A DNA stretch of 64,000 nucleotides from Candidatus Pacearchaeota archaeon CG_4_10_14_0_2_um_filter_35_33 (GCA_002792635.1 PFOR01000027.1:2563-66562), one strand, 5' to 3'. Shown: positions 1 through 64,000, numbered from the stretch's first letter. Notes: a model not told the origin generated them from the letters alone. Translations and numbers: made by a program.

Positions 1-587
1 CTTACATAGTTACGTGTCAGGATGGTGCTGGAAATGAGGGGTCTAGTTCATCTACGGATATAACAACTGATGCTTGTAGCGGTGGAGGAGGCGGTGGAGG
101 AGGCGGTGGAGGCCAGAATGCGCCGGATGAAGAGGTTACATGGACTGATACAATTGATGAGACTGGTACTGAGTTGAGAGACTTGGGTCTTGTTAGGAAA
201 AGAATTAGTGTAGAGCAGAGAGTTAGTTTGACTATTATGGGTCAAGAACACCATGTTGGAGTGGTCAGCTTGGGAACTAGAAGTGCTGTTCTCGAAATAG
301 CCAGCGAGCCACAACAGGTTAACTTTGCAGTTGGGGAAACTAGGAAGTTTGATGTTGATGGTGATGGAGTATATGATTTGATGGTTACACTAAAGGCTGT
401 AGATTCAGATGGAGCTGATGTGGACATGCAATACATTCAAGAAGAAATTTCTCCTGCGGTGGATGAGGGGACAACAACCACTGGCACTATAGACAGTGGA
501 ATCTCAACAACTGGATGGATAATAGGCATAATCGTCTTGATTGTAATAATCGTGTTGATTGTTTACTTTGTCAAGAAAAAGAAGTAA
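1..587 (+). CDS. Membrane-anchored surface protein, C-terminal part (5' end lies outside the window)
   Basis: Frame 3 is open from base 3 with no stop. It encodes a Gly11 linker, an acidic beta-rich domain, and a C-terminal TM helix IIGIIVLIVIIVLIVYFV followed by KKKK. Confidence 0.6.
   Translation, partial: YIVTCQDGAGNEGSSSSTDITTDACSGGGGGGGGGGGQNAPDEEVTWTDTIDETGTELRDLGLVRKRISVEQRVSLTIMGQEHHVGVVSLGTRSAVLEIASEPQQVNFAVGETRKFDVDGDGVYDLMVTLKAVDSDGADVDMQYIQEEISPAVDEGTTTTGTIDSGISTTGWIIGIIVLIVIIVLIVYFVKKKK
81..113 (+). repeat. Tandem 12-nt repeat GGTGGAGGAGGC (2 full copies plus a 9-nt partial copy) encoding the poly-Gly linker
   Basis: Read directly: ggtggaggaggc ggtggaggaggc ggtggaggc. Confidence 0.8.
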
Positions 588-626
588 ACTGAAATGTTTA
601 TTAAGTTAGTTTTCTAAATTGATTGT

Positions 627-2297
627 ATGATTAGGGATTATGTCGTAAAAGCTGTTTCAGGGGTTTTGAAAGAAGATGTTTCTGACATTTTAGAAGTTCC
701 AAAGAGTTTTGATATGGGAGACTATGCACTGCCTTGTTTTTCATTTTCAAAGAAACTAAGAAAAAACCCTGTAGAAATTGCGAATGATATTGCAAAGAAA
801 ATTAAAGCGGGGAAAGAGATAGAAAAAGTTGTAGCTGTTGGAGGTTATGTTAACTTCTTTCTTAATTCTGGAAAGCTAGCTGAAAGAGTTATCGGGGATA
901 TTAAAGGAAAGAAGGAGAAATATGGTTCTGGTAAATCGGGGAAGGGGGTTACAATGGTCGAATTCTCTCAACCAAATACCCATAAAGCGTTTCACTTTGG
1001 GCATGTTAGAGGAACAAGTTTAGGGGAAAGTTTGGCTAGAATACTCGAATTCTCGGGAGAAAAAGCTGTCAGGGCTAATTATTCAGGTGATACGGGTATG
1101 CATATAGCAAAATGGCTATGGTGTTATATGAAATATCATTCTCATGAAAGGATAGTAAATGATGAGAAATGGATTGCTGGTATTTATGTTGATGCTGTTA
1201 AAAAACTGGAGAGCAATGAGAGTTTTGCGGAAGAAGTTGAAGAAATCAATAGAAAATTGGATTCTAGAAATGATGAGAAGCTGAACAAATTATGGGATAT
1301 GACAAGGAAATTTTCAATTTCTTCATGGGATAGAATTTATCATGAACTAAATACCAGATTTGATGTACATTATTTCGAAAGTGAGTTTGAAAAATCTGGA
1401 AAGAAAGAATGTAAGAACCTCATTAATAAAAAAATTGCAAAACTCTCTGATGGGGCGACAATTGTTGATTTGAAAAATAAAGGACTTGGAGTTATAGTTT
1501 TATTGAGGAAAGATGGGACTGTTCTATATGGTGCGAAAGATCTTGCACTTGCTAGAAAGAAATTTAGAGATTATAACTTAAACAGGTCAATTTATGTCAT
1601 TGGCAAGGCCCAGGATTTGCATATACACCAAGTTTTTGAGATTTTGAAGATGGCTGGATTCAAATATGTTGATAGTTTGGAATATGTTCCAATAAGCGAG
1701 ATAAGGTTTCCGTGGGGAAAAATGAGCTCTAGGAGTGGAGAAAATGTCCTTTATTCAGAATTTAGGGATAAAATGATCGAGTATGCTGTAAAAGAAATAG
1801 AAAAAAGATATAAGTTAAGTAGTAAAGATGCGTATGATAGGGCATTGGCAATTGCAACTGCTGCAATTAAGTATTCTATATTAAAGCAAGATGTTAATAA
1901 AAACATTATATTTAATCCGAAAGAAGAAATAAAATTTGAAGGGGATACAGGACCTTATTTGTTGTATAGTTATGCAAGGGCATTAAGCATTCTTGAAAAA
2001 GCAAAATATAAGGGAAAGAGATTCTCTGCTGGTAAATTAGGGCCAGAAGAAAAAAAGTTAGCTGTCTTGTTTGGAAGATTCCCTGAAATTGTAGAAAATT
2101 CTTATAGGAATTTGAATCCTGCTTTAATTGCTCATTACTCTTACGAACTTGCAAAAACATTCAGTGAATTTTATCACAACTGTCAGGTAATTGGCTCAGA
2201 TTCTGAACAGTTTAGATTGGAATTAGTAAGTTGCTTCGCACAGGTCCTGAAGAATTCCCTTAATCTGCTTGGAATCGATGTTCTTGAGAAAATGTGA
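627..2297 (+). CDS. argS: Arginyl-tRNA synthetase
   Basis: 556 aa. HIGH-type motif HFGHVRG, KMSK-type loop GKMSSRSG, and a C-terminal DALR-like anticodon-binding region. TGA stop. TATA TTTATTAA lies 30 nt upstream of the ATG. Confidence 0.9.
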   Translation: MIRDYVVKAVSGVLKEDVSDILEVPKSFDMGDYALPCFSFSKKLRKNPVEIANDIAKKIKAGKEIEKVVAVGGYVNFFLNSGKLAERVIGDIKGKKEKYGSGKSGKGVTMVEFSQPNTHKAFHFGHVRGTSLGESLARILEFSGEKAVRANYSGDTGMHIAKWLWCYMKYHSHERIVNDEKWIAGIYVDAVKKLESNESFAEEVEEINRKLDSRNDEKLNKLWDMTRKFSISSWDRIYHELNTRFDVHYFESEFEKSGKKECKNLINKKIAKLSDGATIVDLKNKGLGVIVLLRKDGTVLYGAKDLALARKKFRDYNLNRSIYVIGKAQDLHIHQVFEILKMAGFKYVDSLEYVPISEIRFPWGKMSSRSGENVLYSEFRDKMIEYAVKEIEKRYKLSSKDAYDRALAIATAAIKYSILKQDVNKNIIFNPKEEIKFEGDTGPYLLYSYARALSILEKAKYKGKRFSAGKLGPEEKKLAVLFGRFPEIVENSYRNLNPALIAHYSYELAKTFSEFYHNCQVIGSDSEQFRLELVSCFAQVLKNSLNLLGIDVLEKM

Positions 2298-2368
2298 GCC
2301 TTTGTCGTCGATAAACTGATGAGTGGAGTATAGTAAAGATTAAAAACCCTAATTTGTTGTGGTAGCCT

Positions 2369-2539
2369 ATGGTGATAGGATTATTAATAGTGAGTACAGG
2401 TTTTTTGATAGTTCTGTTCTTAATTTTATTTGTAATTCTCGTTACTAAACCGAAGCATAATCATTTTGAGCATAGAAAGAAGAGGAAGGAACTAGATAAT
2501 TTGAAGAAGCAGATTAATGGTGATGAAGATGCATGGTAA
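2369..2539 (+). CDS. Small membrane protein (56 aa, below the ORF-track cutoff)
   Basis: MVIGLLIVSTGFLIVLFLILFVILV is a TM helix followed by a basic tail. TATA ATTAAAAA at 2339-2346 lies 30 nt upstream of the ATG. Confidence 0.45.
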   Translation: MVIGLLIVSTGFLIVLFLILFVILVTKPKHNHFEHRKKRKELDNLKKQINGDEDAW

Positions 2540-2550
2540 GGTTTAAAAAC
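2537..2550 (+). promoter_or_regulatory. Promoter (BRE/TATA) of the SRP RNA gene, 14-mer TAAGGTTTAAAAAC
   Basis: The TATA TTTAAAAA starts 28 nt upstream of the predicted RNA 5' end. The identical 14-mer also precedes tRNA-Ala and RNase P RNA. Confidence 0.6.
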
Positions 2551-2569
2551 AGGATTTCTTGTTAAATAT

Positions 2570-2826
2570 GTAGACGAGCTGGCACGTTAGCCCCGTGCTA
2601 TTCGCAAATGGGCTTTATGGCGGAGCTTAAAGGAGCGAGTGACGCAGAATCATGATAGTCTTCAGCTGGACGTTGAGGCACTGTCCTGTTCGACTCTGCT
2701 CCTGTGAAATGGGTCAGGCCAGGAATGGAGCAGCCCTAAACAAGAGTTTGGGTGCTTACGGGGGTGCGGTGCTGAGGAAGGTTGAAGGTAGCTATCATGG
2801 CAATGTTGAGCAAACTCCCCGTCTAC
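2570..2826 (+). ncRNA. SRP RNA (7S RNA)
   Basis: Helix 8 signature GGGTCAGGCCAGGAATGGAGCAGCC. The 5' GTAGACG pairs with the 3' CGTCTAC. GC content is far above its surroundings and oligo-T runs follow. The overlapping 60-aa ORF 2652-2834 is spurious. Confidence 0.75.
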
Positions 2827-2887
2827 ACTTTTGAGTTTGCGGGAGGTTTTTTGAAAGATATATAAATGCTGGTTTTTTATTAAGTAT

Positions 2888-3430
2888 ATGAATAAAAGAG
2901 GGCAATTTTTTATTTTGGCTGCAATTATTGTTATCGCAATTGTTTCTGGATTAGCCGGTATTGCTAACTACGCTAGTGCTGGAAGTGAACAGGAAGCATT
3001 TTATGATTTATCTAGGGAGGTTGGGTTTGAAACAAAAAGAGTTTTAGACTGGGGCGTTTTTAATGAAGAAAATGTTGATGTTTTAACTGAGGGATTTTTG
3101 TATGAATATGCAAATTATATTGCGACTGAAAGAGAAGAAGTTTTGTTTGTATATGCTGATGAGGAAAGTTTAGAGATTGAGGCTTTAATATTTTTAGAAG
3201 AAAGTGTGGGGAGAATTGGTCTTGACACTGGGTCTAATAGAGATAAGGGAATACAGATAAATAGACGAACTGGAAAAGAGGTGGAAGAAGTTTTTGTCGA
3301 CAATATTCAAAAAAAAGTTACTGTTAGGATAGACGGGATTGATTATACTTCTCATCTCACAAAGGGACAAAATATATTTTTTGTTATAATAAAAGAGGTT
3401 GATGGAGAAAGATATGTTGCTACGGGATAA
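2888..3430 (+). CDS. Class III signal peptide (archaeal type IV pilin-like) protein
   Basis: N-terminus MNKRG|QFFILAAIIVIAIV has a basic residue, then Gly, then a hydrophobic helix. Confidence 0.65.
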   Translation: MNKRGQFFILAAIIVIAIVSGLAGIANYASAGSEQEAFYDLSREVGFETKRVLDWGVFNEENVDVLTEGFLYEYANYIATEREEVLFVYADEESLEIEALIFLEESVGRIGLDTGSNRDKGIQINRRTGKEVEEVFVDNIQKKVTVRIDGIDYTSHLTKGQNIFFVIIKEVDGERYVATG

Positions 3431-4583
3431 AAAAGGCGTAAGTTTGATGATAGGATATGTTCTTCTTATAGTGATAGCTGTTAGCTTGGGTGCTTTAGTA
3501 TTTGGTTATCTCAAATATTATGTTTCTGGTCCTCAGGCAGAATGTCCTGATAATCTTGCTTTGAGTATTGAACAAGCTAGTTGTGGGGGTGGAATTGTTA
3601 TGGTCCAACTAAAAAATAGGGGTTTATGGAATCTTGATGGTGCTTATATTAGGATTGGTGAGCCCGGTAGGGAATTTAAGTTACAGTTAAACGCCCCTCC
3701 AGATACTGTTAGGTTTGCTGACTATTATGATACTGAGGGATTGCCTCCTGGCGAGATTTGGCCAAGGGTTGGAGGCCCAAGAAGTTATGACTATACTGGC
3801 ATAGGTCCTCATATTTTGGAAGTTGAACCTGCCTTATTTATTGATGACGAATGGGTTTTATGTAATGAGGCAATAATCAGACAGGAAATTGAATGTGGTA
3901 ATGGGGTTAACACAGCACCTATTGTGACAATAAGAAGTCCTGAAAGTACCACATATAGCCCTGGTGAGAACATTTTATTTGATTATAGCATCATTAAAGC
4001 AGATACTTGCAAGTTTAGATTGTTTGACATGACTGATGATGTTCAGATAGATGCAAGACAAGGGTTAAGATGGTGTGAGCTAAATCAAGAAAGAACTCTT
4101 GAATCAGGAAACCAGTATAACTTTAGCGCTTATGGTGAGAACTCGTTAGGAGAATATGATATAGAGGAGGTAATATTTGATGTGGCAGAGGAGCCTATAA
4201 ACTATCCTGATATAACCTTAGAATTGCCCTTGACTTATCCACCTAGATTTTATGATAATTGTGGTGCTGTGCCTTACAAGTATTTTGTAAATAATGTAGG
4301 GGATAATTCTCCTGTTGAATGTTGGTTTGAGTTATGGGATGACCTTGGAAATCAGATAGGAGATACTCAGATGTTATATGATTCTGACTGCCAGGCTAAT
4401 AATGAAATAAAAGAGGGAACATTCCATTTTGGTTTAGAAGGGGGAGTGGGAGAAGGTATCTTTAAAGCAAGAGGAAGAGATATTGTTGGGTATGAGATTA
4501 CAAAAGAGGTCGCATTCCGTATTGAGGATACTGACTGTAAAATTCCTAAAGGCCAAGGAGGTAATGGAATGTACCAGCTTTAG
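3399..4583 (+). CDS. Large pilin-like protein with a class III signal peptide and two Ig-like C-terminal modules (possible adhesive or minor pilin)
   Basis: DKKG|VSLMIGYVLLIVIAV. An alternative ATG lies at 3414. The C-terminal half is beta-rich and contains Cys. Confidence 0.6.
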   Translation: MMEKDMLLRDKKGVSLMIGYVLLIVIAVSLGALVFGYLKYYVSGPQAECPDNLALSIEQASCGGGIVMVQLKNRGLWNLDGAYIRIGEPGREFKLQLNAPPDTVRFADYYDTEGLPPGEIWPRVGGPRSYDYTGIGPHILEVEPALFIDDEWVLCNEAIIRQEIECGNGVNTAPIVTIRSPESTTYSPGENILFDYSIIKADTCKFRLFDMTDDVQIDARQGLRWCELNQERTLESGNQYNFSAYGENSLGEYDIEEVIFDVAEEPINYPDITLELPLTYPPRFYDNCGAVPYKYFVNNVGDNSPVECWFELWDDLGNQIGDTQMLYDSDCQANNEIKEGTFHFGLEGGVGEGIFKARGRDIVGYEITKEVAFRIEDTDCKIPKGQGGNGMYQL

Positions 4584-4608
4584 TTAGCTAAACATATAAA
4601 AAGAAAAA

Positions 4609-5097
4609 ATGAATAGTAATAAGATGGGAAGAGGGGAAAGGAAAGGATTGTCGCCGGTTGTGGCTACGGTTTTATTGATATCAATAGTTATTGTTTTGGC
4701 ATTAATAATCTTTCTATGGGCCAAAGGTTTTGTTTCTGAAAAGAACCTTAAATTTCAGAAGGCTATTGAATTATCGTGTGATGATGTCGATTTTGTCGCG
4801 GATTATGTTGCAAATAGTAATTACTGTGATGGGGATGATGAAATAGGTATTGTTAATCAAGCAGATGTTCCCATATATGGGATTATTGTGAAGGAAATTG
4901 GTCCTGGGAGGGTTAATGCTAATGATATCTTTCCTGATTCAACTCTTAATCAGGGTGAAAGTAGAAGGATTTGTTTAGAGCCAATAAGTGGAAACACAGA
5001 GGGGTTGTTAGTTGTCCCTGTCTTGCTCGGGCAGTCTGGCTCGACAAGAAAAACACATGATTGTGATGACTCATATGGGTTCGTCATCCCATTATAG
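4609..5097 (+). CDS. Archaeal type IV pilin (Pilin_N / DUF1628-like)
   Basis: ERKG|LSPVVATVLLISIVIVLALII. TATA spacing favours the second ATG at 4624 (MGRGERKG...). Confidence 0.75.
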   Translation: MNSNKMGRGERKGLSPVVATVLLISIVIVLALIIFLWAKGFVSEKNLKFQKAIELSCDDVDFVADYVANSNYCDGDDEIGIVNQADVPIYGIIVKEIGPGRVNANDIFPDSTLNQGESRRICLEPISGNTEGLLVVPVLLGQSGSTRKTHDCDDSYGFVIPL

Positions 5098-5131
5098 GAA
5101 ATATTAAAAACTAAAAAAGGTAAATAAAAGG

Positions 5132-5683
5132 ATGAATTTGAAAAAGAGGGGATTGTCGCCGGTTGTGGCTAGCGTTTTGATAATATTGATAACTGTAGTC
5201 GCTGCAATGGTTATTGCCTCTTTTGTTATTCCCTGGGTTGGACAGATTGGAGAAGAAGGACAGGAGTGTTTTAATGTTTTAGGAGATTTGTCATTTAAGA
5301 GCACCCCTTATATGTGTTATGGATATGATGAAGTAAATACTCAAAATGTCACTGGATTTAGTGTTGAAATTAATAGTGATGAAATAGAGGGCTTCATATT
5401 ATTTGGGATTAAAGGGGGAAGTTCTGATAGGTTTGTTATTTTGGATGGAGACAGCCATCCTGAATTGAAGATGCTTGAAAATGCAGATTTTAATACACCC
5501 TTGGATGTTCCTTCCAGAGGGGGGGTTGTAACCTATGTTTATGATGGGTATATAGATTCATTTGAGATTCGTCCTATTCTAAAAGGAGGAAATGAGTGTG
5601 AAAGGAGTGATTCTTTTGAACCAAGATTGTGTTCGAATGATGAGGTTGTTTTGTGTATGTCTCGGAGTGGTGACTTCTGTTAA
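5132..5683 (+). CDS. Archaeal type IV pilin (Pilin_N / DUF1628-like), paralog of 4609-5097
   Basis: KKRG|LSPVVASVLIILITVV. It shares a 22-nt identical stretch ggattgtcgccggttgtggcta with the previous gene. Confidence 0.75.
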   Translation: MNLKKRGLSPVVASVLIILITVVAAMVIASFVIPWVGQIGEEGQECFNVLGDLSFKSTPYMCYGYDEVNTQNVTGFSVEINSDEIEGFILFGIKGGSSDRFVILDGDSHPELKMLENADFNTPLDVPSRGGVVTYVYDGYIDSFEIRPILKGGNECERSDSFEPRLCSNDEVVLCMSRSGDFC

Positions 5684-5688
5684 AGGAA

Positions 5689-6228
5689 ATGTTAAATAAA
5701 AAAGGACAGATTTGGGTTGAGACTGTTATTTATACTCTTATTGGGCTGGTTTTGATAGGAATTGTTCTTGCATTGCTTACTCCAAAAATAAATGAAATCA
5801 AAGACAAATCGATAGTTGATCAAACCATAGATGCCATGAAAGTTTTTGATTCCAAGATATCTGAGATTGTTGAGGGGGGGGCAGGAAATGTAAGAAATGT
5901 TGAATTTGGTATGAAAAGAGGTTCGTTATATGTTGATGGAGTAAATGATCTTGTTATGTATGAAATGGAAGATAGCAGAGTTATATATTCTGAGCCGAGT
6001 GTTGCCAGTAATGTTGGACGTATATCTGTCTTAACAGAAGAAGGAAGCATAGGTCACAGAGTTACATTAACTATAAATTATGATTTTGATTTGAAAGTTA
6101 ATGGGGTTGACGAAGAGAAAAAGTTCACTGCGGCTCCTGTCCCCTATAGGTTCTCGGTCAGCCATGGTGGATTTAGCGTAGGTTCTGAAACTAGAGAAAT
6201 AATAAATATCGTAGAATTAGGGCAGTAA
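5689..6228 (+). CDS. Class III signal peptide (pilin-like) protein
   Basis: MLNKKG|QIWVETVIYTLIGLVLIGIV. Confidence 0.6.
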   Translation: MLNKKGQIWVETVIYTLIGLVLIGIVLALLTPKINEIKDKSIVDQTIDAMKVFDSKISEIVEGGAGNVRNVEFGMKRGSLYVDGVNDLVMYEMEDSRVIYSEPSVASNVGRISVLTEEGSIGHRVTLTINYDFDLKVNGVDEEKKFTAAPVPYRFSVSHGGFSVGSETREIINIVELGQ

Positions 6229-6247
6229 GAAGATTTAAATAAAAAAT

Positions 6248-7795
6248 TTGTTTAGTCCTTATGAGAAGATGGTGTTGAAAATTAATGTTAATCCCGTTGT
6301 TCCTGCATTACCTAGAATCAGGGATAAAACTAAGATAGACTTAAGATATTCATTGATTTCTCCATACGCTAATGCTCACATTTATTGGGATCCCAAAGCG
6401 AGAGAGTTGGTTTATGATTTAGAAGAGCCTGTGCTTGATTCGTTAGTGAGGGATACTCTTGAAAAGATAGAGGCTGGAATGGTGGAATTAATTAACATAA
6501 CTTCCGTTGTTGAAAGGACCGAAGAAGCGTTGATGGACTACATAGATAAGACCGCTAGAATTTTGATAAATGAGCTTGATTTGAAAGTTACTGAAACCGC
6601 CTATGAAAAGTTATTCTATTATCTTTATAGGGACTTTATTGGGTTAAATGAAATAGACCCTTTGTTAAAAGATTATTACATTGAAGATATAGAATGTAAT
6701 GGTGTTAATACCCCTATTTACATAATTCACAGAATTTATAGAAATCTTAGGACCAATATAAAATTTGACAAGGTTGAGAAATTAGCAAGTTTTGTTGAAA
6801 AACTTTCCCAAAGGACGGGCAGACATTTATCATATGCCCAGCCATTGCTTGATGGAACTTTGCCTGATGGGAGCAGAGTTAACGCGACTTATACTAAAGA
6901 TGTTACATCAAGAGGTCCAACCTTTACAATAAGAAAGTTCACAAAAGTTCCTTGGACTCCTACACAATTAATAGCATTGAATACCCTTAGTCCTGAAATG
7001 CTTGCATATTTCTGGCTTTTGTTACAATATAAGTCCAATATATTTATAGCTGGAGGAACTGCTTCTGGTAAGACTACTTTACTAAATGCACTTGCATTTT
7101 TTATTTCCCCCGAAGCGAGAGTTGTTTCTATTGAAGACACTAGAGAACTTAATCTACCCAGAGAAAACTGGATTCCTGCTGTTGCGAGAACTTCGATAGG
7201 GGTTGGAAAAGTTGGGGAAGTAGATTTGTTTGATTTACTTAAAAATTCTTTCAGACAGAATCCAGATTATGCGATTGTTGGAGAGGTTAGAGGAAGAGAG
7301 GCATTCGTATTATTCCAGGGAATGGCTTCGGGACATCCCAGCATGGGGACTATTCACGCAGATTCACTGGAAACAATGATTAGAAGGCTTCAAACACCCC
7401 CTATCAGCTTATCTCCTACATTAGTTAATACACTTGATTGTGTTGTAGTTATTTCGCATGCAATAGTCAGTAAGAAGCCAACCAGAAGACTTAGGCAGAT
7501 TGTAGAAGTCGTTAATGTTAATCCTGATGGAAGTACTGTGATAAACACTCCTTTTGTATGGGATCCTAAGCAAGATATCTTCTATTTTAAGAAACAAAGC
7601 AAGGTTTTCGAGAAAATATCTGACAGATATGGGATACCTATACAAGATCTCCAGCAGGAATTCATAATAAGAGCCAGGCTTCTTTATGCACTTTATCAGA
7701 AAAGGATTTTTGGATTCGAAGAAGTTGAGAAGGTTATAAATGAATATTATCTGAATCCTGAAGCTGTTTTGAGAAGGTTTGGGCTTATGCGTTGA
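6248..7795 (+). CDS. Type IV pilus/archaellum-type secretion ATPase (FlaI/PilB/GspE family)
   Basis: Walker A GGTASGKTTLLNA, SIEDTRELNL, Walker B region AIVGEVRGREA, and His box GHPSMGTIHA. The ORF-track start is TTG; the first ATG is at 6269. Confidence 0.9.
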   Translation: MFSPYEKMVLKINVNPVVPALPRIRDKTKIDLRYSLISPYANAHIYWDPKARELVYDLEEPVLDSLVRDTLEKIEAGMVELINITSVVERTEEALMDYIDKTARILINELDLKVTETAYEKLFYYLYRDFIGLNEIDPLLKDYYIEDIECNGVNTPIYIIHRIYRNLRTNIKFDKVEKLASFVEKLSQRTGRHLSYAQPLLDGTLPDGSRVNATYTKDVTSRGPTFTIRKFTKVPWTPTQLIALNTLSPEMLAYFWLLLQYKSNIFIAGGTASGKTTLLNALAFFISPEARVVSIEDTRELNLPRENWIPAVARTSIGVGKVGEVDLFDLLKNSFRQNPDYAIVGEVRGREAFVLFQGMASGHPSMGTIHADSLETMIRRLQTPPISLSPTLVNTLDCVVVISHAIVSKKPTRRLRQIVEVVNVNPDGSTVINTPFVWDPKQDIFYFKKQSKVFEKISDRYGIPIQDLQQEFIIRARLLYALYQKRIFGFEEVEKVINEYYLNPEAVLRRFGLMR

Positions 7796-7828
7796 AAGGT
7801 ATATAAACGTTAATTTGTTTCTTAAAGT

Positions 7829-7993
7829 ATGAAAAAAGAGGATGCGGGGACGCTTTTTCAGTTAAATGAATCTTTAAAGGAGGCCGTAAATAAGCTGGGA
7901 TATTTTTACAATAAAGGAGATAAACAGAATTTTGAGGCTGTTAAACAAGAAATTCTGGCTATTCAGGGAAAGATTGACGCGTTGGCGAGATAA
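7829..7993 (+). CDS. Small helical protein (54 aa, below the ORF-track cutoff)
   Basis: ATG lies 29 nt downstream of TATA TATATAAA (7800-7807). The sequence is heptad-like, MKKEDAGTLFQLNESLKEAVNKL...ILAIQGKIDALAR. Confidence 0.4.
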   Translation: MKKEDAGTLFQLNESLKEAVNKLGYFYNKGDKQNFEAVKQEILAIQGKIDALAR

Positions 7994-7994
7994 G

Positions 7995-9302
7995 ATGTTT
8001 GAAGAATTAAGGGAGAATATAAGAACCCAAGAAGGATTGATTAGAGAACTTGGTAATTTTTATTCCAAGCTTGGTATGTCTAATCAAGAAGATACTAAGT
8101 TAATTATGGGGATAATTGATTCTATAATAAAAAGGATAAGAATTTCCAATCAAACTATACCTGAACTCGTTAGACATGTTACTCTTGCAAAGCAATTTAC
8201 TAATGTTAAAGTGGGAGATTTACAAAAGGCAAAGAAGATACAGAAGGTTAATTTGGGTAACAAGGAGGTTGCTGTTAAATCTAAGGATAAAAAAAAGTTT
8301 ATTGAAGAACTTAACATAAGTAAAAGTCTGATTAGAAGGTTGCAGAGGAGTGAATTAAAACAAGAAGAGGAAACAAGTTATGGTGCTAAAAGGGCTGGAT
8401 TTTATTCTAAGATTGCGAATAAAATTTTTCTGAAAAAATCACAGGATTGGCTCGAAAGAGGATTATTTAGGAAATTGGTGTTGGATATAAGAAAGAGTAA
8501 TATCAACATTCTGAGTCCTACTTATATATCAATCATGTTCCTTACACCTATTATTATGATATTTGTTTCATTACTTTTAGCTATATTCCTCTTATTTTTT
8601 AGCGCGGGTTTTACATTTCCATTTATTACAACTTACGAAGGGAGCTTGGGGATTAGGATTTTACAGACTTGGTGGATAATAATTGCTATTCCAATTTTTA
8701 CATGGGTTTCATTTTATTTCTATCCAACTTTGGAAAAAAAGTCATTAGGAACAAAGATAGATCAAGAATTGCCTTTTATGGTGATTCAAATGGGTTCTAT
8801 AGCTGGAAGTGGAATTGAACCTGTTGAAATATTCAAAATTATTGGACTTGGGAAAGATTATAGATATGCAGGGAAAGAAGTTAGGAAATTGTTAAACCAA
8901 ATAAATATTTATGGATATGATTTGGTTACTGCATTAACGAATATTGCTAATTCCACTCCGAGTAAGAAATTATCAGAATTATTTGGTGGGCTTGCCATTA
9001 CGATAAGTTCTGGGGGGCAATTGGAGACATTCTTTGAGAAAAGGGCTGACAGTTTACTTTTGGAATATTCTTTGGAAAGAGAAAGATTTACGAAAGTTGC
9101 CGAGACTTTTATGGACATATATATTAGTGTGGTTATTGCCACACCTATGATTTTACTATTATTATTGATTATGGTCTCTGTTTCAGGAATAGGTGTAGGG
9201 GGCTTGGGAATCACTCAACTGACTACTGCCATTATCTTATTGGTTGCCGTAGTTAATGTTATATTCCTTATCTTCCTGAATATGAAACAGCCAAGCTACT
9301 AA
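7995..9302 (+). CDS. FlaJ/TadC-like polytopic membrane protein (T2SS-F domain), first of a split pair
   Basis: Soluble N-terminal region followed by TM bundles flanking a T2SS-F-like cytoplasmic domain. The ATG at 7995 immediately follows the small ORF stop. The TTG at 7932 in the ORF track would overlap that small ORF. Confidence 0.8.
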   Translation: MFEELRENIRTQEGLIRELGNFYSKLGMSNQEDTKLIMGIIDSIIKRIRISNQTIPELVRHVTLAKQFTNVKVGDLQKAKKIQKVNLGNKEVAVKSKDKKKFIEELNISKSLIRRLQRSELKQEEETSYGAKRAGFYSKIANKIFLKKSQDWLERGLFRKLVLDIRKSNINILSPTYISIMFLTPIIMIFVSLLLAIFLLFFSAGFTFPFITTYEGSLGIRILQTWWIIIAIPIFTWVSFYFYPTLEKKSLGTKIDQELPFMVIQMGSIAGSGIEPVEIFKIIGLGKDYRYAGKEVRKLLNQINIYGYDLVTALTNIANSTPSKKLSELFGGLAITISSGGQLETFFEKRADSLLLEYSLERERFTKVAETFMDIYISVVIATPMILLLLLIMVSVSGIGVGGLGITQLTTAIILLVAVVNVIFLIFLNMKQPSY

Positions 9303-9303
9303 A

Positions 9304-10200
9304 ATGTTCAAGATAACAAAAGCACACTGGATAGGCGTAATTTTTGGATTAGTTGTAATTGGGATAGATTTGATATTTTTCTGGGGTGAAAGTTTGTTCT
9401 TGTTTTTGTTTGGGATAGGAGTTGCTGTTTTGTTTATGCCCTTCCTGATTAATATAATTATTGAAAGTAGCAAGGAAAAGGAAAAAAATGAGATGTTCTT
9501 GGAATTTTCAAGAAACTTGGCTGAGAGTGTTAAGACCGGAACTCCGATTAGCTCAAGTATAATTAATATGGGTGGTAAGAACTATGGTAGTTTGACCCCT
9601 CACGTGAGCAAGCTAGCAAATCAAATATCTTTAGGTATTCCTCTTAGAAAAGCTTTTGCGACTTTTGGAATTGAAGTTAAAAGTGATACAATAAGGAGGG
9701 CTGTTGGTTCTATAAGGGAGGCAGAAGCGGCCGGAGGAGAGATAGATAGAATACTTGATTCGGTTGCAAATTCAATTAACCAAATTGAGAAACTTAAGAA
9801 GGAAAGAAGATCTGCAATATACAGCCTTGTTGTTCAGGGATATATAATTTTCCTTATTTTTGTAGGAATAATGCTTGTTATGGAATTTAAGATACTTCCA
9901 TTAACCTCGGGTATTGGAAACCTTGAAGGAATAAGCAGTTTTGGAGGAATAGGTGGAACGGGTGGGGCCACTCCTGAACAACTATCCAAGCCTTTTCTTT
10001 ATCTCTTGCTTATCCAAGGCATCTTTGCAGGCTTTACAATCGGGAAATTATCCGAGGGGAATATACTTTCCGGGATTAAGCATTCTTTTGTATTGACTCT
10101 TCTCGCCTTTTTGATTTCCACAGGAGCACGATTATTTGTGACTCCGGAGCCAATTTCAATCATTCTTGGAACAGTAAAAAATCTCGTTCTGGGAGTGTAG
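9304..10200 (+). CDS. FlaJ/TadB/TadC-like membrane protein (T2SS-F domain), second of a split pair
   Basis: FSRNLAESVKTGTPISSSI...LGIPLRKAF is typical of the T2SS-F domain and is flanked by TM helices. The start lies 1 nt after the previous stop. Confidence 0.8.
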   Translation: MFKITKAHWIGVIFGLVVIGIDLIFFWGESLFLFLFGIGVAVLFMPFLINIIIESSKEKEKNEMFLEFSRNLAESVKTGTPISSSIINMGGKNYGSLTPHVSKLANQISLGIPLRKAFATFGIEVKSDTIRRAVGSIREAEAAGGEIDRILDSVANSINQIEKLKKERRSAIYSLVVQGYIIFLIFVGIMLVMEFKILPLTSGIGNLEGISSFGGIGGTGGATPEQLSKPFLYLLLIQGIFAGFTIGKLSEGNILSGIKHSFVLTLLAFLISTGARLFVTPEPISIILGTVKNLVLGV

Positions 10201-10890
10201 CATTTCATAAGTTATGTTTATGTCCTTTAGTATTTTTTCAAACCAAAATCTTCTTGGCTTATCCATTGGTCTTCCAGACAAAGTTATTATAGGAAAACTC
10301 GCTATTAACTTCTTACATTTTATCGAAGATAGAAAGGTTTTTACATCCTTATGGGGCATCTTTACTATATCAAAAACCTTTAGGATTAAACAAATGTCTG
10401 CTTCTGGCAATTGCGGAAGTGTTCTTATATCTGATAAGATTAACTTGTAATCTATTTTATTTTTTTCAAAGAATATTTTTAAAATTTTAAGATTGTTTTC
10501 ATCCACATCTTGAGCATAATATTTCGCGCCTGTTTTTGCCAAGACAATTGGATTGAGACCACAACCTATATCCAAGATAGATTTGGGATTATTTTGAAAT
10601 ATTTCTTTTTTTAAATCTGGATAAAAAGAAACCCTTTCATTGGTGGATTTATGATTTTGTACTATTTTGTCAAACTCTCCTTTTTCTGCCAATTTTAATA
10701 ATTTTGATGAGCTCTTGAATCTTCCCACTAATTTTCTTAGTTCTGCCCTAACTTCTTTTATTACAATTTTTTCATCTTTTTTTGATTTTGGTTTTATCTT
10801 TTCCAGCACTTTTTTTAGGGAATCTTGAACGACTGAATCCGAAATTCCCGAGAGTTCTTTTTTCTCTTTGATTTTTCTTACATAATTCAT
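10156..10890 (-). CDS. FmrO-family (ArmA/Rmt-like) 16S rRNA methyltransferase homolog
   Basis: Collinear motif matches to ArmA as recalled: HKSTNERV (ArmA HSSTNERV), ILDIGCGLNP (ILDFGCGFNP), YAQDVD (YHAYDID), SFPIITLSG (SFPIKSLSG), NEIFY (NELVY). The length of 244 aa is similar. Confidence 0.7.
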   Translation of the reverse strand: MNYVRKIKEKKELSGISDSVVQDSLKKVLEKIKPKSKKDEKIVIKEVRAELRKLVGRFKSSSKLLKLAEKGEFDKIVQNHKSTNERVSFYPDLKKEIFQNNPKSILDIGCGLNPIVLAKTGAKYYAQDVDENNLKILKIFFEKNKIDYKLILSDIRTLPQLPEADICLILKVFDIVKMPHKDVKTFLSSIKCKKLIASFPIITLSGRPMDKPRRFWFEKILKDINITYEMLHSQNEIFYCSKND

Positions 10891-10911
10891 TTAATAAAGA
10901 GCTGAGAAAGT

Positions 10912-10919
10912 TATTTAAA
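10912..10919. promoter_or_regulatory. Single TATA box (TATTTAAA / TTTAAATA) shared by divergent genes 10890(-) and 10941(+)
   Basis: The 50-nt spacer has 21 nt on each side of the octamer, so the octamer starts 29 nt upstream of each ATG. Confidence 0.65.
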
Positions 10920-10940
10920 TCTGTTTAGATACCTGAGAAC

Positions 10941-11639
10941 ATGAGGGGAAAGAGAGGTCTGCAGCATGTTGAATTTATAGTTTCTTTTGTGGTATTTGTT
11001 AGTTTTCTTGCACTTGCCTTCTATTTTTTTAGCCCTGTTCGGGGGGACAGGATAGTGGATTCAACTCTTTTTTACACTTTTGATGAAATAACTGATAATG
11101 CTACAGTAAGACTGGCTACATATTCATTAAACATGGATAAAAATCTCCAGGAAAATGTTGTAGGTATTCCATTTCCTGAGGAGGCAGGCTTGGGTGTCAG
11201 GGCAGAAAATCAAGATGGAATAGTTAGGGGAAGCGGGTTTGATGAGTCTAATGTTTATATTAACAGAGGGGGGGATTCCTTTTTCTTTTTGTTTTTTTCT
11301 GAAGAATACCCTGATTCAGGAGTTAGAGGAAATATCTTAAGTTCTGATAATTATACTGTTTCATCTTCGGAAGAAAGATATGTTTATAGTGAAAATAAGA
11401 TTCTATATCTAAAGGGTATTTATGACAGCGACTCTGGATATGAAAAACTGAAAAAAGAGTTTAATCTCCCTGTTAGGAGTAGTTTTGGTTTTGTTGTTGA
11501 GTTTGATGACGGGACAAAGATTTCTGCAGAAAAGAATATACCTGAAGGATTAGAGGTATTTAGCGAAGATAAAAGAATAGAAATTTTAAAGAAAAATGGA
11601 AAAATAGAGTTCGCTAATCTGAGGGTGATAATATGGTGA
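10941..11639 (+). CDS. Class III signal peptide (pilin-like) protein
   Basis: MRGKRG|LQHVEFIVSFVVFVSFLALAF. Confidence 0.55.
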   Translation: MRGKRGLQHVEFIVSFVVFVSFLALAFYFFSPVRGDRIVDSTLFYTFDEITDNATVRLATYSLNMDKNLQENVVGIPFPEEAGLGVRAENQDGIVRGSGFDESNVYINRGGDSFFFLFFSEEYPDSGVRGNILSSDNYTVSSSEERYVYSENKILYLKGIYDSDSGYEKLKKEFNLPVRSSFGFVVEFDDGTKISAEKNIPEGLEVFSEDKRIEILKKNGKIEFANLRVIIW

Positions 11640-12079
11640 ACAAAAGAGGCATTATCAGGATATTGGAAGCGACTATTGCATTAGTTATAATAATAAGTTT
11701 TCTTTTTTTAACTCAGGCTAGGACAAGAGATGTTTCTCAACCAGATTTTAGTGAAAGGGCACAAGATGTATTGGAAGAAATATCTAGGCAATCTAGTTTG
11801 AGGGATGAAGTTTCTTCGGTTTCTCTTCTTCCGACAGGAAGAGCGACAATAGAAAGTGGAGTGCTGTATGATTTTGTTGATTCGAGAATTCCTGAAAGTT
11901 ATCTCAAATTCCAATTTAGAATTTGTGAGCAGATAGATAAAATTTGTTCATCTGATAGATTTATCGAAGGAGATGTTTATGCTGCTGAAAGAGTTATAGT
12001 GCCTTCAGTCGATTATAATAATGTGGGGGGATTGGAACCACGAAAGATTGCGTTGTTCATATATAGAAATGAAGTATGA
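11633..12079 (+). CDS. Class III signal peptide (pilin-like) protein
   Basis: MVNKRG|IIRILEATIALVIIISFLFL. It overlaps the previous gene by 7 nt. Confidence 0.55.
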   Translation: MVNKRGIIRILEATIALVIIISFLFLTQARTRDVSQPDFSERAQDVLEEISRQSSLRDEVSSVSLLPTGRATIESGVLYDFVDSRIPESYLKFQFRICEQIDKICSSDRFIEGDVYAAERVIVPSVDYNNVGGLEPRKIALFIYRNEV

Positions 12080-12473
12080 GTTTTTAGAGCACACGGCAGA
12101 TGTGAAATTTAGAGTTTATGGAAAGACATTTGGAAAGATTTTTGAGCATACTGCTTTAGCTGTTTCCGAAATACTATCTGGAGGAAATAAGGTTGATCCA
12201 ATTTCTGTCAAAGAAGTTGAGATTGAGGGGAGTGATAAAGAAAGATTATTATGCGATTTTATAGATGAATTGATTTATTATTTAGATGCCGAGGATTTTT
12301 TAGTGTCAAAGGCTAAAGTAAAAGTTAAAGGGAATAAGTTGAAAGCGAAAATTTTTGGTGATGATGCTCTCGCTTATCCAGGTTTGGACCATATTAAGGC
12401 GGCAACTTATGCAGAGATGTATGTCAAAAAGAAGAAGGATGGCTGGGAGGCTCAAGTGGTTGTGGATGTTTGA
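12069..12473 (+). CDS. Archease (RtcB activator)
   Basis: MKYEFLEHTADVKFRVYG carries the archease signature EHTAD. The protein is about 135 aa. The ORF-track start at 12021 is an upstream TTG. Confidence 0.85.
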   Translation: MKYEFLEHTADVKFRVYGKTFGKIFEHTALAVSEILSGGNKVDPISVKEVEIEGSDKERLLCDFIDELIYYLDAEDFLVSKAKVKVKGNKLKAKIFGDDALAYPGLDHIKAATYAEMYVKKKKDGWEAQVVVDV

Positions 12474-12485
12474 TAATCCTTTATT

Positions 12486-13097
12486 TTAGGCCACAAATAT
12501 CCTCCTGTAATCTTCTGATATTTTGGGGATTAAAATAAAATTGTTTTCTGAAATTTCCATCTCGCAACTTCCAAATGTTTTAAAAGAGATTTGATAAATT
12601 ATTTTTTTGTTTTCTGTATCCTCAAATACATTCTTTTCGATTTCGTGACTGCACCCGCCACCAGAAACGGCTTTACCAAGAAGAGTGTATTTTAAGAAAT
12701 CTATTTCTGGATAGTTATAATCATTACAACCAATATCAAAAAGTTCTTGTGTTTTATTCCATTAAAGTGTGGGGTTTGTTTGAACCTTTGGATGCTCAAG
12801 GTTGCATTCGTCCATGCACTATAAAGTACATGGTTTTCTGCATCGGCAACCTTGACATAAAGATTGGGTGATTTGAATGGACCGGTGTCGATAGCTTGTT
12901 GATATTCTTCTTGATTCCTAATTACCCCCTCTTTTTTTTGAAAAAAACCCATACATTTCAAATCTAAATCTTGGCACTCTATTTTTTAATTCACCGATTG
13001 GCAAATCTATTGTTTGATAAAGCATAACTAGAAGAATTATGATAACTATGATAAGAGTTACAATCCAATATGATTTAGAGAACCTACTTTTCTTTAT
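12486..13097 (-). pseudogene. Disrupted gene for a signal-anchored secreted protein (ATA at the start position plus two frameshifts)
   Basis: Three consecutive frames read as one protein: (ATA)KKSRFSKSYWIVTLIIVIIILLV... / ...EEYQQAIDTGPFKSPNLYVKVADAENH... / ...ELFDIGCNDYNYPEIDFLKYTLLGKAVSGGGCSHEI...RRIFVA*. The frame changes lie near the T8/A7 run at 12931-12947 and the A4 run near 12750. Confidence 0.5.
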
Positions 13098-13147
13098 GTT
13101 CTCTAGTAGGCGATTAGTTTAATAAAGCTAGCTAATTAATTAATTAC

Positions 13148-14551
13148 ATGAAGAAGAAATCAGAGAACGTATATGAAATTCCTGAAACAGGCAAGATGAA
13201 AGTGCCGGGGATAGTTTATGCTTCTGAAAAATTGGTAAAAAATATTGAGAAAGACAAAACTCTTGAACAAGTGAGGAATGTTGCTAAACTCCCGGGAATA
13301 TTAAAAGCTAGTTACGCAATGCCTGATGCACATCAAGGATATGGATTTCCAATTGGAGGGGTTGCAGCTTTTTCATTGGATAAAGGAATTGTCAGTCCTG
13401 GGGGAGTTGGATATGATATTAATTGTGGTGTTAGGCTATTAAAGACTGGATTGAGTAAGAAAGATTTTTTAAAACAGAGAGAAAAAGTGACGCATGATGT
13501 AATGATAGGAATACCTTCGGGAGTTGGAAGGAAAGGAAAATTTAGTTTTACTGAGAAAGAAATTAAAGAAATTATGGAACAGGGTGTTAGATGGATGGTT
13601 GGAAAGTATGCGGAGAAAAAAGACTTAGAAAGAATTGAGGACTCTGGATGTATAAAAGGCGCTGACTCCAGTAAAGTATCTGGAAAGGCAATTGGAAGAG
13701 GAAGAAATCAGCTTGGCACATTAGGGGCTGGAAATCATTTCATTGAAATTCAAGTTGTTGATGAGATATTTGATAAAAAAACTGCGGGAGCATTCGGTTT
13801 GAAATTGGGGGAGGTGGTAATAATGATTCATTCTGGAAGCAGGGGATTAGGACATCAAGTTGCTTCTGATTATATTAAAAAGATGGAATCCGAATATGGA
13901 TTCAAACATCTGCCAGATAGAGAATTGGCAGCCGCACCTTTAAAATCCAAATTGGCGAAGGATTATTTGAGTGCGATGAGGGCAGCCGCTAATTTCGCAT
14001 TCTGCAATAGACAATTTATGACTTATAAATTAAGAGATATTTTCAAAAAGCATTTTGGAAAAAAGATAGAGATTGTTTATGACATTGCACATAACATTGT
14101 AAAGTTTGAAAAGTATAAAATAGATGGGAAGATGAAGGAAGTATGTGTGCATAGGAAAGGCGCTACAAGGAGTTTTGGGCCTGGAAGAAAGGAACTAGGA
14201 AGTAAATATAAGAAAACAGGGTGCCCTGTTTTAATTCCCGGTAGTATGGGTACATTTTCTTATGTTCTTGTTGGGACTAAAAAGGCGGAAGAATTATCTT
14301 GGGGAAGTACTGCCCATGGTGCTGGAAGATTGATGAGCAGGAAAAAGGCAATGCAGGAATTGACTAGGAAAGAAGTGGAATCTAAATTGAAAAAGCATGA
14401 CGTTTATATCGAAGCAGGAAGCAATAAGGGTGTTGTGGAAGAAGCTCCCGAGGCATATAAAGACATTAACGAAGTAGTTAGAGTGAGTAGTGAAATTGGC
14501 TTAGGAAAAATGGTAGCTAAGTTAAAGCCTCTAGCAGTCGTGAAGGGTTAA
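13148..14551 (+). CDS. rtcB: RNA-splicing ligase RtcB
   Basis: GGVGYDINCGVRLL, GAGNHFIEIQ, HSGSRGLGHQ, PGSMGT, STAHGAGR. Confidence 0.95.
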   Translation: MKKKSENVYEIPETGKMKVPGIVYASEKLVKNIEKDKTLEQVRNVAKLPGILKASYAMPDAHQGYGFPIGGVAAFSLDKGIVSPGGVGYDINCGVRLLKTGLSKKDFLKQREKVTHDVMIGIPSGVGRKGKFSFTEKEIKEIMEQGVRWMVGKYAEKKDLERIEDSGCIKGADSSKVSGKAIGRGRNQLGTLGAGNHFIEIQVVDEIFDKKTAGAFGLKLGEVVIMIHSGSRGLGHQVASDYIKKMESEYGFKHLPDRELAAAPLKSKLAKDYLSAMRAAANFAFCNRQFMTYKLRDIFKKHFGKKIEIVYDIAHNIVKFEKYKIDGKMKEVCVHRKGATRSFGPGRKELGSKYKKTGCPVLIPGSMGTFSYVLVGTKKAEELSWGSTAHGAGRLMSRKKAMQELTRKEVESKLKKHDVYIEAGSNKGVVEEAPEAYKDINEVVRVSSEIGLGKMVAKLKPLAVVKG

Positions 14552-14585
14552 TAATCTTTATAAAGTTCTATTTGCTGTTACCAAG

Positions 14586-17500
14586 ATGGGAAAGAGGTGG
14601 ATGTTATTAGGAGTATTGTTTGTTGTTGTATTGGCAGTTAATGCTAGTGCAATTAATGTCTGTACTGCTGAGGAATTGGATGCTGTAAGGAATAATTTGA
14701 CTGCAGATTATGTTCAGGTTTGTGATATTGATTTAGAAGTTTTTGGAGAATGGACACCTATCGGTGGAGATAATAACGAATTTACTGGAACATATGATGG
14801 TAATGGTCATAAAATAAGTGGATTAGTGCACAATAGCGCAAATAGCGTTTCGGTTGGGCTTTTTGGTGGATTAGGGTCTACTGCGATTGTTTCTAATGTT
14901 AGATTGGAAAGTGCAAGCATTATTGTTTCTGGCACTTTTTCTAAATGGACTGGTGGAATTGCAGGATATAGTGATGGAACAATAAGAGATTCCTCTGTTA
15001 GTGGAGTTGTCGTAGGTTATCATGGTGTTGGAGGACTTGTTGGATATCTTGGAAGGAATGGAATTATAGAAAGATCTTTCTCAACTGCAAATGTTGAGGG
15101 AGGAGATGTAACTGGAGGTCTAGTAGGACTTACTCATATTGCTGGTAATCCTCAAGTAATTGACTCATATTCTAATGGTAGTGTTACCTCTTCTGTTAAT
15201 CGGGCTGGAGGTTTGATTGGAGATATATCGAATGCAACAGTTACAAATTCTTATTCTTCTGGATTTGTTAGTTCCCCTCATTGGGCTGGGGGTTTGATTG
15301 GAGGAGTTGGAGGGGGTTTAATAACAAGTTCTTACTGGGATAAAGAGAGTGGTGGTCAAACTACCAGTGCTGGAGGAGTTGGAAAAACAACAGCCCAGAT
15401 GAAACAACAATCAACATTCCAGAACTGGGACTTTGCAAATGTGTGGAATATTGTTAATGAGGAGACATATCCTTGGTTGAAATGGGAGGGGGCTCAGGAC
15501 TTTGCATGTTCTTCACAAGATCAGAAGATTTTAGGAATATCTGCTGTTACCAATGCACATGGGGAGATAGCTAATCAAAATAATTATTTGATTGATATTT
15601 GTTACGATGATATCTTTGGTGTTAAATACTCTGGAGCAACAAGAGACTGTACAATAGAAGGAAAGGTATTAAGACTATCGGGAGATACAAATGCGCATGG
15701 GGAGATAATAGAAGAAAGCACCGGCAGTTATAGTGATGTTTGTTACGGAGATTTGGATTGTAATTCTATTTCCTTGACGGAACAATGTGATATAGCCAAT
15801 GGTCAGAGAGAGGTTATATCTTTGTCTGGAAACACAAATGCTCATATGGAAACTGCGGATGCGGATGGGTTCCAGAGTGGATATAAGGTTTGTTGTTATT
15901 CCGGACAATCGGGAGGTGGGCCTGGAGAGATTACTTATGTTGAATGGCAGGATGCATTTGGAAGTAAAATAACAGAGACAAATAAAGGAAGAACTGTTAC
16001 TGTTTATGCTGAGACAACTGCAGAGGATGGAACTATAATAGAATTTGATGTTTGGGATGATGACGGCATATTTGGAAGGGATATTATTTTTGGAAAGGAT
16101 GGATTTGGAGGTTCACTTGTTGGGAGCATAGAAAATGGGCTTGCAAGTTCCTCATTTAAAATAACTAATGAAATTGTAGATTCTGCTGGTGGTGAAATTG
16201 ATTGTAAGGATGGATTGGAATTTTATTTTGAGGCTAGAATACCTGATTCTTCGATGGAAAGTGGATTGTTGACTGTTTCATGTGAAGAAGGCGATAATGA
16301 ACCTCCTCGTGCTAATATTACTTCTCCAACTCATAGAGGAATATACTTTACCAACGTCCCTATTTTATTCAACCAGAGTAGTTTTGACCCTGAAAACAAC
16401 ATTATCAATTTCTTATGGGTAGTTGAAAAGAATGGAGAGCTTTTCTTTGAAGATACTAGAGAATCATTCTATTATAGTTTTGACCAGAATGATGCAGACC
16501 AATATACTATAACATTGAGAGTCGAGGATGAATATGGATTATATGATGAAGACCAGGTTTCAATAATTGTTACAGCGAGTCCTGGGATGATGGCTTATAT
16601 CAATGAGCCATTCCACCAAGCGGTGTTAAGAGATTTAGATTTGAAATTTAGGTTTAATGCTAGTGATAGTTATGTGATTAATACTGTGCAAGGAAATTTC
16701 TCAAACAATTGTGACTATTATATAGAATGTACTGGGGGTAATTGTCCTCCTAAGACAGAAAACTCGCCTAATGGATGTAATAAAGACAAGCTTGATGTTA
16801 GTCCACCACTTGATGTAGGATTTAACGATGGAAATTTGTTATTCAGTTGGAGATTTTATGATGAAGTTCTGGATAACCCTATTATGGAAATTGATAGGGT
16901 GACTGGAATAACAGCATTTGGGGTTTCTTCCCATAACTTTAACGATAAGAATATAGGGTTGAATCTTAAATTTGATAATGGAACTGGAGATTTAGTTATT
17001 GATAAGAATACAAATAGAGAATTTACTCTTGTAGACGGAAGACAGTGTATTGAGGGAGGTAGGACTTGGCTTGAGTTGGATGAGAATGGATTTGTTATTG
17101 GAGAGTATGATACATTAAACAATCCTGATGCTTGTAAGGGTGTTGATGGCACTGCTGGAACTGGTGATGATTGTTGTCCGGCTCTTATGAAATGTGTTGA
17201 TGGAGAAGGCTGTGTTTCTGATGAAGGAAGTGATATAACTTCTTGCGGGGATTATGAGACATCTGGACAATGTTTTACAGATGAATACGGAATAGGGAGA
17301 CTTCCTGAGCCTGTTGATCCGATGTGGGATACTTTGAATTGTGGAGGTTTGGATGAAAATGGCAGAATCGTGCAATGCGAATGTGATTGGGATACTGATG
17401 ATGATGAATGCGGATTGAAGGCGAGTTATAGAGATTCAGGAGGAGGAAATAATGCCTGTGAAGAAAACACTTGTTTGGTGACTTATGAGGAAGGACAGTG

Positions 17501-17726
17501 TGATAATGGTTTCATGGAAATATATGTAAATGCTAAATGGGAAGGGGGAGAATGTGATAAGGGAGTTGGAGAAGATGAATGTAATGAGTTTGGTGGCACC
17601 CATATAGTGCCTTGCGGAAGACCCATAATTGAACTTCCATTCTTTGGAGGAGTTCAGTTTGCCATTGCATTGATAGTAATATTTATCATATATTATGTAT
17701 TTTTCAGGACTAAAAAGAGGAAATAG
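14586..17726 (+). CDS. Giant secreted, C-terminally anchored surface protein with GLUG-motif repeats, NAHxE repeats, a PKD-like domain and a Cys-rich region
   Basis: Signal peptide MGKRWMLLGVLFVVVLAVNASA. Six repeats of type GGL[IV]G...S[YF]S.G.V ending in WDF..VW...YPWLKW. C-terminal TM helix followed by RTKKRK. Confidence 0.8.
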   Translation: MGKRWMLLGVLFVVVLAVNASAINVCTAEELDAVRNNLTADYVQVCDIDLEVFGEWTPIGGDNNEFTGTYDGNGHKISGLVHNSANSVSVGLFGGLGSTAIVSNVRLESASIIVSGTFSKWTGGIAGYSDGTIRDSSVSGVVVGYHGVGGLVGYLGRNGIIERSFSTANVEGGDVTGGLVGLTHIAGNPQVIDSYSNGSVTSSVNRAGGLIGDISNATVTNSYSSGFVSSPHWAGGLIGGVGGGLITSSYWDKESGGQTTSAGGVGKTTAQMKQQSTFQNWDFANVWNIVNEETYPWLKWEGAQDFACSSQDQKILGISAVTNAHGEIANQNNYLIDICYDDIFGVKYSGATRDCTIEGKVLRLSGDTNAHGEIIEESTGSYSDVCYGDLDCNSISLTEQCDIANGQREVISLSGNTNAHMETADADGFQSGYKVCCYSGQSGGGPGEITYVEWQDAFGSKITETNKGRTVTVYAETTAEDGTIIEFDVWDDDGIFGRDIIFGKDGFGGSLVGSIENGLASSSFKITNEIVDSAGGEIDCKDGLEFYFEARIPDSSMESGLLTVSCEEGDNEPPRANITSPTHRGIYFTNVPILFNQSSFDPENNIINFLWVVEKNGELFFEDTRESFYYSFDQNDADQYTITLRVEDEYGLYDEDQVSIIVTASPGMMAYINEPFHQAVLRDLDLKFRFNASDSYVINTVQGNFSNNCDYYIECTGGNCPPKTENSPNGCNKDKLDVSPPLDVGFNDGNLLFSWRFYDEVLDNPIMEIDRVTGITAFGVSSHNFNDKNIGLNLKFDNGTGDLVIDKNTNREFTLVDGRQCIEGGRTWLELDENGFVIGEYDTLNNPDACKGVDGTAGTGDDCCPALMKCVDGEGCVSDEGSDITSCGDYETSGQCFTDEYGIGRLPEPVDPMWDTLNCGGLDENGRIVQCECDWDTDDDECGLKASYRDSGGGNNACEENTCLVTYEEGQCDNGFMEIYVNAKWEGGECDKGVGEDECNEFGGTHIVPCGRPIIELPFFGGVQFAIALIVIFIIYYVFFRTKKRK

Positions 17727-17727
17727 A

Positions 17728-20349
17728 ATGGCAAATAAATTTTATGGTGGTTTAATTATAATAATTTTTCTTGCCGTTGGAGTTTTTGCAAGTTTTGATT
17801 ATAATGGAAATAGCCTTGTAACGAGTTATGCCGAAGGAGAGATTATTAAGGGAAGTGTGAATATTAGTTTTAATAATGAGAAAGCGGAGAGCATGTTTAC
17901 GTCTAATTTGGACGGGGAGAGCAGTTTATTGGATTTCCTTTTGAATAATAGTCTGGAAATTGATGTCGATTTTGATTGTAGTACGCCTGATTGTGAAACA
18001 GGATATGAGCCTCTTAGCGAATTAAATCAATTTGTTCTAGAGGATGAAAGGGTATTAGGATTTAGAGTTTCTGGGAATGACATATCTTCGGTGGAATCTG
18101 CAAAATTTAGAATAACCGGAAATTCTGGAAATAGCTGCATTAATCCGGTGTTCATAGACATATTAAATAACAACCAGGAAATTTTAGTTTCAGATAGTTA
18201 TGTTGAAGACGAGTATTGTGGGAATACAAATAGGGGTTGCTTTGATACCGGTGCTAATTTAGATGAAGTTCAAGTGGCAACTTCTCCTTACTGTAATAAG
18301 ATGGTTATTCCTACTGGTCCTGGCATAGAAGTTGGAGCTAAAATAAAAAATACAACAAAAGGTGTTGCTGATTTGAAAATGGAATTGTATGGTATTGATG
18401 GTGATTTTATCGATGCATGCGATTTACCAAAGCATACTCAAATAGAAGAAACATTGGGTTGTGTTATTAATTACAGCATTGTTCAACAGGATGAATATTT
18501 AGTTTGTGTGAAAAGAGCGAGTGCGACTGGGAATCCAAATTATAAGATAATGTCTGAAAATGAAGAGGAAATCTGTGGTACTGATAATTTGGGAATAAGC
18601 TATACAAGAGATTATGATATCTATATGAAAGTCTTGAAATATGGACCTATCGACATGATTGTTGATGATGGATTATTTAATAAAAAATACAATTTTAATC
18701 TTAAGGGTTACATAATGGACTACATATATGACAATTATGCTGGAGATTGTCAGCCTGATTGTGTTGTGCCAATTAGATTTTATGGTGGTAGCCAAGTAGA
18801 ATTCAGTTTGAGTGATATAGAATTTAGTTTTAAAGATGGAAATACCCTTGTTGAAAAAAACAGCATTTATGATGTAACTGAAACCCCTGCGTTGATTAGC
18901 TTAGAGGATTTGATATTAGATTTAAGTAAGGCAGGCTTCAGCGTTCCTTACGATACTAACCAAAATAAGTTTAAATTATATTTAGGCGGGAATAAAATAT
19001 TTGAGGAGCCCATAGAAGTAAGTGAGAGTTTTGAATTTGATGTTAATCCAAAATTTGTCGCGTTTGGTCAGAGCACTGTTTTCTATGCTAGTGCTTCTGA
19101 TGGAAACATAACTAAAACCGAATGGAAGTTTGGTGACGGAGATGAAGAAATTGTTAATGGTAACAGAGTCACCCATAGATATCTCGAGCAAGGGGAATTT
19201 GATTTAGAGGTAACTGCAACAAAGGATGGAAACATTACTGGAACTAGAACATTTACAATTCTTGTTGCTGATGCTAAGGAATCTGCAAGAATAACCATAG
19301 ATGACTACAATTCAAGGATTGTAACAGTTAAGGAAAATATCTTGGATTATCCTGATTGGTTTGGTATCTATCTAACCATCGCGATTAACGTTGAAGGGAT
19401 TGAAAATAAATTGAGCGTTCTTGAAAGTCAATATGAGGGTGCTACTGAGGATGAAAATTATACGGAAATTATGTTAGAACTTTTGGAATTGAAAGTTCCT
19501 AAATCTATAAATTCGACTATAAATGGAAAACTCCCTCTTGTGATTGGTTATGAGAATTTCAACATAGGACATATAGAAGATTTAAGTGGGGATGAAGTTG
19601 ATAATGATAAAGCAGAAAAGGCAATATTGGGTTGGATGGATGAATACTTTAGTGGGAGCATAGGCTTTGATGTAATCAGTGGAGATTTTGATTCGGGAGT
19701 TGAAGCTATTTCTACTAAGTTTGAGGTTGACGTTAGTGTTGATGACGGTGTGCCTGCAACTTCGTACTTAATCATGAATCCAGGACTAGATGAAGTAACA
19801 TTTTCCAAAGAGTCTGGTCAGATGGACGTTTCAGGGGCTACATCGGTTAAGATGGATACTACAAGAAAAGTTTTAGAGTTTGCCATGTCCGGCGAAGTTC
19901 TGGCAGAGGATTTAGGAATTTATATATCTCCTTTCCCTTCTGAACTTGACTTGGAAGAAGATACTGAAACCGGGGAAGAAGATGAAGGCTTCAAGTGGAG
20001 AAGGTTTATAATTGGGATTATAGTTTTAATTGTACTGGCTTTTATTGCATACATAATAATGCAGGAATGGTATAAGAGGAATTACCAACACCACTTGTTT
20101 AGGAATGATAATGACATTTACAATTTGATTAATTTTGTTTATAATGGTAGGAAGGCTGGAATGAATGACAGGCAGATAAAGTATAAATTGAAGCAAAGTC
20201 GATGGAGTGGCGAACAAATAGATTACGCAATAAAGAAATTGGATGGAAAGAGAACCAGAATGTGGGAAATTCCTTTGTTCAGAGGCAGAGAAAAGAAGAA
20301 AATCAAGAAAGAAATCATGAAGAGGCAAAATCCGAGATTTGCTTATTGA
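17728..20349 (+). CDS. Giant surface protein with a PKD domain, a C-terminal TM helix and a cytoplasmic tail
   Basis: Signal peptide MANKFYGGLIIIIFLAVGVFA. PKD-like segment FYASASDGNITKTEWKFGDGDEE...FDLEVTATKDGN. TM helix FIIGIIVLIVLAFIAYIIM followed by an 80-aa basic tail. Confidence 0.75.
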   Translation: MANKFYGGLIIIIFLAVGVFASFDYNGNSLVTSYAEGEIIKGSVNISFNNEKAESMFTSNLDGESSLLDFLLNNSLEIDVDFDCSTPDCETGYEPLSELNQFVLEDERVLGFRVSGNDISSVESAKFRITGNSGNSCINPVFIDILNNNQEILVSDSYVEDEYCGNTNRGCFDTGANLDEVQVATSPYCNKMVIPTGPGIEVGAKIKNTTKGVADLKMELYGIDGDFIDACDLPKHTQIEETLGCVINYSIVQQDEYLVCVKRASATGNPNYKIMSENEEEICGTDNLGISYTRDYDIYMKVLKYGPIDMIVDDGLFNKKYNFNLKGYIMDYIYDNYAGDCQPDCVVPIRFYGGSQVEFSLSDIEFSFKDGNTLVEKNSIYDVTETPALISLEDLILDLSKAGFSVPYDTNQNKFKLYLGGNKIFEEPIEVSESFEFDVNPKFVAFGQSTVFYASASDGNITKTEWKFGDGDEEIVNGNRVTHRYLEQGEFDLEVTATKDGNITGTRTFTILVADAKESARITIDDYNSRIVTVKENILDYPDWFGIYLTIAINVEGIENKLSVLESQYEGATEDENYTEIMLELLELKVPKSINSTINGKLPLVIGYENFNIGHIEDLSGDEVDNDKAEKAILGWMDEYFSGSIGFDVISGDFDSGVEAISTKFEVDVSVDDGVPATSYLIMNPGLDEVTFSKESGQMDVSGATSVKMDTTRKVLEFAMSGEVLAEDLGIYISPFPSELDLEEDTETGEEDEGFKWRRFIIGIIVLIVLAFIAYIIMQEWYKRNYQHHLFRNDNDIYNLINFVYNGRKAGMNDRQIKYKLKQSRWSGEQIDYAIKKLDGKRTRMWEIPLFRGREKKKIKKEIMKRQNPRFAY

Positions 20350-20414
20350 TAATCACTGGAAAGAGATAGTTTAATTAGCATAAGATTTATTAAAAGGTAT
20401 AATTTAATGGTCGT

Positions 20415-21053
20415 ATGATTAGAATAATAAAGAGTTGGTCAAAAAGGGTGTTGAATAGCCTCTTTGGAAGAAAGGATAACATCAAATTGGGTTTCTATGG
20501 GCCTCCAAATGCGGGAAAGACTAGTCTTGCTAATATAATCTGCAAGGATTGGACTGGCGAGGAGATTGGAAGTGTTAGTGATGTCCCTCACGAGACTAGA
20601 AGCGTTCAAGTCAAAGAAAAAGTTGAGATAGAGCATAAAGGAAAGAAACTTACTTTTAAAATTGCAGATACGCCGGGAATTGCAACAAAGATTGATTATG
20701 AGGATTTTTTGAAGTTTAAAATGAAAAAGAAAGCTGCTAAAAAAAGAGCTAAAGAAGCTACACAGGGAATAATTGAAAGTATAAAGTGGTTGGATGATAT
20801 GGATGCTATAATTGTTGTTCTTGATGCTACAGAGAACCCCTATTCACAAGTTAATATAACTGTTGTTGGAAATATTGCGGCTAAAGAAAAACCGGTTTTG
20901 ATTATCGCGAATAAGATAGATTTGAAAAAAGCTAATGTGAAGACGATAGAAGCAGCCTTCCCTGAATATGAGGTTGTTGGAATCTCTGCTAAAAAGAAGA
21001 AAAATATCGACGATTTTTATGAAGCCTTGTTTAGGCTCTCTAAAAAAGTTTAA
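20415..21053 (+). CDS. Small GTPase (TRAFAC class)
   Basis: G1 GPPNAGKTS, G3 DTPG, G4 NKID, G5 SAKK. Confidence 0.8.
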   Translation: MIRIIKSWSKRVLNSLFGRKDNIKLGFYGPPNAGKTSLANIICKDWTGEEIGSVSDVPHETRSVQVKEKVEIEHKGKKLTFKIADTPGIATKIDYEDFLKFKMKKKAAKKRAKEATQGIIESIKWLDDMDAIIVVLDATENPYSQVNITVVGNIAAKEKPVLIIANKIDLKKANVKTIEAAFPEYEVVGISAKKKKNIDDFYEALFRLSKKV

Positions 21054-21062
21054 ATAAGGAAA

Positions 21063-21491
21063 ATGGCTAATAAGGAAATGAAAAGGAAAAAGAGGTCTAG
21101 TTCCAGTTCTAGAAAGGTGAAGGGATTGGGCTTGCATGTGATTCCGTTTTCCGAAGTGCAATACTTATCTATTACAGATAGAATAAAGAAAATATTAAAA
21201 TTAATCTTGGGAAATAAAATTGTGATTCTACAGGGAAGGTTAAAAGTGGAGGAGGAGATAAGATTGATTGAAGACACCATGGCGATGGTAGATCACATAA
21301 AATCATTCAGGGGGATTGAGCTTGCAGTTATAGAACCTAGCTTGAATGATTCAGGAATTATGGCAAAGATGAAACAAGGAATAGCAAATAGACTCTCAGG
21401 TAATACTGGGGCTTTGACGATAATTGGACCTGCGTCTATTGTTAAGGAAATAAAGAAAGATCCTAAGAAACTTGAAGTTATGTTGGGATAG
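21063..21491 (+). CDS. Conserved archaeal protein, DUF2073-like (assignment from gene context)
   Basis: It lies between the GTPase and the Zn-ribbon protein, as in the archaeal GTPase / DUF2073 / DUF2072 neighbourhood recalled from COG3364/3365. No catalytic motif is visible. Confidence 0.45.
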   Translation: MANKEMKRKKRSSSSSRKVKGLGLHVIPFSEVQYLSITDRIKKILKLILGNKIVILQGRLKVEEEIRLIEDTMAMVDHIKSFRGIELAVIEPSLNDSGIMAKMKQGIANRLSGNTGALTIIGPASIVKEIKKDPKKLEVMLG

Positions 21492-21526
21492 AGAACAAGT
21501 AATTTTATTAATGCCTTTATACTGGA

Positions 21527-21925
21527 ATGTCTATGCCACACCAATGCGTTCATTGTTCAAAAGTATATGAGGATGGTTCTGACGCAGTCTTAAAAGGGTG
21601 TAAGGATTGTGGGAGCAGATTTTTCTTTTATCTTAGCCATGAAAAATTAGAAAAAATAAGAAGTTCCGGAAAAGAAAGATTGAATTTGACAAGTGCTGAG
21701 AAAAAACAGATTGAGGAAGATGTTAGGGATATTGTTGGCGTGGAAGAGGAAGATGCTCCAATCGTGATGGATTTTGAGAGTGTTAAAGTGATTAAACCCG
21801 GAAAGTATTTGTTGGATATTGGAAATTTGTTCAATAAAGAAAGGCCTTTAGTCTATAAGCTAGAGGATGGGAAATACATAGTTGATTTGATTGGAAGTAT
21901 GCAAAGGGGAAAGAAAGGTGTTTAA
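21527..21925 (+). CDS. Zn-ribbon protein (DUF2072/COG3364-like)
   Basis: CVHC...17 aa...CKDC at the N-terminus. Confidence 0.6.
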   Translation: MSMPHQCVHCSKVYEDGSDAVLKGCKDCGSRFFFYLSHEKLEKIRSSGKERLNLTSAEKKQIEEDVRDIVGVEEEDAPIVMDFESVKVIKPGKYLLDIGNLFNKERPLVYKLEDGKYIVDLIGSMQRGKKGV

Positions 21926-21996
21926 CTACAACTTTTAGAAAACCTCAAGAATCAAAGAAGGAGAAGGTATTTAAATCGGAAAAGATTAGCGACAAT

Positions 21997-22587
21997 ATGA
22001 AATTAGAGGTGAATGTTGAGAAGAGGTATGCTATCGGAATGATTATGAGTTTTTTGATTCTGGCAGGAGCTATTTTTGGTGTTGCTCAATGGAACCAGCC
22101 CGATGTTTGGCATGATGCTAGTGCTGTCAAGGTTAATGTTAATGGGGAGAAGGATTTACAGACTGCGATAAATAATGATTTTTGTAGAGGTGATGGAGTA
22201 AATTGCCCTACTGGCTCTATAAATTACATGGCTACTTGGACTCCTGTTTCTAAGAGTAACCAGTTTTATCAGGACGGTGATTTAGATTACGCTAATTTGA
22301 ATATTCCCCCAGATGCGAATGAAATATTAATTTATGTTAGAGGATGGCAACAGGGAAAGGCTGGAGGGACCATAGGTATAAAGGAGATAGATATTTACAC
22401 TAAAGAGGGTACTAAAGAATATTTGACTAAATTTGGAATGCTTGAAGGTGTCAATAATTTTGATTATGGAAGTTCTTCGGAGGACATGTGGCTTCCAATA
22501 ACCAGCGATAACAAGGTTTATGTTAGAGGAATGGATTGGACAGGTCAACAAGATTGGATTCAAATTGACATTTTAGGTTATCGTTAA
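21997..22587 (+). CDS. Membrane-anchored hypothetical protein
   Basis: N-terminal TM helix AIGMIMSFLILAGAIFGVA. TATA lies 29 nt upstream of the ATG. Confidence 0.5.
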   Translation: MKLEVNVEKRYAIGMIMSFLILAGAIFGVAQWNQPDVWHDASAVKVNVNGEKDLQTAINNDFCRGDGVNCPTGSINYMATWTPVSKSNQFYQDGDLDYANLNIPPDANEILIYVRGWQQGKAGGTIGIKEIDIYTKEGTKEYLTKFGMLEGVNNFDYGSSSEDMWLPITSDNKVYVRGMDWTGQQDWIQIDILGYR

Positions 22588-22624
22588 TCCCATAATTTAA
22601 AAACAATATTGGCTTTCTTATAGA

Positions 22625-23890
22625 ATGAAAAGAATACTTAAAGAACAGATTGATTTGATTAGACCAGCAAAAAAAGAGTTGTTGGAAATAAAAAAGGAAG
22701 TCAATCTATTTGTGGAAGAGTTGAAAAAAGAAGTTAATAGGGGCAAGCAAAAAGGCGATGTTTTTGTTGGGGGAAGCTTTGCCAAGGGAACTCTTGTTAA
22801 GAAGGATAAGTATGATGTAGATGTTTTTGTAAGGTTTGACTGGAAATATGAAAAACTATCAGAACTATTAGTAAAGCCCTTAAAGAATCTTGGTAAAAGA
22901 CATAAGTGGAAAGTTGAGAGGATTCACGGCAGTAGAGACTATTTTAGAGTGTATTTTTCTGATAAGAGTTATTTTGAAGTTATTCCTGTTACTAAAATTA
23001 AACATCCTAGGGAGGAAAGGAATGTTACTGATTTAAGTTATTTTCATGTGCCTTATATCAAAAAGAGGATTAAAGGGTTGGAAGAGGACATAATGCTGGC
23101 TAAAACATTTTGCCATGCGCAAAAGGTTTATGGGGCTGAGACTTATGTTCAGGGATTTTCGGGATATGCTTTGGAATTGTTAGTTATTCATTATAAGGGA
23201 TTCAAAAAAATGTTGAAACAATTAATTAAGGTAAGAAAGGATAATAGGCTAATAGTTGACCCTGAAAAGCATTACAAGAGAAAGAATGATGTTTTGTTTG
23301 ATATGAATGAAGCAAAGCTACAATCACCAATTATTTTAGTTGACCCCACTTATAAAGAAAGGAATGCCCTTGCAGCGTTATCGAGAGAAACTTTTGAGAG
23401 ATTCCAGAGTGCTGCTAAAAAATTTCTTAGGAATCCTAAGAAAAACTATTTTGTTAAGAAACCGATTGATGTTAAAAAATTGAGAAAAATTAAAGGGGAA
23501 TTTATACATGTTAAACTTGAAACAGATAGACAGGAAGGAGATATTGCAGGAACAAAACTAAAGAAGTTCTCTGAATTTTTGATAATGGAGATGAAGGAGT
23601 ATTTTAAGATTAAAAGAGATGAGTTTGATTATAATGATAGCAAAGATGCTGATTTGTATTTAGTTGTTGAAAGTAAGAGAGAAATTATTAGGATGGGTCC
23701 CCCGAACTATACTAAGAAGTTAAGGAAGCACATACAAGCTTTTAAGAAAGAGCATAAAAAGACTTTTGTTAAGGAAGGGATTTTACATGCTAAGATAAAA
23801 GTGAATTTTACAGGTAAAGAATTTATTCAGAAATTGAAGAGAAGGGATGAAGTTAAGGATATGGGGATAACAGGGATAAAAATTAAATAA
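22625..23890 (+). CDS. cca: CCA-adding enzyme (archaeal class I tRNA nucleotidyltransferase)
   Basis: GGSFAKGTLVKKDKYDVDVFVRF nucleotidyltransferase motif. The size of 421 aa fits an archaeal Cca. Confidence 0.85.
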   Translation: MKRILKEQIDLIRPAKKELLEIKKEVNLFVEELKKEVNRGKQKGDVFVGGSFAKGTLVKKDKYDVDVFVRFDWKYEKLSELLVKPLKNLGKRHKWKVERIHGSRDYFRVYFSDKSYFEVIPVTKIKHPREERNVTDLSYFHVPYIKKRIKGLEEDIMLAKTFCHAQKVYGAETYVQGFSGYALELLVIHYKGFKKMLKQLIKVRKDNRLIVDPEKHYKRKNDVLFDMNEAKLQSPIILVDPTYKERNALAALSRETFERFQSAAKKFLRNPKKNYFVKKPIDVKKLRKIKGEFIHVKLETDRQEGDIAGTKLKKFSEFLIMEMKEYFKIKRDEFDYNDSKDADLYLVVESKREIIRMGPPNYTKKLRKHIQAFKKEHKKTFVKEGILHAKIKVNFTGKEFIQKLKRRDEVKDMGITGIKIK

Positions 23891-24224
23891 ATCCTGAAAT
23901 TTCGTATCCTGCTCCTGTAAGAAATCTTCTTGTTTCTTGAGTTATCCCCCTAAATAAATCGTCTCTTTGGGAGGAAATAATCAGTAATACCTCTTACGTT
24001 CCGTCTCCTTGTCCAGGGATATAGTGTCTCTTGACTGTCACCGAAGAATCTCTGGACTGATATGGATTTTTGGCTATTAAGCCCTTTCCAAAGGTCGTAA
24101 ATCCTGAACGCTCTCTCGTTAAACCGAGTTCTCCCATTAGGGCTTCAAAACCTTTGTTTTATCTACTAGCATCTTCAGGGAGATAGGTCCTTTCTTAGAA
24201 TAAGCTGTTGTTACAGTTCTCATC
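23891..24224 (-). pseudogene. ORF-less relic; a start-less 62-codon frame encodes an HTH-like remnant (possibly a decayed transposase N-terminus)
   Basis: Minus-strand frame: NGRTRFNERAFRIYDLWKGLNSQKSISVQRFFGDSQETLYPWTRRRNVRGITDYF. It has no start codon and neighbouring frames are broken. The pattern resembles TLYMDLYYNGMSFRKIQEHL...STAYRWIAKY of the IS6-like transposase at 45228-45812. Confidence 0.3.
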
Positions 24225-24998
24225 TTACCTTAAACTAAAATTAAGCATTCCGTTTAAAGCCTCTGAGAAGTAGGGTGCGTTAATCCAGAGTCCTATTTCC
24301 TCATCTGAATGCTCGTATGTTATCATGAACAGAGATTCTCTTTTATCAGCAATTATGAATCTGCCCTTGTTAGATGTTATTTTAGCATTTAACTTGTGCT
24401 TATTGTTTATTTTCCTTATGTCTGATTCCTGACCATTAAGGGCGATTTTTACCCTTATGTTAGATTTCTTAAGTTTCTCAATTTCAGGTAACAAAATTCT
24501 TGATCTCTTATCAAAATCCTGAACGGATGTGCAGATTGCAATTTCTTTCTTTGCATTTCCGAATATATCTCTTAGTTTCGAGTTAATGTGTGTCTTTCCC
24601 TTTAGAGCTCCTGAAAGATCTTCTGCCTTTACTGGGGAAATTCCAGCAGAATAAAGTTGTTCAAGTTCCTTGTATTCATCCCTTTCTCTTAATTTTCCAA
24701 GAAGTTTTACTTTTTCTTGAGCTTCTGTTAGAACATTAGATTTTATTTTTTCTATGATTGCATGAGGTTCTACTGCTATATACTTAACTGGTTTTCCAAT
24801 CTTAATTATTGCGAATCCTCTCTTTGCTAGGGATTCTAAAACATCATAGGTTCTTGATCTAGGGACACCTGATAGCTCTGCAGTCTCTCCTGCTGATACA
24901 ACGCCTTTAGATAACAGGGCTAGCCAAACCTTTGTCTCATAGATATTTAGGCTGAAATGGTCTTTTATCTTGTTTACTAGTTCTTGTTTTACTATCAT
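24225..24998 (-). CDS. TrmB-family transcriptional regulator
   Basis: N-terminal winged HTH IYETKVWLALLSKGVVSAGETAELSGVPRSRTYDVLESLAKRGF, followed by a coiled linker and a C-terminal domain. Confidence 0.8.
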   Translation of the reverse strand: MIVKQELVNKIKDHFSLNIYETKVWLALLSKGVVSAGETAELSGVPRSRTYDVLESLAKRGFAIIKIGKPVKYIAVEPHAIIEKIKSNVLTEAQEKVKLLGKLRERDEYKELEQLYSAGISPVKAEDLSGALKGKTHINSKLRDIFGNAKKEIAICTSVQDFDKRSRILLPEIEKLKKSNIRVKIALNGQESDIRKINNKHKLNAKITSNKGRFIIADKRESLFMITYEHSDEEIGLWINAPYFSEALNGMLNFSLR

Positions 24999-25240
24999 TT
25001 TGCTTTATAATTCCCTATTTTTGAGCCTGGTACTATGGTTTGATCACTTATTGTTAAACCACTCCGTACAATCTGCCTTCCTAATTCTTGCGCATCATCG
25101 GTTCTTGTCCAAAAGTCTATTTCCCTGATGTTTCTTTGTTCTGCATAGGACACAGAGCTATAATTATCTAAGATTTTTCTGAGATTTCCTAGATTATCCT
25201 CTCCTATTGAGTTTATTTTTACTGTTCCTGATACTATCAT
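24995..25240 (-). CDS. Hypothetical protein (81 aa), first gene of the TrmB operon
   Basis: TATA lies 29 nt upstream of the ATG, and there is a 4-nt ATGA overlap with the trmB-like gene. Confidence 0.45.
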   Translation of the reverse strand: MIVSGTVKINSIGEDNLGNLRKILDNYSSVSYAEQRNIREIDFWTRTDDAQELGRQIVRSGLTISDQTIVPGSKIGNYKAK

Positions 25241-25339
25241 GTAAAAGTGATAAATATCGGGTATATAAAGGTTTTGGTTGTTGTACCTTTAAGATAGTAA
25301 AATCGGAAGGTTTAAATATGGAAATTTTTAAGAGGGACT

Positions 25340-25687
25340 ATGCCAATAGGATTTAATAGACCTTCAGATAGGAGAGAATATGATGGAATAGTCTTAGTTG
25401 CGCCTGGAGATGATCTTTATTTTTCGAAGGTGGGCAAGACAATTATACAAACCGTAGGTAATGGCACTATTGCTGCAAGTTATGTTGGAATGAATCCTGG
25501 AGGTTATATGGTAACTGATAGACACATAGGTGAAAAGGATGGGAAAGTTGCGATTATAAATGATATAAAACTATTAAAACCTGCATCTGAGATAACTATA
25601 TCTGACAAAGACTTAGAATCTTTCATTGAGAATTTTCAAAAAGCAATGGATAGAGCGGAAGCGGATAAAAAGGACAAAGATAAATAA
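25340..25687 (+). CDS. Hypothetical protein (115 aa)
   Basis: TATA TTTAAATA lies 29 nt upstream of the ATG. No recognisable motif. Confidence 0.5.
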   Translation: MPIGFNRPSDRREYDGIVLVAPGDDLYFSKVGKTIIQTVGNGTIAASYVGMNPGGYMVTDRHIGEKDGKVAIINDIKLLKPASEITISDKDLESFIENFQKAMDRAEADKKDKDK

Positions 25688-25713
25688 TTTATACTCTAAA
25701 TGCCTGGTTTTTT

Positions 25714-25914
25714 ATGAAAACAGAGGTGAGATGTTTTTATCAATTATTTGGGAGCCCATATCAGTGTTGTATAGGATGTGAGCCTGATTTAGATCCAGAA
25801 CATGGTATAAATAATGAGAGTTGTGATAGATATTACCCGGTTAATGTTAGAATTTTAGATTTTGTGGATGCGATTCGTAGAGATGTTCGTGATACTTGTA
25901 ATAACTTAGATTAG
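25714..25914 (+). CDS. Small Cys-rich hypothetical protein (66 aa)
   Basis: It contains 6 Cys, and an AT-rich TATA-like element lies about 28 nt upstream. Confidence 0.4.
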   Translation: MKTEVRCFYQLFGSPYQCCIGCEPDLDPEHGINNESCDRYYPVNVRILDFVDAIRRDVRDTCNNLD

Positions 25915-26820
25915 TAATGCTATTCCGAGAGCAATTAGACATCCTACTGTGATGAATGGCATTGCCGGGTAGAATTTCCCTTTCTCAGATACATAGAACA
26001 AGTATGTTAGGGCTATTGTAGCACCTATTGCTATTAATAGTGCTTGAGCTAAACCCATATAAGCCAGGACAACTCCTGATAGAATCATTGGAAATACTAT
26101 ATCTCCGCCTCCCAAAATAGCTACACTGACTTTCATTGGTTTCTTGGACTTGGATTTTTTCCTTCCTTTTAGTAAAACGCGGTCTTTCTTTCCTAGATAT
26201 GGTACGAAGAATCCCGGGAATACTTTGACTTTTTCCATCTGGTATTTAGCCATTTTCTGCATGAATCCTGCATGCCAAACAGCATACATATCATATATGG
26301 ATATGATTACAAGCAACAAAACGACAGACCAAACACTTAATAGCGGGACAAAGACGGCTGCGATTCCGGGATAAACTAATAATTCTGTTATATTATGAAC
26401 TATTATGTTTCTTTTGAACACTTTAAAGAAAGCTAGAGGTAATGCAATGATTATTGCTATTAAAGATGCGTAGGGCACTTTAAAGAGAAATGCATTTAAC
26501 GCTAATCCGATACCCACTATTATAACGATGAAAAACCAAACTCTTAATACAACTTCTGCTCTTAATTTCATTAAAACCAATACCAAAGAAACTGCAATTA
26601 CTAATGCTATGATAATAGATGTTGTTGCTGAACCCGGAGACACATCTTCCGGAGGAGTAAATCCATAAGGGAGATTATAATCTGTGCTGTTTATTTCTCC
26701 AGAACCCCCTTTTATCGCTGCTGAAGCAGGAAGATACATAAAACTGACAAATATTCCTATTAGCTGGGCTAAAAGAAACATTGCGAGAAGAATCATAGTC
26801 ACCTTTTTTGTATGTTTCAT
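25906..26820 (-). CDS. Presenilin/signal-peptide-peptidase-like intramembrane aspartyl protease (A22 family)
   Basis: Polytopic protein with YD (ISIYDMYAVW), GxGD (AILGGGDIVFP) and PAL-like (YPAMPF) motifs in the canonical order. Confidence 0.8.
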   Translation of the reverse strand: MKHTKKVTMILLAMFLLAQLIGIFVSFMYLPASAAIKGGSGEINSTDYNLPYGFTPPEDVSPGSATTSIIIALVIAVSLVLVLMKLRAEVVLRVWFFIVIIVGIGLALNAFLFKVPYASLIAIIIALPLAFFKVFKRNIIVHNITELLVYPGIAAVFVPLLSVWSVVLLLVIISIYDMYAVWHAGFMQKMAKYQMEKVKVFPGFFVPYLGKKDRVLLKGRKKSKSKKPMKVSVAILGGGDIVFPMILSGVVLAYMGLAQALLIAIGATIALTYLFYVSEKGKFYPAMPFITVGCLIALGIALLI

Positions 26821-26874
26821 TATTAAAACACCTATGGTTTCTTTAAGTTCAACTTCCCTTATAAAGTCTCTTAT

Positions 26875-28764
26875 TTATTTCAGTCTAATCGTCTCTAAAT
26901 TCCTTGGAACTGTAGTTTCTACGCGATTCATTTTATATAATGAGGACGCCAAATCAAGAGATTTTGAAACCTCTCCGTGATTAATAATTATTTTTTTAGG
27001 GCGGGGATTCATTCTATTTATGTATTGAACCAATTCATTTCTTCCAGAGTGCGGGGATAAACCATACATTGTTTCAACTCTCATCTTTACTTCTACTGTT
27101 TCCCCAGACTCTTCTATCCGCACGACTTTTTCTCCCGCCTTAACTTTTCCTCCTAAAGACATGGGGGCCTGGTAACACCCAAAGATAAGGAGATTTTTTG
27201 GATTGTCTGCCAAATTTCTAAAGTATTCCACGGATGCTCCACCTACTAGCATTCCAGATGTTGCAATTATGATGCATGGGCCTCCTTCAATTACTTCCTT
27301 TCTTTCTGTTGGAGAGCCAACACGTTTTAAGATAGATGATGTAAAAGGATTATTGTCCTGAAATATTTGTCCTCTGACATTTGATGATAGGAAATCTGGA
27401 TATGCTGTATGAATTGCAGTAATATCCCAAAGCATCCCATCCAAATATACTGGAATCTCAGGTAATTTTCCTGTTCTTATGGCCTCTTCGACTCTAAGCA
27501 TTGTTTCCTGAGCGTGTCCTAAACCTAGTTCCGGCAAGAGAATTTTTCCACCTTTCTTTATAGTTTCGTTTGCAGCATCCAAGAATTCTTGTTCTACCTC
27601 TCTCATTGGCGGATGAATGTCTGTTTTAGCACCATATGTGGATTCTAATGTTACTGTTTCTGCTCTTGGGAACCTATTAACCGCTGGATCAAGGAGTCTT
27701 GATTTTTTGTAATTAGTATCTCCAGTGTAGACAAAATTATGGGCACCATTTCCTATATTTATGTGTGTGACTGCTGAGCCTAAAACATGTCCTGCATTGT
27801 AGAAAGTTATCCTTATATCTGGTGTTATGTCATGAACTTCTCCATAATTTAAACAAATGGAATGTTTAACCATATCTTTCACTTGTTCGGCCCTGAATAT
27901 TGGAGCTTCTGCTTGTTTGTATGCAACGCCTATGAAATCTAATGCTAGTAGGGCAGATATATCTCTTGTCGGAGCAGTCATATATACCGGTCCTTTGTAG
28001 CCCATTTTGTACAAATAAGGAATTAAAGCTGAGTGGTCTGTGTGTGCGTGGCTTAAAATAATTGCATCTATCGTCGATATATCTCCAATTTCAGAAACAT
28101 CCAGATAGGGGAATCTATCAGGGCCTTTTGAAATTCCAGGGTTAATTCCGCAATCTAAAAGGATTTTCGAATTTGGAGTTTGTAATAATAAACAGGACCT
28201 TCCAACCTGTCTCCCTGAACCAAGATAAGTTACACGTGCCCATATGTCCATTTTATCTAGAGTCCAGTCTTTGTAAATTTTCTCACCAATGTCATTTAAA
28301 AATTTCTTTCTGTAATTGTTGTTTGCATAAAGAACAGAACGTATTTTTTCTGTAATCTTTGAAGGAATCGCAGAGCTTCTTTGTACTGTGGGTGTCCAGA
28401 GTGTTGACACTTTGATGTCCTTCAATATGGATCCTCCTTTTCCTATAACCATTCCCGGTTTTTTTGCCTCTATTATTACTGTGCTTCTTTGAACATCAAA
28501 AATCATATTTGTTATTCCTGCCTCCTGTTCAACTAATGCTTTGATTGTTTTTTCTGTGTCTTCTTCTGATGCAAGAAGTTTCTTATCTGCTCTTAGTTCT
28601 ATTCTTTTCTTTACTATGTCGACAACTTCTTTTATTTTTCCTTCTCCATTTTTGAAGAAATCTTTATCAGAAGTGTAGATAACTATATTTGCTCCTTCAA
28701 AAATTGATTCACTTATTACTCCTTTAGGTAATTCTTCTTCAATACTTTTTAGAATATCCGACAT
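26875..28764 (-). CDS. fttA: aCPSF1 / FttA (KH domains + metallo-beta-lactamase + beta-CASP ribonuclease)
   Basis: 629 aa. N-terminal KH-type GKGG motif (VIGKGGSILKDI) and ILSHAHTDHSA (HxHxDH). Confidence 0.9.
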   Translation of the reverse strand: MSDILKSIEEELPKGVISESIFEGANIVIYTSDKDFFKNGEGKIKEVVDIVKKRIELRADKKLLASEEDTEKTIKALVEQEAGITNMIFDVQRSTVIIEAKKPGMVIGKGGSILKDIKVSTLWTPTVQRSSAIPSKITEKIRSVLYANNNYRKKFLNDIGEKIYKDWTLDKMDIWARVTYLGSGRQVGRSCLLLQTPNSKILLDCGINPGISKGPDRFPYLDVSEIGDISTIDAIILSHAHTDHSALIPYLYKMGYKGPVYMTAPTRDISALLALDFIGVAYKQAEAPIFRAEQVKDMVKHSICLNYGEVHDITPDIRITFYNAGHVLGSAVTHINIGNGAHNFVYTGDTNYKKSRLLDPAVNRFPRAETVTLESTYGAKTDIHPPMREVEQEFLDAANETIKKGGKILLPELGLGHAQETMLRVEEAIRTGKLPEIPVYLDGMLWDITAIHTAYPDFLSSNVRGQIFQDNNPFTSSILKRVGSPTERKEVIEGGPCIIIATSGMLVGGASVEYFRNLADNPKNLLIFGCYQAPMSLGGKVKAGEKVVRIEESGETVEVKMRVETMYGLSPHSGRNELVQYINRMNPRPKKIIINHGEVSKSLDLASSLYKMNRVETTVPRNLETIRLK

Positions 28765-28766
28765 TT

Positions 28767-29420
28767 TTAATTATAAGTTGCTGTTATCTCTTGTGAAACT
28801 GCATGTTTTATTCCATCTTTTGTTATTGTGAAGACATCAATTCCGTTACCAGAACCAACGTCTCTCTGTGTCGAAGATTTTATAGCTTCTATTGCTAATT
28901 CTACTCCTTGTTGAACGGTTATGTTTTTATTCCATTGTCTTTCTAAAAGTCCAAGAACGAATGGCATTCCAGATGAGAAGTTTGCATCATAATCTTTTAT
29001 CTCTTGAACTCCTCCAGCAGGTTCTATGGTATAGGCCTCGAATGAGCCATCTGGGTTGATGCCTGAAACGATTGTTCCTACGATATGAGGAATCATGGAA
29101 GGGGCTCTGATATTCTTATAAAATATCATACCTATCAGGTGTGCTGCTTCCTTTACACTAGGCCTTGATTTTGTTTTTAATTCCTTGAGCCTGAGTTCAG
29201 CAGCTATAACCTTTCCAGATATAAATGCGTCTGCAACACTTCCCGTCCAAGACATTACTAAATAATCATTTATTTTGGATACTTTTTGGAAGTCTTTATT
29301 CATAATTAAAGTGCCTGCAGTTACCCTTCTGTCTGCACCCATAACTATTCCATCCTTACAGACTATGCCTAAGACTGTAGTGCCCGTTTTCAACATGTTA
29401 TTCTTCAATTCAGAGTCCAT
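28767..29420 (-). CDS. psmB: Proteasome subunit beta
   Basis: Propeptide followed by the active-site sequence LKTG|TTVLGIV. Ntn-hydrolase family. Confidence 0.9.
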   Translation of the reverse strand: MDSELKNNMLKTGTTVLGIVCKDGIVMGADRRVTAGTLIMNKDFQKVSKINDYLVMSWTGSVADAFISGKVIAAELRLKELKTKSRPSVKEAAHLIGMIFYKNIRAPSMIPHIVGTIVSGINPDGSFEAYTIEPAGGVQEIKDYDANFSSGMPFVLGLLERQWNKNITVQQGVELAIEAIKSSTQRDVGSGNGIDVFTITKDGIKHAVSQEITATYN

Positions 29421-29459
29421 AGAACAAACCTCTATGGTTTTAAAGATAATGGAGCCTAT

Positions 29460-31514
29460 TTAAATATTTCGCTGTATTATCCTTGAACTACCTTCTTCTT
29501 TCTTAACCTTGATGACATTGTCCACAAAGTTTTCTATTTGTGGCTCGTGTGAGACTATTATCAATTGTCCTATGCTCAGTTCGTTTAGGATGTCTCTTAT
29601 TTTATCTAATTGCTGGCTTGAAAAGCCATCTGTTGGTTCATCTAGAATTACTAAATCCTTTGTGTTCAATCGGCTAAATAATGAGTTAATTATCTGGTTT
29701 AATGCTAACCGATATGCCAAGGCGACCGCGGTCCTTTCTCCTCCTGAAAGGAAAGAATAATCTAACTCATAATCTCCCTGTAAGATTATGGGAGAGAAAG
29801 TTTCGTCGAGATTTACAAAAAATGCGTCTGTTGTTAGCATTGAGAACCATTTGTTAAACAACCTAGAGAATTCGTTCCGAAGTTTCATCATTATATTTTT
29901 TTCTGTGAACGAAACCAAGTCCGAAAATTTAGTGGAGAGCCATTGCTCTATTTCAAGAACATTTGATAGCCTGGTTTTTGACAATTCTTTTTGTTGGATT
30001 TTTTTAAGTTGGATTGTTATTTCTTTCTTAGTTAATTCAAGTTCTTTTTTTAGCTCTGCCAACTCTATCTCGACATTTTTTTCTCCTTGGAATGCAGATT
30101 TTAATTCGTCCTGCCTTATTATATAAATATTATCGTATTTCTTAAATTCCAAAACTGAATTTTTTAGTGATTCAATATGTTTCTTCAGTAAATTTGAGTC
30201 TTTATCTAGTTCTTCCTCTTGTTTCGTATATGTGTTTAAGTTCTCCTTGAATTTCTGGATATCTTGAAGCTTAGATTTTAGGATATCAAGTTCTGACTTT
30301 TTGGACTCTAATTCTGCGACGGTATTTTTTTCAGATTCCAATGTTGAAGAAATTATTGAGATGTTTTGATTCAGCCCCTTGAGTTCCTTTTCTGTTTTTA
30401 CTAGCTGGTTTTCAGTCTCATTTAGAATATTGTGCTTATGTGGCTCTGGAACATCTTGTAGACAAGTTGGACACATGTCTATCTTGAATATCCTTTGTTT
30501 TTTTAATAGGTCTGATTCCTTTAATTGGTTCAAGGAATCTATTCTGCTTGAAAGAGTTATTAATTCCCTGTTCAACCCTTCAATTACACTTTTTTTCTTT
30601 GAAATATCTTTGATTATCTTGTTATGGGTTTCTTCATCAAATTCCGGAAACTCTAAAATTTTTTTGTTCAAGTCCCTGATTTCATTTTCAAGCCTTGATT
30701 TTTCCTGTAATTTATATGTCAATGCTACGTTTGTTTTTTCTATTTCCTTTTCAAACTTGTTTTTTTCTTCAATCTTTCCCTGAATTTCTTTGATTTTCTC
30801 TTCTATTAAATTTCTTTCCTCTAATTTTATTTGCAACTCTTCAGATTTTGAATTGATTTTCTCTTCGAGCAGAGATATATATTCTTTCTGTGATTCCAAC
30901 AAGGTTTTTGATTCATCTAAGTCTCTAATTTCATGCTGTAAAATTCTAGATTCTTCCCTTAACTTTGATGCAAAGATTGATAGATTTTCTCTTATTTTTT
31001 TATATTTCTCTACTCCAAAAATGTGTCTAAGAACGTTCAATCTTGTTTCGGCATCTTCTAAAATTATTTGTTTCATCTGTTCTTGTGGAGAATAAACAGT
31101 ATAGTTGTATAGGATATTGGTTTTCTTTACAAATTCAAGAGGATAATTTAAATAGTTGAGAACTTTTGCCTTTAACTCTGTAACTGAAAGTTCTTCCTTA
31201 TCACCATTAACTGATATTGCACTGTATTCTTGTGAGATTGATCTTGAGGATCTTTTGAGTTTTCTTTCTATTTCTATTTCGTTTTCATTCACTTCTAGCG
31301 TTAGCCTGACCATTCCTGTATCGGAAGAAGATGCAAGAAGTGATGAGCCTCTTTGTCCTGGTTGCAATCCAAAAAGTGCAAAAGAAATGGCTAAAAGAAG
31401 GGTTGTTTTTCCAGAGCCGATATCTCCTGAAAGGAGGGTAGAACCTGGCGGGAATTCTATTTCTCCTCTTCGATAACTTCTTATATTTTCAAGATACAAT
31501 TTTTTTAATTTCAT
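29460..31514 (-). CDS. rad50: DNA double-strand break repair ATPase Rad50 (compact, 684 aa)
   Basis: Walker A GDIGSGKTT, zinc hook CPTC in the middle of the coiled coil, signature SGGERTAVALAYRLAL, and Walker B LVILDEPT. Confidence 0.9.
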   Translation of the reverse strand: MKLKKLYLENIRSYRRGEIEFPPGSTLLSGDIGSGKTTLLLAISFALFGLQPGQRGSSLLASSSDTGMVRLTLEVNENEIEIERKLKRSSRSISQEYSAISVNGDKEELSVTELKAKVLNYLNYPLEFVKKTNILYNYTVYSPQEQMKQIILEDAETRLNVLRHIFGVEKYKKIRENLSIFASKLREESRILQHEIRDLDESKTLLESQKEYISLLEEKINSKSEELQIKLEERNLIEEKIKEIQGKIEEKNKFEKEIEKTNVALTYKLQEKSRLENEIRDLNKKILEFPEFDEETHNKIIKDISKKKSVIEGLNRELITLSSRIDSLNQLKESDLLKKQRIFKIDMCPTCLQDVPEPHKHNILNETENQLVKTEKELKGLNQNISIISSTLESEKNTVAELESKKSELDILKSKLQDIQKFKENLNTYTKQEEELDKDSNLLKKHIESLKNSVLEFKKYDNIYIIRQDELKSAFQGEKNVEIELAELKKELELTKKEITIQLKKIQQKELSKTRLSNVLEIEQWLSTKFSDLVSFTEKNIMMKLRNEFSRLFNKWFSMLTTDAFFVNLDETFSPIILQGDYELDYSFLSGGERTAVALAYRLALNQIINSLFSRLNTKDLVILDEPTDGFSSQQLDKIRDILNELSIGQLIIVSHEPQIENFVDNVIKVKKEEGSSRIIQRNI

Positions 31515-32659
31515 AAGTCTATCACCTTTTTCATTTCAGTGAATAGCCTGTCTTCAAAGATTCTTGAGATCTCTCCTTCTTTTTTTTCTATTTGGAGGGA
31601 TGACATTAAAGGGTTTATCAGGTTGTTGAGTTTATGTGGATTCTTCTCTTCAAAATTTCTTATTATTTCTTCTTCTATATCCTGGCTTTCGACTTCTATA
31701 TCTATGTCCGATTCTGTCACGAAAAGCTTGGACGTGCTTTTTAGGAAGACATAAGCGTTTTGTTCTTTCACATATCTTTCAATTTCATTCAGTTTGATGT
31801 CTGATGATTTTCCAACTTCTATGTTTCCAAACAATCTTAAAATTATGATTTTATCTTCTAGATTATGTTTTTTTAACTCCTCTATAATTTCATCTGTTGC
31901 AGAAATTGCATTGTTAACTTCAAATTCAAATTTTGAAATTTCTTTTAATTTAATTTCTCTTTTCTCTACTTTTCCTGAGGTGTCTACGATGTAAAAAGAA
32001 CCTTTTTGTAATTCCTCTAGTTCCTCAGAGTTATTAGGAAAAGTTGGACCACAATATACCCTGTTGTCTTTATTGTAATCGATATGCAAGTGCGCTAGTG
32101 CTAAATAATCCACTTTCGGTAATTTGGTTTCATCAACTGCTGGAATTGGGAGAGTCTTTACAGCATCTCTGATTGCTGTGTGAAGCATCAGTATTTTGAA
32201 TAGCCCTGGGGTATCATTCAATTTAATCTTGGCTATTTCCGGAACTTCGAGACCTGATTTTTTTCCGGGATAACCATAGATTGCTATATTTTTGAAAATT
32301 GTGGGTTGTAAGATTATTGATTCATTCCTAAATTCTGGTTTGAACACATTAGTGGCAAATCCTGCTTTTTCTAAAACATCTAAGAATGATTTTCCTGTTG
32401 CTGAATAATCATGACTTCCTGCTATTAAGAATACAGGAATTCCAGCATCCTTTAACTTTCTGAATTCTTCAAAAGCATCCTTTATTGTTTCTATTGGAGG
32501 GTATGCTGTATCAAACAAATCGCCGGCTATTAGAACAAAGTCTAGTTTTTCCTTTATTATTGTATTAACTGCTATTCTAAATGCTTCTAAATTCAACTGT
32601 CTTAATTCGGGATGGCGCCATCCTCCAAGATGGCAATCACCAAGATGTGCAAACCTCAT
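31511..32659 (-). CDS. mre11: DNA double-strand break repair nuclease Mre11
   Basis: Phosphoesterase motifs HLGDCHLG, GDLFD, GSHD. Confidence 0.9.
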   Translation of the reverse strand: MRFAHLGDCHLGGWRHPELRQLNLEAFRIAVNTIIKEKLDFVLIAGDLFDTAYPPIETIKDAFEEFRKLKDAGIPVFLIAGSHDYSATGKSFLDVLEKAGFATNVFKPEFRNESIILQPTIFKNIAIYGYPGKKSGLEVPEIAKIKLNDTPGLFKILMLHTAIRDAVKTLPIPAVDETKLPKVDYLALAHLHIDYNKDNRVYCGPTFPNNSEELEELQKGSFYIVDTSGKVEKREIKLKEISKFEFEVNNAISATDEIIEELKKHNLEDKIIILRLFGNIEVGKSSDIKLNEIERYVKEQNAYVFLKSTSKLFVTESDIDIEVESQDIEEEIIRNFEEKNPHKLNNLINPLMSSLQIEKKEGEISRIFEDRLFTEMKKVIDL

Positions 32660-32683
32660 TATAATTTCTGAGATGAGGGATAT

Positions 32684-33232
32684 TTATTGATTGTTGTGTT
32701 GGATTTCCCAGACTTCCAGAGTTTCTTGGAAGAGTTTTTTTTTGGCAATTGACTTATAGCTTAAGTTTTGTTGGGATAATAGGTTAATTATCCTTTTTCT
32801 CGGGGTTAATGATGAGAGTAGTAGTAAAATAACTGAATCACTATGCATGTGAATTTGTGCTTGCTTTAGGAATCTTTGGATTAATTCATCCCCTTTTTTT
32901 CCTCCCGTTGTTGCTAATCTGCTTTTTTTGTCTTCTCTAGAATCCAGGGGAAGGTATGGAGGATTAAAAATAATTAGGTCGAATCTTCCTTTTATTTTTG
33001 AAAATAGGTTTGATTTTACTATCTTTATTTTATCATCATTAAATTTGGCTTTTATATATTCTATGACTTTGGGACTTATATCAACTACTGTTACGGAAGA
33101 CGCTCTTGCTTTCATACAGGATTCTGCCAGGATTCCCGAACCTGAACCCATGTCTAAACAAGATTTTCCATTTGCATATTTAGAAATTTGTTTTTCTAGT
33201 AGATGTGAGTCATCTGATGGTTGATATATCAT
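32684..33232 (-). CDS. HemK/Mtq2-like N5-glutamine (release factor) methyltransferase
   Basis: YQPSDDSHLL N-terminus, SAM motif LDMGSGSGIL, and catalytic NPPY (IIFNPPYLP). Confidence 0.8.
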   Translation of the reverse strand: MIYQPSDDSHLLEKQISKYANGKSCLDMGSGSGILAESCMKARASSVTVVDISPKVIEYIKAKFNDDKIKIVKSNLFSKIKGRFDLIIFNPPYLPLDSREDKKSRLATTGGKKGDELIQRFLKQAQIHMHSDSVILLLLSSLTPRKRIINLLSQQNLSYKSIAKKKLFQETLEVWEIQHNNQ

Positions 33233-33675
33233 CCGAATAGGATAGCAAAAAATTCTGTTATGCTGTCTCTGAGAAAGAAAGATGCTCCAAGTGCGACGAT
33301 TAGGATTATAAGAACTGAAAGAAGAGTAATGAGTTTCCAGTCTACCCCCCTACTATGTTTTGATTCTATAGGAGGTCTAACCTGTTGGTTAGCTTGTACT
33401 TGCTTAGAACTGTAGCTCGGCTTGTTTAAGGTGGATTGTCTCCCTGCAACAGGCCATTGGTTCTTTTGGGTTACAGGCATTTGCTGTTGAGTTTGTTTAG
33501 GTTGTTGAGGATTTTGAACCTGGTCTGGGGGAGGCAATCCTGATGTTAAGGCTTGCGCAGCTTGTCTAACTTCTGCTTCAGGATATCCTGAACTAATAAA
33601 GGACCTAACTGCAGTTTCTAAGTCATATCCCTTGTCTAGAGCGTTCTTTAATCCACCAAATATATCTTCCCTCAT
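33229..33675 (-). CDS. Membrane protein with an N-terminal helical module, a Q/P-rich linker and a C-terminal TM helix
   Basis: 4-nt overlaps with both neighbours. The N-terminal module recurs in two other proteins in the window. Confidence 0.5.
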   Translation of the reverse strand: MREDIFGGLKNALDKGYDLETAVRSFISSGYPEAEVRQAAQALTSGLPPPDQVQNPQQPKQTQQQMPVTQKNQWPVAGRQSTLNKPSYSSKQVQANQQVRPPIESKHSRGVDWKLITLLSVLIILIVALGASFFLRDSITEFFAILFG

Positions 33676-35009
33676 TTTAGTGTTAACTTCCTAGCATTAG
33701 ACATCAAATGAACATTATAATTCTTTTTATATCCCATTTCTACCGCCAAATCAAAACCTGCTTTTGTCTTTTTGAAGTCTCCATGAGATGGAATTATATG
33801 TTCAGGGTCTGTGAGTTTTATCAAGTCTCTGATGTCTTCTCTTCCGCCATGACCTGATACATGGACATTATCAAATATTCTCACTTTGAATCTTCTTAGT
33901 CTCTTTTCTAATTGAGCCCGAGATTCTATTGTGATAGGAGTAGGGATTGTTTTTGATGAGAAAATTATGTGATCATCGTCTTCTAGTTTATATGGAAGTT
34001 GACCTCTTGAAATTCTGTCTAAAATTGCTCCTGGCTCTCCTTGATGACCTGTGCATGCTACAAGATACCTGCTTTTGTTTTTTGATACTTTTCTAAGAAG
34101 TTTCTCGGCTTGTCTCCTATACTTTGCCATTTGGACCCTTTTTCTGAATGGTGCCTTGCCTACAGCTTCTGCGGCTGAAACATATTTATTCATGCTTCTT
34201 CCAAGAAATACTACTTCTCTTCCTAATTTGCTTCCAAATTCGGCAATCGTTTTTAGCCTGGCTATATGGGATGAAAAGGTTGTGATTAATATCCCTGACT
34301 TGTAATTTTCTGTTGTAAATAAAACGTCTTCTAAAAGCCCTTTAGCAATTTTTTCTGAAGGTGTTTTCCTGTCATCAGAGGCATAGAGACAATCCATGAC
34401 AAGAGCCTTAATTCCTATTTTAGACAATTGCTTTAATCTTTTGTAATTTGGCTTGTCTCCAAAAGTTGGAGAATTGTCAAATTTGAAATCGTTAGCATAA
34501 AGGACCACTCCATCCTTTGTATGCACAGCAATCATCGTTGATTGAATTGTAGAGTGAGTTATGTTTACGAACTCAACTTTGTAATTTTTATCTCCTTTAA
34601 TTGTTATAGATTCATTTGGTTTGACTGAAATCATTTTGTTTGGTATTCCTGCCTTATTATCTTCCAGCAATCTTTTCAAAACTTCTATAGTAAATGGTGT
34701 GGATGCTACAGGTGCTTTATATCTATGAGATAGGTATTGGATTCCTCCGACATGGTCAAGATGCGCGTGCGATACTAGTAAGCCTCTTACCTTTTGTCTT
34801 AAATTATTTTTGTCTAGATATTGGTCATCAGGCAATGCGCCTATGCCCCTCATCCATTTTTCTGTTGGGTCCTTTTCTCTTTCCTGAACACCTACAATAG
34901 CTGGAAGAAAGATTCCCGCATCAAAAAGCAAGACATCCTGACCCGATTCCAGGGCAGTCATATTCTTCCCTACTTCATCATATCCTCCTATTGTGTGTAT
35001 CTTAATCAT
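33672..35009 (-). CDS. rnj: Archaeal RNase J (beta-CASP metallo-beta-lactamase)
   Basis: MIKIHTIGGYDEVGKNMTA N-terminus typical of RNase J, plus VSHAHLDHVGG. 445 aa. Confidence 0.85.
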   Translation of the reverse strand: MIKIHTIGGYDEVGKNMTALESGQDVLLFDAGIFLPAIVGVQEREKDPTEKWMRGIGALPDDQYLDKNNLRQKVRGLLVSHAHLDHVGGIQYLSHRYKAPVASTPFTIEVLKRLLEDNKAGIPNKMISVKPNESITIKGDKNYKVEFVNITHSTIQSTMIAVHTKDGVVLYANDFKFDNSPTFGDKPNYKRLKQLSKIGIKALVMDCLYASDDRKTPSEKIAKGLLEDVLFTTENYKSGILITTFSSHIARLKTIAEFGSKLGREVVFLGRSMNKYVSAAEAVGKAPFRKRVQMAKYRRQAEKLLRKVSKNKSRYLVACTGHQGEPGAILDRISRGQLPYKLEDDDHIIFSSKTIPTPITIESRAQLEKRLRRFKVRIFDNVHVSGHGGREDIRDLIKLTDPEHIIPSHGDFKKTKAGFDLAVEMGYKKNYNVHLMSNARKLTLK

Positions 35010-35072
35010 GTTGCTTTGAAGTAAAATTGGTTTATATAACTTAGCAAACTATAAATAGCAATTTTCCCTTTA

Positions 35073-35933
35073 ATGCGGATGCACCATCATATAAAGAGGT
35101 TGAAAAAACATAGGAATGTTTTATATGGGTTAGTTATAGTTTTGGTTGTATTTCAAATTGTGGTTTTTTTCGTTTTTACGTCTCAAACGTCTAGACTGAT
35201 TTCAGAACAAGAAAGAGCCAATGAATACTTTGAAAACAAGATAAGTAATGAGCTTGGGGGTGTGAGGGAAGAGATGAAGGCGAATATAAATGAGTTGGCT
35301 AATGTTATCTCTCAAAATAGTGAGGATTTTCAACAAGAAATTAATTTATTAAAATCAACCCGGGATGACTTTTCAGGCGTTGTTGAAGAGTCTATAAAAG
35401 GAGTTGTTACGATTTCTACTGAAAGGGCAAGTGGAAGCGGGTTTTTTGTACATTCCTCAGGATATATTGTTACAAATTGGCATGTTTTGGATGGGAGCAA
35501 TACAATGAAAGTTATTGATTATAGCGGAAATGAGATTAATGCTGAATTAATTGGAATGGATGACTTTACAGATCTTGCACTTCTTAAAGTTCCGGGAATT
35601 TATAACCATTTAGATTTAGCAAATAGCGATGATATTCAAATTGGGGAAACTGTTATTGCTATAGGAAATCCCTTGGGATTAGCATTTACAGTTACAGAAG
35701 GGATTGTTTCTGCCATTGACAGGGAAGGGCCTAATGGCCTGGAAGCTTATGTTCAGACAGATGTGACTTTAAATCCGGGCAATTCCGGAGGGCCTTTAAT
35801 AAATAAGGAGGGAAAAGTTGTTGGAGTAAATAATTTTAAGATTGGGGGTGCTGAAAGTTTAGGTTTTGCGTTAGAGAGTGATGTTGTTAAGGAAAGGATA
35901 AATATGATTGCAAACCAGACAATAATTGAATGA
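35073..35933 (+). CDS. Membrane-anchored trypsin-like serine protease (HtrA/S1C-like, no PDZ domain)
   Basis: Catalytic triad contexts TNWHV, DLALLKV, GNSGGPL. N-terminal TM helix. TATA spacing favours the ATG at 35079. Confidence 0.85.
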   Translation: MRMHHHIKRLKKHRNVLYGLVIVLVVFQIVVFFVFTSQTSRLISEQERANEYFENKISNELGGVREEMKANINELANVISQNSEDFQQEINLLKSTRDDFSGVVEESIKGVVTISTERASGSGFFVHSSGYIVTNWHVLDGSNTMKVIDYSGNEINAELIGMDDFTDLALLKVPGIYNHLDLANSDDIQIGETVIAIGNPLGLAFTVTEGIVSAIDREGPNGLEAYVQTDVTLNPGNSGGPLINKEGKVVGVNNFKIGGAESLGFALESDVVKERINMIANQTIIE

Positions 35934-36205
35934 TGTTAAAGAAAAAACCATCTGCGAAAATAAAGAGAAGATATCTTCTTATTAAGGGAGATAGAAAAGA
36001 GATTGAGAAGATAATATTAGACTATCTTGGTATTTTGGGATGGGCTAAAACGAATCCAGAGTTTGTTAAACAATCTGGGAAAAACTGGATTCTGGCCATT
36101 GATAGGAAATCTTTAGAAGGTGTGAAAGCCGCTTTCGCTGTCAATTCTGATAAATTAGAGGTTCTAAAGGTTTCTGGAACATTGAAAGGGATTGGGAAAA
36201 ATTAA
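35930..36205 (+). CDS. pop5: RNase P protein component Pop5 (Rpp14 family)
   Basis: KRRYLLIKG ... LGILGWAKTNP ... VLKVSGTLKGI aligns with Pyrococcus Pop5 as recalled (KKRYIAFKV ... LGELGTAKAKP ... VLGVSGTIKRL). It sits upstream of psmA as in the archaeal superoperon. Confidence 0.75.
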   Translation: MMLKKKPSAKIKRRYLLIKGDRKEIEKIILDYLGILGWAKTNPEFVKQSGKNWILAIDRKSLEGVKAAFAVNSDKLEVLKVSGTLKGIGKN

Positions 36206-36229
36206 ATACTCCTAATTCTCTTTTTGAGT

Positions 36230-36538
36230 ATGCAGAAGAGGGATTACATTATTTTGATTTTGGTTGTTGTAATTGTTGTTTTATTTGGATTTCTATTGCA
36301 ATCAGATACTCTAATTAATTCTAATGATGAACAGGGGAATTACGGTGATTTCAGTTTGCCTATTGGTTCCGGTGAATGTGGGAGTGATAATTGTGAAGCC
36401 TGTGATGTTAACGGTTGTTATGGTTATGAGAAATGCAGTGTTAAGACTATTAAGACTGAATGTGGTGAGTCCTGCACACAAGAGCAAAAGGTTTGTTATA
36501 CTAAATCTTCAGAAATAAATGACTTATATTCCTGTTAG
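36230..36538 (+). CDS. Signal-anchored Cys-rich protein, N-terminal part (ends at an in-frame TAG)
   Basis: TM helix YIILILVVVIVVLFGFLL followed by 9 Cys. TATA ATTAAATA lies 29 nt upstream of the ATG at 36230. Confidence 0.5.
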   Translation: MQKRDYIILILVVVIVVLFGFLLQSDTLINSNDEQGNYGDFSLPIGSGECGSDNCEACDVNGCYGYEKCSVKTIKTECGESCTQEQKVCYTKSSEINDLYSC

Positions 36539-36589
36539 GTAGATAGCGATTGTGTAAAAGTAGGGGCTGAGGTTTGTAATAAAATATTT

Positions 36590-36883
36590 ATGGCAATAAA
36601 TAAGAAATATGAATCTTCTTGGGGAGATATGAAACAAGAAGAATGGGATGAAAATAATCCTGGGATGTTTTGGGGTTGTACTGCGGATGTGTCTAATCAT
36701 TATACGGGCGTAGGAAATCCCGTTTGCATCTATAACTCTTGTAAATTAGAAATAGACTGGGAAACTTATTGTGAATCTGACTTCACTCAAGGAGATATCA
36801 AAAATTGTGGTGACCCTCCCTGGACTGATAAAAGAATGACAAATGGCTTGACTTGTGGAGAACTTCTGGAAAGGTGTGGATAG
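36590..36883 (+). CDS. Cys-rich protein, probably the C-terminal continuation of 36230-36538
   Basis: It is in the same frame as the upstream ORF, and the 17 codons between the TAG and this ATG are open (VDSDCVKVGAEVCNKIF). It has no signal peptide and no correctly spaced TATA of its own. Confidence 0.45.
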   Translation: MAINKKYESSWGDMKQEEWDENNPGMFWGCTADVSNHYTGVGNPVCIYNSCKLEIDWETYCESDFTQGDIKNCGDPPWTDKRMTNGLTCGELLERCG

Positions 36884-36948
36884 ACACAAGTTTTAAATAA
36901 GCAATTATTTAAACAAATATATCTTATTATAAGAAGGAGAATAAAAAT

Positions 36949-37671
36949 ATGGAGATGCCTATGGAAATGCAACATCAAGCAATGGGTTATGACAGAGCTG
37001 CGACTATGTTCTCGCCCGATGGACATTTATTGCAAGTAGAATATGCTGAGAAGACTGTTAGATTGGGAGGCACTAGCATAGGTCTTGTATGTAGCGATGG
37101 AGTTTTAATTATGGCTGACAAAAGGATTAGGGATAAGTTGATTGCCCCTGAATCTGCTGATAAGGTGTTTGAGATTGATGAGCATGTGATTGTGACTGCA
37201 GCAGGGATAATGAGTGATGCGAGAGTCTTGATAGATAAAGCTCAATTATTGGCTCAACAAAATAGGGTGAATTATGGAAGCCCTATAGAACCAGTTTCTG
37301 TAATAAAAATGATTGCAGACAGTAAGCAGATGTTTACTCAGTATGGTGGGGCAAGACCATTTGGCGTTGCTGTGATGTTGGGAGGAACTCATAAAGGAGA
37401 ATCACACCTATATACGACAGATGTTACTGGAAACTACTTTTCTTATAAGGCGAACGCGATTGGAGAAGATGATGAACCAATTAAAGAGAAACTTAGAAAG
37501 GACTACAAGGAAATGCCAATAGACCAAGGAATAAGTTTCTTGTTGAAGATATTCAAAGAGATTTTAGGGAAGAACTTTGACATTGGAAGATTTGACACTT
37601 GTTATATTAAAAAGAGTGACAACAAGATTGTGAGATTGCAGGGCGATAAATTAAAGAAGTATGTTAAATAA
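36949..37671 (+). CDS. psmA: Proteasome subunit alpha
   Basis: YDRAATMFSPDGHLLQVEYA signature. An AAGGAG Shine-Dalgarno sequence lies 9 nt upstream. Confidence 0.9.
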   Translation: MEMPMEMQHQAMGYDRAATMFSPDGHLLQVEYAEKTVRLGGTSIGLVCSDGVLIMADKRIRDKLIAPESADKVFEIDEHVIVTAAGIMSDARVLIDKAQLLAQQNRVNYGSPIEPVSVIKMIADSKQMFTQYGGARPFGVAVMLGGTHKGESHLYTTDVTGNYFSYKANAIGEDDEPIKEKLRKDYKEMPIDQGISFLLKIFKEILGKNFDIGRFDTCYIKKSDNKIVRLQGDKLKKYVK

Positions 37672-38342
37672 TGGCAATAGTTGAAGCAAAGAAAAGAATT
37701 GGAAGCAAGGTTTATGAAGTTTCTGTTGAGTTTGATGAGGCGATGAAGGTTAAGAAAGGTGAAGGGGACATTGCGAGTGCGTTAAATTCTCCAAATGTTT
37801 TTTATGATGCTAAGAAGGGATTGAAGGCGAGTAATGAAGATTTGAAGGATGATTTTGGGACGGATGATGTGTATGAAGTTGCAAAAAAAATTATCAAGGA
37901 AGGTGAATTGCAAAAGCCTCAAGAATTTAGAGATGCTGAAAGAGAAAAAAGAGTAAAACAGGTTGTTGATTTGATTTTGCGGAATGCTGTGGACCAACAT
38001 GGTAAACCATATACAGAGGATAGGATTAGAAGAGCCATTGATGAAGTGCATTATAGTTTTGACAACAGGCCTGCTGAACAACAGATGAAGGAAGTTGTTG
38101 AGAAATTGAAAGTTATAATCCCAATAAGTTTGCAGATTAAGAGATTGAAGTTAACAATTCCTGCTCAGTATACGGGACAAGTTTATGGAGTATTGCAAGA
38201 TTACAAGGAAAAAGAAGACTGGAAAAATAATGGAGATTTAGAGGTTGTTATTAGTATTCCTGCGGGAATGCAGTTGGATTTCTTTGACAAGTTGAATAAT
38301 GTTACCCATGGGGCTGTCCAGAGCGAGGAATTAGCAAGCTAG
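37671..38342 (+). CDS. sdo1: SBDS/Sdo1 ribosome maturation protein
   Basis: FYDAKKGLKASNEDLKDDFGTDDVYEVAKKIIKEGELQ is typical of the SBDS N-terminal (FYSH) domain. It sits in the conserved position after psmA. Confidence 0.85.
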   Translation: MAIVEAKKRIGSKVYEVSVEFDEAMKVKKGEGDIASALNSPNVFYDAKKGLKASNEDLKDDFGTDDVYEVAKKIIKEGELQKPQEFRDAEREKRVKQVVDLILRNAVDQHGKPYTEDRIRRAIDEVHYSFDNRPAEQQMKEVVEKLKVIIPISLQIKRLKLTIPAQYTGQVYGVLQDYKEKEDWKNNGDLEVVISIPAGMQLDFFDKLNNVTHGAVQSEELAS

Positions 38343-38345
38343 TAG
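38336..38345. repeat. Left copy of the 10-bp direct repeat AAGCTAGTAG (putative target-site duplication)
   Basis: It is identical to 46165-46174 and contains the SBDS TAG stop. Confidence 0.65.
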
Positions 38346-38369
38346 TGCATTGTTGCATTGTTGGGACTT
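38346..38369. repeat. Left terminal inverted repeat of the island
   Basis: 38348-38369 reads CATTGTTGCATTGTTGGGACTT. The reverse complement of 46142-46163 reads CATTGTTGCATCTACGGGACTT, so 18 of 22 positions are identical. Confidence 0.65.
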
Positions 38370-38405
38370 TTTCTTGATTGTTTTTAAAACATGATTAAAT
38401 AAAAG

Positions 38406-39326
38406 TTAATTTTCAGTTTTGTTTTCTTTATTGGTATTCAAAATAATGACAAAATTACTTATCGCTGAGAATTCTTTAAACATATCTAGAAAGAAATGAA
38501 TAACAACAGGATTTTTCTCTTTCAAAATTTCTAAAGAATCTTCGCTTATTGTTTCTCTTTCATCTAAGAAAGATTTAATTTTAATCATATCTTGGTTTTG
38601 ATAAGCACTCATAAGTTCTTGATAAAAATCCTTAGTCTTTTTTATTAAATTGGATTCTATTTCATTAAGTTTTGAATTATTATCTTTTGCATATTTATAC
38701 GAATAAATTATTGATCTTGAAATATTCAAGAGCCCTATTAAAAAATTATAAGCATATTTCGACGTATTCTTGCCAAAAACTAAATTCTTATTTATTAGTC
38801 TTTTTGAGAGATTAATAAGTTTTGTTACAACTTTATGTATCTCTAAAGTTTCGTCAAAATTAGAATAACTTTTTTTCTCAATATCCTCAATAAAATAATC
38901 AAATTGCGAGAGAATCTGAAATAAAATTCTTTTTACGTTGTTGTCAAACTCTATTGTATCAATTGACGCTACAGCTTTTATTATGCAATGTTTTGGATTA
39001 CTTTCAACAATTTCAAAGCCAGTAAGTTCAGCCAACACTTTTCTGATTAGGGATAATTGTTTTTGTTCAGTATAATTTATTTTGATTTCATCAAATCCAT
39101 AGGTATAAAGATGAGAAAGAATGCGGTTAATATACCATTCTCTTTCATTGGAAAAATTTATTTCAATTGACAAAAACTTTGTTTTTTCTGGACTTATAAT
39201 TAAGCCTCTTTCAGAAATATCTATGTTTAAAAATTGTCCTTTCTTTATGTTATTGCTTTTAACCCATTTTGATGGTAATGACAAACTTAATGTGCTATTT
39301 CCATGCTGAACTATCTTTCTTTTCAT
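38406..39326 (-). CDS. AbrB/SpoVT-domain + PhoU-like domain regulator
   Basis: N-terminus KIVQHGNSTLSLSLPSKWVKSNNIKKGQFLNIDISERGLIISP is a SpoVT-AbrB fold motif. The C-terminus is a helical PhoU-like repeat region. Confidence 0.7.
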   Translation of the reverse strand: MKRKIVQHGNSTLSLSLPSKWVKSNNIKKGQFLNIDISERGLIISPEKTKFLSIEINFSNEREWYINRILSHLYTYGFDEIKINYTEQKQLSLIRKVLAELTGFEIVESNPKHCIIKAVASIDTIEFDNNVKRILFQILSQFDYFIEDIEKKSYSNFDETLEIHKVVTKLINLSKRLINKNLVFGKNTSKYAYNFLIGLLNISRSIIYSYKYAKDNNSKLNEIESNLIKKTKDFYQELMSAYQNQDMIKIKSFLDERETISEDSLEILKEKNPVVIHFFLDMFKEFSAISNFVIILNTNKENKTEN

Positions 39327-39436
39327 TACTTTCTTAAATACACAATAATATATAAATCTTTTGAAAATATGTATTTATATACAAATTATAAATATAAACA
39401 CCAAAAGTATATATTTCTCTGCATCTTTATGATTTT

Positions 39437-40144
39437 ATGAGTATAAATTTGCCTCAAATAAATTATGGAAAATTGAAAGGAAGAGTTGAAGATGAACAAA
39501 ATATTGTTTACTATAGGAGGGGGCTTGAAGAGTTATCTTTGAATGTAACAAATGCTTGTCCCAATGCTTGCGCATTTTGCATACGTGACAGAGATCTAGG
39601 ATGGGGTGTTTCAAATCTGTATCTTTCCAGAGATCCTAGTGCTGAAGAAATTATGCAAGCATATGATGAAGAATCTGAGAAAATTTTAGCTTTAGGAGTT
39701 GATATCAAAAAAATAAAAATTTGTGGTTATGGTGAGCCGATACTTAGGTTTGAAGATCTGAAACCAATCGCAAGACATATCAGAGAAAGGGATAGCAATG
39801 ATAATTTAGAAATACAGGTTACAACTACTGGATGGCCTTATTTTAGATTTATTAGTCCGGATGCAAGAAGAATTAGCGAACTTAAAGAGGCAGGCGTATC
39901 TCATATCTATCTTAGTGTTAATGCGTTAGACAAAAAAAACTATGATAAATTAGTAAGACCCGGAATTAACGAAATTGATAATGATGCTTTTAGTGATGCC
40001 TTAAAATTTGGCGCGGGGGCAAAAAAAGCAGGTCTTGATGTTACTTTGGGATTCATACGACTTGGGAAAATAACTAATGAAAAAGTAAAATCATTTGCTG
40101 AAAGATATGGTATGAGATATAGATTACGAGATTTTGAGGAGTAA
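39437..40144 (+). CDS. Small radical SAM enzyme (235 aa)
   Basis: CX3CX2C cluster motif NACPNACAFCIR and GYGEPIL glycine-rich SAM motif. TATA lies 29 nt upstream of the ATG. Confidence 0.8.
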   Translation: MSINLPQINYGKLKGRVEDEQNIVYYRRGLEELSLNVTNACPNACAFCIRDRDLGWGVSNLYLSRDPSAEEIMQAYDEESEKILALGVDIKKIKICGYGEPILRFEDLKPIARHIRERDSNDNLEIQVTTTGWPYFRFISPDARRISELKEAGVSHIYLSVNALDKKNYDKLVRPGINEIDNDAFSDALKFGAGAKKAGLDVTLGFIRLGKITNEKVKSFAERYGMRYRLRDFEE

Positions 40145-40145
40145 A

Positions 40146-40913
40146 ATGGAAGAAACATATGTTAAAGATTATTTTAGTAGGAAGGGGACAGTTTCCTCAT
40201 GGCGGGAACCAGAAACAGGTGATAAATCACATATTTTTGCAAGAGAGATTAAAATATTGGAGGAAATGTTAGATGGGGAAAAGGCAACTGATGCTCTAGA
40301 TATCGCATGTGGGAAGGGAAGGATCTCAAGAACGTTAAACCAAAGAAGACTAAAAACTATTTCTTTAGACATTTTTCAAGAAATGCTTGATATTGGTTAT
40401 CAGAGAGGCGATATTGCCAAAATGCATAGGGGGGATGGAGAAAATTTACATTTTGATGACGAATCTTTTGACGTAGTTACTTGCATTGATGCTCTAGTCC
40501 ATTTCCCAAACTATAAAAAAGCAATTAGCGAAGCTTATCGGATTCTCAGACCAAATGGTGTTTACCTTTGTACGACTAGTAATCCTTATGATTTAGGATT
40601 TATTCCGAGAGTTATATCAAAAGGTATAAGGGCAATTTTTAATAGAGAATCAAGTAGTAAAGGAGAAGGAATATTTCGATATATTACACCAAGTGAAATG
40701 AGAGGAGTCTTAACAAATCAGGGATTTCAAATAGAAGAAGAAACAAGATTGGGAGTTTTGGCTCCAGTTGAAGTTAAGAGTAAGAATGGAAAATATTTCT
40801 ACTTAATTTCGGAATCATTTTCAAGAAGATATGATAATTTAGACAGGGTGTTGGAAAATCTTCCAGTAATTAATAAATTGGCGATAATTTCAGTTTACAA
40901 AGCAAGAAAATGA
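40146..40913 (+). CDS. Class I SAM-dependent methyltransferase
   Basis: ALDIACGKGRIS motif I and FDVVTCIDALVHFPN. The ATG lies 1 nt after the radical SAM stop. Confidence 0.8.
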   Translation: MEETYVKDYFSRKGTVSSWREPETGDKSHIFAREIKILEEMLDGEKATDALDIACGKGRISRTLNQRRLKTISLDIFQEMLDIGYQRGDIAKMHRGDGENLHFDDESFDVVTCIDALVHFPNYKKAISEAYRILRPNGVYLCTTSNPYDLGFIPRVISKGIRAIFNRESSSKGEGIFRYITPSEMRGVLTNQGFQIEEETRLGVLAPVEVKSKNGKYFYLISESFSRRYDNLDRVLENLPVINKLAIISVYKARK

Positions 40914-41842
40914 TCTCTATAATTATTTCTGCCCATAATGAAGAAAAGAATATAAAAAATATACTTGAAGATGTAATAAAAGAAATGAGTTTATTAAGAG
41001 AAGATAGTAAATTATTCATCGGATTGAGCGGTTGTACTGATAAAACAGAAAAAATTGCAAGAGATACAATAAAGAATCATGATCAAAAAATCTTAATTGT
41101 AAAAACTCCCTTAGGTAAGATTAGTTCTCAAAAGAAGATTATTAAATTGGTAAATGAAAAATCTTGGGGGATTTTATTTTTAGATTGTGATGTACGGCTT
41201 AAAAAATATGCAATAAGGAACATAGTAGCTGACGCAAGAAGATATCAAAAAGTAAAAATGTTTTATGCGAAAGAAATTCCTCTTCCAAGAAAGAGCATTT
41301 TCTATAATATAATAAATGTTAGAACCTTAAATCCAAACTACGTAATAGCAAAAGAAAATGTATCTGACTTTCATCCATATATTAAGAATAAAAATAAAAA
41401 GGTATTCGCAACAGGGGGTATGTATCTCATAAGAAGAGGAATTTATGACGTTGATGGAAAAACTATTGGCGATGATAGTTATTTGACTCATTCCATCTAC
41501 CATAGATTTGGTTTTGGAACTATTAAACAAACAGAGAATGCAATTGTTTATTATCAGCCGGTTTATACTTTTAGAAGTTGGATAAAAAAATGGGAGAGGA
41601 TATGGAGCGATATAAACAATTTATATTCATATCATCCTGAATTTAAATATCAGGAGAAATATATGAAACTAAAAATAGGTTTCAGAAAGCTCATTAAAGA
41701 AAGAAAAATAAAATTGATCATTTTCTTTTCTTTTGAACGAACATGGAATAATATTGGGGGATTTGTCTTTAGAAAATTTCTTCTTAACAAAGAGAGTAAA
41801 TGGGACCAATTAAAAGATACTAAAGAGGTAATATTCAAATGA
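40910..41842 (+). CDS. Family 2 glycosyltransferase
   Basis: ISIIISAHNEEKNI N-terminus and an FLDCDV (DxD-like) motif. ATGA overlap with the previous gene. Confidence 0.85.
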   Translation: MISIIISAHNEEKNIKNILEDVIKEMSLLREDSKLFIGLSGCTDKTEKIARDTIKNHDQKILIVKTPLGKISSQKKIIKLVNEKSWGILFLDCDVRLKKYAIRNIVADARRYQKVKMFYAKEIPLPRKSIFYNIINVRTLNPNYVIAKENVSDFHPYIKNKNKKVFATGGMYLIRRGIYDVDGKTIGDDSYLTHSIYHRFGFGTIKQTENAIVYYQPVYTFRSWIKKWERIWSDINNLYSYHPEFKYQEKYMKLKIGFRKLIKERKIKLIIFFSFERTWNNIGGFVFRKFLLNKESKWDQLKDTKEVIFK

Positions 41843-42435
41843 AGACAATCTTGTTAGAAGGAACTGAATTAAGTGGGAAAACAACACTTGCAAAAAGCGT
41901 TAGACAAAAGTTGACAAACGAAGGATTTAATATTGTTATTAATTCAGGCCCAATAAATAAGACTTCAAATTTGGTGAACACTCCCTTAAATATCGCTAAA
42001 AAAATACACTCACCATCCCTTAAAGAACTCTTATATACTTTAAGTTTGATTACAGATAGAGTTCCAAAAGAAATGTATCTGGAAGTTGATTTCTTTATGC
42101 AAGAAAGATACTTTCCAAGCGTAATTGCTTATTCAAGAGTGTTTAATTCTTTTGGGATTAATAGATATGTTGGCGATTATCTTCAAAGGTTATATCCTTC
42201 TTTTGATATTAATATTTTAGTTAAAACTAGTTTAGAAACAAGATTGGAAAGAATTAAAACTAGAAATATAAAAACGAAGTTGGACGAGATTATTGAAGAA
42301 AAACCACAAATCGCATCGGATTTAGAAAGAGAAATTCAGAGAGTTTTATGTAAAAAAAGAAACTATTTTGAGTTAAATACTGATGAGATGAACATTGATG
42401 AAGCAACAGAAGAAATTTATAGGAGGATAATATGA
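41839..42435 (+). CDS. P-loop kinase, thymidylate-kinase-like fold
   Basis: ILLEGTELSGKTTLAK (compare the Tmk motif EGxDGSGKTT), DRV and ERYFPSVIAYS segments collinear with Tmk. Substrate unknown. Confidence 0.6.
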   Translation: MKTILLEGTELSGKTTLAKSVRQKLTNEGFNIVINSGPINKTSNLVNTPLNIAKKIHSPSLKELLYTLSLITDRVPKEMYLEVDFFMQERYFPSVIAYSRVFNSFGINRYVGDYLQRLYPSFDINILVKTSLETRLERIKTRNIKTKLDEIIEEKPQIASDLEREIQRVLCKKRNYFELNTDEMNIDEATEEIYRRII

Positions 42436-43040
42436 ATATCCTAATTGTTGGAGCACATCCTGACGATTACGAATTAGGGATGGCAGGGACCATAAAAAAA
42501 CATATTGTAGAAGGGCATAATATAATTTCAATTATTATGTCAAATGGAGAAGCTATAGGAAATACTAATGAGCGAGTAAAGGAAGCAAAAAAATCTGCCA
42601 AATTCTTAGGTATAAAGACGATTTATTTTTTAAAATTTAAAGATACAAAAATAAGTTCAGGTATAGAGTCAATTAAAAAAATTGAACAAATCATTAAAAA
42701 GCATAAAATAGATAGAATATATACTCATTCATTGAGAGATACACATCAGGACCATAGGAACACTTGTCTGGCTGTTCTTTCCGCAGGAAGAAATATGAAA
42801 CAGATATTATTTTTTGAGTCTCCTTCATCAGATCTGGATTTTAGACCAACTTTCTTTATTGATATTTCCAATTATCTAAAAGAAAAGGTAAATTCATTAA
42901 ATATATACAAATCCCTATCAAAGCTAAAAAAAAGATACCTAGAAATTATGGCGATAAAAGATAGCGCATCTTTTAGAGGATATCAGAGTAATTTAAAATA
43001 TGCAGAATGTTTTGAAGTTTTTAGGTTTATAGAAAGATGA
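42432..43040 (+). CDS. PIG-L/LmbE-family deacetylase
   Basis: VGAHPDDYELGMAG and HQDH metal-binding motifs. Confidence 0.85.
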   Translation: MNILIVGAHPDDYELGMAGTIKKHIVEGHNIISIIMSNGEAIGNTNERVKEAKKSAKFLGIKTIYFLKFKDTKISSGIESIKKIEQIIKKHKIDRIYTHSLRDTHQDHRNTCLAVLSAGRNMKQILFFESPSSDLDFRPTFFIDISNYLKEKVNSLNIYKSLSKLKKRYLEIMAIKDSASFRGYQSNLKYAECFEVFRFIER

Positions 43041-43735
43041 AAATAACAATACACCAACCAAATTTCTTACCTTATTTAGGATTTTTTGATAAATGTGATT
43101 ATGCAGACATATTGGTTTTATATGATTCTACACAATTTAAAAAAAATGATTATCAAAATAGAAATAAAATTAAAGGAAAAGATGGATGGTTCTGGTTGAC
43201 AGTTCCAGTTAATTACAATTTCAGTGATGCAATAAATGAAGTAAAAATTGATAACTCAAAAGAATGGAAAAAAGACCACATAAGATCATTAGAAACATGT
43301 TATTCGGGTTCAAAATATTTTAATCGGTACTTCCCAAAAATAAGAGAAATCTATGAAAAAAATTGGAGTTTTATATCAAATTTTAATATAGGTTTAATTA
43401 GGTTTGTACTTAATGAATTGGGAATAAAATGTAAAGTTGTTTTATCTTCAGAACTAAAGATTAAAAATAATGGAACTGAGGCTCTAATTGAAATATGTAA
43501 AAAGTTAAAATCAGCAGGATATGTTTCTGGAAAAGATGGAAAAAAATATTTGGAGATAAAATCATTCAAAAAAGAAGGATTGGCTATAGAATTTCAAAAA
43601 TATCAGCACCCAGAATACAACCAAAAATTTGGAGAATTTAAACCTTATATGTGTATATTGGATTTACTATTTAATGAAGGACCGAATAGTTTAAAAGTAA
43701 TAAGAGATGGAAGATATTATGAAAGCGAATGTTAG
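43037..43735 (+). CDS. WbqC-like family protein
   Basis: MKITIHQPNFLPYLGFFDK...YQNRNKI...WLTVPV matches the WbqC family N-terminal pattern. Confidence 0.8.
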   Translation: MKITIHQPNFLPYLGFFDKCDYADILVLYDSTQFKKNDYQNRNKIKGKDGWFWLTVPVNYNFSDAINEVKIDNSKEWKKDHIRSLETCYSGSKYFNRYFPKIREIYEKNWSFISNFNIGLIRFVLNELGIKCKVVLSSELKIKNNGTEALIEICKKLKSAGYVSGKDGKKYLEIKSFKKEGLAIEFQKYQHPEYNQKFGEFKPYMCILDLLFNEGPNSLKVIRDGRYYESEC

Positions 43736-44153
43736 AGTTTCAGGCATTGTCTTTAAAGAAGAAAAAGTGGCTCTAGTCAAGCATGAAAATAAGTATAATG
43801 GAGTTTATTATCTTCTCCCCGGAGGAGGATTGGAAAGAGATGAAACAATTGAGGAATGCGCAATAAGAGAGGTAAAAGAAGAAATAGGATTAGATGTTAA
43901 GATTAAGTCTCTTGCATATTATGAAGATGTAGTTAGTGATGATGATCACACGTTACATTTAATTTTTAGATGCAAGATTATCGGAGGAAAAGTTGAGAAC
44001 TTGGACCCAGATAAGAAAGTTAAAGATATAATTTTTATGGATGAAGAAGAATTTAGGAAAGTAAAATTTTTCCCAGAAAAACTTAAAAAAACTCTTTTTT
44101 CAGAAAAAGATAATGACTTTCCCCTATCTTTAGGAAAAACCCCCTTTCCATAA
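43707..44153 (+). CDS. NUDIX hydrolase
   Basis: Nudix box GGGLERDETIEECAIREVKEEIGL. An alternative ATG lies at 43719. Confidence 0.85.
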   Translation: MEDIMKANVRVSGIVFKEEKVALVKHENKYNGVYYLLPGGGLERDETIEECAIREVKEEIGLDVKIKSLAYYEDVVSDDDHTLHLIFRCKIIGGKVENLDPDKKVKDIIFMDEEEFRKVKFFPEKLKKTLFSEKDNDFPLSLGKTPFP

Positions 44154-44156
44154 TCT

Positions 44157-44849
44157 CTATTTTTTAGTAGCTTTAATTATCAATATATCTCCCAGAAGGA
44201 GGGATCTATTTTTAGGAAACATAAAAACAGATAAAATTCTATAGGACATATCTGAAAAGAAATTTAATACAGCATAATTAAATTTTTTAAATAAATTATC
44301 TTTATCAGTATAATAAAGAGTGTACCCTGATGTCCTATTTTCAGTTATTTTATCTATTTTAAAATTATACTTTTCAAGCAAAAAGATAATCTCCCCCAAA
44401 TATAATGGATGGATATGCCGAGAACCTTTATTTCCAAATTCATTTTCTTGAAACCAATGAAATTCTGATTTGAATAGAAATTGAAGTTTTGATTTTACAT
44501 TCTGGATATTTGGAGTAGTTATTATAAGTTGCCCATTCTTCTTTATCACTCTACTTAATTCTTTTATGAATATTGCAGGATTTTCTAAATGCTCAATTAC
44601 TTCAACAGATACTATTTTATCAAAAAAAGAATTGTTAAATGGAATATTATTATTGAAATTTGCTTTTTTGAATGGAATCTTTAATCTAAATCTACTAGGA
44701 TCAATATCGCAAGCATATATCTTTCCATCTTTGTTAACTAATTGTTCTGTAAAAGAACCTTTTCCAGCACCGCAATCTAAGACTTTCTCACCCTTTATAT
44801 CTCCTAGCAATTCAAGTACTTTTTCATGTGTTCCTTTTGATGCTCCCAT
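44157..44849 (-). CDS. Class I SAM-dependent methyltransferase
   Basis: VLDCGAGKGSFT motif I and FDKIVSVEVIEHLENP. The ATG at 44849 fits a TATA at 44871-44878. Confidence 0.8.
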   Translation of the reverse strand: MGASKGTHEKVLELLGDIKGEKVLDCGAGKGSFTEQLVNKDGKIYACDIDPSRFRLKIPFKKANFNNNIPFNNSFFDKIVSVEVIEHLENPAIFIKELSRVIKKNGQLIITTPNIQNVKSKLQFLFKSEFHWFQENEFGNKGSRHIHPLYLGEIIFLLEKYNFKIDKITENRTSGYTLYYTDKDNLFKKFNYAVLNFFSDMSYRILSVFMFPKNRSLLLGDILIIKATKK

Positions 44850-44888
44850 CAATTGAAGAGGTTTTCTATAATTTAAATTACTTTCTAA

Positions 44889-45812
44889 TTATACCTTACT
44901 CATCTTTATCAAATCCAACCACCTATTTTTCCCTAGTTCTAATTCTGGAATAGCTAACTCATAAGGACGGCAATTAATTCCCTGATGTTTTCTTATGAAG
45001 TTGTAATAAATTTCATAACCTTTCATGATTGCAGAAGCAGATTCCATACAACCATGAAAGCCACGCATGACTTTTGTTCTTTCTCTAATTGAGTTATGCA
45101 ATCTTTCTATTGGATGATTAAAGCCTCTTTCTGAAGCAATAACTACATTATGAATAATTGGACTTTTATGGTTCCAATGGGTTTTTAACCCAAAACTTTT
45201 CTTTAACATTCTTGGATAACCTTTAAGTCAGTCAGTTGTAATAACTTTAGCTTGGTTTCCTGTTGCAAACTTACCCCTTTTCAAGACTTTGACCATGTTA
45301 TCAATTGTCCTGCTTTTCATGTAGCCAGAAGAAACCATAAAACGAGTTGTTGTGTCCATCATATCAACAAACCAATTTTGTTCTCTTCCTTTTTGATTTT
45401 TGCTTATTCTTCTGTGATATTCCATTTCATCAGATTGTAATTCAATTCCCGATTTAATTTGTAAGTTATCTGTTAGATTGCTTATCATAACTGCATACTT
45501 CGCAATCCAACGATAAGCAGTAGAATAATGGCAATTTTTAGGGTAGAACGCTTTTAGATGCTCTTGTATTTTCCTAAAACTCATCCCATTATAATATAGG
45601 TCCATATAAAGAGTTATTTTCTTTTCATGATTTTTCATCTTGTAAAATCCATCGTCAATAGAAAATCTCCTATTGCAATCTTTACAACCAAATCTCTGAA
45701 CATTGTCTCTATGTTCAGTTTTTCTTATTCCTCTCCTGATTACATTGTTAGAACTACAAAAAATACAGGAAACTTTTTTATACTTCTGTTCTATTATTTC
45801 TTTGGATTTCAT
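44889..45812 (-). pseudogene. IS6-family transposase interrupted by one in-frame TGA (codon at 45228-45230)
   Basis: N-terminal CxxC...CxxC Zn finger and an HTH. DDE contexts SDEMEY, VITTD, and NHPIERLHNSIRERTKVMRGF...IRKHQ (compare IS26 NNVIECDHGKLKRI..GFKS...LRKGQ). The two ORF-track ORFs are in the same frame: ...VITTD*LKGYPRMLKK... Confidence 0.75.
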
Positions 45813-45835
45813 TTGTTTAGCGACGTTTGGAATCT

Positions 45836-45855
45836 GAGGGTTCTTCGGAACCCTC
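45836..45855. other. Perfect 8-bp hairpin GAGGGTTC-TTCG-GAACCCTC in the transposase 5' leader
   Basis: Read directly. It is GC-rich in an AT-rich context. Confidence 0.6.
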
Positions 45856-45980
45856 TTACTTTAATTAGTATAACTACATAAAGTAATACTTCTATATAAA
45901 CCTTTCGGTAGTTAAGTAACCACTAACGAAGTATAACTATATTTAGTAAGATTTATATAGTTTGCTTATTAATTTATTCT

Positions 45981-46127
45981 ATGCCAGAAATAGAAATCAA
46001 AGTTAAAGGATACAAATGTAATAATTGTGGGAACGAATGGTTACCTCGTTCAAAGAAAGAGAAGCCATTAATCTGTCCTAAATGCAAATCTGCAAGATGG
46101 GATAAACCACCAAGAAAGAAAACTTAA
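45981..46127 (+). CDS. Small Zn-ribbon protein (48 aa, below the ORF-track cutoff)
   Basis: CNNC...17 aa...CPKC. TATA TTTATATA (45952-45959) lies 29 nt upstream of the ATG. Confidence 0.5.
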   Translation: MPEIEIKVKGYKCNNCGNEWLPRSKKEKPLICPKCKSARWDKPPRKKT

Positions 46128-46141
46128 TTTTTTACTTATCC

Positions 46142-46164
46142 AAGTCCCGTAGATGCAACAATGT
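46142..46164. repeat. Right terminal inverted repeat of the island
   Basis: AAGTCCCGTAGATGCAACAATG is the inverted counterpart of 38348-38369. Confidence 0.65.
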
Positions 46165-46174
46165 AAGCTAGTAG
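46165..46174. repeat. Right copy of the 10-bp direct repeat AAGCTAGTAG
   Basis: Identical to 38336-38345. Confidence 0.65.
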
Positions 46175-46255
46175 GAATATTTATAAACCCTTGATATGGA
46201 TAAGTTGTATAGTTGGGTTCGATTATGATTACCTAGCGGATAGATTATCATTAAG

Positions 46256-46963
46256 ATGGAGAACGAGATTAACGAAGCACATCAAGAAAGCAAAGAAGAT
46301 TCCGTTAGCAAGAAAAGGAAAATAGTTGTTCCTGGAGAGTTTATTGTTAAGGGTGAGGATTTCTTACCTGGTGATGGAGCTAAAAGAGAGGGAGATAATG
46401 TTATTGCAGATAGATATGGGTTGGCAGAGATTGCTGGCAGGATGATTAAGGTTATTCCTTTGTCTGGGGCTTATGTTCCGAGAAGGGGAAACGTTGTTCT
46501 TGGAAGGATTATAGATGTGTTATTTAATGGATGGCTTGTTGATGTCGATTCTGCAGGAAATGCTTTCTTGCCTATAGATGAGTCTCCAAGATTCATAAAC
46601 AGGAATGAAATGGATCAATTCTTGGCAATTGGGGATGTATTGGCTGCTAAGATATGGAGTATTAAAGGAAGGGGGATAGATTTAACATTGAAAGGAAGAG
46701 GATTAGGGAAATTAGATGGTGGATTTGTCTTTAGGATAAACCCTAGCAGGGTTCCAAGAGTTATTGGAAGAGAGGGAAGTATGATTACTCTCATCAAGGA
46801 AAAAACAGGAACTAATATTACTGTTGGACAGAATGGATGGATATGGATTAAAGGAGATAATTTGGATAATGAGATAAAGGCAAGAAATGCAATAGAGTTT
46901 GTTGCTGATAAAGTTCATGTTGATGGATTGACAGATAAAATGGAGCAATGGTTTAGTAATTAA
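46256..46963 (+). CDS. rrp4: Exosome RNA-binding subunit Rrp4 (S1 + KH)
   Basis: S1 segment RGNVVLGRIIDVLFNGWLVDV and KH segment VIGREGSMITLIKEKTG. Confidence 0.9.
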   Translation: MENEINEAHQESKEDSVSKKRKIVVPGEFIVKGEDFLPGDGAKREGDNVIADRYGLAEIAGRMIKVIPLSGAYVPRRGNVVLGRIIDVLFNGWLVDVDSAGNAFLPIDESPRFINRNEMDQFLAIGDVLAAKIWSIKGRGIDLTLKGRGLGKLDGGFVFRINPSRVPRVIGREGSMITLIKEKTGTNITVGQNGWIWIKGDNLDNEIKARNAIEFVADKVHVDGLTDKMEQWFSN

Positions 46964-46964
46964 A

Positions 46965-47660
46965 ATGAAAGTAAAACGAGCATCAGGAAGGGCATGGAAT
47001 GAGTTAAGAAAGATGAAAGCGAAAGTTGGAGTTGTGCCTAATGCAGATGGCTCGGCAATATTTGAATTTGGGGATACTGTTGCAATTGCTGCAGTTTATG
47101 GGCCAAGAAAATTACATCCGCAACACATGCAAGACCCTGCTACAGGAATATTAAGAGTTAATTATGATTTATTGAGTTTTTCAGTTGCTGATAGAAAAAG
47201 GCCGGGTCCTTCAAGAAGAAGTACAGAAATTTCAAAAGTGACTGAATGGGCGTTAGCTCCCGCAATCGATTTGGAAGCATTTCCGAATACAGTTGTTGAT
47301 GTTCAAATCTATATTATACAGGCAGATGCTGGAACAAGAACGGCTGGAATAAATGCAGCCTCTATGGCATTGGCACATGCCGGAATACCTATGAGGGATT
47401 TGATAACGAGTGTTGCAGTTGGAAAGATTGATGAACAGATAATTGTAGATGTTGATAAGGTTGAAGAGGATTATGAAGGAGGAGAAGGTGCGACTGATTT
47501 TCCTATTGCTAAATTGGCGAGGAGTGATGAATATACGTTACTGCAGTTGGATGGAAAGATTCCTCCTGAAAGATTTAAGGAAGCGTTGGATGCTGCAGAT
47601 AAAGCGTGTCAGGAAATCTATGAATTTCAAAAGAAAGCTTTGAAGGAGGTTGGAGAATGA
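46965..47660 (+). CDS. rrp41: Exosome RNase PH subunit Rrp41
   Basis: RNase PH fold with GSAIFEFGDTVAIAAVYGP and DAGTRTAGINAASMALAHAGIPM. Confidence 0.9.
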   Translation: MKVKRASGRAWNELRKMKAKVGVVPNADGSAIFEFGDTVAIAAVYGPRKLHPQHMQDPATGILRVNYDLLSFSVADRKRPGPSRRSTEISKVTEWALAPAIDLEAFPNTVVDVQIYIIQADAGTRTAGINAASMALAHAGIPMRDLITSVAVGKIDEQIIVDVDKVEEDYEGGEGATDFPIAKLARSDEYTLLQLDGKIPPERFKEALDAADKACQEIYEFQKKALKEVGE

Positions 47661-48475
47661 GCTCAATGGATACGTCAAACTTGACAAGAGAAAAGTTAAC
47701 AGCAATGTTTAATGAAGATAAGAGATTTGATGGTAGAAAATTGTTAGATATGAGGGATTTCGAAGTTGAATATGGCGTTTCAAACATGGCTGAGGGGAGT
47801 GCAAGAGTTAAAATGGGAAAGACTGAAGTTATAGTTGGTATAAAGATGGGTACTGGAGAACCCTATCCAGACTCCCAGGATGCAGGAAACCTTATGGTGT
47901 CTGGTGACTTGTTGCCGTTGGCATCTCCACGATTTGAATCCGGGCCACCAAAATTCCCTGCCATTGAATTACCAAGATTGATGGATAGAATGATAAGGGA
48001 ATCCGGAATGATTGATTTGAAAAAATTAGTAATTAAGGAAGGAGAAAAAGTCTGGACTGTCATTGTTGACATTTATCCAATAAATGACGATGGTAGTTTA
48101 ATGGATGCTGCAAGTATTGGATGTGTTGCTGCATTACATAATGCAAAGTTCCCTGGATTGACAGAAGACGATAGGGCAGATTATAAGAATAGAACTGATA
48201 AAAAATTGCCGTTATCTGGTGAGACTATGCCTGTTTCATTCACTTTTTACAAGTTGGGAGACAATTTGATTTTGAATCCAACAAGAGAGGAGGAAGAGGC
48301 ATGTGATACAAAAGTCACATTTGGAATTTCAAAGTGGAATGGCAAGTATATGGTTAATTCTTGCCAGAAGGGAGAAGAAACTGTGTTTAAGAGGGCTGAG
48401 TTGGAAAGAATCATGGAAATTCTTCCTGGGAAATACGAGGACGTAATGAAAAAGCTTAAAAGCTATATAAAATAA
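47657..48475 (+). CDS. rrp42: Exosome RNase PH-like subunit Rrp42
   Basis: RFDGRKLLDMRDFEVEYGV...EGSARVKMGKTEVIVG. 4-nt overlap with rrp41. Confidence 0.9.
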   Translation: MSSMDTSNLTREKLTAMFNEDKRFDGRKLLDMRDFEVEYGVSNMAEGSARVKMGKTEVIVGIKMGTGEPYPDSQDAGNLMVSGDLLPLASPRFESGPPKFPAIELPRLMDRMIRESGMIDLKKLVIKEGEKVWTVIVDIYPINDDGSLMDAASIGCVAALHNAKFPGLTEDDRADYKNRTDKKLPLSGETMPVSFTFYKLGDNLILNPTREEEEACDTKVTFGISKWNGKYMVNSCQKGEETVFKRAELERIMEILPGKYEDVMKKLKSYIK

Positions 48476-48483
48476 ATTCTAAT

Positions 48484-48852
48484 ATGGAACAAGAGTTTAC
48501 AAAATACGAAATTACAAGGATTCTTGGAGCTAGAGGTCTTCAGATATCTATGGGTGCTCCTTTATTAATGAAATTCTCAGAAGAAGAATTGAAAGAATTG
48601 AAGTATGATGCCTTAATGATTGCTGAAAAAGAATTTGATTCTAAAGTTCTTCCAATCAGTGTTGACAGGCCGATGCCTGAAAAGAAGTCTGACAAACTGA
48701 GAGAAGTGAAAGAGGAAAAGATGTCTGATGAGGAAATTGAGGCCAAGGAGAAAGAGGTAGAGAAAGAAATTGAGGAAAAAGCTGAAGAACTTGGGTTTGG
48801 TCCAGATGACGAGGATGAAGAGCCTAGTGAAAGCAATGAAGAGGAAAGGTAG
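48484..48852 (+). CDS. rpoK: RNA polymerase subunit Rpo6/K with an acidic C-terminal extension
   Basis: TKYEITRILGARGLQISMGAPLL is the Rpo6/omega core. About 60 extra E/D/K-rich residues follow. Confidence 0.8.
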   Translation: MEQEFTKYEITRILGARGLQISMGAPLLMKFSEEELKELKYDALMIAEKEFDSKVLPISVDRPMPEKKSDKLREVKEEKMSDEEIEAKEKEVEKEIEEKAEELGFGPDDEDEEPSESNEEER

Positions 48853-48887
48853 TCAATGTTTATTAATGAGCGTTTGTTTTTTATAGT

Positions 48888-50012
48888 ATGATAATAAAAA
48901 AAGTTAGAGCTAGAAAAATAAGAGACTCTAGGGAAGATTGGACTATTGAAGTTGAAGTTAATGGATGTAGAGCAAGTTCTCCGTCAGGAAAATCAACTGG
49001 AAAATATGAAAGTAAGCCGTATTACAAAAGTTTGGATTATTGTGTAAAATTCCTGAATAAATGGAAGGATAATGTTGAAATTAATTCCTTTTGGGATTTG
49101 AAAGAAGTTGAAAGAATTATTAGAAAAAGATTGAAAGTTAGAGATGTTAAGAAGTTTGGTGGAAATGCTTTATTTGCTTTTGAGTCTGCAATATTAAAAG
49201 CCCTTGCTAGAGCGAAGAAAAAAGAATTGTGGGAAATAATCCCCGGAAGAAAGAAAATTCCTGTTCCTGTTGGGAATGCAGTTGGTGGAGGAGTGCATAG
49301 TTCTAATTTTAAAGTACATCCTGTGTTTCAAGAATTTCTTATTATCCCGAGAGAAAAAAGTTTCAAGAAAAATTATATGGCTCTGAAAAAATTATACAAA
49401 AAAATTGGAAAGATTTTAAGGGCGAAAAAAAGAAATGATGAGGGAGCATGGCAAACCTCTTTGGATGAAATAGAGATATTGAGAGTCCTTAGAAAAAAAT
49501 TAAAAGCTGATATCGGAATTGATGTTGCCGCCTCTTCTTTTTATAAAAAAAGAGACTATAAATACAGAACTGTTTTTGTGAGCAAAAGCGAGCAAATTGA
49601 TTATATGAATAACCTTGTTGATATTTTCGGTGTAAAATATCTTGAAGACCCTGTGCAGGAGGAGGACTTTGATGGATTTTCTAAAATATCTAATAGGACA
49701 ATGGTTGTGGGAGATGATTTGATTGCAACACAAATTAATAGATTGAAGAGAGCGATAAAAGAGAATTCTGTAAATGCTATGATAATAAAACCGAATCAAA
49801 ACGGGAGTTTATTAGAAGTGAGAGATGTATTTGAAATATGCAAAAAAAATAAGATAAAGGCTGTTATATCCCATAGGTCTGGAGAAACTATGGATAATGC
49901 ATTAGCCGATTATGCTGTTGGATTCGGCGCTGATTATATTAAGACTGGAATTTATGGAGAGGTTAGACAATCAAAATTAGATCGGCTTGCTAGGATAGAG
50001 AAAGATAGATAA
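48888..50012 (+). CDS. eno: Enolase (short, divergent; 374 aa)
   Basis: SPSGKSTGKYES, VGDDLIATQ, IKPNQNGSL and SHRSGETMD are collinear with enolase signatures. It sits in the conserved rpoK-eno-rps2 position. Confidence 0.8.
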   Translation: MIIKKVRARKIRDSREDWTIEVEVNGCRASSPSGKSTGKYESKPYYKSLDYCVKFLNKWKDNVEINSFWDLKEVERIIRKRLKVRDVKKFGGNALFAFESAILKALARAKKKELWEIIPGRKKIPVPVGNAVGGGVHSSNFKVHPVFQEFLIIPREKSFKKNYMALKKLYKKIGKILRAKKRNDEGAWQTSLDEIEILRVLRKKLKADIGIDVAASSFYKKRDYKYRTVFVSKSEQIDYMNNLVDIFGVKYLEDPVQEEDFDGFSKISNRTMVVGDDLIATQINRLKRAIKENSVNAMIIKPNQNGSLLEVRDVFEICKKNKIKAVISHRSGETMDNALADYAVGFGADYIKTGIYGEVRQSKLDRLARIEKDR

Positions 50013-50050
50013 CAAGTTTTAAAAACTCATTTTTTCTGAGGATTCACAGG

Positions 50051-50860
50051 ATGGCAGAGAAAGAAACTTCTAAAAAAGCTACAAAGGCTACGAAAGCCAA
50101 AACAGCTACAGCTGAAAAGAAAACTACAATAAAAAAGAAAGTTGATAGCAAGAAAGAAGAATTATTGAAAAAAGCGAAAGCTCTTGAGGGAAAACTAAAA
50201 GAGGGAAAGAGCGATATTAAAGAGATTAAAGGAAAGGTTAGAGGAGAGGAAGAGGAGAAGGATCTTTTAGTGCCGATTGAGGATTATTTGAAAGCTTCAA
50301 CTCATTTAGGAACAAGAGTTGTGACTCCGGATATGAGGCAATATGTTTATAGAAGAAGAGCTGATGGTTTGGCTGTATTTAATACGTCATTGCAAGACGA
50401 TAAGATAAGAGAGGCTGCTGAGTATCTTGCAAAATTCTCTCCGGAGCAAATTGTTATTGCGTGTAAGAGAGAAGCGGGATGGAAAGCTGCACAAATATTT
50501 GCTGATTTGTTTGGAATGAAAGTATTCACAAAAAAATATCCTGCGGGAACATTAACAAATGTTAGATTGGACAACTTTTTTGAAAAAGATTTAATATTTA
50601 TTTGTGACCCTTGGCTAGATAAGAATATTTTAGTTGATGCTAATAAAGTTGGGATTCCGGTGTTTGGAATTTGTGACACTAACAATTTCACAAAAGGGAT
50701 TAACTTTATTTTACCTGCAAACAACAAGAGCTATAAAAGTTTGGGAATGGTATTCCATTTACTGGCTAAATTATATGCTGGGAAAAGGAAACTTGATGTT
50801 AAAATTCCTGGATTAGATGAATTCGTTGAGGGCTGGGAAACCCTTGTTGCGCCGCAATAG
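50051..50860 (+). CDS. rps2: Ribosomal protein uS2 with a K/A/T/E-rich N-terminal extension
   Basis: LLVPIEDYLKASTHLGTR core motif, preceded by about 70 low-complexity residues. Confidence 0.9.
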   Translation: MAEKETSKKATKATKAKTATAEKKTTIKKKVDSKKEELLKKAKALEGKLKEGKSDIKEIKGKVRGEEEEKDLLVPIEDYLKASTHLGTRVVTPDMRQYVYRRRADGLAVFNTSLQDDKIREAAEYLAKFSPEQIVIACKREAGWKAAQIFADLFGMKVFTKKYPAGTLTNVRLDNFFEKDLIFICDPWLDKNILVDANKVGIPVFGICDTNNFTKGINFILPANNKSYKSLGMVFHLLAKLYAGKRKLDVKIPGLDEFVEGWETLVAPQ

Positions 50861-50890
50861 TCTTATAAAATATATTTACTAATTTGATTA

Positions 50891-51355
50891 ATAGAAAAGA
50901 AAAGTTTGTCCGGTGTAGTTACTGTTGTTTTATTAATCTTAATAGCCATAATTGTAAGAGATAGCCCGGTCTTTTATTAGGCTGTCTATCATGGACATAG
51001 TAGAGGATGGTGATGGGGGGGGATTTGGAGGGTTTGTAAAATGCATCGATTTAGATTTGCAAATAAAAAGGGAAGTGAGGGAGATACAGTTGAGATTAAA
51101 GTAGAAAGAAGTCCTGGAGAATTTGGGGCTAAAATATATTATTTCAGTCTGAATTATGATTTTGAAGAATCTACTGAGGTTAGGAATATCAAAGTTTCTG
51201 GAGTTTTAGAAGGGAGCGTATGCGATTATTCTGATAGTTCATCGTGTAATGAGGCGATTAGTGATGTTGGAGAATGTTATAGAAATGATTGGGAATATCT
51301 GTATGATGATTTAAATATTAAAATATTAAATTCTGGAAAAAGTTTTATGCCATAA
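50891..51355 (+). pseudogene. Decayed pilin gene (ATA at the start position, premature TAG, frameshifts)
   Basis: (ATA)EKKSLSGVVTVVLLILIAIIVRDSPVFY* is a class III signal peptide like those of 4609 and 5132. Downstream pilin-like sequence is spread over two other frames, including ORF 51041-51355. Confidence 0.45.
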
Positions 51356-51490
51356 TATTTGTGTTGTTATTCAGGAAATAAACGAGTTGGAGTAAGGGCA
51401 GAATTTAATCTTGAACAGATAAGAGAAATCTCTGTTTAAAAAGTATGAACTAAAAATGACTTATTAAACAAAGCCAATACTCGCGAAAGC

Positions 51491-51498
51491 TTTAAATA
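51491..51498 (+). promoter_or_regulatory. Candidate rRNA operon TATA box (AAAGC TTTAAATA)
   Basis: Consensus-like BRE/TATA about 100 nt upstream of the 16S processing stem. Confidence 0.45.
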
Positions 51499-51600
51499 CT
51501 CTCAATTTTAATCCTTTATCATTAAGATGTTGACCGAGATGAGTGCCTTAATGATTACCGTCGGTAAAAATTGCCGACACCTGCAAACGTTGGGGTATGA

Positions 51601-51639
51601 GGTATGCGAAGTTATTTGATGTAATTCTTTAAGCAATTT
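51601..51639 (+). other. 5' strand of the 16S processing helix
   Basis: GGTATGCGAAGTTATTTGATGTAATTCTTTAAGCAATTT is largely complementary to 53244-53286. Confidence 0.6.
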
Positions 51640-51749
51640 CCACAGGAGGATGAGTGTATACAACTTTCTTTAGAAAAGAAAGTTCTATGAGTCAAAGAAA
51701 CTACAATAGTAGTCAAGATTATGATTAGAACTTAGATAGTTGTTAGACA

Positions 51750-53241
51750 AATCCAGTTGATCCTGCTGGCGGTTGCGGCTATCTGGTTTGCAATTAGACA
51801 TGCAAGTCTTTTTGTTTCCTGGAGAACCTTCGGGTCCTCTGACTCAAAGAACTTTGTTCTTTGAGCTTTGAAATGAAAGGCGAACTGCTCAGTAACACGT
51901 AGCTAACCTACCCTCAAGCCGAGAATACCCTCGGGAAACTGAGGCTAATACTCGATAGATGATAAAGGCTGGAATGCGTTATCGTCGAAATTTTGCGTGA
52001 GGATGGGGCTGCGGCGGATTAGGTTGTTGGCGGGGTAATGGCCCACCAAGCCGATGATCTGTATGGGTTTTTAGCGAAAGAGCCCAGAGAGGGAATCTGA
52101 GACACTATTCCCAGCCCTACGGGGTGCAGCAGTCGGGAATTTTTTGCAATGCGCGCAAGCGTGACAGAGCGAACCAGAGTGCTTTCCCGTATTGGGAAAG
52201 CTTTTGTCAGATGTAAATATTCTGACGAATAAGGACTGGGCAAGACTGGTGCCAGCCGCCGCGGTAATACCAGCGGTCCAAGTCGCAACCACATTTATTG
52301 GGTCTAAAACATCCGTAGCTTGCTATGTAAGTCCCTTGTGAAATCCGGCTTCTCAAGAGTCGAAGTGCAAGGGATACTGTATGGCTAGAGACTGGGAGAT
52401 GTAAGGAGTACGGATAGGGTAATGGTAAAATATGTTGATCCTTTCTGGACTAACGATAGCGAAGGCACCTTACAAGAACAGATCTGACAGTGAGGGATGA
52501 AGGCTAGGGGCGCAAAACGGATTAGATACCCGTGTAGTCCTAGCAGTAAACACTGCACACTAAACATTGGAACCTCTTCGGGAGGTTTCAGTGCTGCAGG
52601 GAAGCCGAAGAGTGTGCTACCTGGGAAGTATAGTCGCAAGGCTGAAACTTAAAGGAATAGGCGGGGGAGCATACATCGAGTGACGCGTACGGTTCAATCG
52701 GATTCCACACCGTGAACCTTACCAGGACCGACAGCAGAATGAAGGTCAGTCTAAAGGGCTTACCTGACACGCTGAGAGGAGTTGCATGGCCGACGTCAGC
52801 CTGTGTCGTGAGATGACCTGTTAAATCAGGTAACAGGCGAGACCCGTGTGTATATTTACTAAGTGTACAATATGCAGACTGCCGTGGTTAACACGGAGGA
52901 AGGTGCGGGCTACGTTAGGTAGTATGGCCCAAATGCCCTGGGCAACACGTGCGCGGCAATGCTGGATTCAAAGGGCTGCGACCCTGAAAGGGGAAGCCAA
53001 TCTCATAAACTCCAGCTTAGTTCAGATTGAGGGTTGTAACTCACCCTCATGACGCTGGAATTCGTAGTAATCGGGTTTAATCAGAGCCCGGTGAATAAGT
53101 CCCTGCTCCTTGCACTCACCGCCCGTCAAACGAACCGAGTTTTGCTTTGGCGAGGTCCGTCAGGAACGAACCTCAGTAAGACAAGGTAGGTTAAGTCGTC
53201 ACAAGGTAACCGTAGGGGAACCTGCGGTTGGATCACCTCCT
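51750..53241 (+). rRNA. rrs: 16S rRNA
   Basis: 5' ATCCAGTTGATCCTGCTGGCGG, GTGCCAGCCGCCGCGGTAATACC, decoding site CCGCCCGTCA, and 3' GGATCACCTCCT. Confidence 0.95.
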
Positions 53242-53243
53242 AT

Positions 53244-53286
53244 AAATTAATTTTAGAATTATGATGTGAAAATAATTTTGCATACC
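53244..53286 (+). other. 3' strand of the 16S processing helix
   Basis: Complementary to 51601-51639. Confidence 0.6.
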
Positions 53287-53299
53287 GTCAACTTCTTGA

Positions 53300-53313
53300 T
53301 AAGGTTTAAAAAC
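53300..53313 (+). promoter_or_regulatory. Promoter-like 14-mer TAAGGTTTAAAAAC inside the 16S-23S spacer, upstream of tRNA-Ala
   Basis: The TATA starts 32 nt upstream of the tRNA 5' end. The 17-mer ATAAGGTTTAAAAACCT is identical to the one upstream of RNase P RNA. Confidence 0.55.
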
Positions 53314-53336
53314 CTTTGAGAGATTATGGGTGTATT

Positions 53337-53407
53337 GGGCCCGTAGTCTAATGGTAAAATAGCTCGTTTGCACCGAGCAGTTCCGTGTTCGATTCACGGC
53401 GGGTCCA
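53337..53407 (+). tRNA. tRNA-Ala (UGC)
   Basis: 7-bp acceptor stem with G3:U70, anticodon loop TTTGCAC, and T arm CCGTG-TTCGATT-CACGG. The D stem is weak and AT-rich. CCA is not encoded. Confidence 0.8.
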
Positions 53408-53532
53408 CTTATTATAGTGGAGTCGAAATCATAAATCATTTTCACTTACGTGAGAGTTGGCGACGGACTTATCGTCGTGAATGAGGCGTGTGATTGATTT
53501 CACATGTCGTGCAGAGAATAATCAATGAAGCG

Positions 53533-53545
53533 AGTAGGCAAATCC
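53533..53545 (+). other. 5' strand of the 23S processing helix
   Basis: AGTAGGCAAATCC is perfectly complementary to 56387-56399. Confidence 0.65.
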
Positions 53546-53572
53546 ACTTAGTGTGTTCTATAGGAACAAAAC

Positions 53573-56378
53573 AGCATTTGATCTTATTTAAGCTAATAGA
53601 CGGATAGCTTGGTTTGGACTGTGATGAAGGACGTGGCAAGCTGCGATAAGCCTCGGCGAGGTGCATGCGACCATTGAACCGAGGATTTCCTAATGCGATA
53701 ACGTTTTATGTAGAGATGCAGATGGACGCCGGGAATTGAAACATCTTAGTACCGGCAGGAAAAGAAAGCAATTGCGATTCCCTTACTAGCAGCGAGCGAA
53801 AAGGGAACAGGGCGAACCGAATCTGCTCTTGAAAGAGAGTTAGAGATGTGGTGGATGCTAAACCTAAGTCATCGAGAAAAAGTTTTCTGGAAAGAAATAC
53901 CATAGAGGGTGATAGTCCCGTATTTGAAGATGATATGGCAGGCTCCGAAAGAGTAGGGCCTCCTAGATTGGAGGTCTGAATACAGGTAGATTAATACCTA
54001 ACCCTAAATATTAGTCCAAGTCCGATAGCGAACTTAGTACCGCGAGGGAAAGCTGAAAAGTACTCTTGAAAGAGGGTTAAAAGACTTGAAATCTATTAGT
54101 GACATGATGGTTACGGCATTACGGTGTTGTAACGTACGTTTGGAAAAATGGGCCAAGGAGTTCTCTTATTTGGCGAGGTTAAATTGAATCCATAGCGAAA
54201 GCGAGTGTGAAAGCGCGTTAGTCAAATGGGGGATGACCCGAAACCGGACGATCTATTCGTGGACAAGCTGAAGTTTCCCGAAAGGGGAATGGAGGGCTGA
54301 AGCGTTGTTGTGTGCATGCACTCGTATGATCTGCGAATAGGGGTGAAAAGCCTATCTAGTTCGGCGATGGCTGGTTCCTGCCGAAATATGCCTAAGTATA
54401 GTCTCGCACAGTTTGTTAGCGGGGTAAAGTACGGATAGAGTTTGCCAGGGCCGAAAGGTTACGGAGCTTCTTCCAACTCAGAACCTGTTAATTGCGTAAT
54501 GCGGGAATGGCGGGCAGTGCGTAAGGTACTGTTCGAAGACCGGAACAACGGAGAGTGGAGTTAAGGTCCCTAATTGTTTGCTAAGTGTAACAAACTTTGT
54601 CGGAAACCTAAGACAGCGAGGATGTAGGCCCAGAAGCAGCCATCATTTAAAGAAAGCGTAACAGCTCACTTGTTGAGGTTTCTGGCGGGAAAAATGGACG
54701 GGGCTAAGCAAACAACCGATACTCCACCAGCTCTAGCAATAGAGTTTGGGTAGGCAGGCGTGGATTCTGCGCAGAAGGTTTTGTGAAAGCAAGGCTGGAG
54801 CGGGATCCAATGAGAATCTTGGCGGTAGTAAGATCAGATTACACTGAGAATGTGTAGCGCCGGAAGAGCAAGGTTTCCTTGGCACTATTGTTTAACCAAG
54901 GGTTAGTCGGCACCTAAGCCATATCTTAACTGCGTATGGCGAATGGAAATCAGGTTAATATTCCTGGACCGATTATATTTGTATGCGTTTCACTTCGGGA
55001 TAGACGGGAGCTTGAAAGGGCTTTTAAACAAGAAAGTTATGGATCGTAATGATAAGAAGTTACTGAATTGTTTGACGAAAACCGTTGAATCCGGGGGTCC
55101 GTGAAAGAGCGTATGCTTATGATATAATTGGCCGTACCCAGAATCGGCACTGATGCTCTGGCTTAGAAGGCTAAGGCGTGAAAGGATAAACTAATTCAGG
55201 GAATTCGGCAATTTGGCCCCGTATCTTCGGTATAAGGGGTGTCTATAGGTGTCTTTGAATATAGAAGGCGTTTGTAGATCGCAGTGACAAGGACTGCCCG
55301 ACTGTTTACCAAAAACGTAGCTGGTTGCAAATCCGAAAGGACTAGTATAACCGGTGAGATCTGCCCAGTCACGGTGTTTCAAACCCTGGTTCAACAGGGC
55401 TAAGACCCGTGAAACGGCGGGCCTAACTATGAGGCTCTTAAGGTAGCGTAATGCCTTGTCGTTTGAATGGCGACGTGCATGAATGGTTTAACGAGGTAGT
55501 CGCTGTCCCGAATTAGGACCTTCTGAACACACTTGATGGTGAAGATGCCATCGTCTCCTAGTGGGAAGCGGAGACCTTGTGAACCTTTACTGCAACTTGT
55601 TGCTGTGGTCTTAGGAAGAGTGCATAGCATAGGTAGGAGCGTCGAAACCAAGTTTCTGGACTTGGTGGAGCGACCGTGTAATACTACCCACCCTTCTTGA
55701 GGCTACTCACCCGAGAGGGGACACCAGCAGGCGGGCAGTTTGGCTGGGGCGGCACCCTGCAGAAAAGATATCTGTAGGGCCCAAAGACAAGCTCATCCAG
55801 GTTGGAAATCTGGAGTAGAGTGCGAAGGCAAAAGCTTGTCTGACTGTATTTCGAACAGCAAGAAATGCAGAGGTGAAAGCCGGGCTTAGCGACCCCACAT
55901 AGCCTCTTAATAGGGCTTGTGTGTGACAGAAAAGGTACTCCAAGGATAACAGGCTTGTCGCCCCCGATAGTCCATATTGACGGGGCGGTTTGGTACATCG
56001 CTGTCGGCTCTTCCTATCCTGGTTGTGCATAAGCAACCAAGGGTGTCGGAGTTCACGCGTTAAAAGGGATCGTTAGCTGGGTTAAGAACGTTGCGAGACA
56101 GTTTGTATGATATCTACTAGGAGTGTTGTGGTTTGAGTGGAACGAGCAAGTAGTACGAGAGGAACCTTGCTTGGATGCCTCTGGTGAGCGGTTGTTACGA
56201 GCAGGCCGCGCAGCTACGCATTGTGTGGATAAGTGCTGAAAGCATCTAAGCACGAAGCCATCCGCAAGACGAGACCACATAGGCCGTTATAGAAGATAAC
56301 GTTGATAGAGTTGGTGTGTAAGAACCGAGGTAACGAGGTTTTAAGCATGCAACTACTAATAGCCACACTTCAAATGCT
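53573..56378 (+). rRNA. rrl: 23S rRNA
   Basis: Helix 1 pairing of AGCATTTGA (53573-53581) with TCAAATGCT (56370-56378). GATGAAGGACGTGGCAAGCTGCGATAAGC lies near the 5' end and GCTGAAAGCATCTAAGCACGAAG near the 3' end. Confidence 0.9.
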
Positions 56379-56386
56379 AACTAATT

Positions 56387-56399
56387 GGATTTGCCTACT
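56387..56399 (+). other. 3' strand of the 23S processing helix
   Basis: GGATTTGCCTACT is complementary to 53533-53545. Confidence 0.65.
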
Positions 56400-56411
56400 A
56401 TTCATTTGTTT

Positions 56412-57100
56412 CTAAAAATTTAAATAAGATTGAATGTTAATCCCTGTGTGGGGAGTAGATATTTTTTTATTTGGATTGTTGTGATAATGGTCTCTTAATG
56501 CTCCGACAATTTTTGCTTTTTTAGCTAAATCTACGACATCCCTTCCGTAAACTACTGCTTCTTCATCAGATGACTTTGCACTATCAGTTAGAGCTGTTTT
56601 TATTAAATCTACATCAGCATCTGTTAATTCAGATTCTGATTTTTGAGGTCCTAAAGTTGGTTCAAGCCAAATCCTTGCAATATCTTTTTTCTTTGTTCCT
56701 GCTTTCTTGTCTGTAATTGTGATGCTAGCAATTTCACTAATATTCTCTCCGACAAGCATCTGCGATTCGCTTCTATAAACTCCTCCTGGAACTTTCTGTA
56801 ATTTCTGTTTTATATTATCCCAAGCTGTCCATCTTAAAGCCAGAATGTAACCATCAACGTGATGGGATTTTTGAATCGGTCCGTGTTTCCTGGACGCCCA
56901 TCTTCCATGTAATCCGTTTGCTATTGCTGTTAATGTTAATCCGCCGATACCCTTTGAGGTTATAGTATATCCTGAATCCGTGTTGAATAAGGTTTCATAC
57001 GCTTTTCCGAGTCCCTCATTTAGAGATGTGGCAAAATCTTCCTAACAAGATTACTGTTTGTAATTTTATGTAGTCCTCTTGAAATTTATCCTCTAGCCAT
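56412..57100 (-). pseudogene. Disrupted gene of unknown family next to the 23S 3' end
   Basis: The main frame is open for 209 codons (57042 down to 56415) but its first start codon is at 56759. The upstream 94 codons look coding (LNEGLGKAYETLFNTDSGYTITSKGIGG...). An ATG at 57100 with a correctly spaced TATA is followed by TAA after 4 codons and a frame change. Confidence 0.45.
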
Positions 57101-57159
57101 AAAATTGTCTTTTTTTTCTCGCTTTAAAAACACTTCTAATTCTGGAGATGTAACAAAAA

Positions 57160-58104
57160 TCAGCCAATGGGTACGAAAAGAACAATAAGGATAAAGGAAA
57201 TTAATGATAAGACTATTAATGTTATTATTACTCCCAATAACCAACCGAAAAATGCTCTTACTCCTGAAATTTCATGAGTAACTGCAAAACCGATTATAAC
57301 TAAAACCAATGACCAGATTAATGCCGGTGCTGAAAGTAATGTGAGAAAGGGAACAAATATTGAGACGAGGAAGACTATTGGAGCCAAAACCATTCCCGGA
57401 GTGGTAGCATAGATTATTGCATTGTATGTTTGTGTTAGCGTTCCCTTAGACTTAACTATTTTTAATCCGAGGTGCATAAGTGCTGCTGCAATAAAGGACA
57501 TTATCGGACCAAGGATGAAGATAAACACAAAGTACATCCCTGCTACTGCTTCAAATAAAGCAACTCCGGCCATGTTTAAGATGAATTCCAAGAATGCAGG
57601 AACTTGTGCCTGGGAACCGAGGAGGGCTATAAAACTCTGCAAGGATAATACAAATTGCACCGCAAAGATTGCTGTTACAATTGAAATTATAAGAAACGGC
57701 ACTATTGCTAAAAGAAGATAATATTTTAGTGTGTCCCATTTTTTATCATCTTTTATTTCATTGAATAATTGTACGGGGTGCGTGAATGACATTCCAATTT
57801 TTCCGAAGAATTTGGGACCTCCAACAAGTTTATCTGATTTAGGTTTTTTTGCGGGAGCAAATGTTTTCATGGGTTTTTCCATTGGCTTTTCTTTTTGTAT
57901 CTCTGGCATTTTTTGGTTTGGATTATAACCCTCTGGATAATAGCCAGACATCTTGGGCCTATATTGGCGCGGTAAATGATTTATGGCTTCTAGAACATCT
58001 TTTTCGGAATGATTGTGCCTTATTAATTCCTGTTTAAGTTCTTCAAGAGAAAATCCTCTTTTTATGCCTTCTTCAAAATACCTTACAATATCTTCATTCA
58101 CCAT
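57160..58104 (-). CDS. Yip1-like polytopic membrane protein with an N-terminal helical module
   Basis: Soluble N-terminus, a P/K-rich linker, then 5 TM helices. The Yip1 assignment rests on topology and pattern only. Confidence 0.5.
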   Translation of the reverse strand: MVNEDIVRYFEEGIKRGFSLEELKQELIRHNHSEKDVLEAINHLPRQYRPKMSGYYPEGYNPNQKMPEIQKEKPMEKPMKTFAPAKKPKSDKLVGGPKFFGKIGMSFTHPVQLFNEIKDDKKWDTLKYYLLLAIVPFLIISIVTAIFAVQFVLSLQSFIALLGSQAQVPAFLEFILNMAGVALFEAVAGMYFVFIFILGPIMSFIAAALMHLGLKIVKSKGTLTQTYNAIIYATTPGMVLAPIVFLVSIFVPFLTLLSAPALIWSLVLVIIGFAVTHEISGVRAFFGWLLGVIITLIVLSLISFILIVLFVPIG

Positions 58105-58144
58105 CTTCTTATCATTTAGAAGGAAAAATAATTTAAATAGTTAT

Positions 58145-58564
58145 CTAAGAGCCAGCTTTTTCATCGTAATAATTTTCTTCATCTCTTTTCGTATTTTTTA
58201 GCCCCTTAATGAAATAAAATCCGACATATATCAAAACAAGTATTGAAGTTAATGAAACAAAAAATGTTGTATATGGGCCTTTGTATCTGTAAAAAACTGC
58301 AGAATCAAAAACTGCTAAAACTAAAAGCCCGGTTATTGTACCTAAATAAGGGTTTGTTATTATAAAGGATTTATCCCATAAAATGAACAGGGTCGAAACG
58401 ATTGCTATAACTAAAGCAAATGCTATTTCTACAAACCCAAGGGATTCTTCTGGCACAACAGAAGCCTTTAGTATGAAAAATGTTAAGGGGATTATTAGGA
58501 GGATTATAAATACAATTATGTTATGTAAATTGGAAAACCGGTTTACCTCTCTTTTCTTAGGCAT
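58145..58564 (-). CDS. Four-TM membrane protein (139 aa)
   Basis: Hydrophobic helices. The ATG lies 29 nt from the shared TATA at 58586-58593. Confidence 0.5.
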   Translation of the reverse strand: MPKKREVNRFSNLHNIIVFIILLIIPLTFFILKASVVPEESLGFVEIAFALVIAIVSTLFILWDKSFIITNPYLGTITGLLVLAVFDSAVFYRYKGPYTTFFVSLTSILVLIYVGFYFIKGLKNTKRDEENYYDEKAGS

Positions 58565-58580
58565 GTTGTTGTTAAGATAA

Positions 58581-58594
58581 TAAGGTTTAAAAAC
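58581..58594. promoter_or_regulatory. 14-mer TAAGGTTTAAAAAC; its TATA box is shared by RNase P RNA (+) and gene 58145-58564 (-)
   Basis: The 50-nt spacer has the TATA octamer exactly centred (21-8-21). Confidence 0.6.
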
Positions 58595-58614
58595 CTATTT
58601 TTATCAGTTTTAAT

Positions 58615-58929
58615 GAGTCGGGTAGCTGGCTTCGGAATCAGACATTAAATTGTCAAGCTATATAAAAGCGGATTCTGAGGAAGGTCCGGGCATCTCGTCG
58701 TAAGACGAAAAGTGCGATTCACGAAAGTGAACTGTCATGAGGCAGAGCTCTGGTATAGAAACGACACAGCCTATATTGCGCTAGGATCCGTGAGGGGAGC
58801 TTGCTTTGTAGGATTTGCTGGAACGAGCAACTTCGCTGATGCAAGAGTCATAGCCGCTCGCTAAGTAGGATGTCAGCACATTCCGTCTGATTACAGGGAA
58901 TGACAGAACCTGGCCTATTCCCGACTCAC
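58615..58929 (+). ncRNA. rnpB: RNase P RNA (archaeal type A)
   Basis: GAGGAAGGTCCGGGC and ACAGAACCTGGCC conserved regions. The 5' GAGTCGGGTAG pairs with the 3' CTATTCCCGACTC. Confidence 0.85.
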
Positions 58930-58940
58930 TTTTCTAAACA

Positions 58941-58948
58941 TTTAAAAG
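58941..58948 (+). promoter_or_regulatory. TATA box of tRNA-Phe
   Basis: TTTAAAAG starts 31 nt upstream of the tRNA 5' end. Confidence 0.5.
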
Positions 58949-58971
58949 CAAATTATATCTTGTTTGAAGAT

Positions 58972-59043
58972 GGGACGGTAGCTCAGTGGGAGAGCACACG
59001 ACTGAAGCTCGTGGTGTCGGGGGTTCGATTCCCTCCCGTCCCA
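58972..59043 (+). tRNA. tRNA-Phe (GAA)
   Basis: Clean cloverleaf: GGGACGG / GCTC-AGTGGGA-GAGC / CACGA-CTGAAGC-TCGTG / GGGGG-TTCGATT-CCCTC / CCGTCCC-A. Confidence 0.95.
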
Positions 59044-59093
59044 TTTGGGAATCGAACATACTCTTTTATATATGGAATATACTATAGATTAAG

Positions 59094-59480
59094 ATGATAG
59101 GCGTGATAATTGTTGCTGTAATAGGACTTCTATTGTCCTTGTATACGCTTTATGTAGAAGGAAGGCTAAAAAAAGATAAAAATTACAAGGCAGTCTGTGA
59201 TATTGGGAATGCCTCATGTACAAGGGTATTTAGTAGTGAATTTGGAAAGACCTTGGGGATTTCTAATGGAATATGGGGGATATTGTTGTATGTTATGATA
59301 TTGGCATTGGTTTGGTTGAATTTAACAGATTATGTTTTTTACATATCAATTATTGCATTTCTTGGAACTTTGTATTTGGCCTATACATCGTATTTTAGAT
59401 TGAAAGATTTTTGTTTAGTTTGCAGTGGAATCTATATTGTTAATGTTTTGCTTTTGGTATTTAGCTGGTTGGGAATTTAA
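59094..59480 (+). CDS. VKOR (vitamin K epoxide reductase) family disulfide-generating membrane protein
   Basis: SLYTLYVEGRLKKDKNYKAVCDIGNASCTRVFSSEFGKTLG parallels human VKORC1 [42 protein letters not shown] as recalled. A CxxC (CLVC) lies in the last TM helix. Confidence 0.85.
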   Translation: MIGVIIVAVIGLLLSLYTLYVEGRLKKDKNYKAVCDIGNASCTRVFSSEFGKTLGISNGIWGILLYVMILALVWLNLTDYVFYISIIAFLGTLYLAYTSYFRLKDFCLVCSGIYIVNVLLLVFSWLGI

Positions 59481-59514
59481 AAACATTTATAAAAGAAAGT
59501 TGTTTTTATAGTTC

Positions 59515-59811
59515 ATGGTAAAAAAAGAGGTTGCTAGTAATAAGGTTCTTGATGATGGTGGACTTACAGGATGGAGTCTTGGTCTAATTGCTTTAATATT
59601 TTCCCTTATCTTTCCCATTGCCGGATTTATTATGGGTGTTGTTGGATTGATTGTTAACAGGAAGGAGAGAAGATATGCGAAAAACATGTTTACCAAAACC
59701 GGAAAGACGTTGAATATTGTTGCATTAGTTGTGAGTGTTATCTTGTTTATTGCCAGCCTTGTTGCTGTAACATATCTTGAAAGTGCGTTGAGCCAGATTG
59801 GAGGTATTTAA
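59515..59811 (+). CDS. Small two-TM membrane protein (DUF4190-like)
   Basis: GWSLGLIALIFSLIFPIAGFIMGVVGLIVN. Confidence 0.45.
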   Translation: MVKKEVASNKVLDDGGLTGWSLGLIALIFSLIFPIAGFIMGVVGLIVNRKERRYAKNMFTKTGKTLNIVALVVSVILFIASLVAVTYLESALSQIGGI

Positions 59812-59813
59812 TA

Positions 59814-60410
59814 ATGAAAAAGAAAGGTGCCTTTGAGCTTTCTATCGGCACAGTGGTTGTTATTGTTATTGCGATGGCATTATTAATTATGGGTCTTGTT
59901 CTTGTCAGAAATATTTTTACAGGTGCCACTGAAAGTGTTGATAGGATTGATGATGGAATTAAAGAGGAGATACAGGGTGTTTTTTCGACGGAAAGAGATG
60001 ATGTCATTGTTAAACTGGGGGAAAGTAGAACAGCAAAAGTTAAGGCTAATGGTGAAAGGTTTGGAATAGTTTTGGGAGCCAGAACTCCTGATGGTTCTGC
60101 GGCAAGGGGTAGAGAAAGGTTGCAATATCAACTTTCTTTAGAAGAGCCTACTGGAAATAATTGTGCTTCTTTGATTGGAACAACAGCAACCAAAAATTTA
60201 TTTGAGACGCCTCTTGATAGTTATAGGGGTTTTGATCAGTACGACGGAGCTAATGCATATGCTTTAATTGAATTAAACATTCCTGAAGGTACCGCATCAT
60301 GCACTCAGAAAATTTACATAGATGTTAAAGACACTGATTCTGGGTTGACAGAACCTTATGTTGGGACTTTCTTTAGAATTGAAGTTCTAAAGTCCGGAAT
60401 ATTTGGTTAA
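59814..60410 (+). CDS. Class III signal peptide (pilin-like) protein
   Basis: MKKKG|AFELSIGTVVVIVIAMALLIMGLVLV. Confidence 0.55.
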   Translation: MKKKGAFELSIGTVVVIVIAMALLIMGLVLVRNIFTGATESVDRIDDGIKEEIQGVFSTERDDVIVKLGESRTAKVKANGERFGIVLGARTPDGSAARGRERLQYQLSLEEPTGNNCASLIGTTATKNLFETPLDSYRGFDQYDGANAYALIELNIPEGTASCTQKIYIDVKDTDSGLTEPYVGTFFRIEVLKSGIFG

Positions 60411-60411
60411 G

Positions 60412-61698
60412 ATGAGTCAATATTTGGATTTTGTTGATATGAAGTATAAGCCTAAGAAAGATGATTTGATTTGCTTGTTCAGAATAGAACCAAATGGATT
60501 GAGTTTTAATGATGCTATCGGAAGAGTTGCTGCTGAATCAAGTAATGGAACATGGACTACTCTTTCAACGTTAAAACCCCATATAAGAAAAATAAGAGGG
60601 CGGGCTTTTTATAGAAAAGGAAATTTAGTTAAGATTGCTTATCCGTCTGAATTGTTTGAACTTGGAAATATGGCTCAAGTTTATTCTGCTATTGCAGGAA
60701 ACATTTTTGGCATGAAGGCTGTCGATAATTTAAGACTTTTAGACATTGATTTTCCCGACATGATGATGAAATCGTTTAGAGGACCTCAGTTTGGAATTGA
60801 AGGAGTCAGGAAATTCATGAAGGTTAAAGGGAGACCTTTGACTGCAACAGTTCCAAAACCAAAAGTTGGAATGACTACAAGAGAACATGCAAAAGTTGGG
60901 TATGATGCTTGGATGGGAGGAATTGATTTTTTGAAAGATGATGAAAATTTAACAGATCAAAAATTCAATCGATTTAAAGCAAGGGCAAAGGCTTGTGCAA
61001 AGATGAGGGATAAGGCTGAAAAGAAAACTGGAGAGATAAAAGATTATTTCATTAATGTTACTGCTGAAAGTAAGGAGATGTTGAAGAGGGCTAAGATTGC
61101 AAAGAATTATGGCTTCAAATACGTAATGTGTGATATCGTTACTGCTGGATGGAGTGGATTACAAACACTTCGGGAACATTGCCAGGATTCTAAACAAGCG
61201 ATTCATGCACATAGGGCTATGCATGCCACATTCACGAGAAATCCTAAACATGGAATATCTATGTTAACCCTTGCTAAATCAGCAAGATTAGTTGGTGTTG
61301 ATAATATTCACATTGGAACAGTCATTGGAAAGCTAGTTGGAACAAAAGATGAGGTTTTAAATTTAGAAAGAGAAATGGAATATCATAGTATGAGGGAAGA
61401 TTTTAAGGAGGGTATTTTGGAAGAGGATTGGAAGAGGATAAAATCGGTATTTCCTTGTTCTTCCGGGGGTTTACATCCAGGAATCCTGCCAGAGATAATG
61501 GACATGATGGGCAAGAATATAATGGTTCAGCTTGGAGGGGGGATTCATGGGCATCCTGATGGAACAAAATCAGGAGCCATGGCGACTAGACAGGCAATTG
61601 ACGCTTATATAAGGAAAGTTAAAATAAAAGAAGCTACATTAATTTATCCTGAATTGACAAGAGCGTTGAATAAATGGGGTCATGAAAAGCCAGTTTAG
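60412..61698 (+). CDS. rbcL: RuBisCO large subunit, form III (archaeal type)
   Basis: VPKPKVG, GGIDFLKDDENL, IHAHRAMHA, NIHIGT, CSSGGLHPG and QLGGGIHGHPDG, so all catalytic contexts are present. The ATG at 60412 lies 1 nt after the previous stop. Confidence 0.9.
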   Translation: MSQYLDFVDMKYKPKKDDLICLFRIEPNGLSFNDAIGRVAAESSNGTWTTLSTLKPHIRKIRGRAFYRKGNLVKIAYPSELFELGNMAQVYSAIAGNIFGMKAVDNLRLLDIDFPDMMMKSFRGPQFGIEGVRKFMKVKGRPLTATVPKPKVGMTTREHAKVGYDAWMGGIDFLKDDENLTDQKFNRFKARAKACAKMRDKAEKKTGEIKDYFINVTAESKEMLKRAKIAKNYGFKYVMCDIVTAGWSGLQTLREHCQDSKQAIHAHRAMHATFTRNPKHGISMLTLAKSARLVGVDNIHIGTVIGKLVGTKDEVLNLEREMEYHSMREDFKEGILEEDWKRIKSVFPCSSGGLHPGILPEIMDMMGKNIMVQLGGGIHGHPDGTKSGAMATRQAIDAYIRKVKIKEATLIYPELTRALNKWGHEKPV

Positions 61699-61732
61699 AT
61701 AAAATTAAAAGTCTCTATCTGCTAGATTATTT

Positions 61733-62296
61733 ATGGAGTATAAGAAGTATAAATGGTTTTACACGAAAAATAAGAAGTTAGTTGTGGCCGGAAAATCGGC
61801 AGAGAATAATGACAAATTGTTGAAGGAAATTCTGGATACTGGGAAAGAATATTGGGTTTGTCACACGAGCCATCCAGGTTCTCCTTTTTCAGTTATAATT
61901 GATGGAAGTAAAAAAGATATTGAAGAGGCAGCTATGTTTACAGGTTGTTTTAGCAGGGCTTGGAAACAGGGAAAAAAGAAAACAAAAGTTAATATTTTTA
62001 AATCAAGCCAATTACAAAAAATAAAAGGTATGAAAATTGGAACTTGGGGTGTTCTTGGGAGAGTTGAAAAAATGGAAGTGAGCTTAAAATTAGTTTTGAC
62101 AAAGCAAAAAAATGTTTGGAAAGCCGTTCCGGAAAAATCTGCTGGAAAAAAAATACTAGGAATTTGTCCAGGAAATGTTGACAAAGAAAAGAGGATTAGT
62201 GTATTAATAGATAAGATTAAAGAAAAGAGCAAGATGAAAATTGATAAGAACCAGCTTATTGCTGCATTGCCTGCGGGAGGATTTGAGATTTATTAA
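61733..62296 (+). CDS. NFACT-R/DUF814-domain protein
   Basis: VVAGKSAENNDKLLKEIL...YWVCHTSHPGSPFSVI resembles the DUF814 core (GRN..QND.L......D.W.H....GSHV). Confidence 0.55.
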   Translation: MEYKKYKWFYTKNKKLVVAGKSAENNDKLLKEILDTGKEYWVCHTSHPGSPFSVIIDGSKKDIEEAAMFTGCFSRAWKQGKKKTKVNIFKSSQLQKIKGMKIGTWGVLGRVEKMEVSLKLVLTKQKNVWKAVPEKSAGKKILGICPGNVDKEKRISVLIDKIKEKSKMKIDKNQLIAALPAGGFEIY

Positions 62297-62525
62297 TGGT
62301 TATCTTTCCTCGAGATGATAATTTCATACGATGCATTTTTTGTTTGTAAGTTGCACGGATTTGATAGTGATTCCTTGAGACATGCAATCCTTCTTCTGTT
62401 GAACCTACAGTTATCAATTTATTTGGGATTTCATTATCTCTTAATTCTGTTGCAAGTTCATCATATGATTGAGCTATTTTTTCTAACTCTTCTTCCACTC
62501 TAGTTGTTTCAACTGGGTTTACCAT
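62256..62525 (-). CDS. Hypothetical protein (89 aa)
   Basis: The ATG lies exactly 29 nt from a shared central TATA (62547-62554). Its 3' end overlaps the convergent gene by 41 nt. Confidence 0.45.
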   Translation of the reverse strand: MVNPVETTRVEEELEKIAQSYDELATELRDNEIPNKLITVGSTEEGLHVSRNHYQIRATYKQKMHRMKLSSRGKITINKSQILPQAMQQ

Positions 62526-62546
62526 CTGGTTCCGAAAAAATATATG

Positions 62547-62554
62547 TTTTTAAA
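62547..62554. promoter_or_regulatory. Single TATA box (TTTTTAAA / TTTAAAAA) shared by 62525(-) and 62576(+)
   Basis: 50-nt spacer with 21-8-21 geometry. Confidence 0.6.
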
Positions 62555-62575
62555 CATTGCCGTTTTCTATAAATT

Positions 62576-62818
62576 ATGGTAGGAAAATTAATGAGATTTC
62601 AGATAGGAAAATCCGGGATAACTCCCGGCGTGATAGAAAGCCTTGCTAAAGCGTTTAGGACTCACAAAACTATAAGGATAAGCCTTCTAAAATCTGTTGG
62701 GATGGATAGGAATGAGAAAAAGAAAATTGCAGATGAATTATGTGAGAAACTTTCAGGGAATTATAAATATACTATAATCGGATTTACCATTGTTCTGAGA
62801 AAGGCAGGCAAGGGATAA
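62576..62818 (+). CDS. CRS1/YhbY (CRM) domain RNA-binding protein
   Basis: RFQIGKSGITPGVIESLAKAFRTHKTIRISL is typical of YhbY. Confidence 0.7.
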   Translation: MVGKLMRFQIGKSGITPGVIESLAKAFRTHKTIRISLLKSVGMDRNEKKKIADELCEKLSGNYKYTIIGFTIVLRKAGKG

Positions 62819-62850
62819 GGTTTATAAGGGCTCTTTATCCAATATAGAAA

Positions 62851-63258
62851 ATGGCTGATGTGAGGACTATTGAAGCAGGAAAATATAACAATCTTTTAGC
62901 TGAGGCACTGAAAAAAATGGAGGAGTTTGAAGAACCAGAATGGGTTTGCCTTGTAAAATCAGGACCTCATAATTCTAGGCCAACTAATGATGAGAACTTT
63001 TGGTATAAAAGAGCTGCTAGTGTGTTGAGACAAATTTATCTTAGAGGAGTTGTAGGTGTTGAAAGACTCAGAACAAGATATGGTGGAAGAAAGGAGAGGG
63101 GTGTGAAGCCAAGTGAATTTAGAAAAGGCGGAGGGAAGATAATTAGAACAATTTTACAGCAAGCTGAAAAGGCTGGATTTATAGAAAAGGCCACTGGAAG
63201 TAAGAAAGGCAGACAATTAACAGAGAAGGGAAAGGAATTTATGGAGGGTGTACAATGA
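62851..63258 (+). CDS. rps19e: Ribosomal protein eS19
   Basis: PEWVCLVKSGPHNSRPTNDENFWYKRAASVLRQIYLRG. Confidence 0.9.
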   Translation: MADVRTIEAGKYNNLLAEALKKMEEFEEPEWVCLVKSGPHNSRPTNDENFWYKRAASVLRQIYLRGVVGVERLRTRYGGRKERGVKPSEFRKGGGKIIRTILQQAEKAGFIEKATGSKKGRQLTEKGKEFMEGVQ

Positions 63259-63455
63259 CAAGACATTATCCAAAAAAAGTGAAGTTAGGTGTTCATGGAA
63301 GAAGAACCAAGTGGGCCCCTTTTTGGGCAGTAATAAAGAAATTTGGTCAAGGAAAAAGAAAGCATCCTAGTGAAATGACAAAAATAAGGAGACACTGGAG
63401 AAGAACTAAATTAAAAGTGAAACCTAGAAAATCTAGGAAGAGTCACTTTGGTTAA
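63255..63455 (+). CDS. rpl39e: Ribosomal protein eL39
   Basis: ...APFWAVIKK...IRRHWRRTKLKV (compare the consensus PVWV..KT...RRHWRRTKLK). Confidence 0.85.
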   Translation: MTRHYPKKVKLGVHGRRTKWAPFWAVIKKFGQGKRKHPSEMTKIRRHWRRTKLKVKPRKSRKSHFG

Positions 63456-63457
63456 AG

Positions 63458-63997
63458 ATGACACAGGCAAATGAAAGAGAGTATGTAATTCCATTAAGAA
63501 AGGAATGGATGAAAAAACCCAGATATAAGAGAACGAGAGCTAGCGTAATTGGAATAAAAAAATTTATTGCTAAACATATGAAGGTTCCTGATAGGAATCT
63601 GGATAAGGTAAAGCTTGATGTTTATTTGAACAATGAGATATGGTTTAGAGGAAGTAAAAAACCACCTGCAAAGATAAAAGTAATTGCGAAAAGAGTTGAT
63701 GACAAGATAATTGTTGAACATGCTGAACTTCCGGATAAATGGACTTTTGCGAAAGCAAGGCATGAAAAGAGACATAAGAAAGCTGAAACTAAGAAAAAGA
63801 TAGAGAGGGCTGAAACAAGGTCTGAAGAGAGAACGGAAGAAAAGACGGAAGAAGAAAAGAAAGATGAATCTGAAAAGGCAAAGGCTGTTGCAGATGTTAG
63901 AGAAAAACAAGCTGAACAACAGGCTAAAGCACAGAAACAGATTGAAAAAGCAATGAAAGCGCCTAAGTCTCAGCCTAGGAAAGCGTTGAAGAAATAG
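63458..63997 (+). CDS. rpl31e: Ribosomal protein eL31 with a long K/E-rich C-terminal extension
   Basis: REYVIPLRKEWMKKPRYKRTRASV...VKLDVYLNNEIWFRGSKKPPAKIKV core, followed by about 85 charged residues. Confidence 0.85.
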   Translation: MTQANEREYVIPLRKEWMKKPRYKRTRASVIGIKKFIAKHMKVPDRNLDKVKLDVYLNNEIWFRGSKKPPAKIKVIAKRVDDKIIVEHAELPDKWTFAKARHEKRHKKAETKKKIERAETRSEERTEEKTEEEKKDESEKAKAVADVREKQAEQQAKAQKQIEKAMKAPKSQPRKALKK

Positions 63998-64000
63998 CTT

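Follow-up and report, generated by a model that had tools for sequence, protein, structure and literature searches.

A probable 7.8-kb unit transposon with cargo between SBDS and rrp4 of a Pacearchaeota archaeon, from an apparently undescribed family of DPANN archaea

The 64,000-nt stretch of Candidatus Pacearchaeota archaeon CG_4_10_14_0_2_um_filter_35_33 analysed here (GCA_002792635.1 PFOR01000027.1:2563-66562; hereafter the window) very probably carries, at 38346-46165, a unit transposon or transporter IS (tIS) of 7,820 bp (we put the probability at about 0.9). A single transposase gene and the passenger genes lie within one pair of terminal inverted repeats, and a target duplication surrounds the whole unit, which was inserted with its cargo downstream of the SBDS stop codon and ahead of the rrp4 promoter. 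The transposase is a member of a zinc-finger/HTH/DDE family abundant in DPANN archaea; among described families, IS6 is nearest to it and IS1 next. The enzyme would bind the two 24-nt ends (TGCATTGTTGCAT-N4-GGGACTT) and join them to target DNA whose strands are cleaved 9 bp apart, repair of which would leave the 9-bp duplication; one end would be placed 5 nt from an outward BRE/TATA box by a targeting step that we infer from the family as a whole.

Mapping of the ends

The original prediction held that a perfect 10-bp duplication flanks a pair of 22-bp inverted repeats. The decamer AAGCTAGTAG matches the window only at 38336-38345 and 46165-46174, two matches against 0.09 expected in the window, and none of 100 shuffles contained two copies. 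The proposed repeats (38348-38369 and the reverse complement of 46142-46163) are identical at 18 of 22 positions with perfect blocks of 11 and 7 nt, and no further copy of the 22-nt end with three or fewer mismatches was found elsewhere in the window. Both pairs are real, and what changed is their extent. Repeat starts were set from 24 related elements, at TGCATTG beginning at 38346 and at TACATTG (reverse complement) ending at 46165; the repeats start two bases further out than first placed, so that the duplication is 9 bp and not 10, the tenth matching A of the flanking repeat being the terminal base of the right inverted repeat. The imperfect 24-nt terminal repeats, starting TG/TA, are thus TGCATTGTTGCATTGTTGGGACTT at the transposase-distal end (38346-38369, plus strand), of a type with central TTGT that is kept throughout the family, and at the transposase-proximal end 46142-46165 (minus strand), with reverse complement TACATTGTTGCATCTACGGGACTT. 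The target duplication AGCTAGTAG occupies 38337-38345 on the left, with the SBDS stop codon inside it, and 46166-46174 on the right. The compositional break that had been judged by eye was borne out, GC content being 29.3% in the element interior, 35.1% in the left flank, 35.8% in the right flank and 35.8% in the rest of the window.

We give almost no credence to chance repeats around an island gained otherwise, for example by site-specific integration or homologous recombination. AT-rich DNA does give many short repeats, but against this stand the low expectation for the decamer, the lack of another match to the 22-mer in the window, and the same repeat sequence terminating dozens of related elements. 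An integrase-mediated island was rejected, as no ORF has a recombinase domain and no integrase gene is present, and as the flanking repeats differ between element copies, in the manner of target duplications and unlike attachment sites.

Evidence for insertion of the whole unit

SBDS (37671-38342), rrp4 (46256-46963), rrp41 and rrp42 were identified by Pfam. In the two closest SBDS relatives (79% and 72% identity), rrp4 comes directly after SBDS, at distances of 138 and 99 nt, and their TATA-CCCC motif and leader motif are conserved with window positions 46175-46255. The host rrp4 promoter-like motif, a BRE-like GAATA and then the TATA box TTTATAAA (46175-46187, plus strand), adjoins the insertion and is also found upstream of rrp4 in the element-free relatives. 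Since the SBDS stop codon is restored by the left duplication and the rrp4 BRE/TATA is intact 5 nt to the right, neither neighbour was damaged. The element is present in all 24 examined contigs with the identical SBDS protein, so nothing points to polymorphism or excision at present. An exact empty site for this strain did not turn up in the metagenome collection, a negative that carries no weight since a positive-control pattern was missed there too.

A second copy was found in another metagenome, on a contig that we call L092. Its positions 3309-11155 are 91.0% identical to window positions 38345-46190 over 7,849 bp, all 11 genes being colinear and 87-100% identical, and the two share no other sequence outside the element. 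The L092 copy lies between SecE and Spt5/L11 within its own perfect 9-bp duplication, CTTTTAAGG, and its transposase is intact at 307 aa.

This second site bears directly on whether two events could have built the locus, either a 1.3-kb IS landing beside an older genomic island or a (pseudo-)compound transposon losing one IS, with cargo that never moved with the transposase. IS6-family cargo classically moves as a pseudo-compound transposon with two IS copies (PMC7986276), and the window holds only one transposase, a broken one. Yet the 9-bp duplication brackets the entire 7.8 kb, the full unit recurs in L092 with the same gene order, both ends and a different duplication, the cargo-side end consists of only 24-26 nt of repeat with no IS remnant, and each of the 24 complete members of the family has one transposase and two ends, none having two flanking transposase copies. 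We consider a two-event origin very unlikely, and a compound or pseudo-compound transposon is ruled out by the single transposase and the bare 24-nt repeat at the far end. The proposal of a single transposase-bearing unit with more than 6 kb of cargo therefore holds for this locus, and the 24 members are built alike.

The DPANN family

The original prediction was not aware of such an element having been described in archaea. The window element is no one-off: 79 related loci were found, nearly all in lineages labelled DPANN, and the family is widespread there and apparently undescribed. Among the loci are 24 complete distinct elements of 1,993-7,821 bp, with target duplications that are perfect (9/9) in 17 and match at 8/9 in five. 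Within the family, sequence conservation does not continue past the transposase stop codon on one side or beyond ~26 nt inward from the far end on the other, and the two ends differ from each other in a conserved way (central CTAC versus TTGT). Cargo is present in 24/24 complete elements, and members of the family seem to carry it as a rule and not exceptionally. DNA methylases make up 11 of the 62 cargo ORFs and are accompanied by HinP1I, MjaI or HNH nucleases.

Transposase and accessory parts

The only transposase gene in the window (44889-45812, minus strand) has 307 codons and encodes zinc-finger, HTH and DDE parts. Its invariant G195 codon, GGA in relatives, is TGA (45228-45230), a normal stop in the host organism. 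The in-frame TGA makes the gene a pseudogene, and this GGA→TGA nonsense mutation leaves the window copy unable to move by itself.

The best match to the window transposase is the IS6 model NF033587, at 49.9 bits against a curated cut-off of 125, with PF13610 at 23.9 bits (cut-off 27); the IS1 model NF033558 comes second at 46.8 bits (cut-off 100), its match covering residues 16-206 from the N-terminal zinc finger, and the IS1/IS1595 zinc domain scores 22.1 bits (cut-off 28). By sequence comparison the protein is likely homologous to the IS6 transposases, with a placement that is ambiguous between IS6 and IS1, all scores being below curated cut-offs. The description of the transposase as IS6-like is thus kept as far as the best model goes, and is qualified by a sub-threshold score, a nearly equal IS1 score and the inactivation of this copy. 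The proposed resemblance between the repeat tip and IS6 termini holds in part: against the published IS6 end consensus GGTTCTGTTGCAAA (PMC6807381), the element ends TGCATTGTTGCAT are identical at 8 of 14 positions, with G2, G7, G10 and the TGTTGCA core present and G1 absent.

An alternative, which we hold to be rather unlikely, accepts the element as real but assigns its transposase to IS1 (for example to the archaeal single-ORF or ISMhu11-like groups) instead of the IS6 lineage. The two leading scores are close, the IS1 match takes in the N-terminal zinc finger, an IS1/IS1595-type zinc domain was detected in 24 of 26 family members, and the duplication of 9 bp is that typical of IS1 (8-9 bp), in which elements of the ISMhu11 subgroup reach 4.6 kb. 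Against this, the IS6 model ranks first in 26/26 members (best E-value 1e-20) and the IS1 model second (1e-15), a Pfam DDE_Tnp_IS240 match is on record for many relatives, and the TGTTGCA end core with G7 and G10 fits the IS6 consensus. The D-to-E spacing of 41 residues is also closer to that of IS26 (34) than to that of IS1 (24).

Upstream of the transposase gene is a conserved TATA box (TTTATATA; 45893-45900, minus strand). A conserved candidate hairpin in the leader, GAGGGTTC-CGAA-GAACCCTC (45836-45855, minus strand), shows compensatory changes at 3 of 5 predicted pairs, which is weak support. Divergent from the transposase is a gene for a 48-aa CxxC...CxxC zinc ribbon (45981-46127, plus strand), conserved at the protein level in 15 family members and present in one subgroup of the family; its product is a probable accessory or regulatory protein.

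Cargo genes

The window element has nine passenger genes. The first (38406-39326, minus strand) encodes a 306-aa protein, 94% identical in L092, with an N-terminal AbrB/SpoVT (MazE-type) DNA-binding domain (PF04014, 26.2 bits, cut-off 24.7), and is a probable regulator. Seven genes on the plus strand follow, for a small radical SAM enzyme (39437-40144), a class I SAM-dependent methyltransferase (40134-40913), a family 2 glycosyltransferase (GT2; 40910-41842), a dTMP-kinase-like P-loop kinase (41839-42435), a PIG-L/LmbE-type deacetylase (42432-43040), a WbqC-family protein (43037-43735; 250 bits) and a NUDIX hydrolase (43707-44153); the last gene, on the minus strand, encodes a second class I SAM-dependent methyltransferase (44157-44852). 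PADLOC and NCBIfam returned no specific function for the window cargo; judged by its generic domains, the cluster most likely serves to modify sugars or small molecules.

Target preference

Insertions of the family lie at a characteristic distance from promoters. Of 63 ends, 21 have a TATA-like octamer at a distance of exactly 22 nt outward from the repeat, compared with 1.5% in the intergenic background (p ~8e-23), and 22/24 elements have such an octamer beside one or both ends. The peak covers a single base (offset 22, with 21 ends), offset 20 having eight ends and most others 0-3. An outward-reading ORF is present at 23 of the 26 TATA-positive ends, with its start codon 43-46 nt from the repeat in 14 of these. 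Typically, an outward-reading BRE/TATA box stands 5 nt from one end, and insertion points are ~44 nt ahead of the start codon of a leaderless gene. Elements of either orientation, and of distant subgroups, show the preference. It is a statistical pattern across surviving insertions, to which selection in compact genomes could contribute.

We suggest, tentatively, that members of the family are guided to core promoters of archaea: the transposase, or else its zinc-ribbon partner, would recognise BRE/TATA or bound TBP/TFB, with insertion exactly upstream. If true, promoter targeting would offer safe sites where genomes are very compact, and the family would serve as a general shuttle of restriction-modification systems and small metabolic clusters among DPANN archaea. 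The fixed BRE/TATA distance might instead reflect purifying selection and not target choice, only a few bases between stop codon and promoter being tolerated. Intergenic DNA makes up only ~16% of the family loci, and at the present locus only 5 nt (46175-46179) separate the SBDS stop codon from the TATA box, and BRE-like sequence follows the stop immediately, so that almost no alternative neutral position exists there. Under purifying selection alone, however, every site ahead of the BRE should be tolerated, whereas the peak is a single base wide, the enrichment survives an intergenic-only background, and the preference is common to both orientations and distant subgroups. We regard selection as the sole cause as unlikely.

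Comparison with known systems

The family resembles IS6/IS26 in its best-scoring transposase model, in the end core TGTTGCA with G2, G7 and G10, and in an N-terminal zinc finger that longer IS6 members also have. It differs in having a 9-bp target duplication where IS6 typically has 8 bp, in repeats of 24 nt that start TG and not GG and whose two ends are conservedly unlike, and in an extra conserved zinc-ribbon gene. IS6 elements are 0.7-0.9 kb (at most ~1.8 kb) with the transposase alone, whereas members of this family are 2-7.8 kb with cargo, and that cargo sits inside a single unit and not between two direct IS copies. ISPfu5 is the only archaeal IS6 member recorded with a 9-bp duplication, and the place of the archaeal 'IS6' elements in that family was already questioned by Harmer and Hall (PMC6807381). 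The single known tIS of IS6, ISDsp3, carries a passenger gene (PMC7986276).

With IS1 the family shares an InsA-like zinc finger at the N-terminus, ahead of HTH and DDE parts. Its D-to-E spacing is longer, and we take its repeat sequence to be unlike IS1 ends. The plan of one transposase, one repeat pair, internal passengers and a duplication around the unit is that of a tIS or a Tn3-type unit transposon; the family is set apart from these by its DPANN host, the lack of a resolvase and a transposase family unrelated to Tn3, and by cargo that is often restriction-modification or small metabolic clusters and not resistance genes.

In eukaryotes, Ty3 integrates at TFIIIB/TBP-bound Pol III start sites and Tf1 at Pol II promoters. 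These are retrotransposon integrases, while the DPANN family has a prokaryotic DDE transposase whose preference may be pure DNA sequence recognition. As an analogy only, both systems keep a fixed distance to core promoter elements, the binding sites of TBP and a TFIIB-family factor, and leave the neighbouring gene intact; if promoter targeting is true, the family would be a prokaryotic counterpart of Ty3-type integration guided by promoter factors.

The element and its ends

The element sits between SBDS and rrp4, in a stretch of core genes (proteasome alpha subunit, SBDS, rrp4, rrp41 and rrp42). The source organism is a DPANN archaeon, and the closest homologues of its SBDS protein carry the labels Pacearchaeota or Nanoarchaeota. 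The original prediction, made from the sequence alone, was of terminal inverted repeats inside a perfect 10-bp flanking duplication. The 10-mer AAGCTAGTAG indeed occurs in the window only at 38336-38345 and 46165-46174 (expected count 0.09; none of 100 shuffles gave two), inverted repeats are present immediately within both copies, and the 22-mer repeat has no further window match at three or fewer mismatches. Family comparison moves the limits of the repeats, to 38346-38369 on the left (reading TGCATTG...) and 46142-46165 on the right (reverse complement TACATTG...), and shortens the duplication to the 9-mer AGCTAGTAG, because the tenth base of the match belongs to the right repeat, as its outermost base. 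The interior is AT-rich as claimed, with 29.3% GC versus 35.1% on the left and 35.8% on the right. Both the stop codon of SBDS and the promoter of rrp4 were left whole, so that the insertion is probably neutral to both neighbours.

The same locus is present in JGI sample 3300003830 (L001, 100% identical to the window) and in the MAG GCA_002794155.1 (L002), the latter identical except for two unaligned segments of ~55 bp, both within the element (window 42398-42451 and 44575-44630), which are possibly scaffolding gaps or consensus errors.

Genes within the element

Interior genes were annotated from Pfam. From left to right they encode an AbrB/SpoVT-domain protein on the minus strand; a plus-strand run of a radical SAM enzyme, a SAM methyltransferase, a GT2 glycosyltransferase, a dTMP-kinase-like protein, a PIG-L deacetylase, a WbqC protein and a NUDIX hydrolase; a second methyltransferase and the transposase (44889-45812), both on the minus strand; and, rightmost on the plus strand, a zinc-ribbon ORF of 48 aa. 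PADLOC and NCBIfam returned only generic domain matches for the cargo and no recognised defence system. The nine-gene cargo probably serves sugar or small-molecule modification.

The transposase is a single 307-codon frame broken by a TGA at 45228-45230 (motif VITTD*LKGY), at the position of a glycine that is invariant in an alignment of 25 homologues and encoded by GGA in relatives. Recoding of the TGA is out, as 13 of 36 long window ORFs end in this codon; it is a nonsense mutation that inactivates the gene. About 20 nt upstream of the transposase start codon, a hairpin, GAGGGTTC-CGAA-GAACCCTC (window 45836-45855, minus strand), is conserved at homologous positions in the retrieved loci L003-L027, with compensatory changes in three of five predicted pairs, and may regulate transposase expression.

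Movement as a whole unit

Searching with WbqC, one of the cargo proteins, brought up a second copy of the element, in JGI sample 3300010938 (L092). All eleven genes are colinear, with identities of 87-100%; at the DNA level the copies share 91.0% identity over 7,849 bp, and outside the element the two loci have nothing in common, none of the genes flanking the L092 copy being found in the 64-kb window. In this locus the element is bordered by SecE and Spt5/L11 and enclosed in a perfect 9-bp duplication, CTTTTAAGG. The element has therefore moved between loci as a whole unit, and the predicted insertion of one unit including its cargo is borne out by the same 7.8-kb unit at another site with its own duplication. 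In the closest SBDS relatives (L008, L009 and L010; 79% and 72% identity) rrp4 directly follows SBDS, and their SBDS-rrp4 spacer and window 46175-46255 have two motifs in common, TATA-CCCC and one in the leader. This adjacency, together with the L092 copy and its own duplication, excludes three alternatives: that the flanking repeats match by chance, that an insertion sequence landed beside a pre-existing island, and that the whole is a decayed compound transposon. The lesions of the two copies are reciprocal: L092 has an intact transposase and a split first methyltransferase gene (5110-5877, called as 78 aa and 176 aa), and the window copy shows the opposite.

The empty site of the window strain is predicted to read GCAAGCTAGTAG joined directly to GAATATTTATAAACCC. 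Neither an empty site nor an excision product was found for this strain. One scan of the metagenome collection gave 0 matches to TTAGCAAGCTAGTAGGAATATTTAT, and a second gave 0 to a positive-control 28-mer that occurs in the JGI contigs L001 and L092; the negative is uninformative because the collection evidently lacks samples holding the control.

Two further loci are not counted as a third insertion site. One relative is cut off and adjoins rpl3 without a repeat (L093). The other (L095, 564-6528) has the same cargo cluster, with WbqC ~79% identical, followed by an IS200/IS605 Y1 transposase where the DDE transposase would stand; this locus showed no terminal repeats and may be a non-mobile or differently mobilised form of the cargo. 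Look-up of P0071 gave one insertion site only.

In a locus whose SBDS is 70% identical (L011), a different 3.7-kb block of HSP20, Cpn10 and Cpn60 follows SBDS (4672-8351) and precedes a 235-aa gene that reaches the locus end and equals rrp4 in length. The block has none of the family repeats, and the intergenic position after SBDS may be variable for other reasons.

The family in DPANN archaea

Intact 307-aa homologues of the transposase at 82-93% identity are common, and 1,160 protein clusters were matched. Family loci were collected by look-up, and one genome of each species was also scanned, which yielded 79 loci with the same terminal repeat as the window element. Almost all bear the labels Woesearchaeota, Pacearchaeota or Nanoarchaeota, and the remaining few Parvarchaeota, Aenigmatarchaeota, Micrarchaeota or Bilamarchaeaceae. 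A scan of viral contigs with the transposase profile found no relatives of the family. Complete elements were called with a script, by pairing repeats and matching up the nine bases beyond each, yielding 24 distinct elements (L092 included) of 1,993 to 7,821 bp, whose flanking duplications are perfect (9/9) in 17 cases, 8/9 in five and irregular in two.

The two ends are consistently unlike, with a central CTAC in the repeat beside the zinc-ribbon gene and usually TTGT in the opposite one; the window element conforms. Its distal repeat (38346-38369) and that of L092 (3310-3333) lie in ~60 nt that are identical save for five differences clustered in the central 6 nt, ATTGTT in the window and GTCTAC in L092. 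Both L092 ends are therefore of the CTAC type, and its distal repeat looks like one end converted by the other.

Two layouts occur. Group A, to which the window element belongs, runs repeat, divergent zinc-ribbon gene, transposase, cargo, repeat. Group B begins with the repeat and a promoter-like TTTTTAAG at about nt 33-40, followed by the first cargo gene, more cargo, the transposase and the other repeat; the first cargo start codon falls at nt 63-65 in 7 of 10 elements. A conserved TATA-like box is seen in the first 40 nt after the repeat in L022, L024, L029, L033, L042, L043 and L054, where the first cargo ORF begins at nt 63-65. From this arrangement, the Group B end seems to provide a promoter from which cargo genes are expressed as leaderless transcripts. 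The zinc-ribbon gene is conserved in the family, and its protein presumably has a role. Just beyond the left duplication of one element (L025, ~1975-1989) a family-repeat-like end, TTAATGTTGCAATGCA, suggests insertion beside the remnant of an older element.

Family conservation ends exactly at the transposase stop codon and ~26 nt inside the far end. Elements with transposases more than 90% identical to the window's have unrelated cargo. Such cargo includes an ABC transporter (L003, L016), an ADP-ribosylglycohydrolase (L018), AsnC-type regulators (L019) and a set of exonuclease, methyltransferase and nucleoside hydrolase (L014). N6/N4 DNA methylases account for 11 of 62 cargo ORFs and are accompanied by HinP1I, MjaI or HNH nucleases, and one further element carries an MvaI/BcnI system. 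The family sample holds no cargo-free element. The two ends and the transposase module are the only constant parts, from which we infer that elements may exchange cargo.

Target site

At 21 of the 63 unique ends a TATA-like octamer starts exactly 22 nt outward of the repeat, versus 1.5% of intergenic control positions (p ~8e-23), and at 20-23 nt at 27 of 63 versus 5.4% (p ~4e-18). Read outward from the repeat, the consensus of the 21 ends with the TATA at the exact offset is the 9-bp duplication ending in AG, then AAAnn, TTTATAAA, ~21 nt and ATG; AAAnn-TTTATAAA is the archaeal BRE/TATA consensus, and the ATG a leaderless start codon. At 23 of 26 TATA-positive ends an ORF of 60 aa or more reads outward, with its start codon 43-46 nt from the repeat in 14 of those 23. 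The motif is present on at least one flank in 22 of 24 complete elements and is commoner at CTAC-type ends (17/30 versus 10/33). The real signal is one-sided, AG-AAAnn-TTTATAAA; a palindromic target, CTnTnAnAG, was withdrawn, its symmetry being an artefact of pooling both ends per element. The window element has GAATA-TTTATAAA at 46175-46187, and this motif is the host's, because element-free relatives have it upstream of rrp4.

Insertions are associated statistically with BRE/TATA boxes. That the peak is only one base wide favours target choice over selection alone, although the association is correlative and drawn from insertions that have survived. Such choice would involve promoter recognition, via DNA sequence or via TBP/TFB, and insertion would proceed by DDE chemistry, the target being cut with a 9-bp stagger.

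Between the rrp4 TATA box and start codon we observed a conserved motif, TTGGGTTSGATTATGATTACCT (window 46210-46255; L009 2160-2210), kept in a species only 72% identical in SBDS, which may be a conserved leader or a small RNA.

Other features of the window

Window 2677-2775 matches the Rfam bacterial small SRP RNA (50.3 bits; gathering score 40). The rRNAs, the RNase P RNA and the genes of the window are archaeal, and the match may be a reduced DPANN SRP RNA. The 16S-tRNA-23S operon occupies 51750-56378; its 23S rRNA may be shortened, as it spans only 2,806 nt where the model has 2,987 positions.

Significance and relationship to IS6

DPANN archaea are host-dependent and have very small genomes, and little is understood of how genes enter and pass between them. 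The family offers a concrete vehicle for this gene flow, single-transposase elements whose cargo can differ wholly between near-identical transposases and ranges over many restriction-modification systems, ABC transporters and modification clusters. If insertion at a fixed point upstream of BRE/TATA boxes is real targeting, archaea would have here a rare example of transposition directed to promoters, and the family might serve as an insertion tool that spares neighbour genes.

Searches of the accessible literature, among it a 2026 survey of insertion sequences in archaea, found no description of the family, and the name ISMhu11 does not occur in searchable papers. A PDB sequence search gave no homologue. 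For all 26 aligned transposases, IS6 is the top-ranked NCBIfam model and IS1 the next. The window transposase scores 49.9 bits for IS6 (cut-off 125), 46.8 bits for IS1 (cut-off 100) and 23.9 bits for Pfam DDE_Tnp_IS240 (cut-off 27). The original prediction of an IS6-like transposase holds for the best model and the end core; the scores are well under the curated cut-offs.

IS6 elements make 8-bp duplications, have the 14-bp consensus end GGTTCTGTTGCAAA and measure 0.7-0.9 kb; ISDsp3, with a single passenger gene, is their only known passenger-carrying member (PMC7986276, PMC6807381). The DPANN family shares an IS6-like end core and differs in duplication length, element size, constant presence of cargo and the accessory gene, and we therefore call it IS6-like rather than file it as a member.
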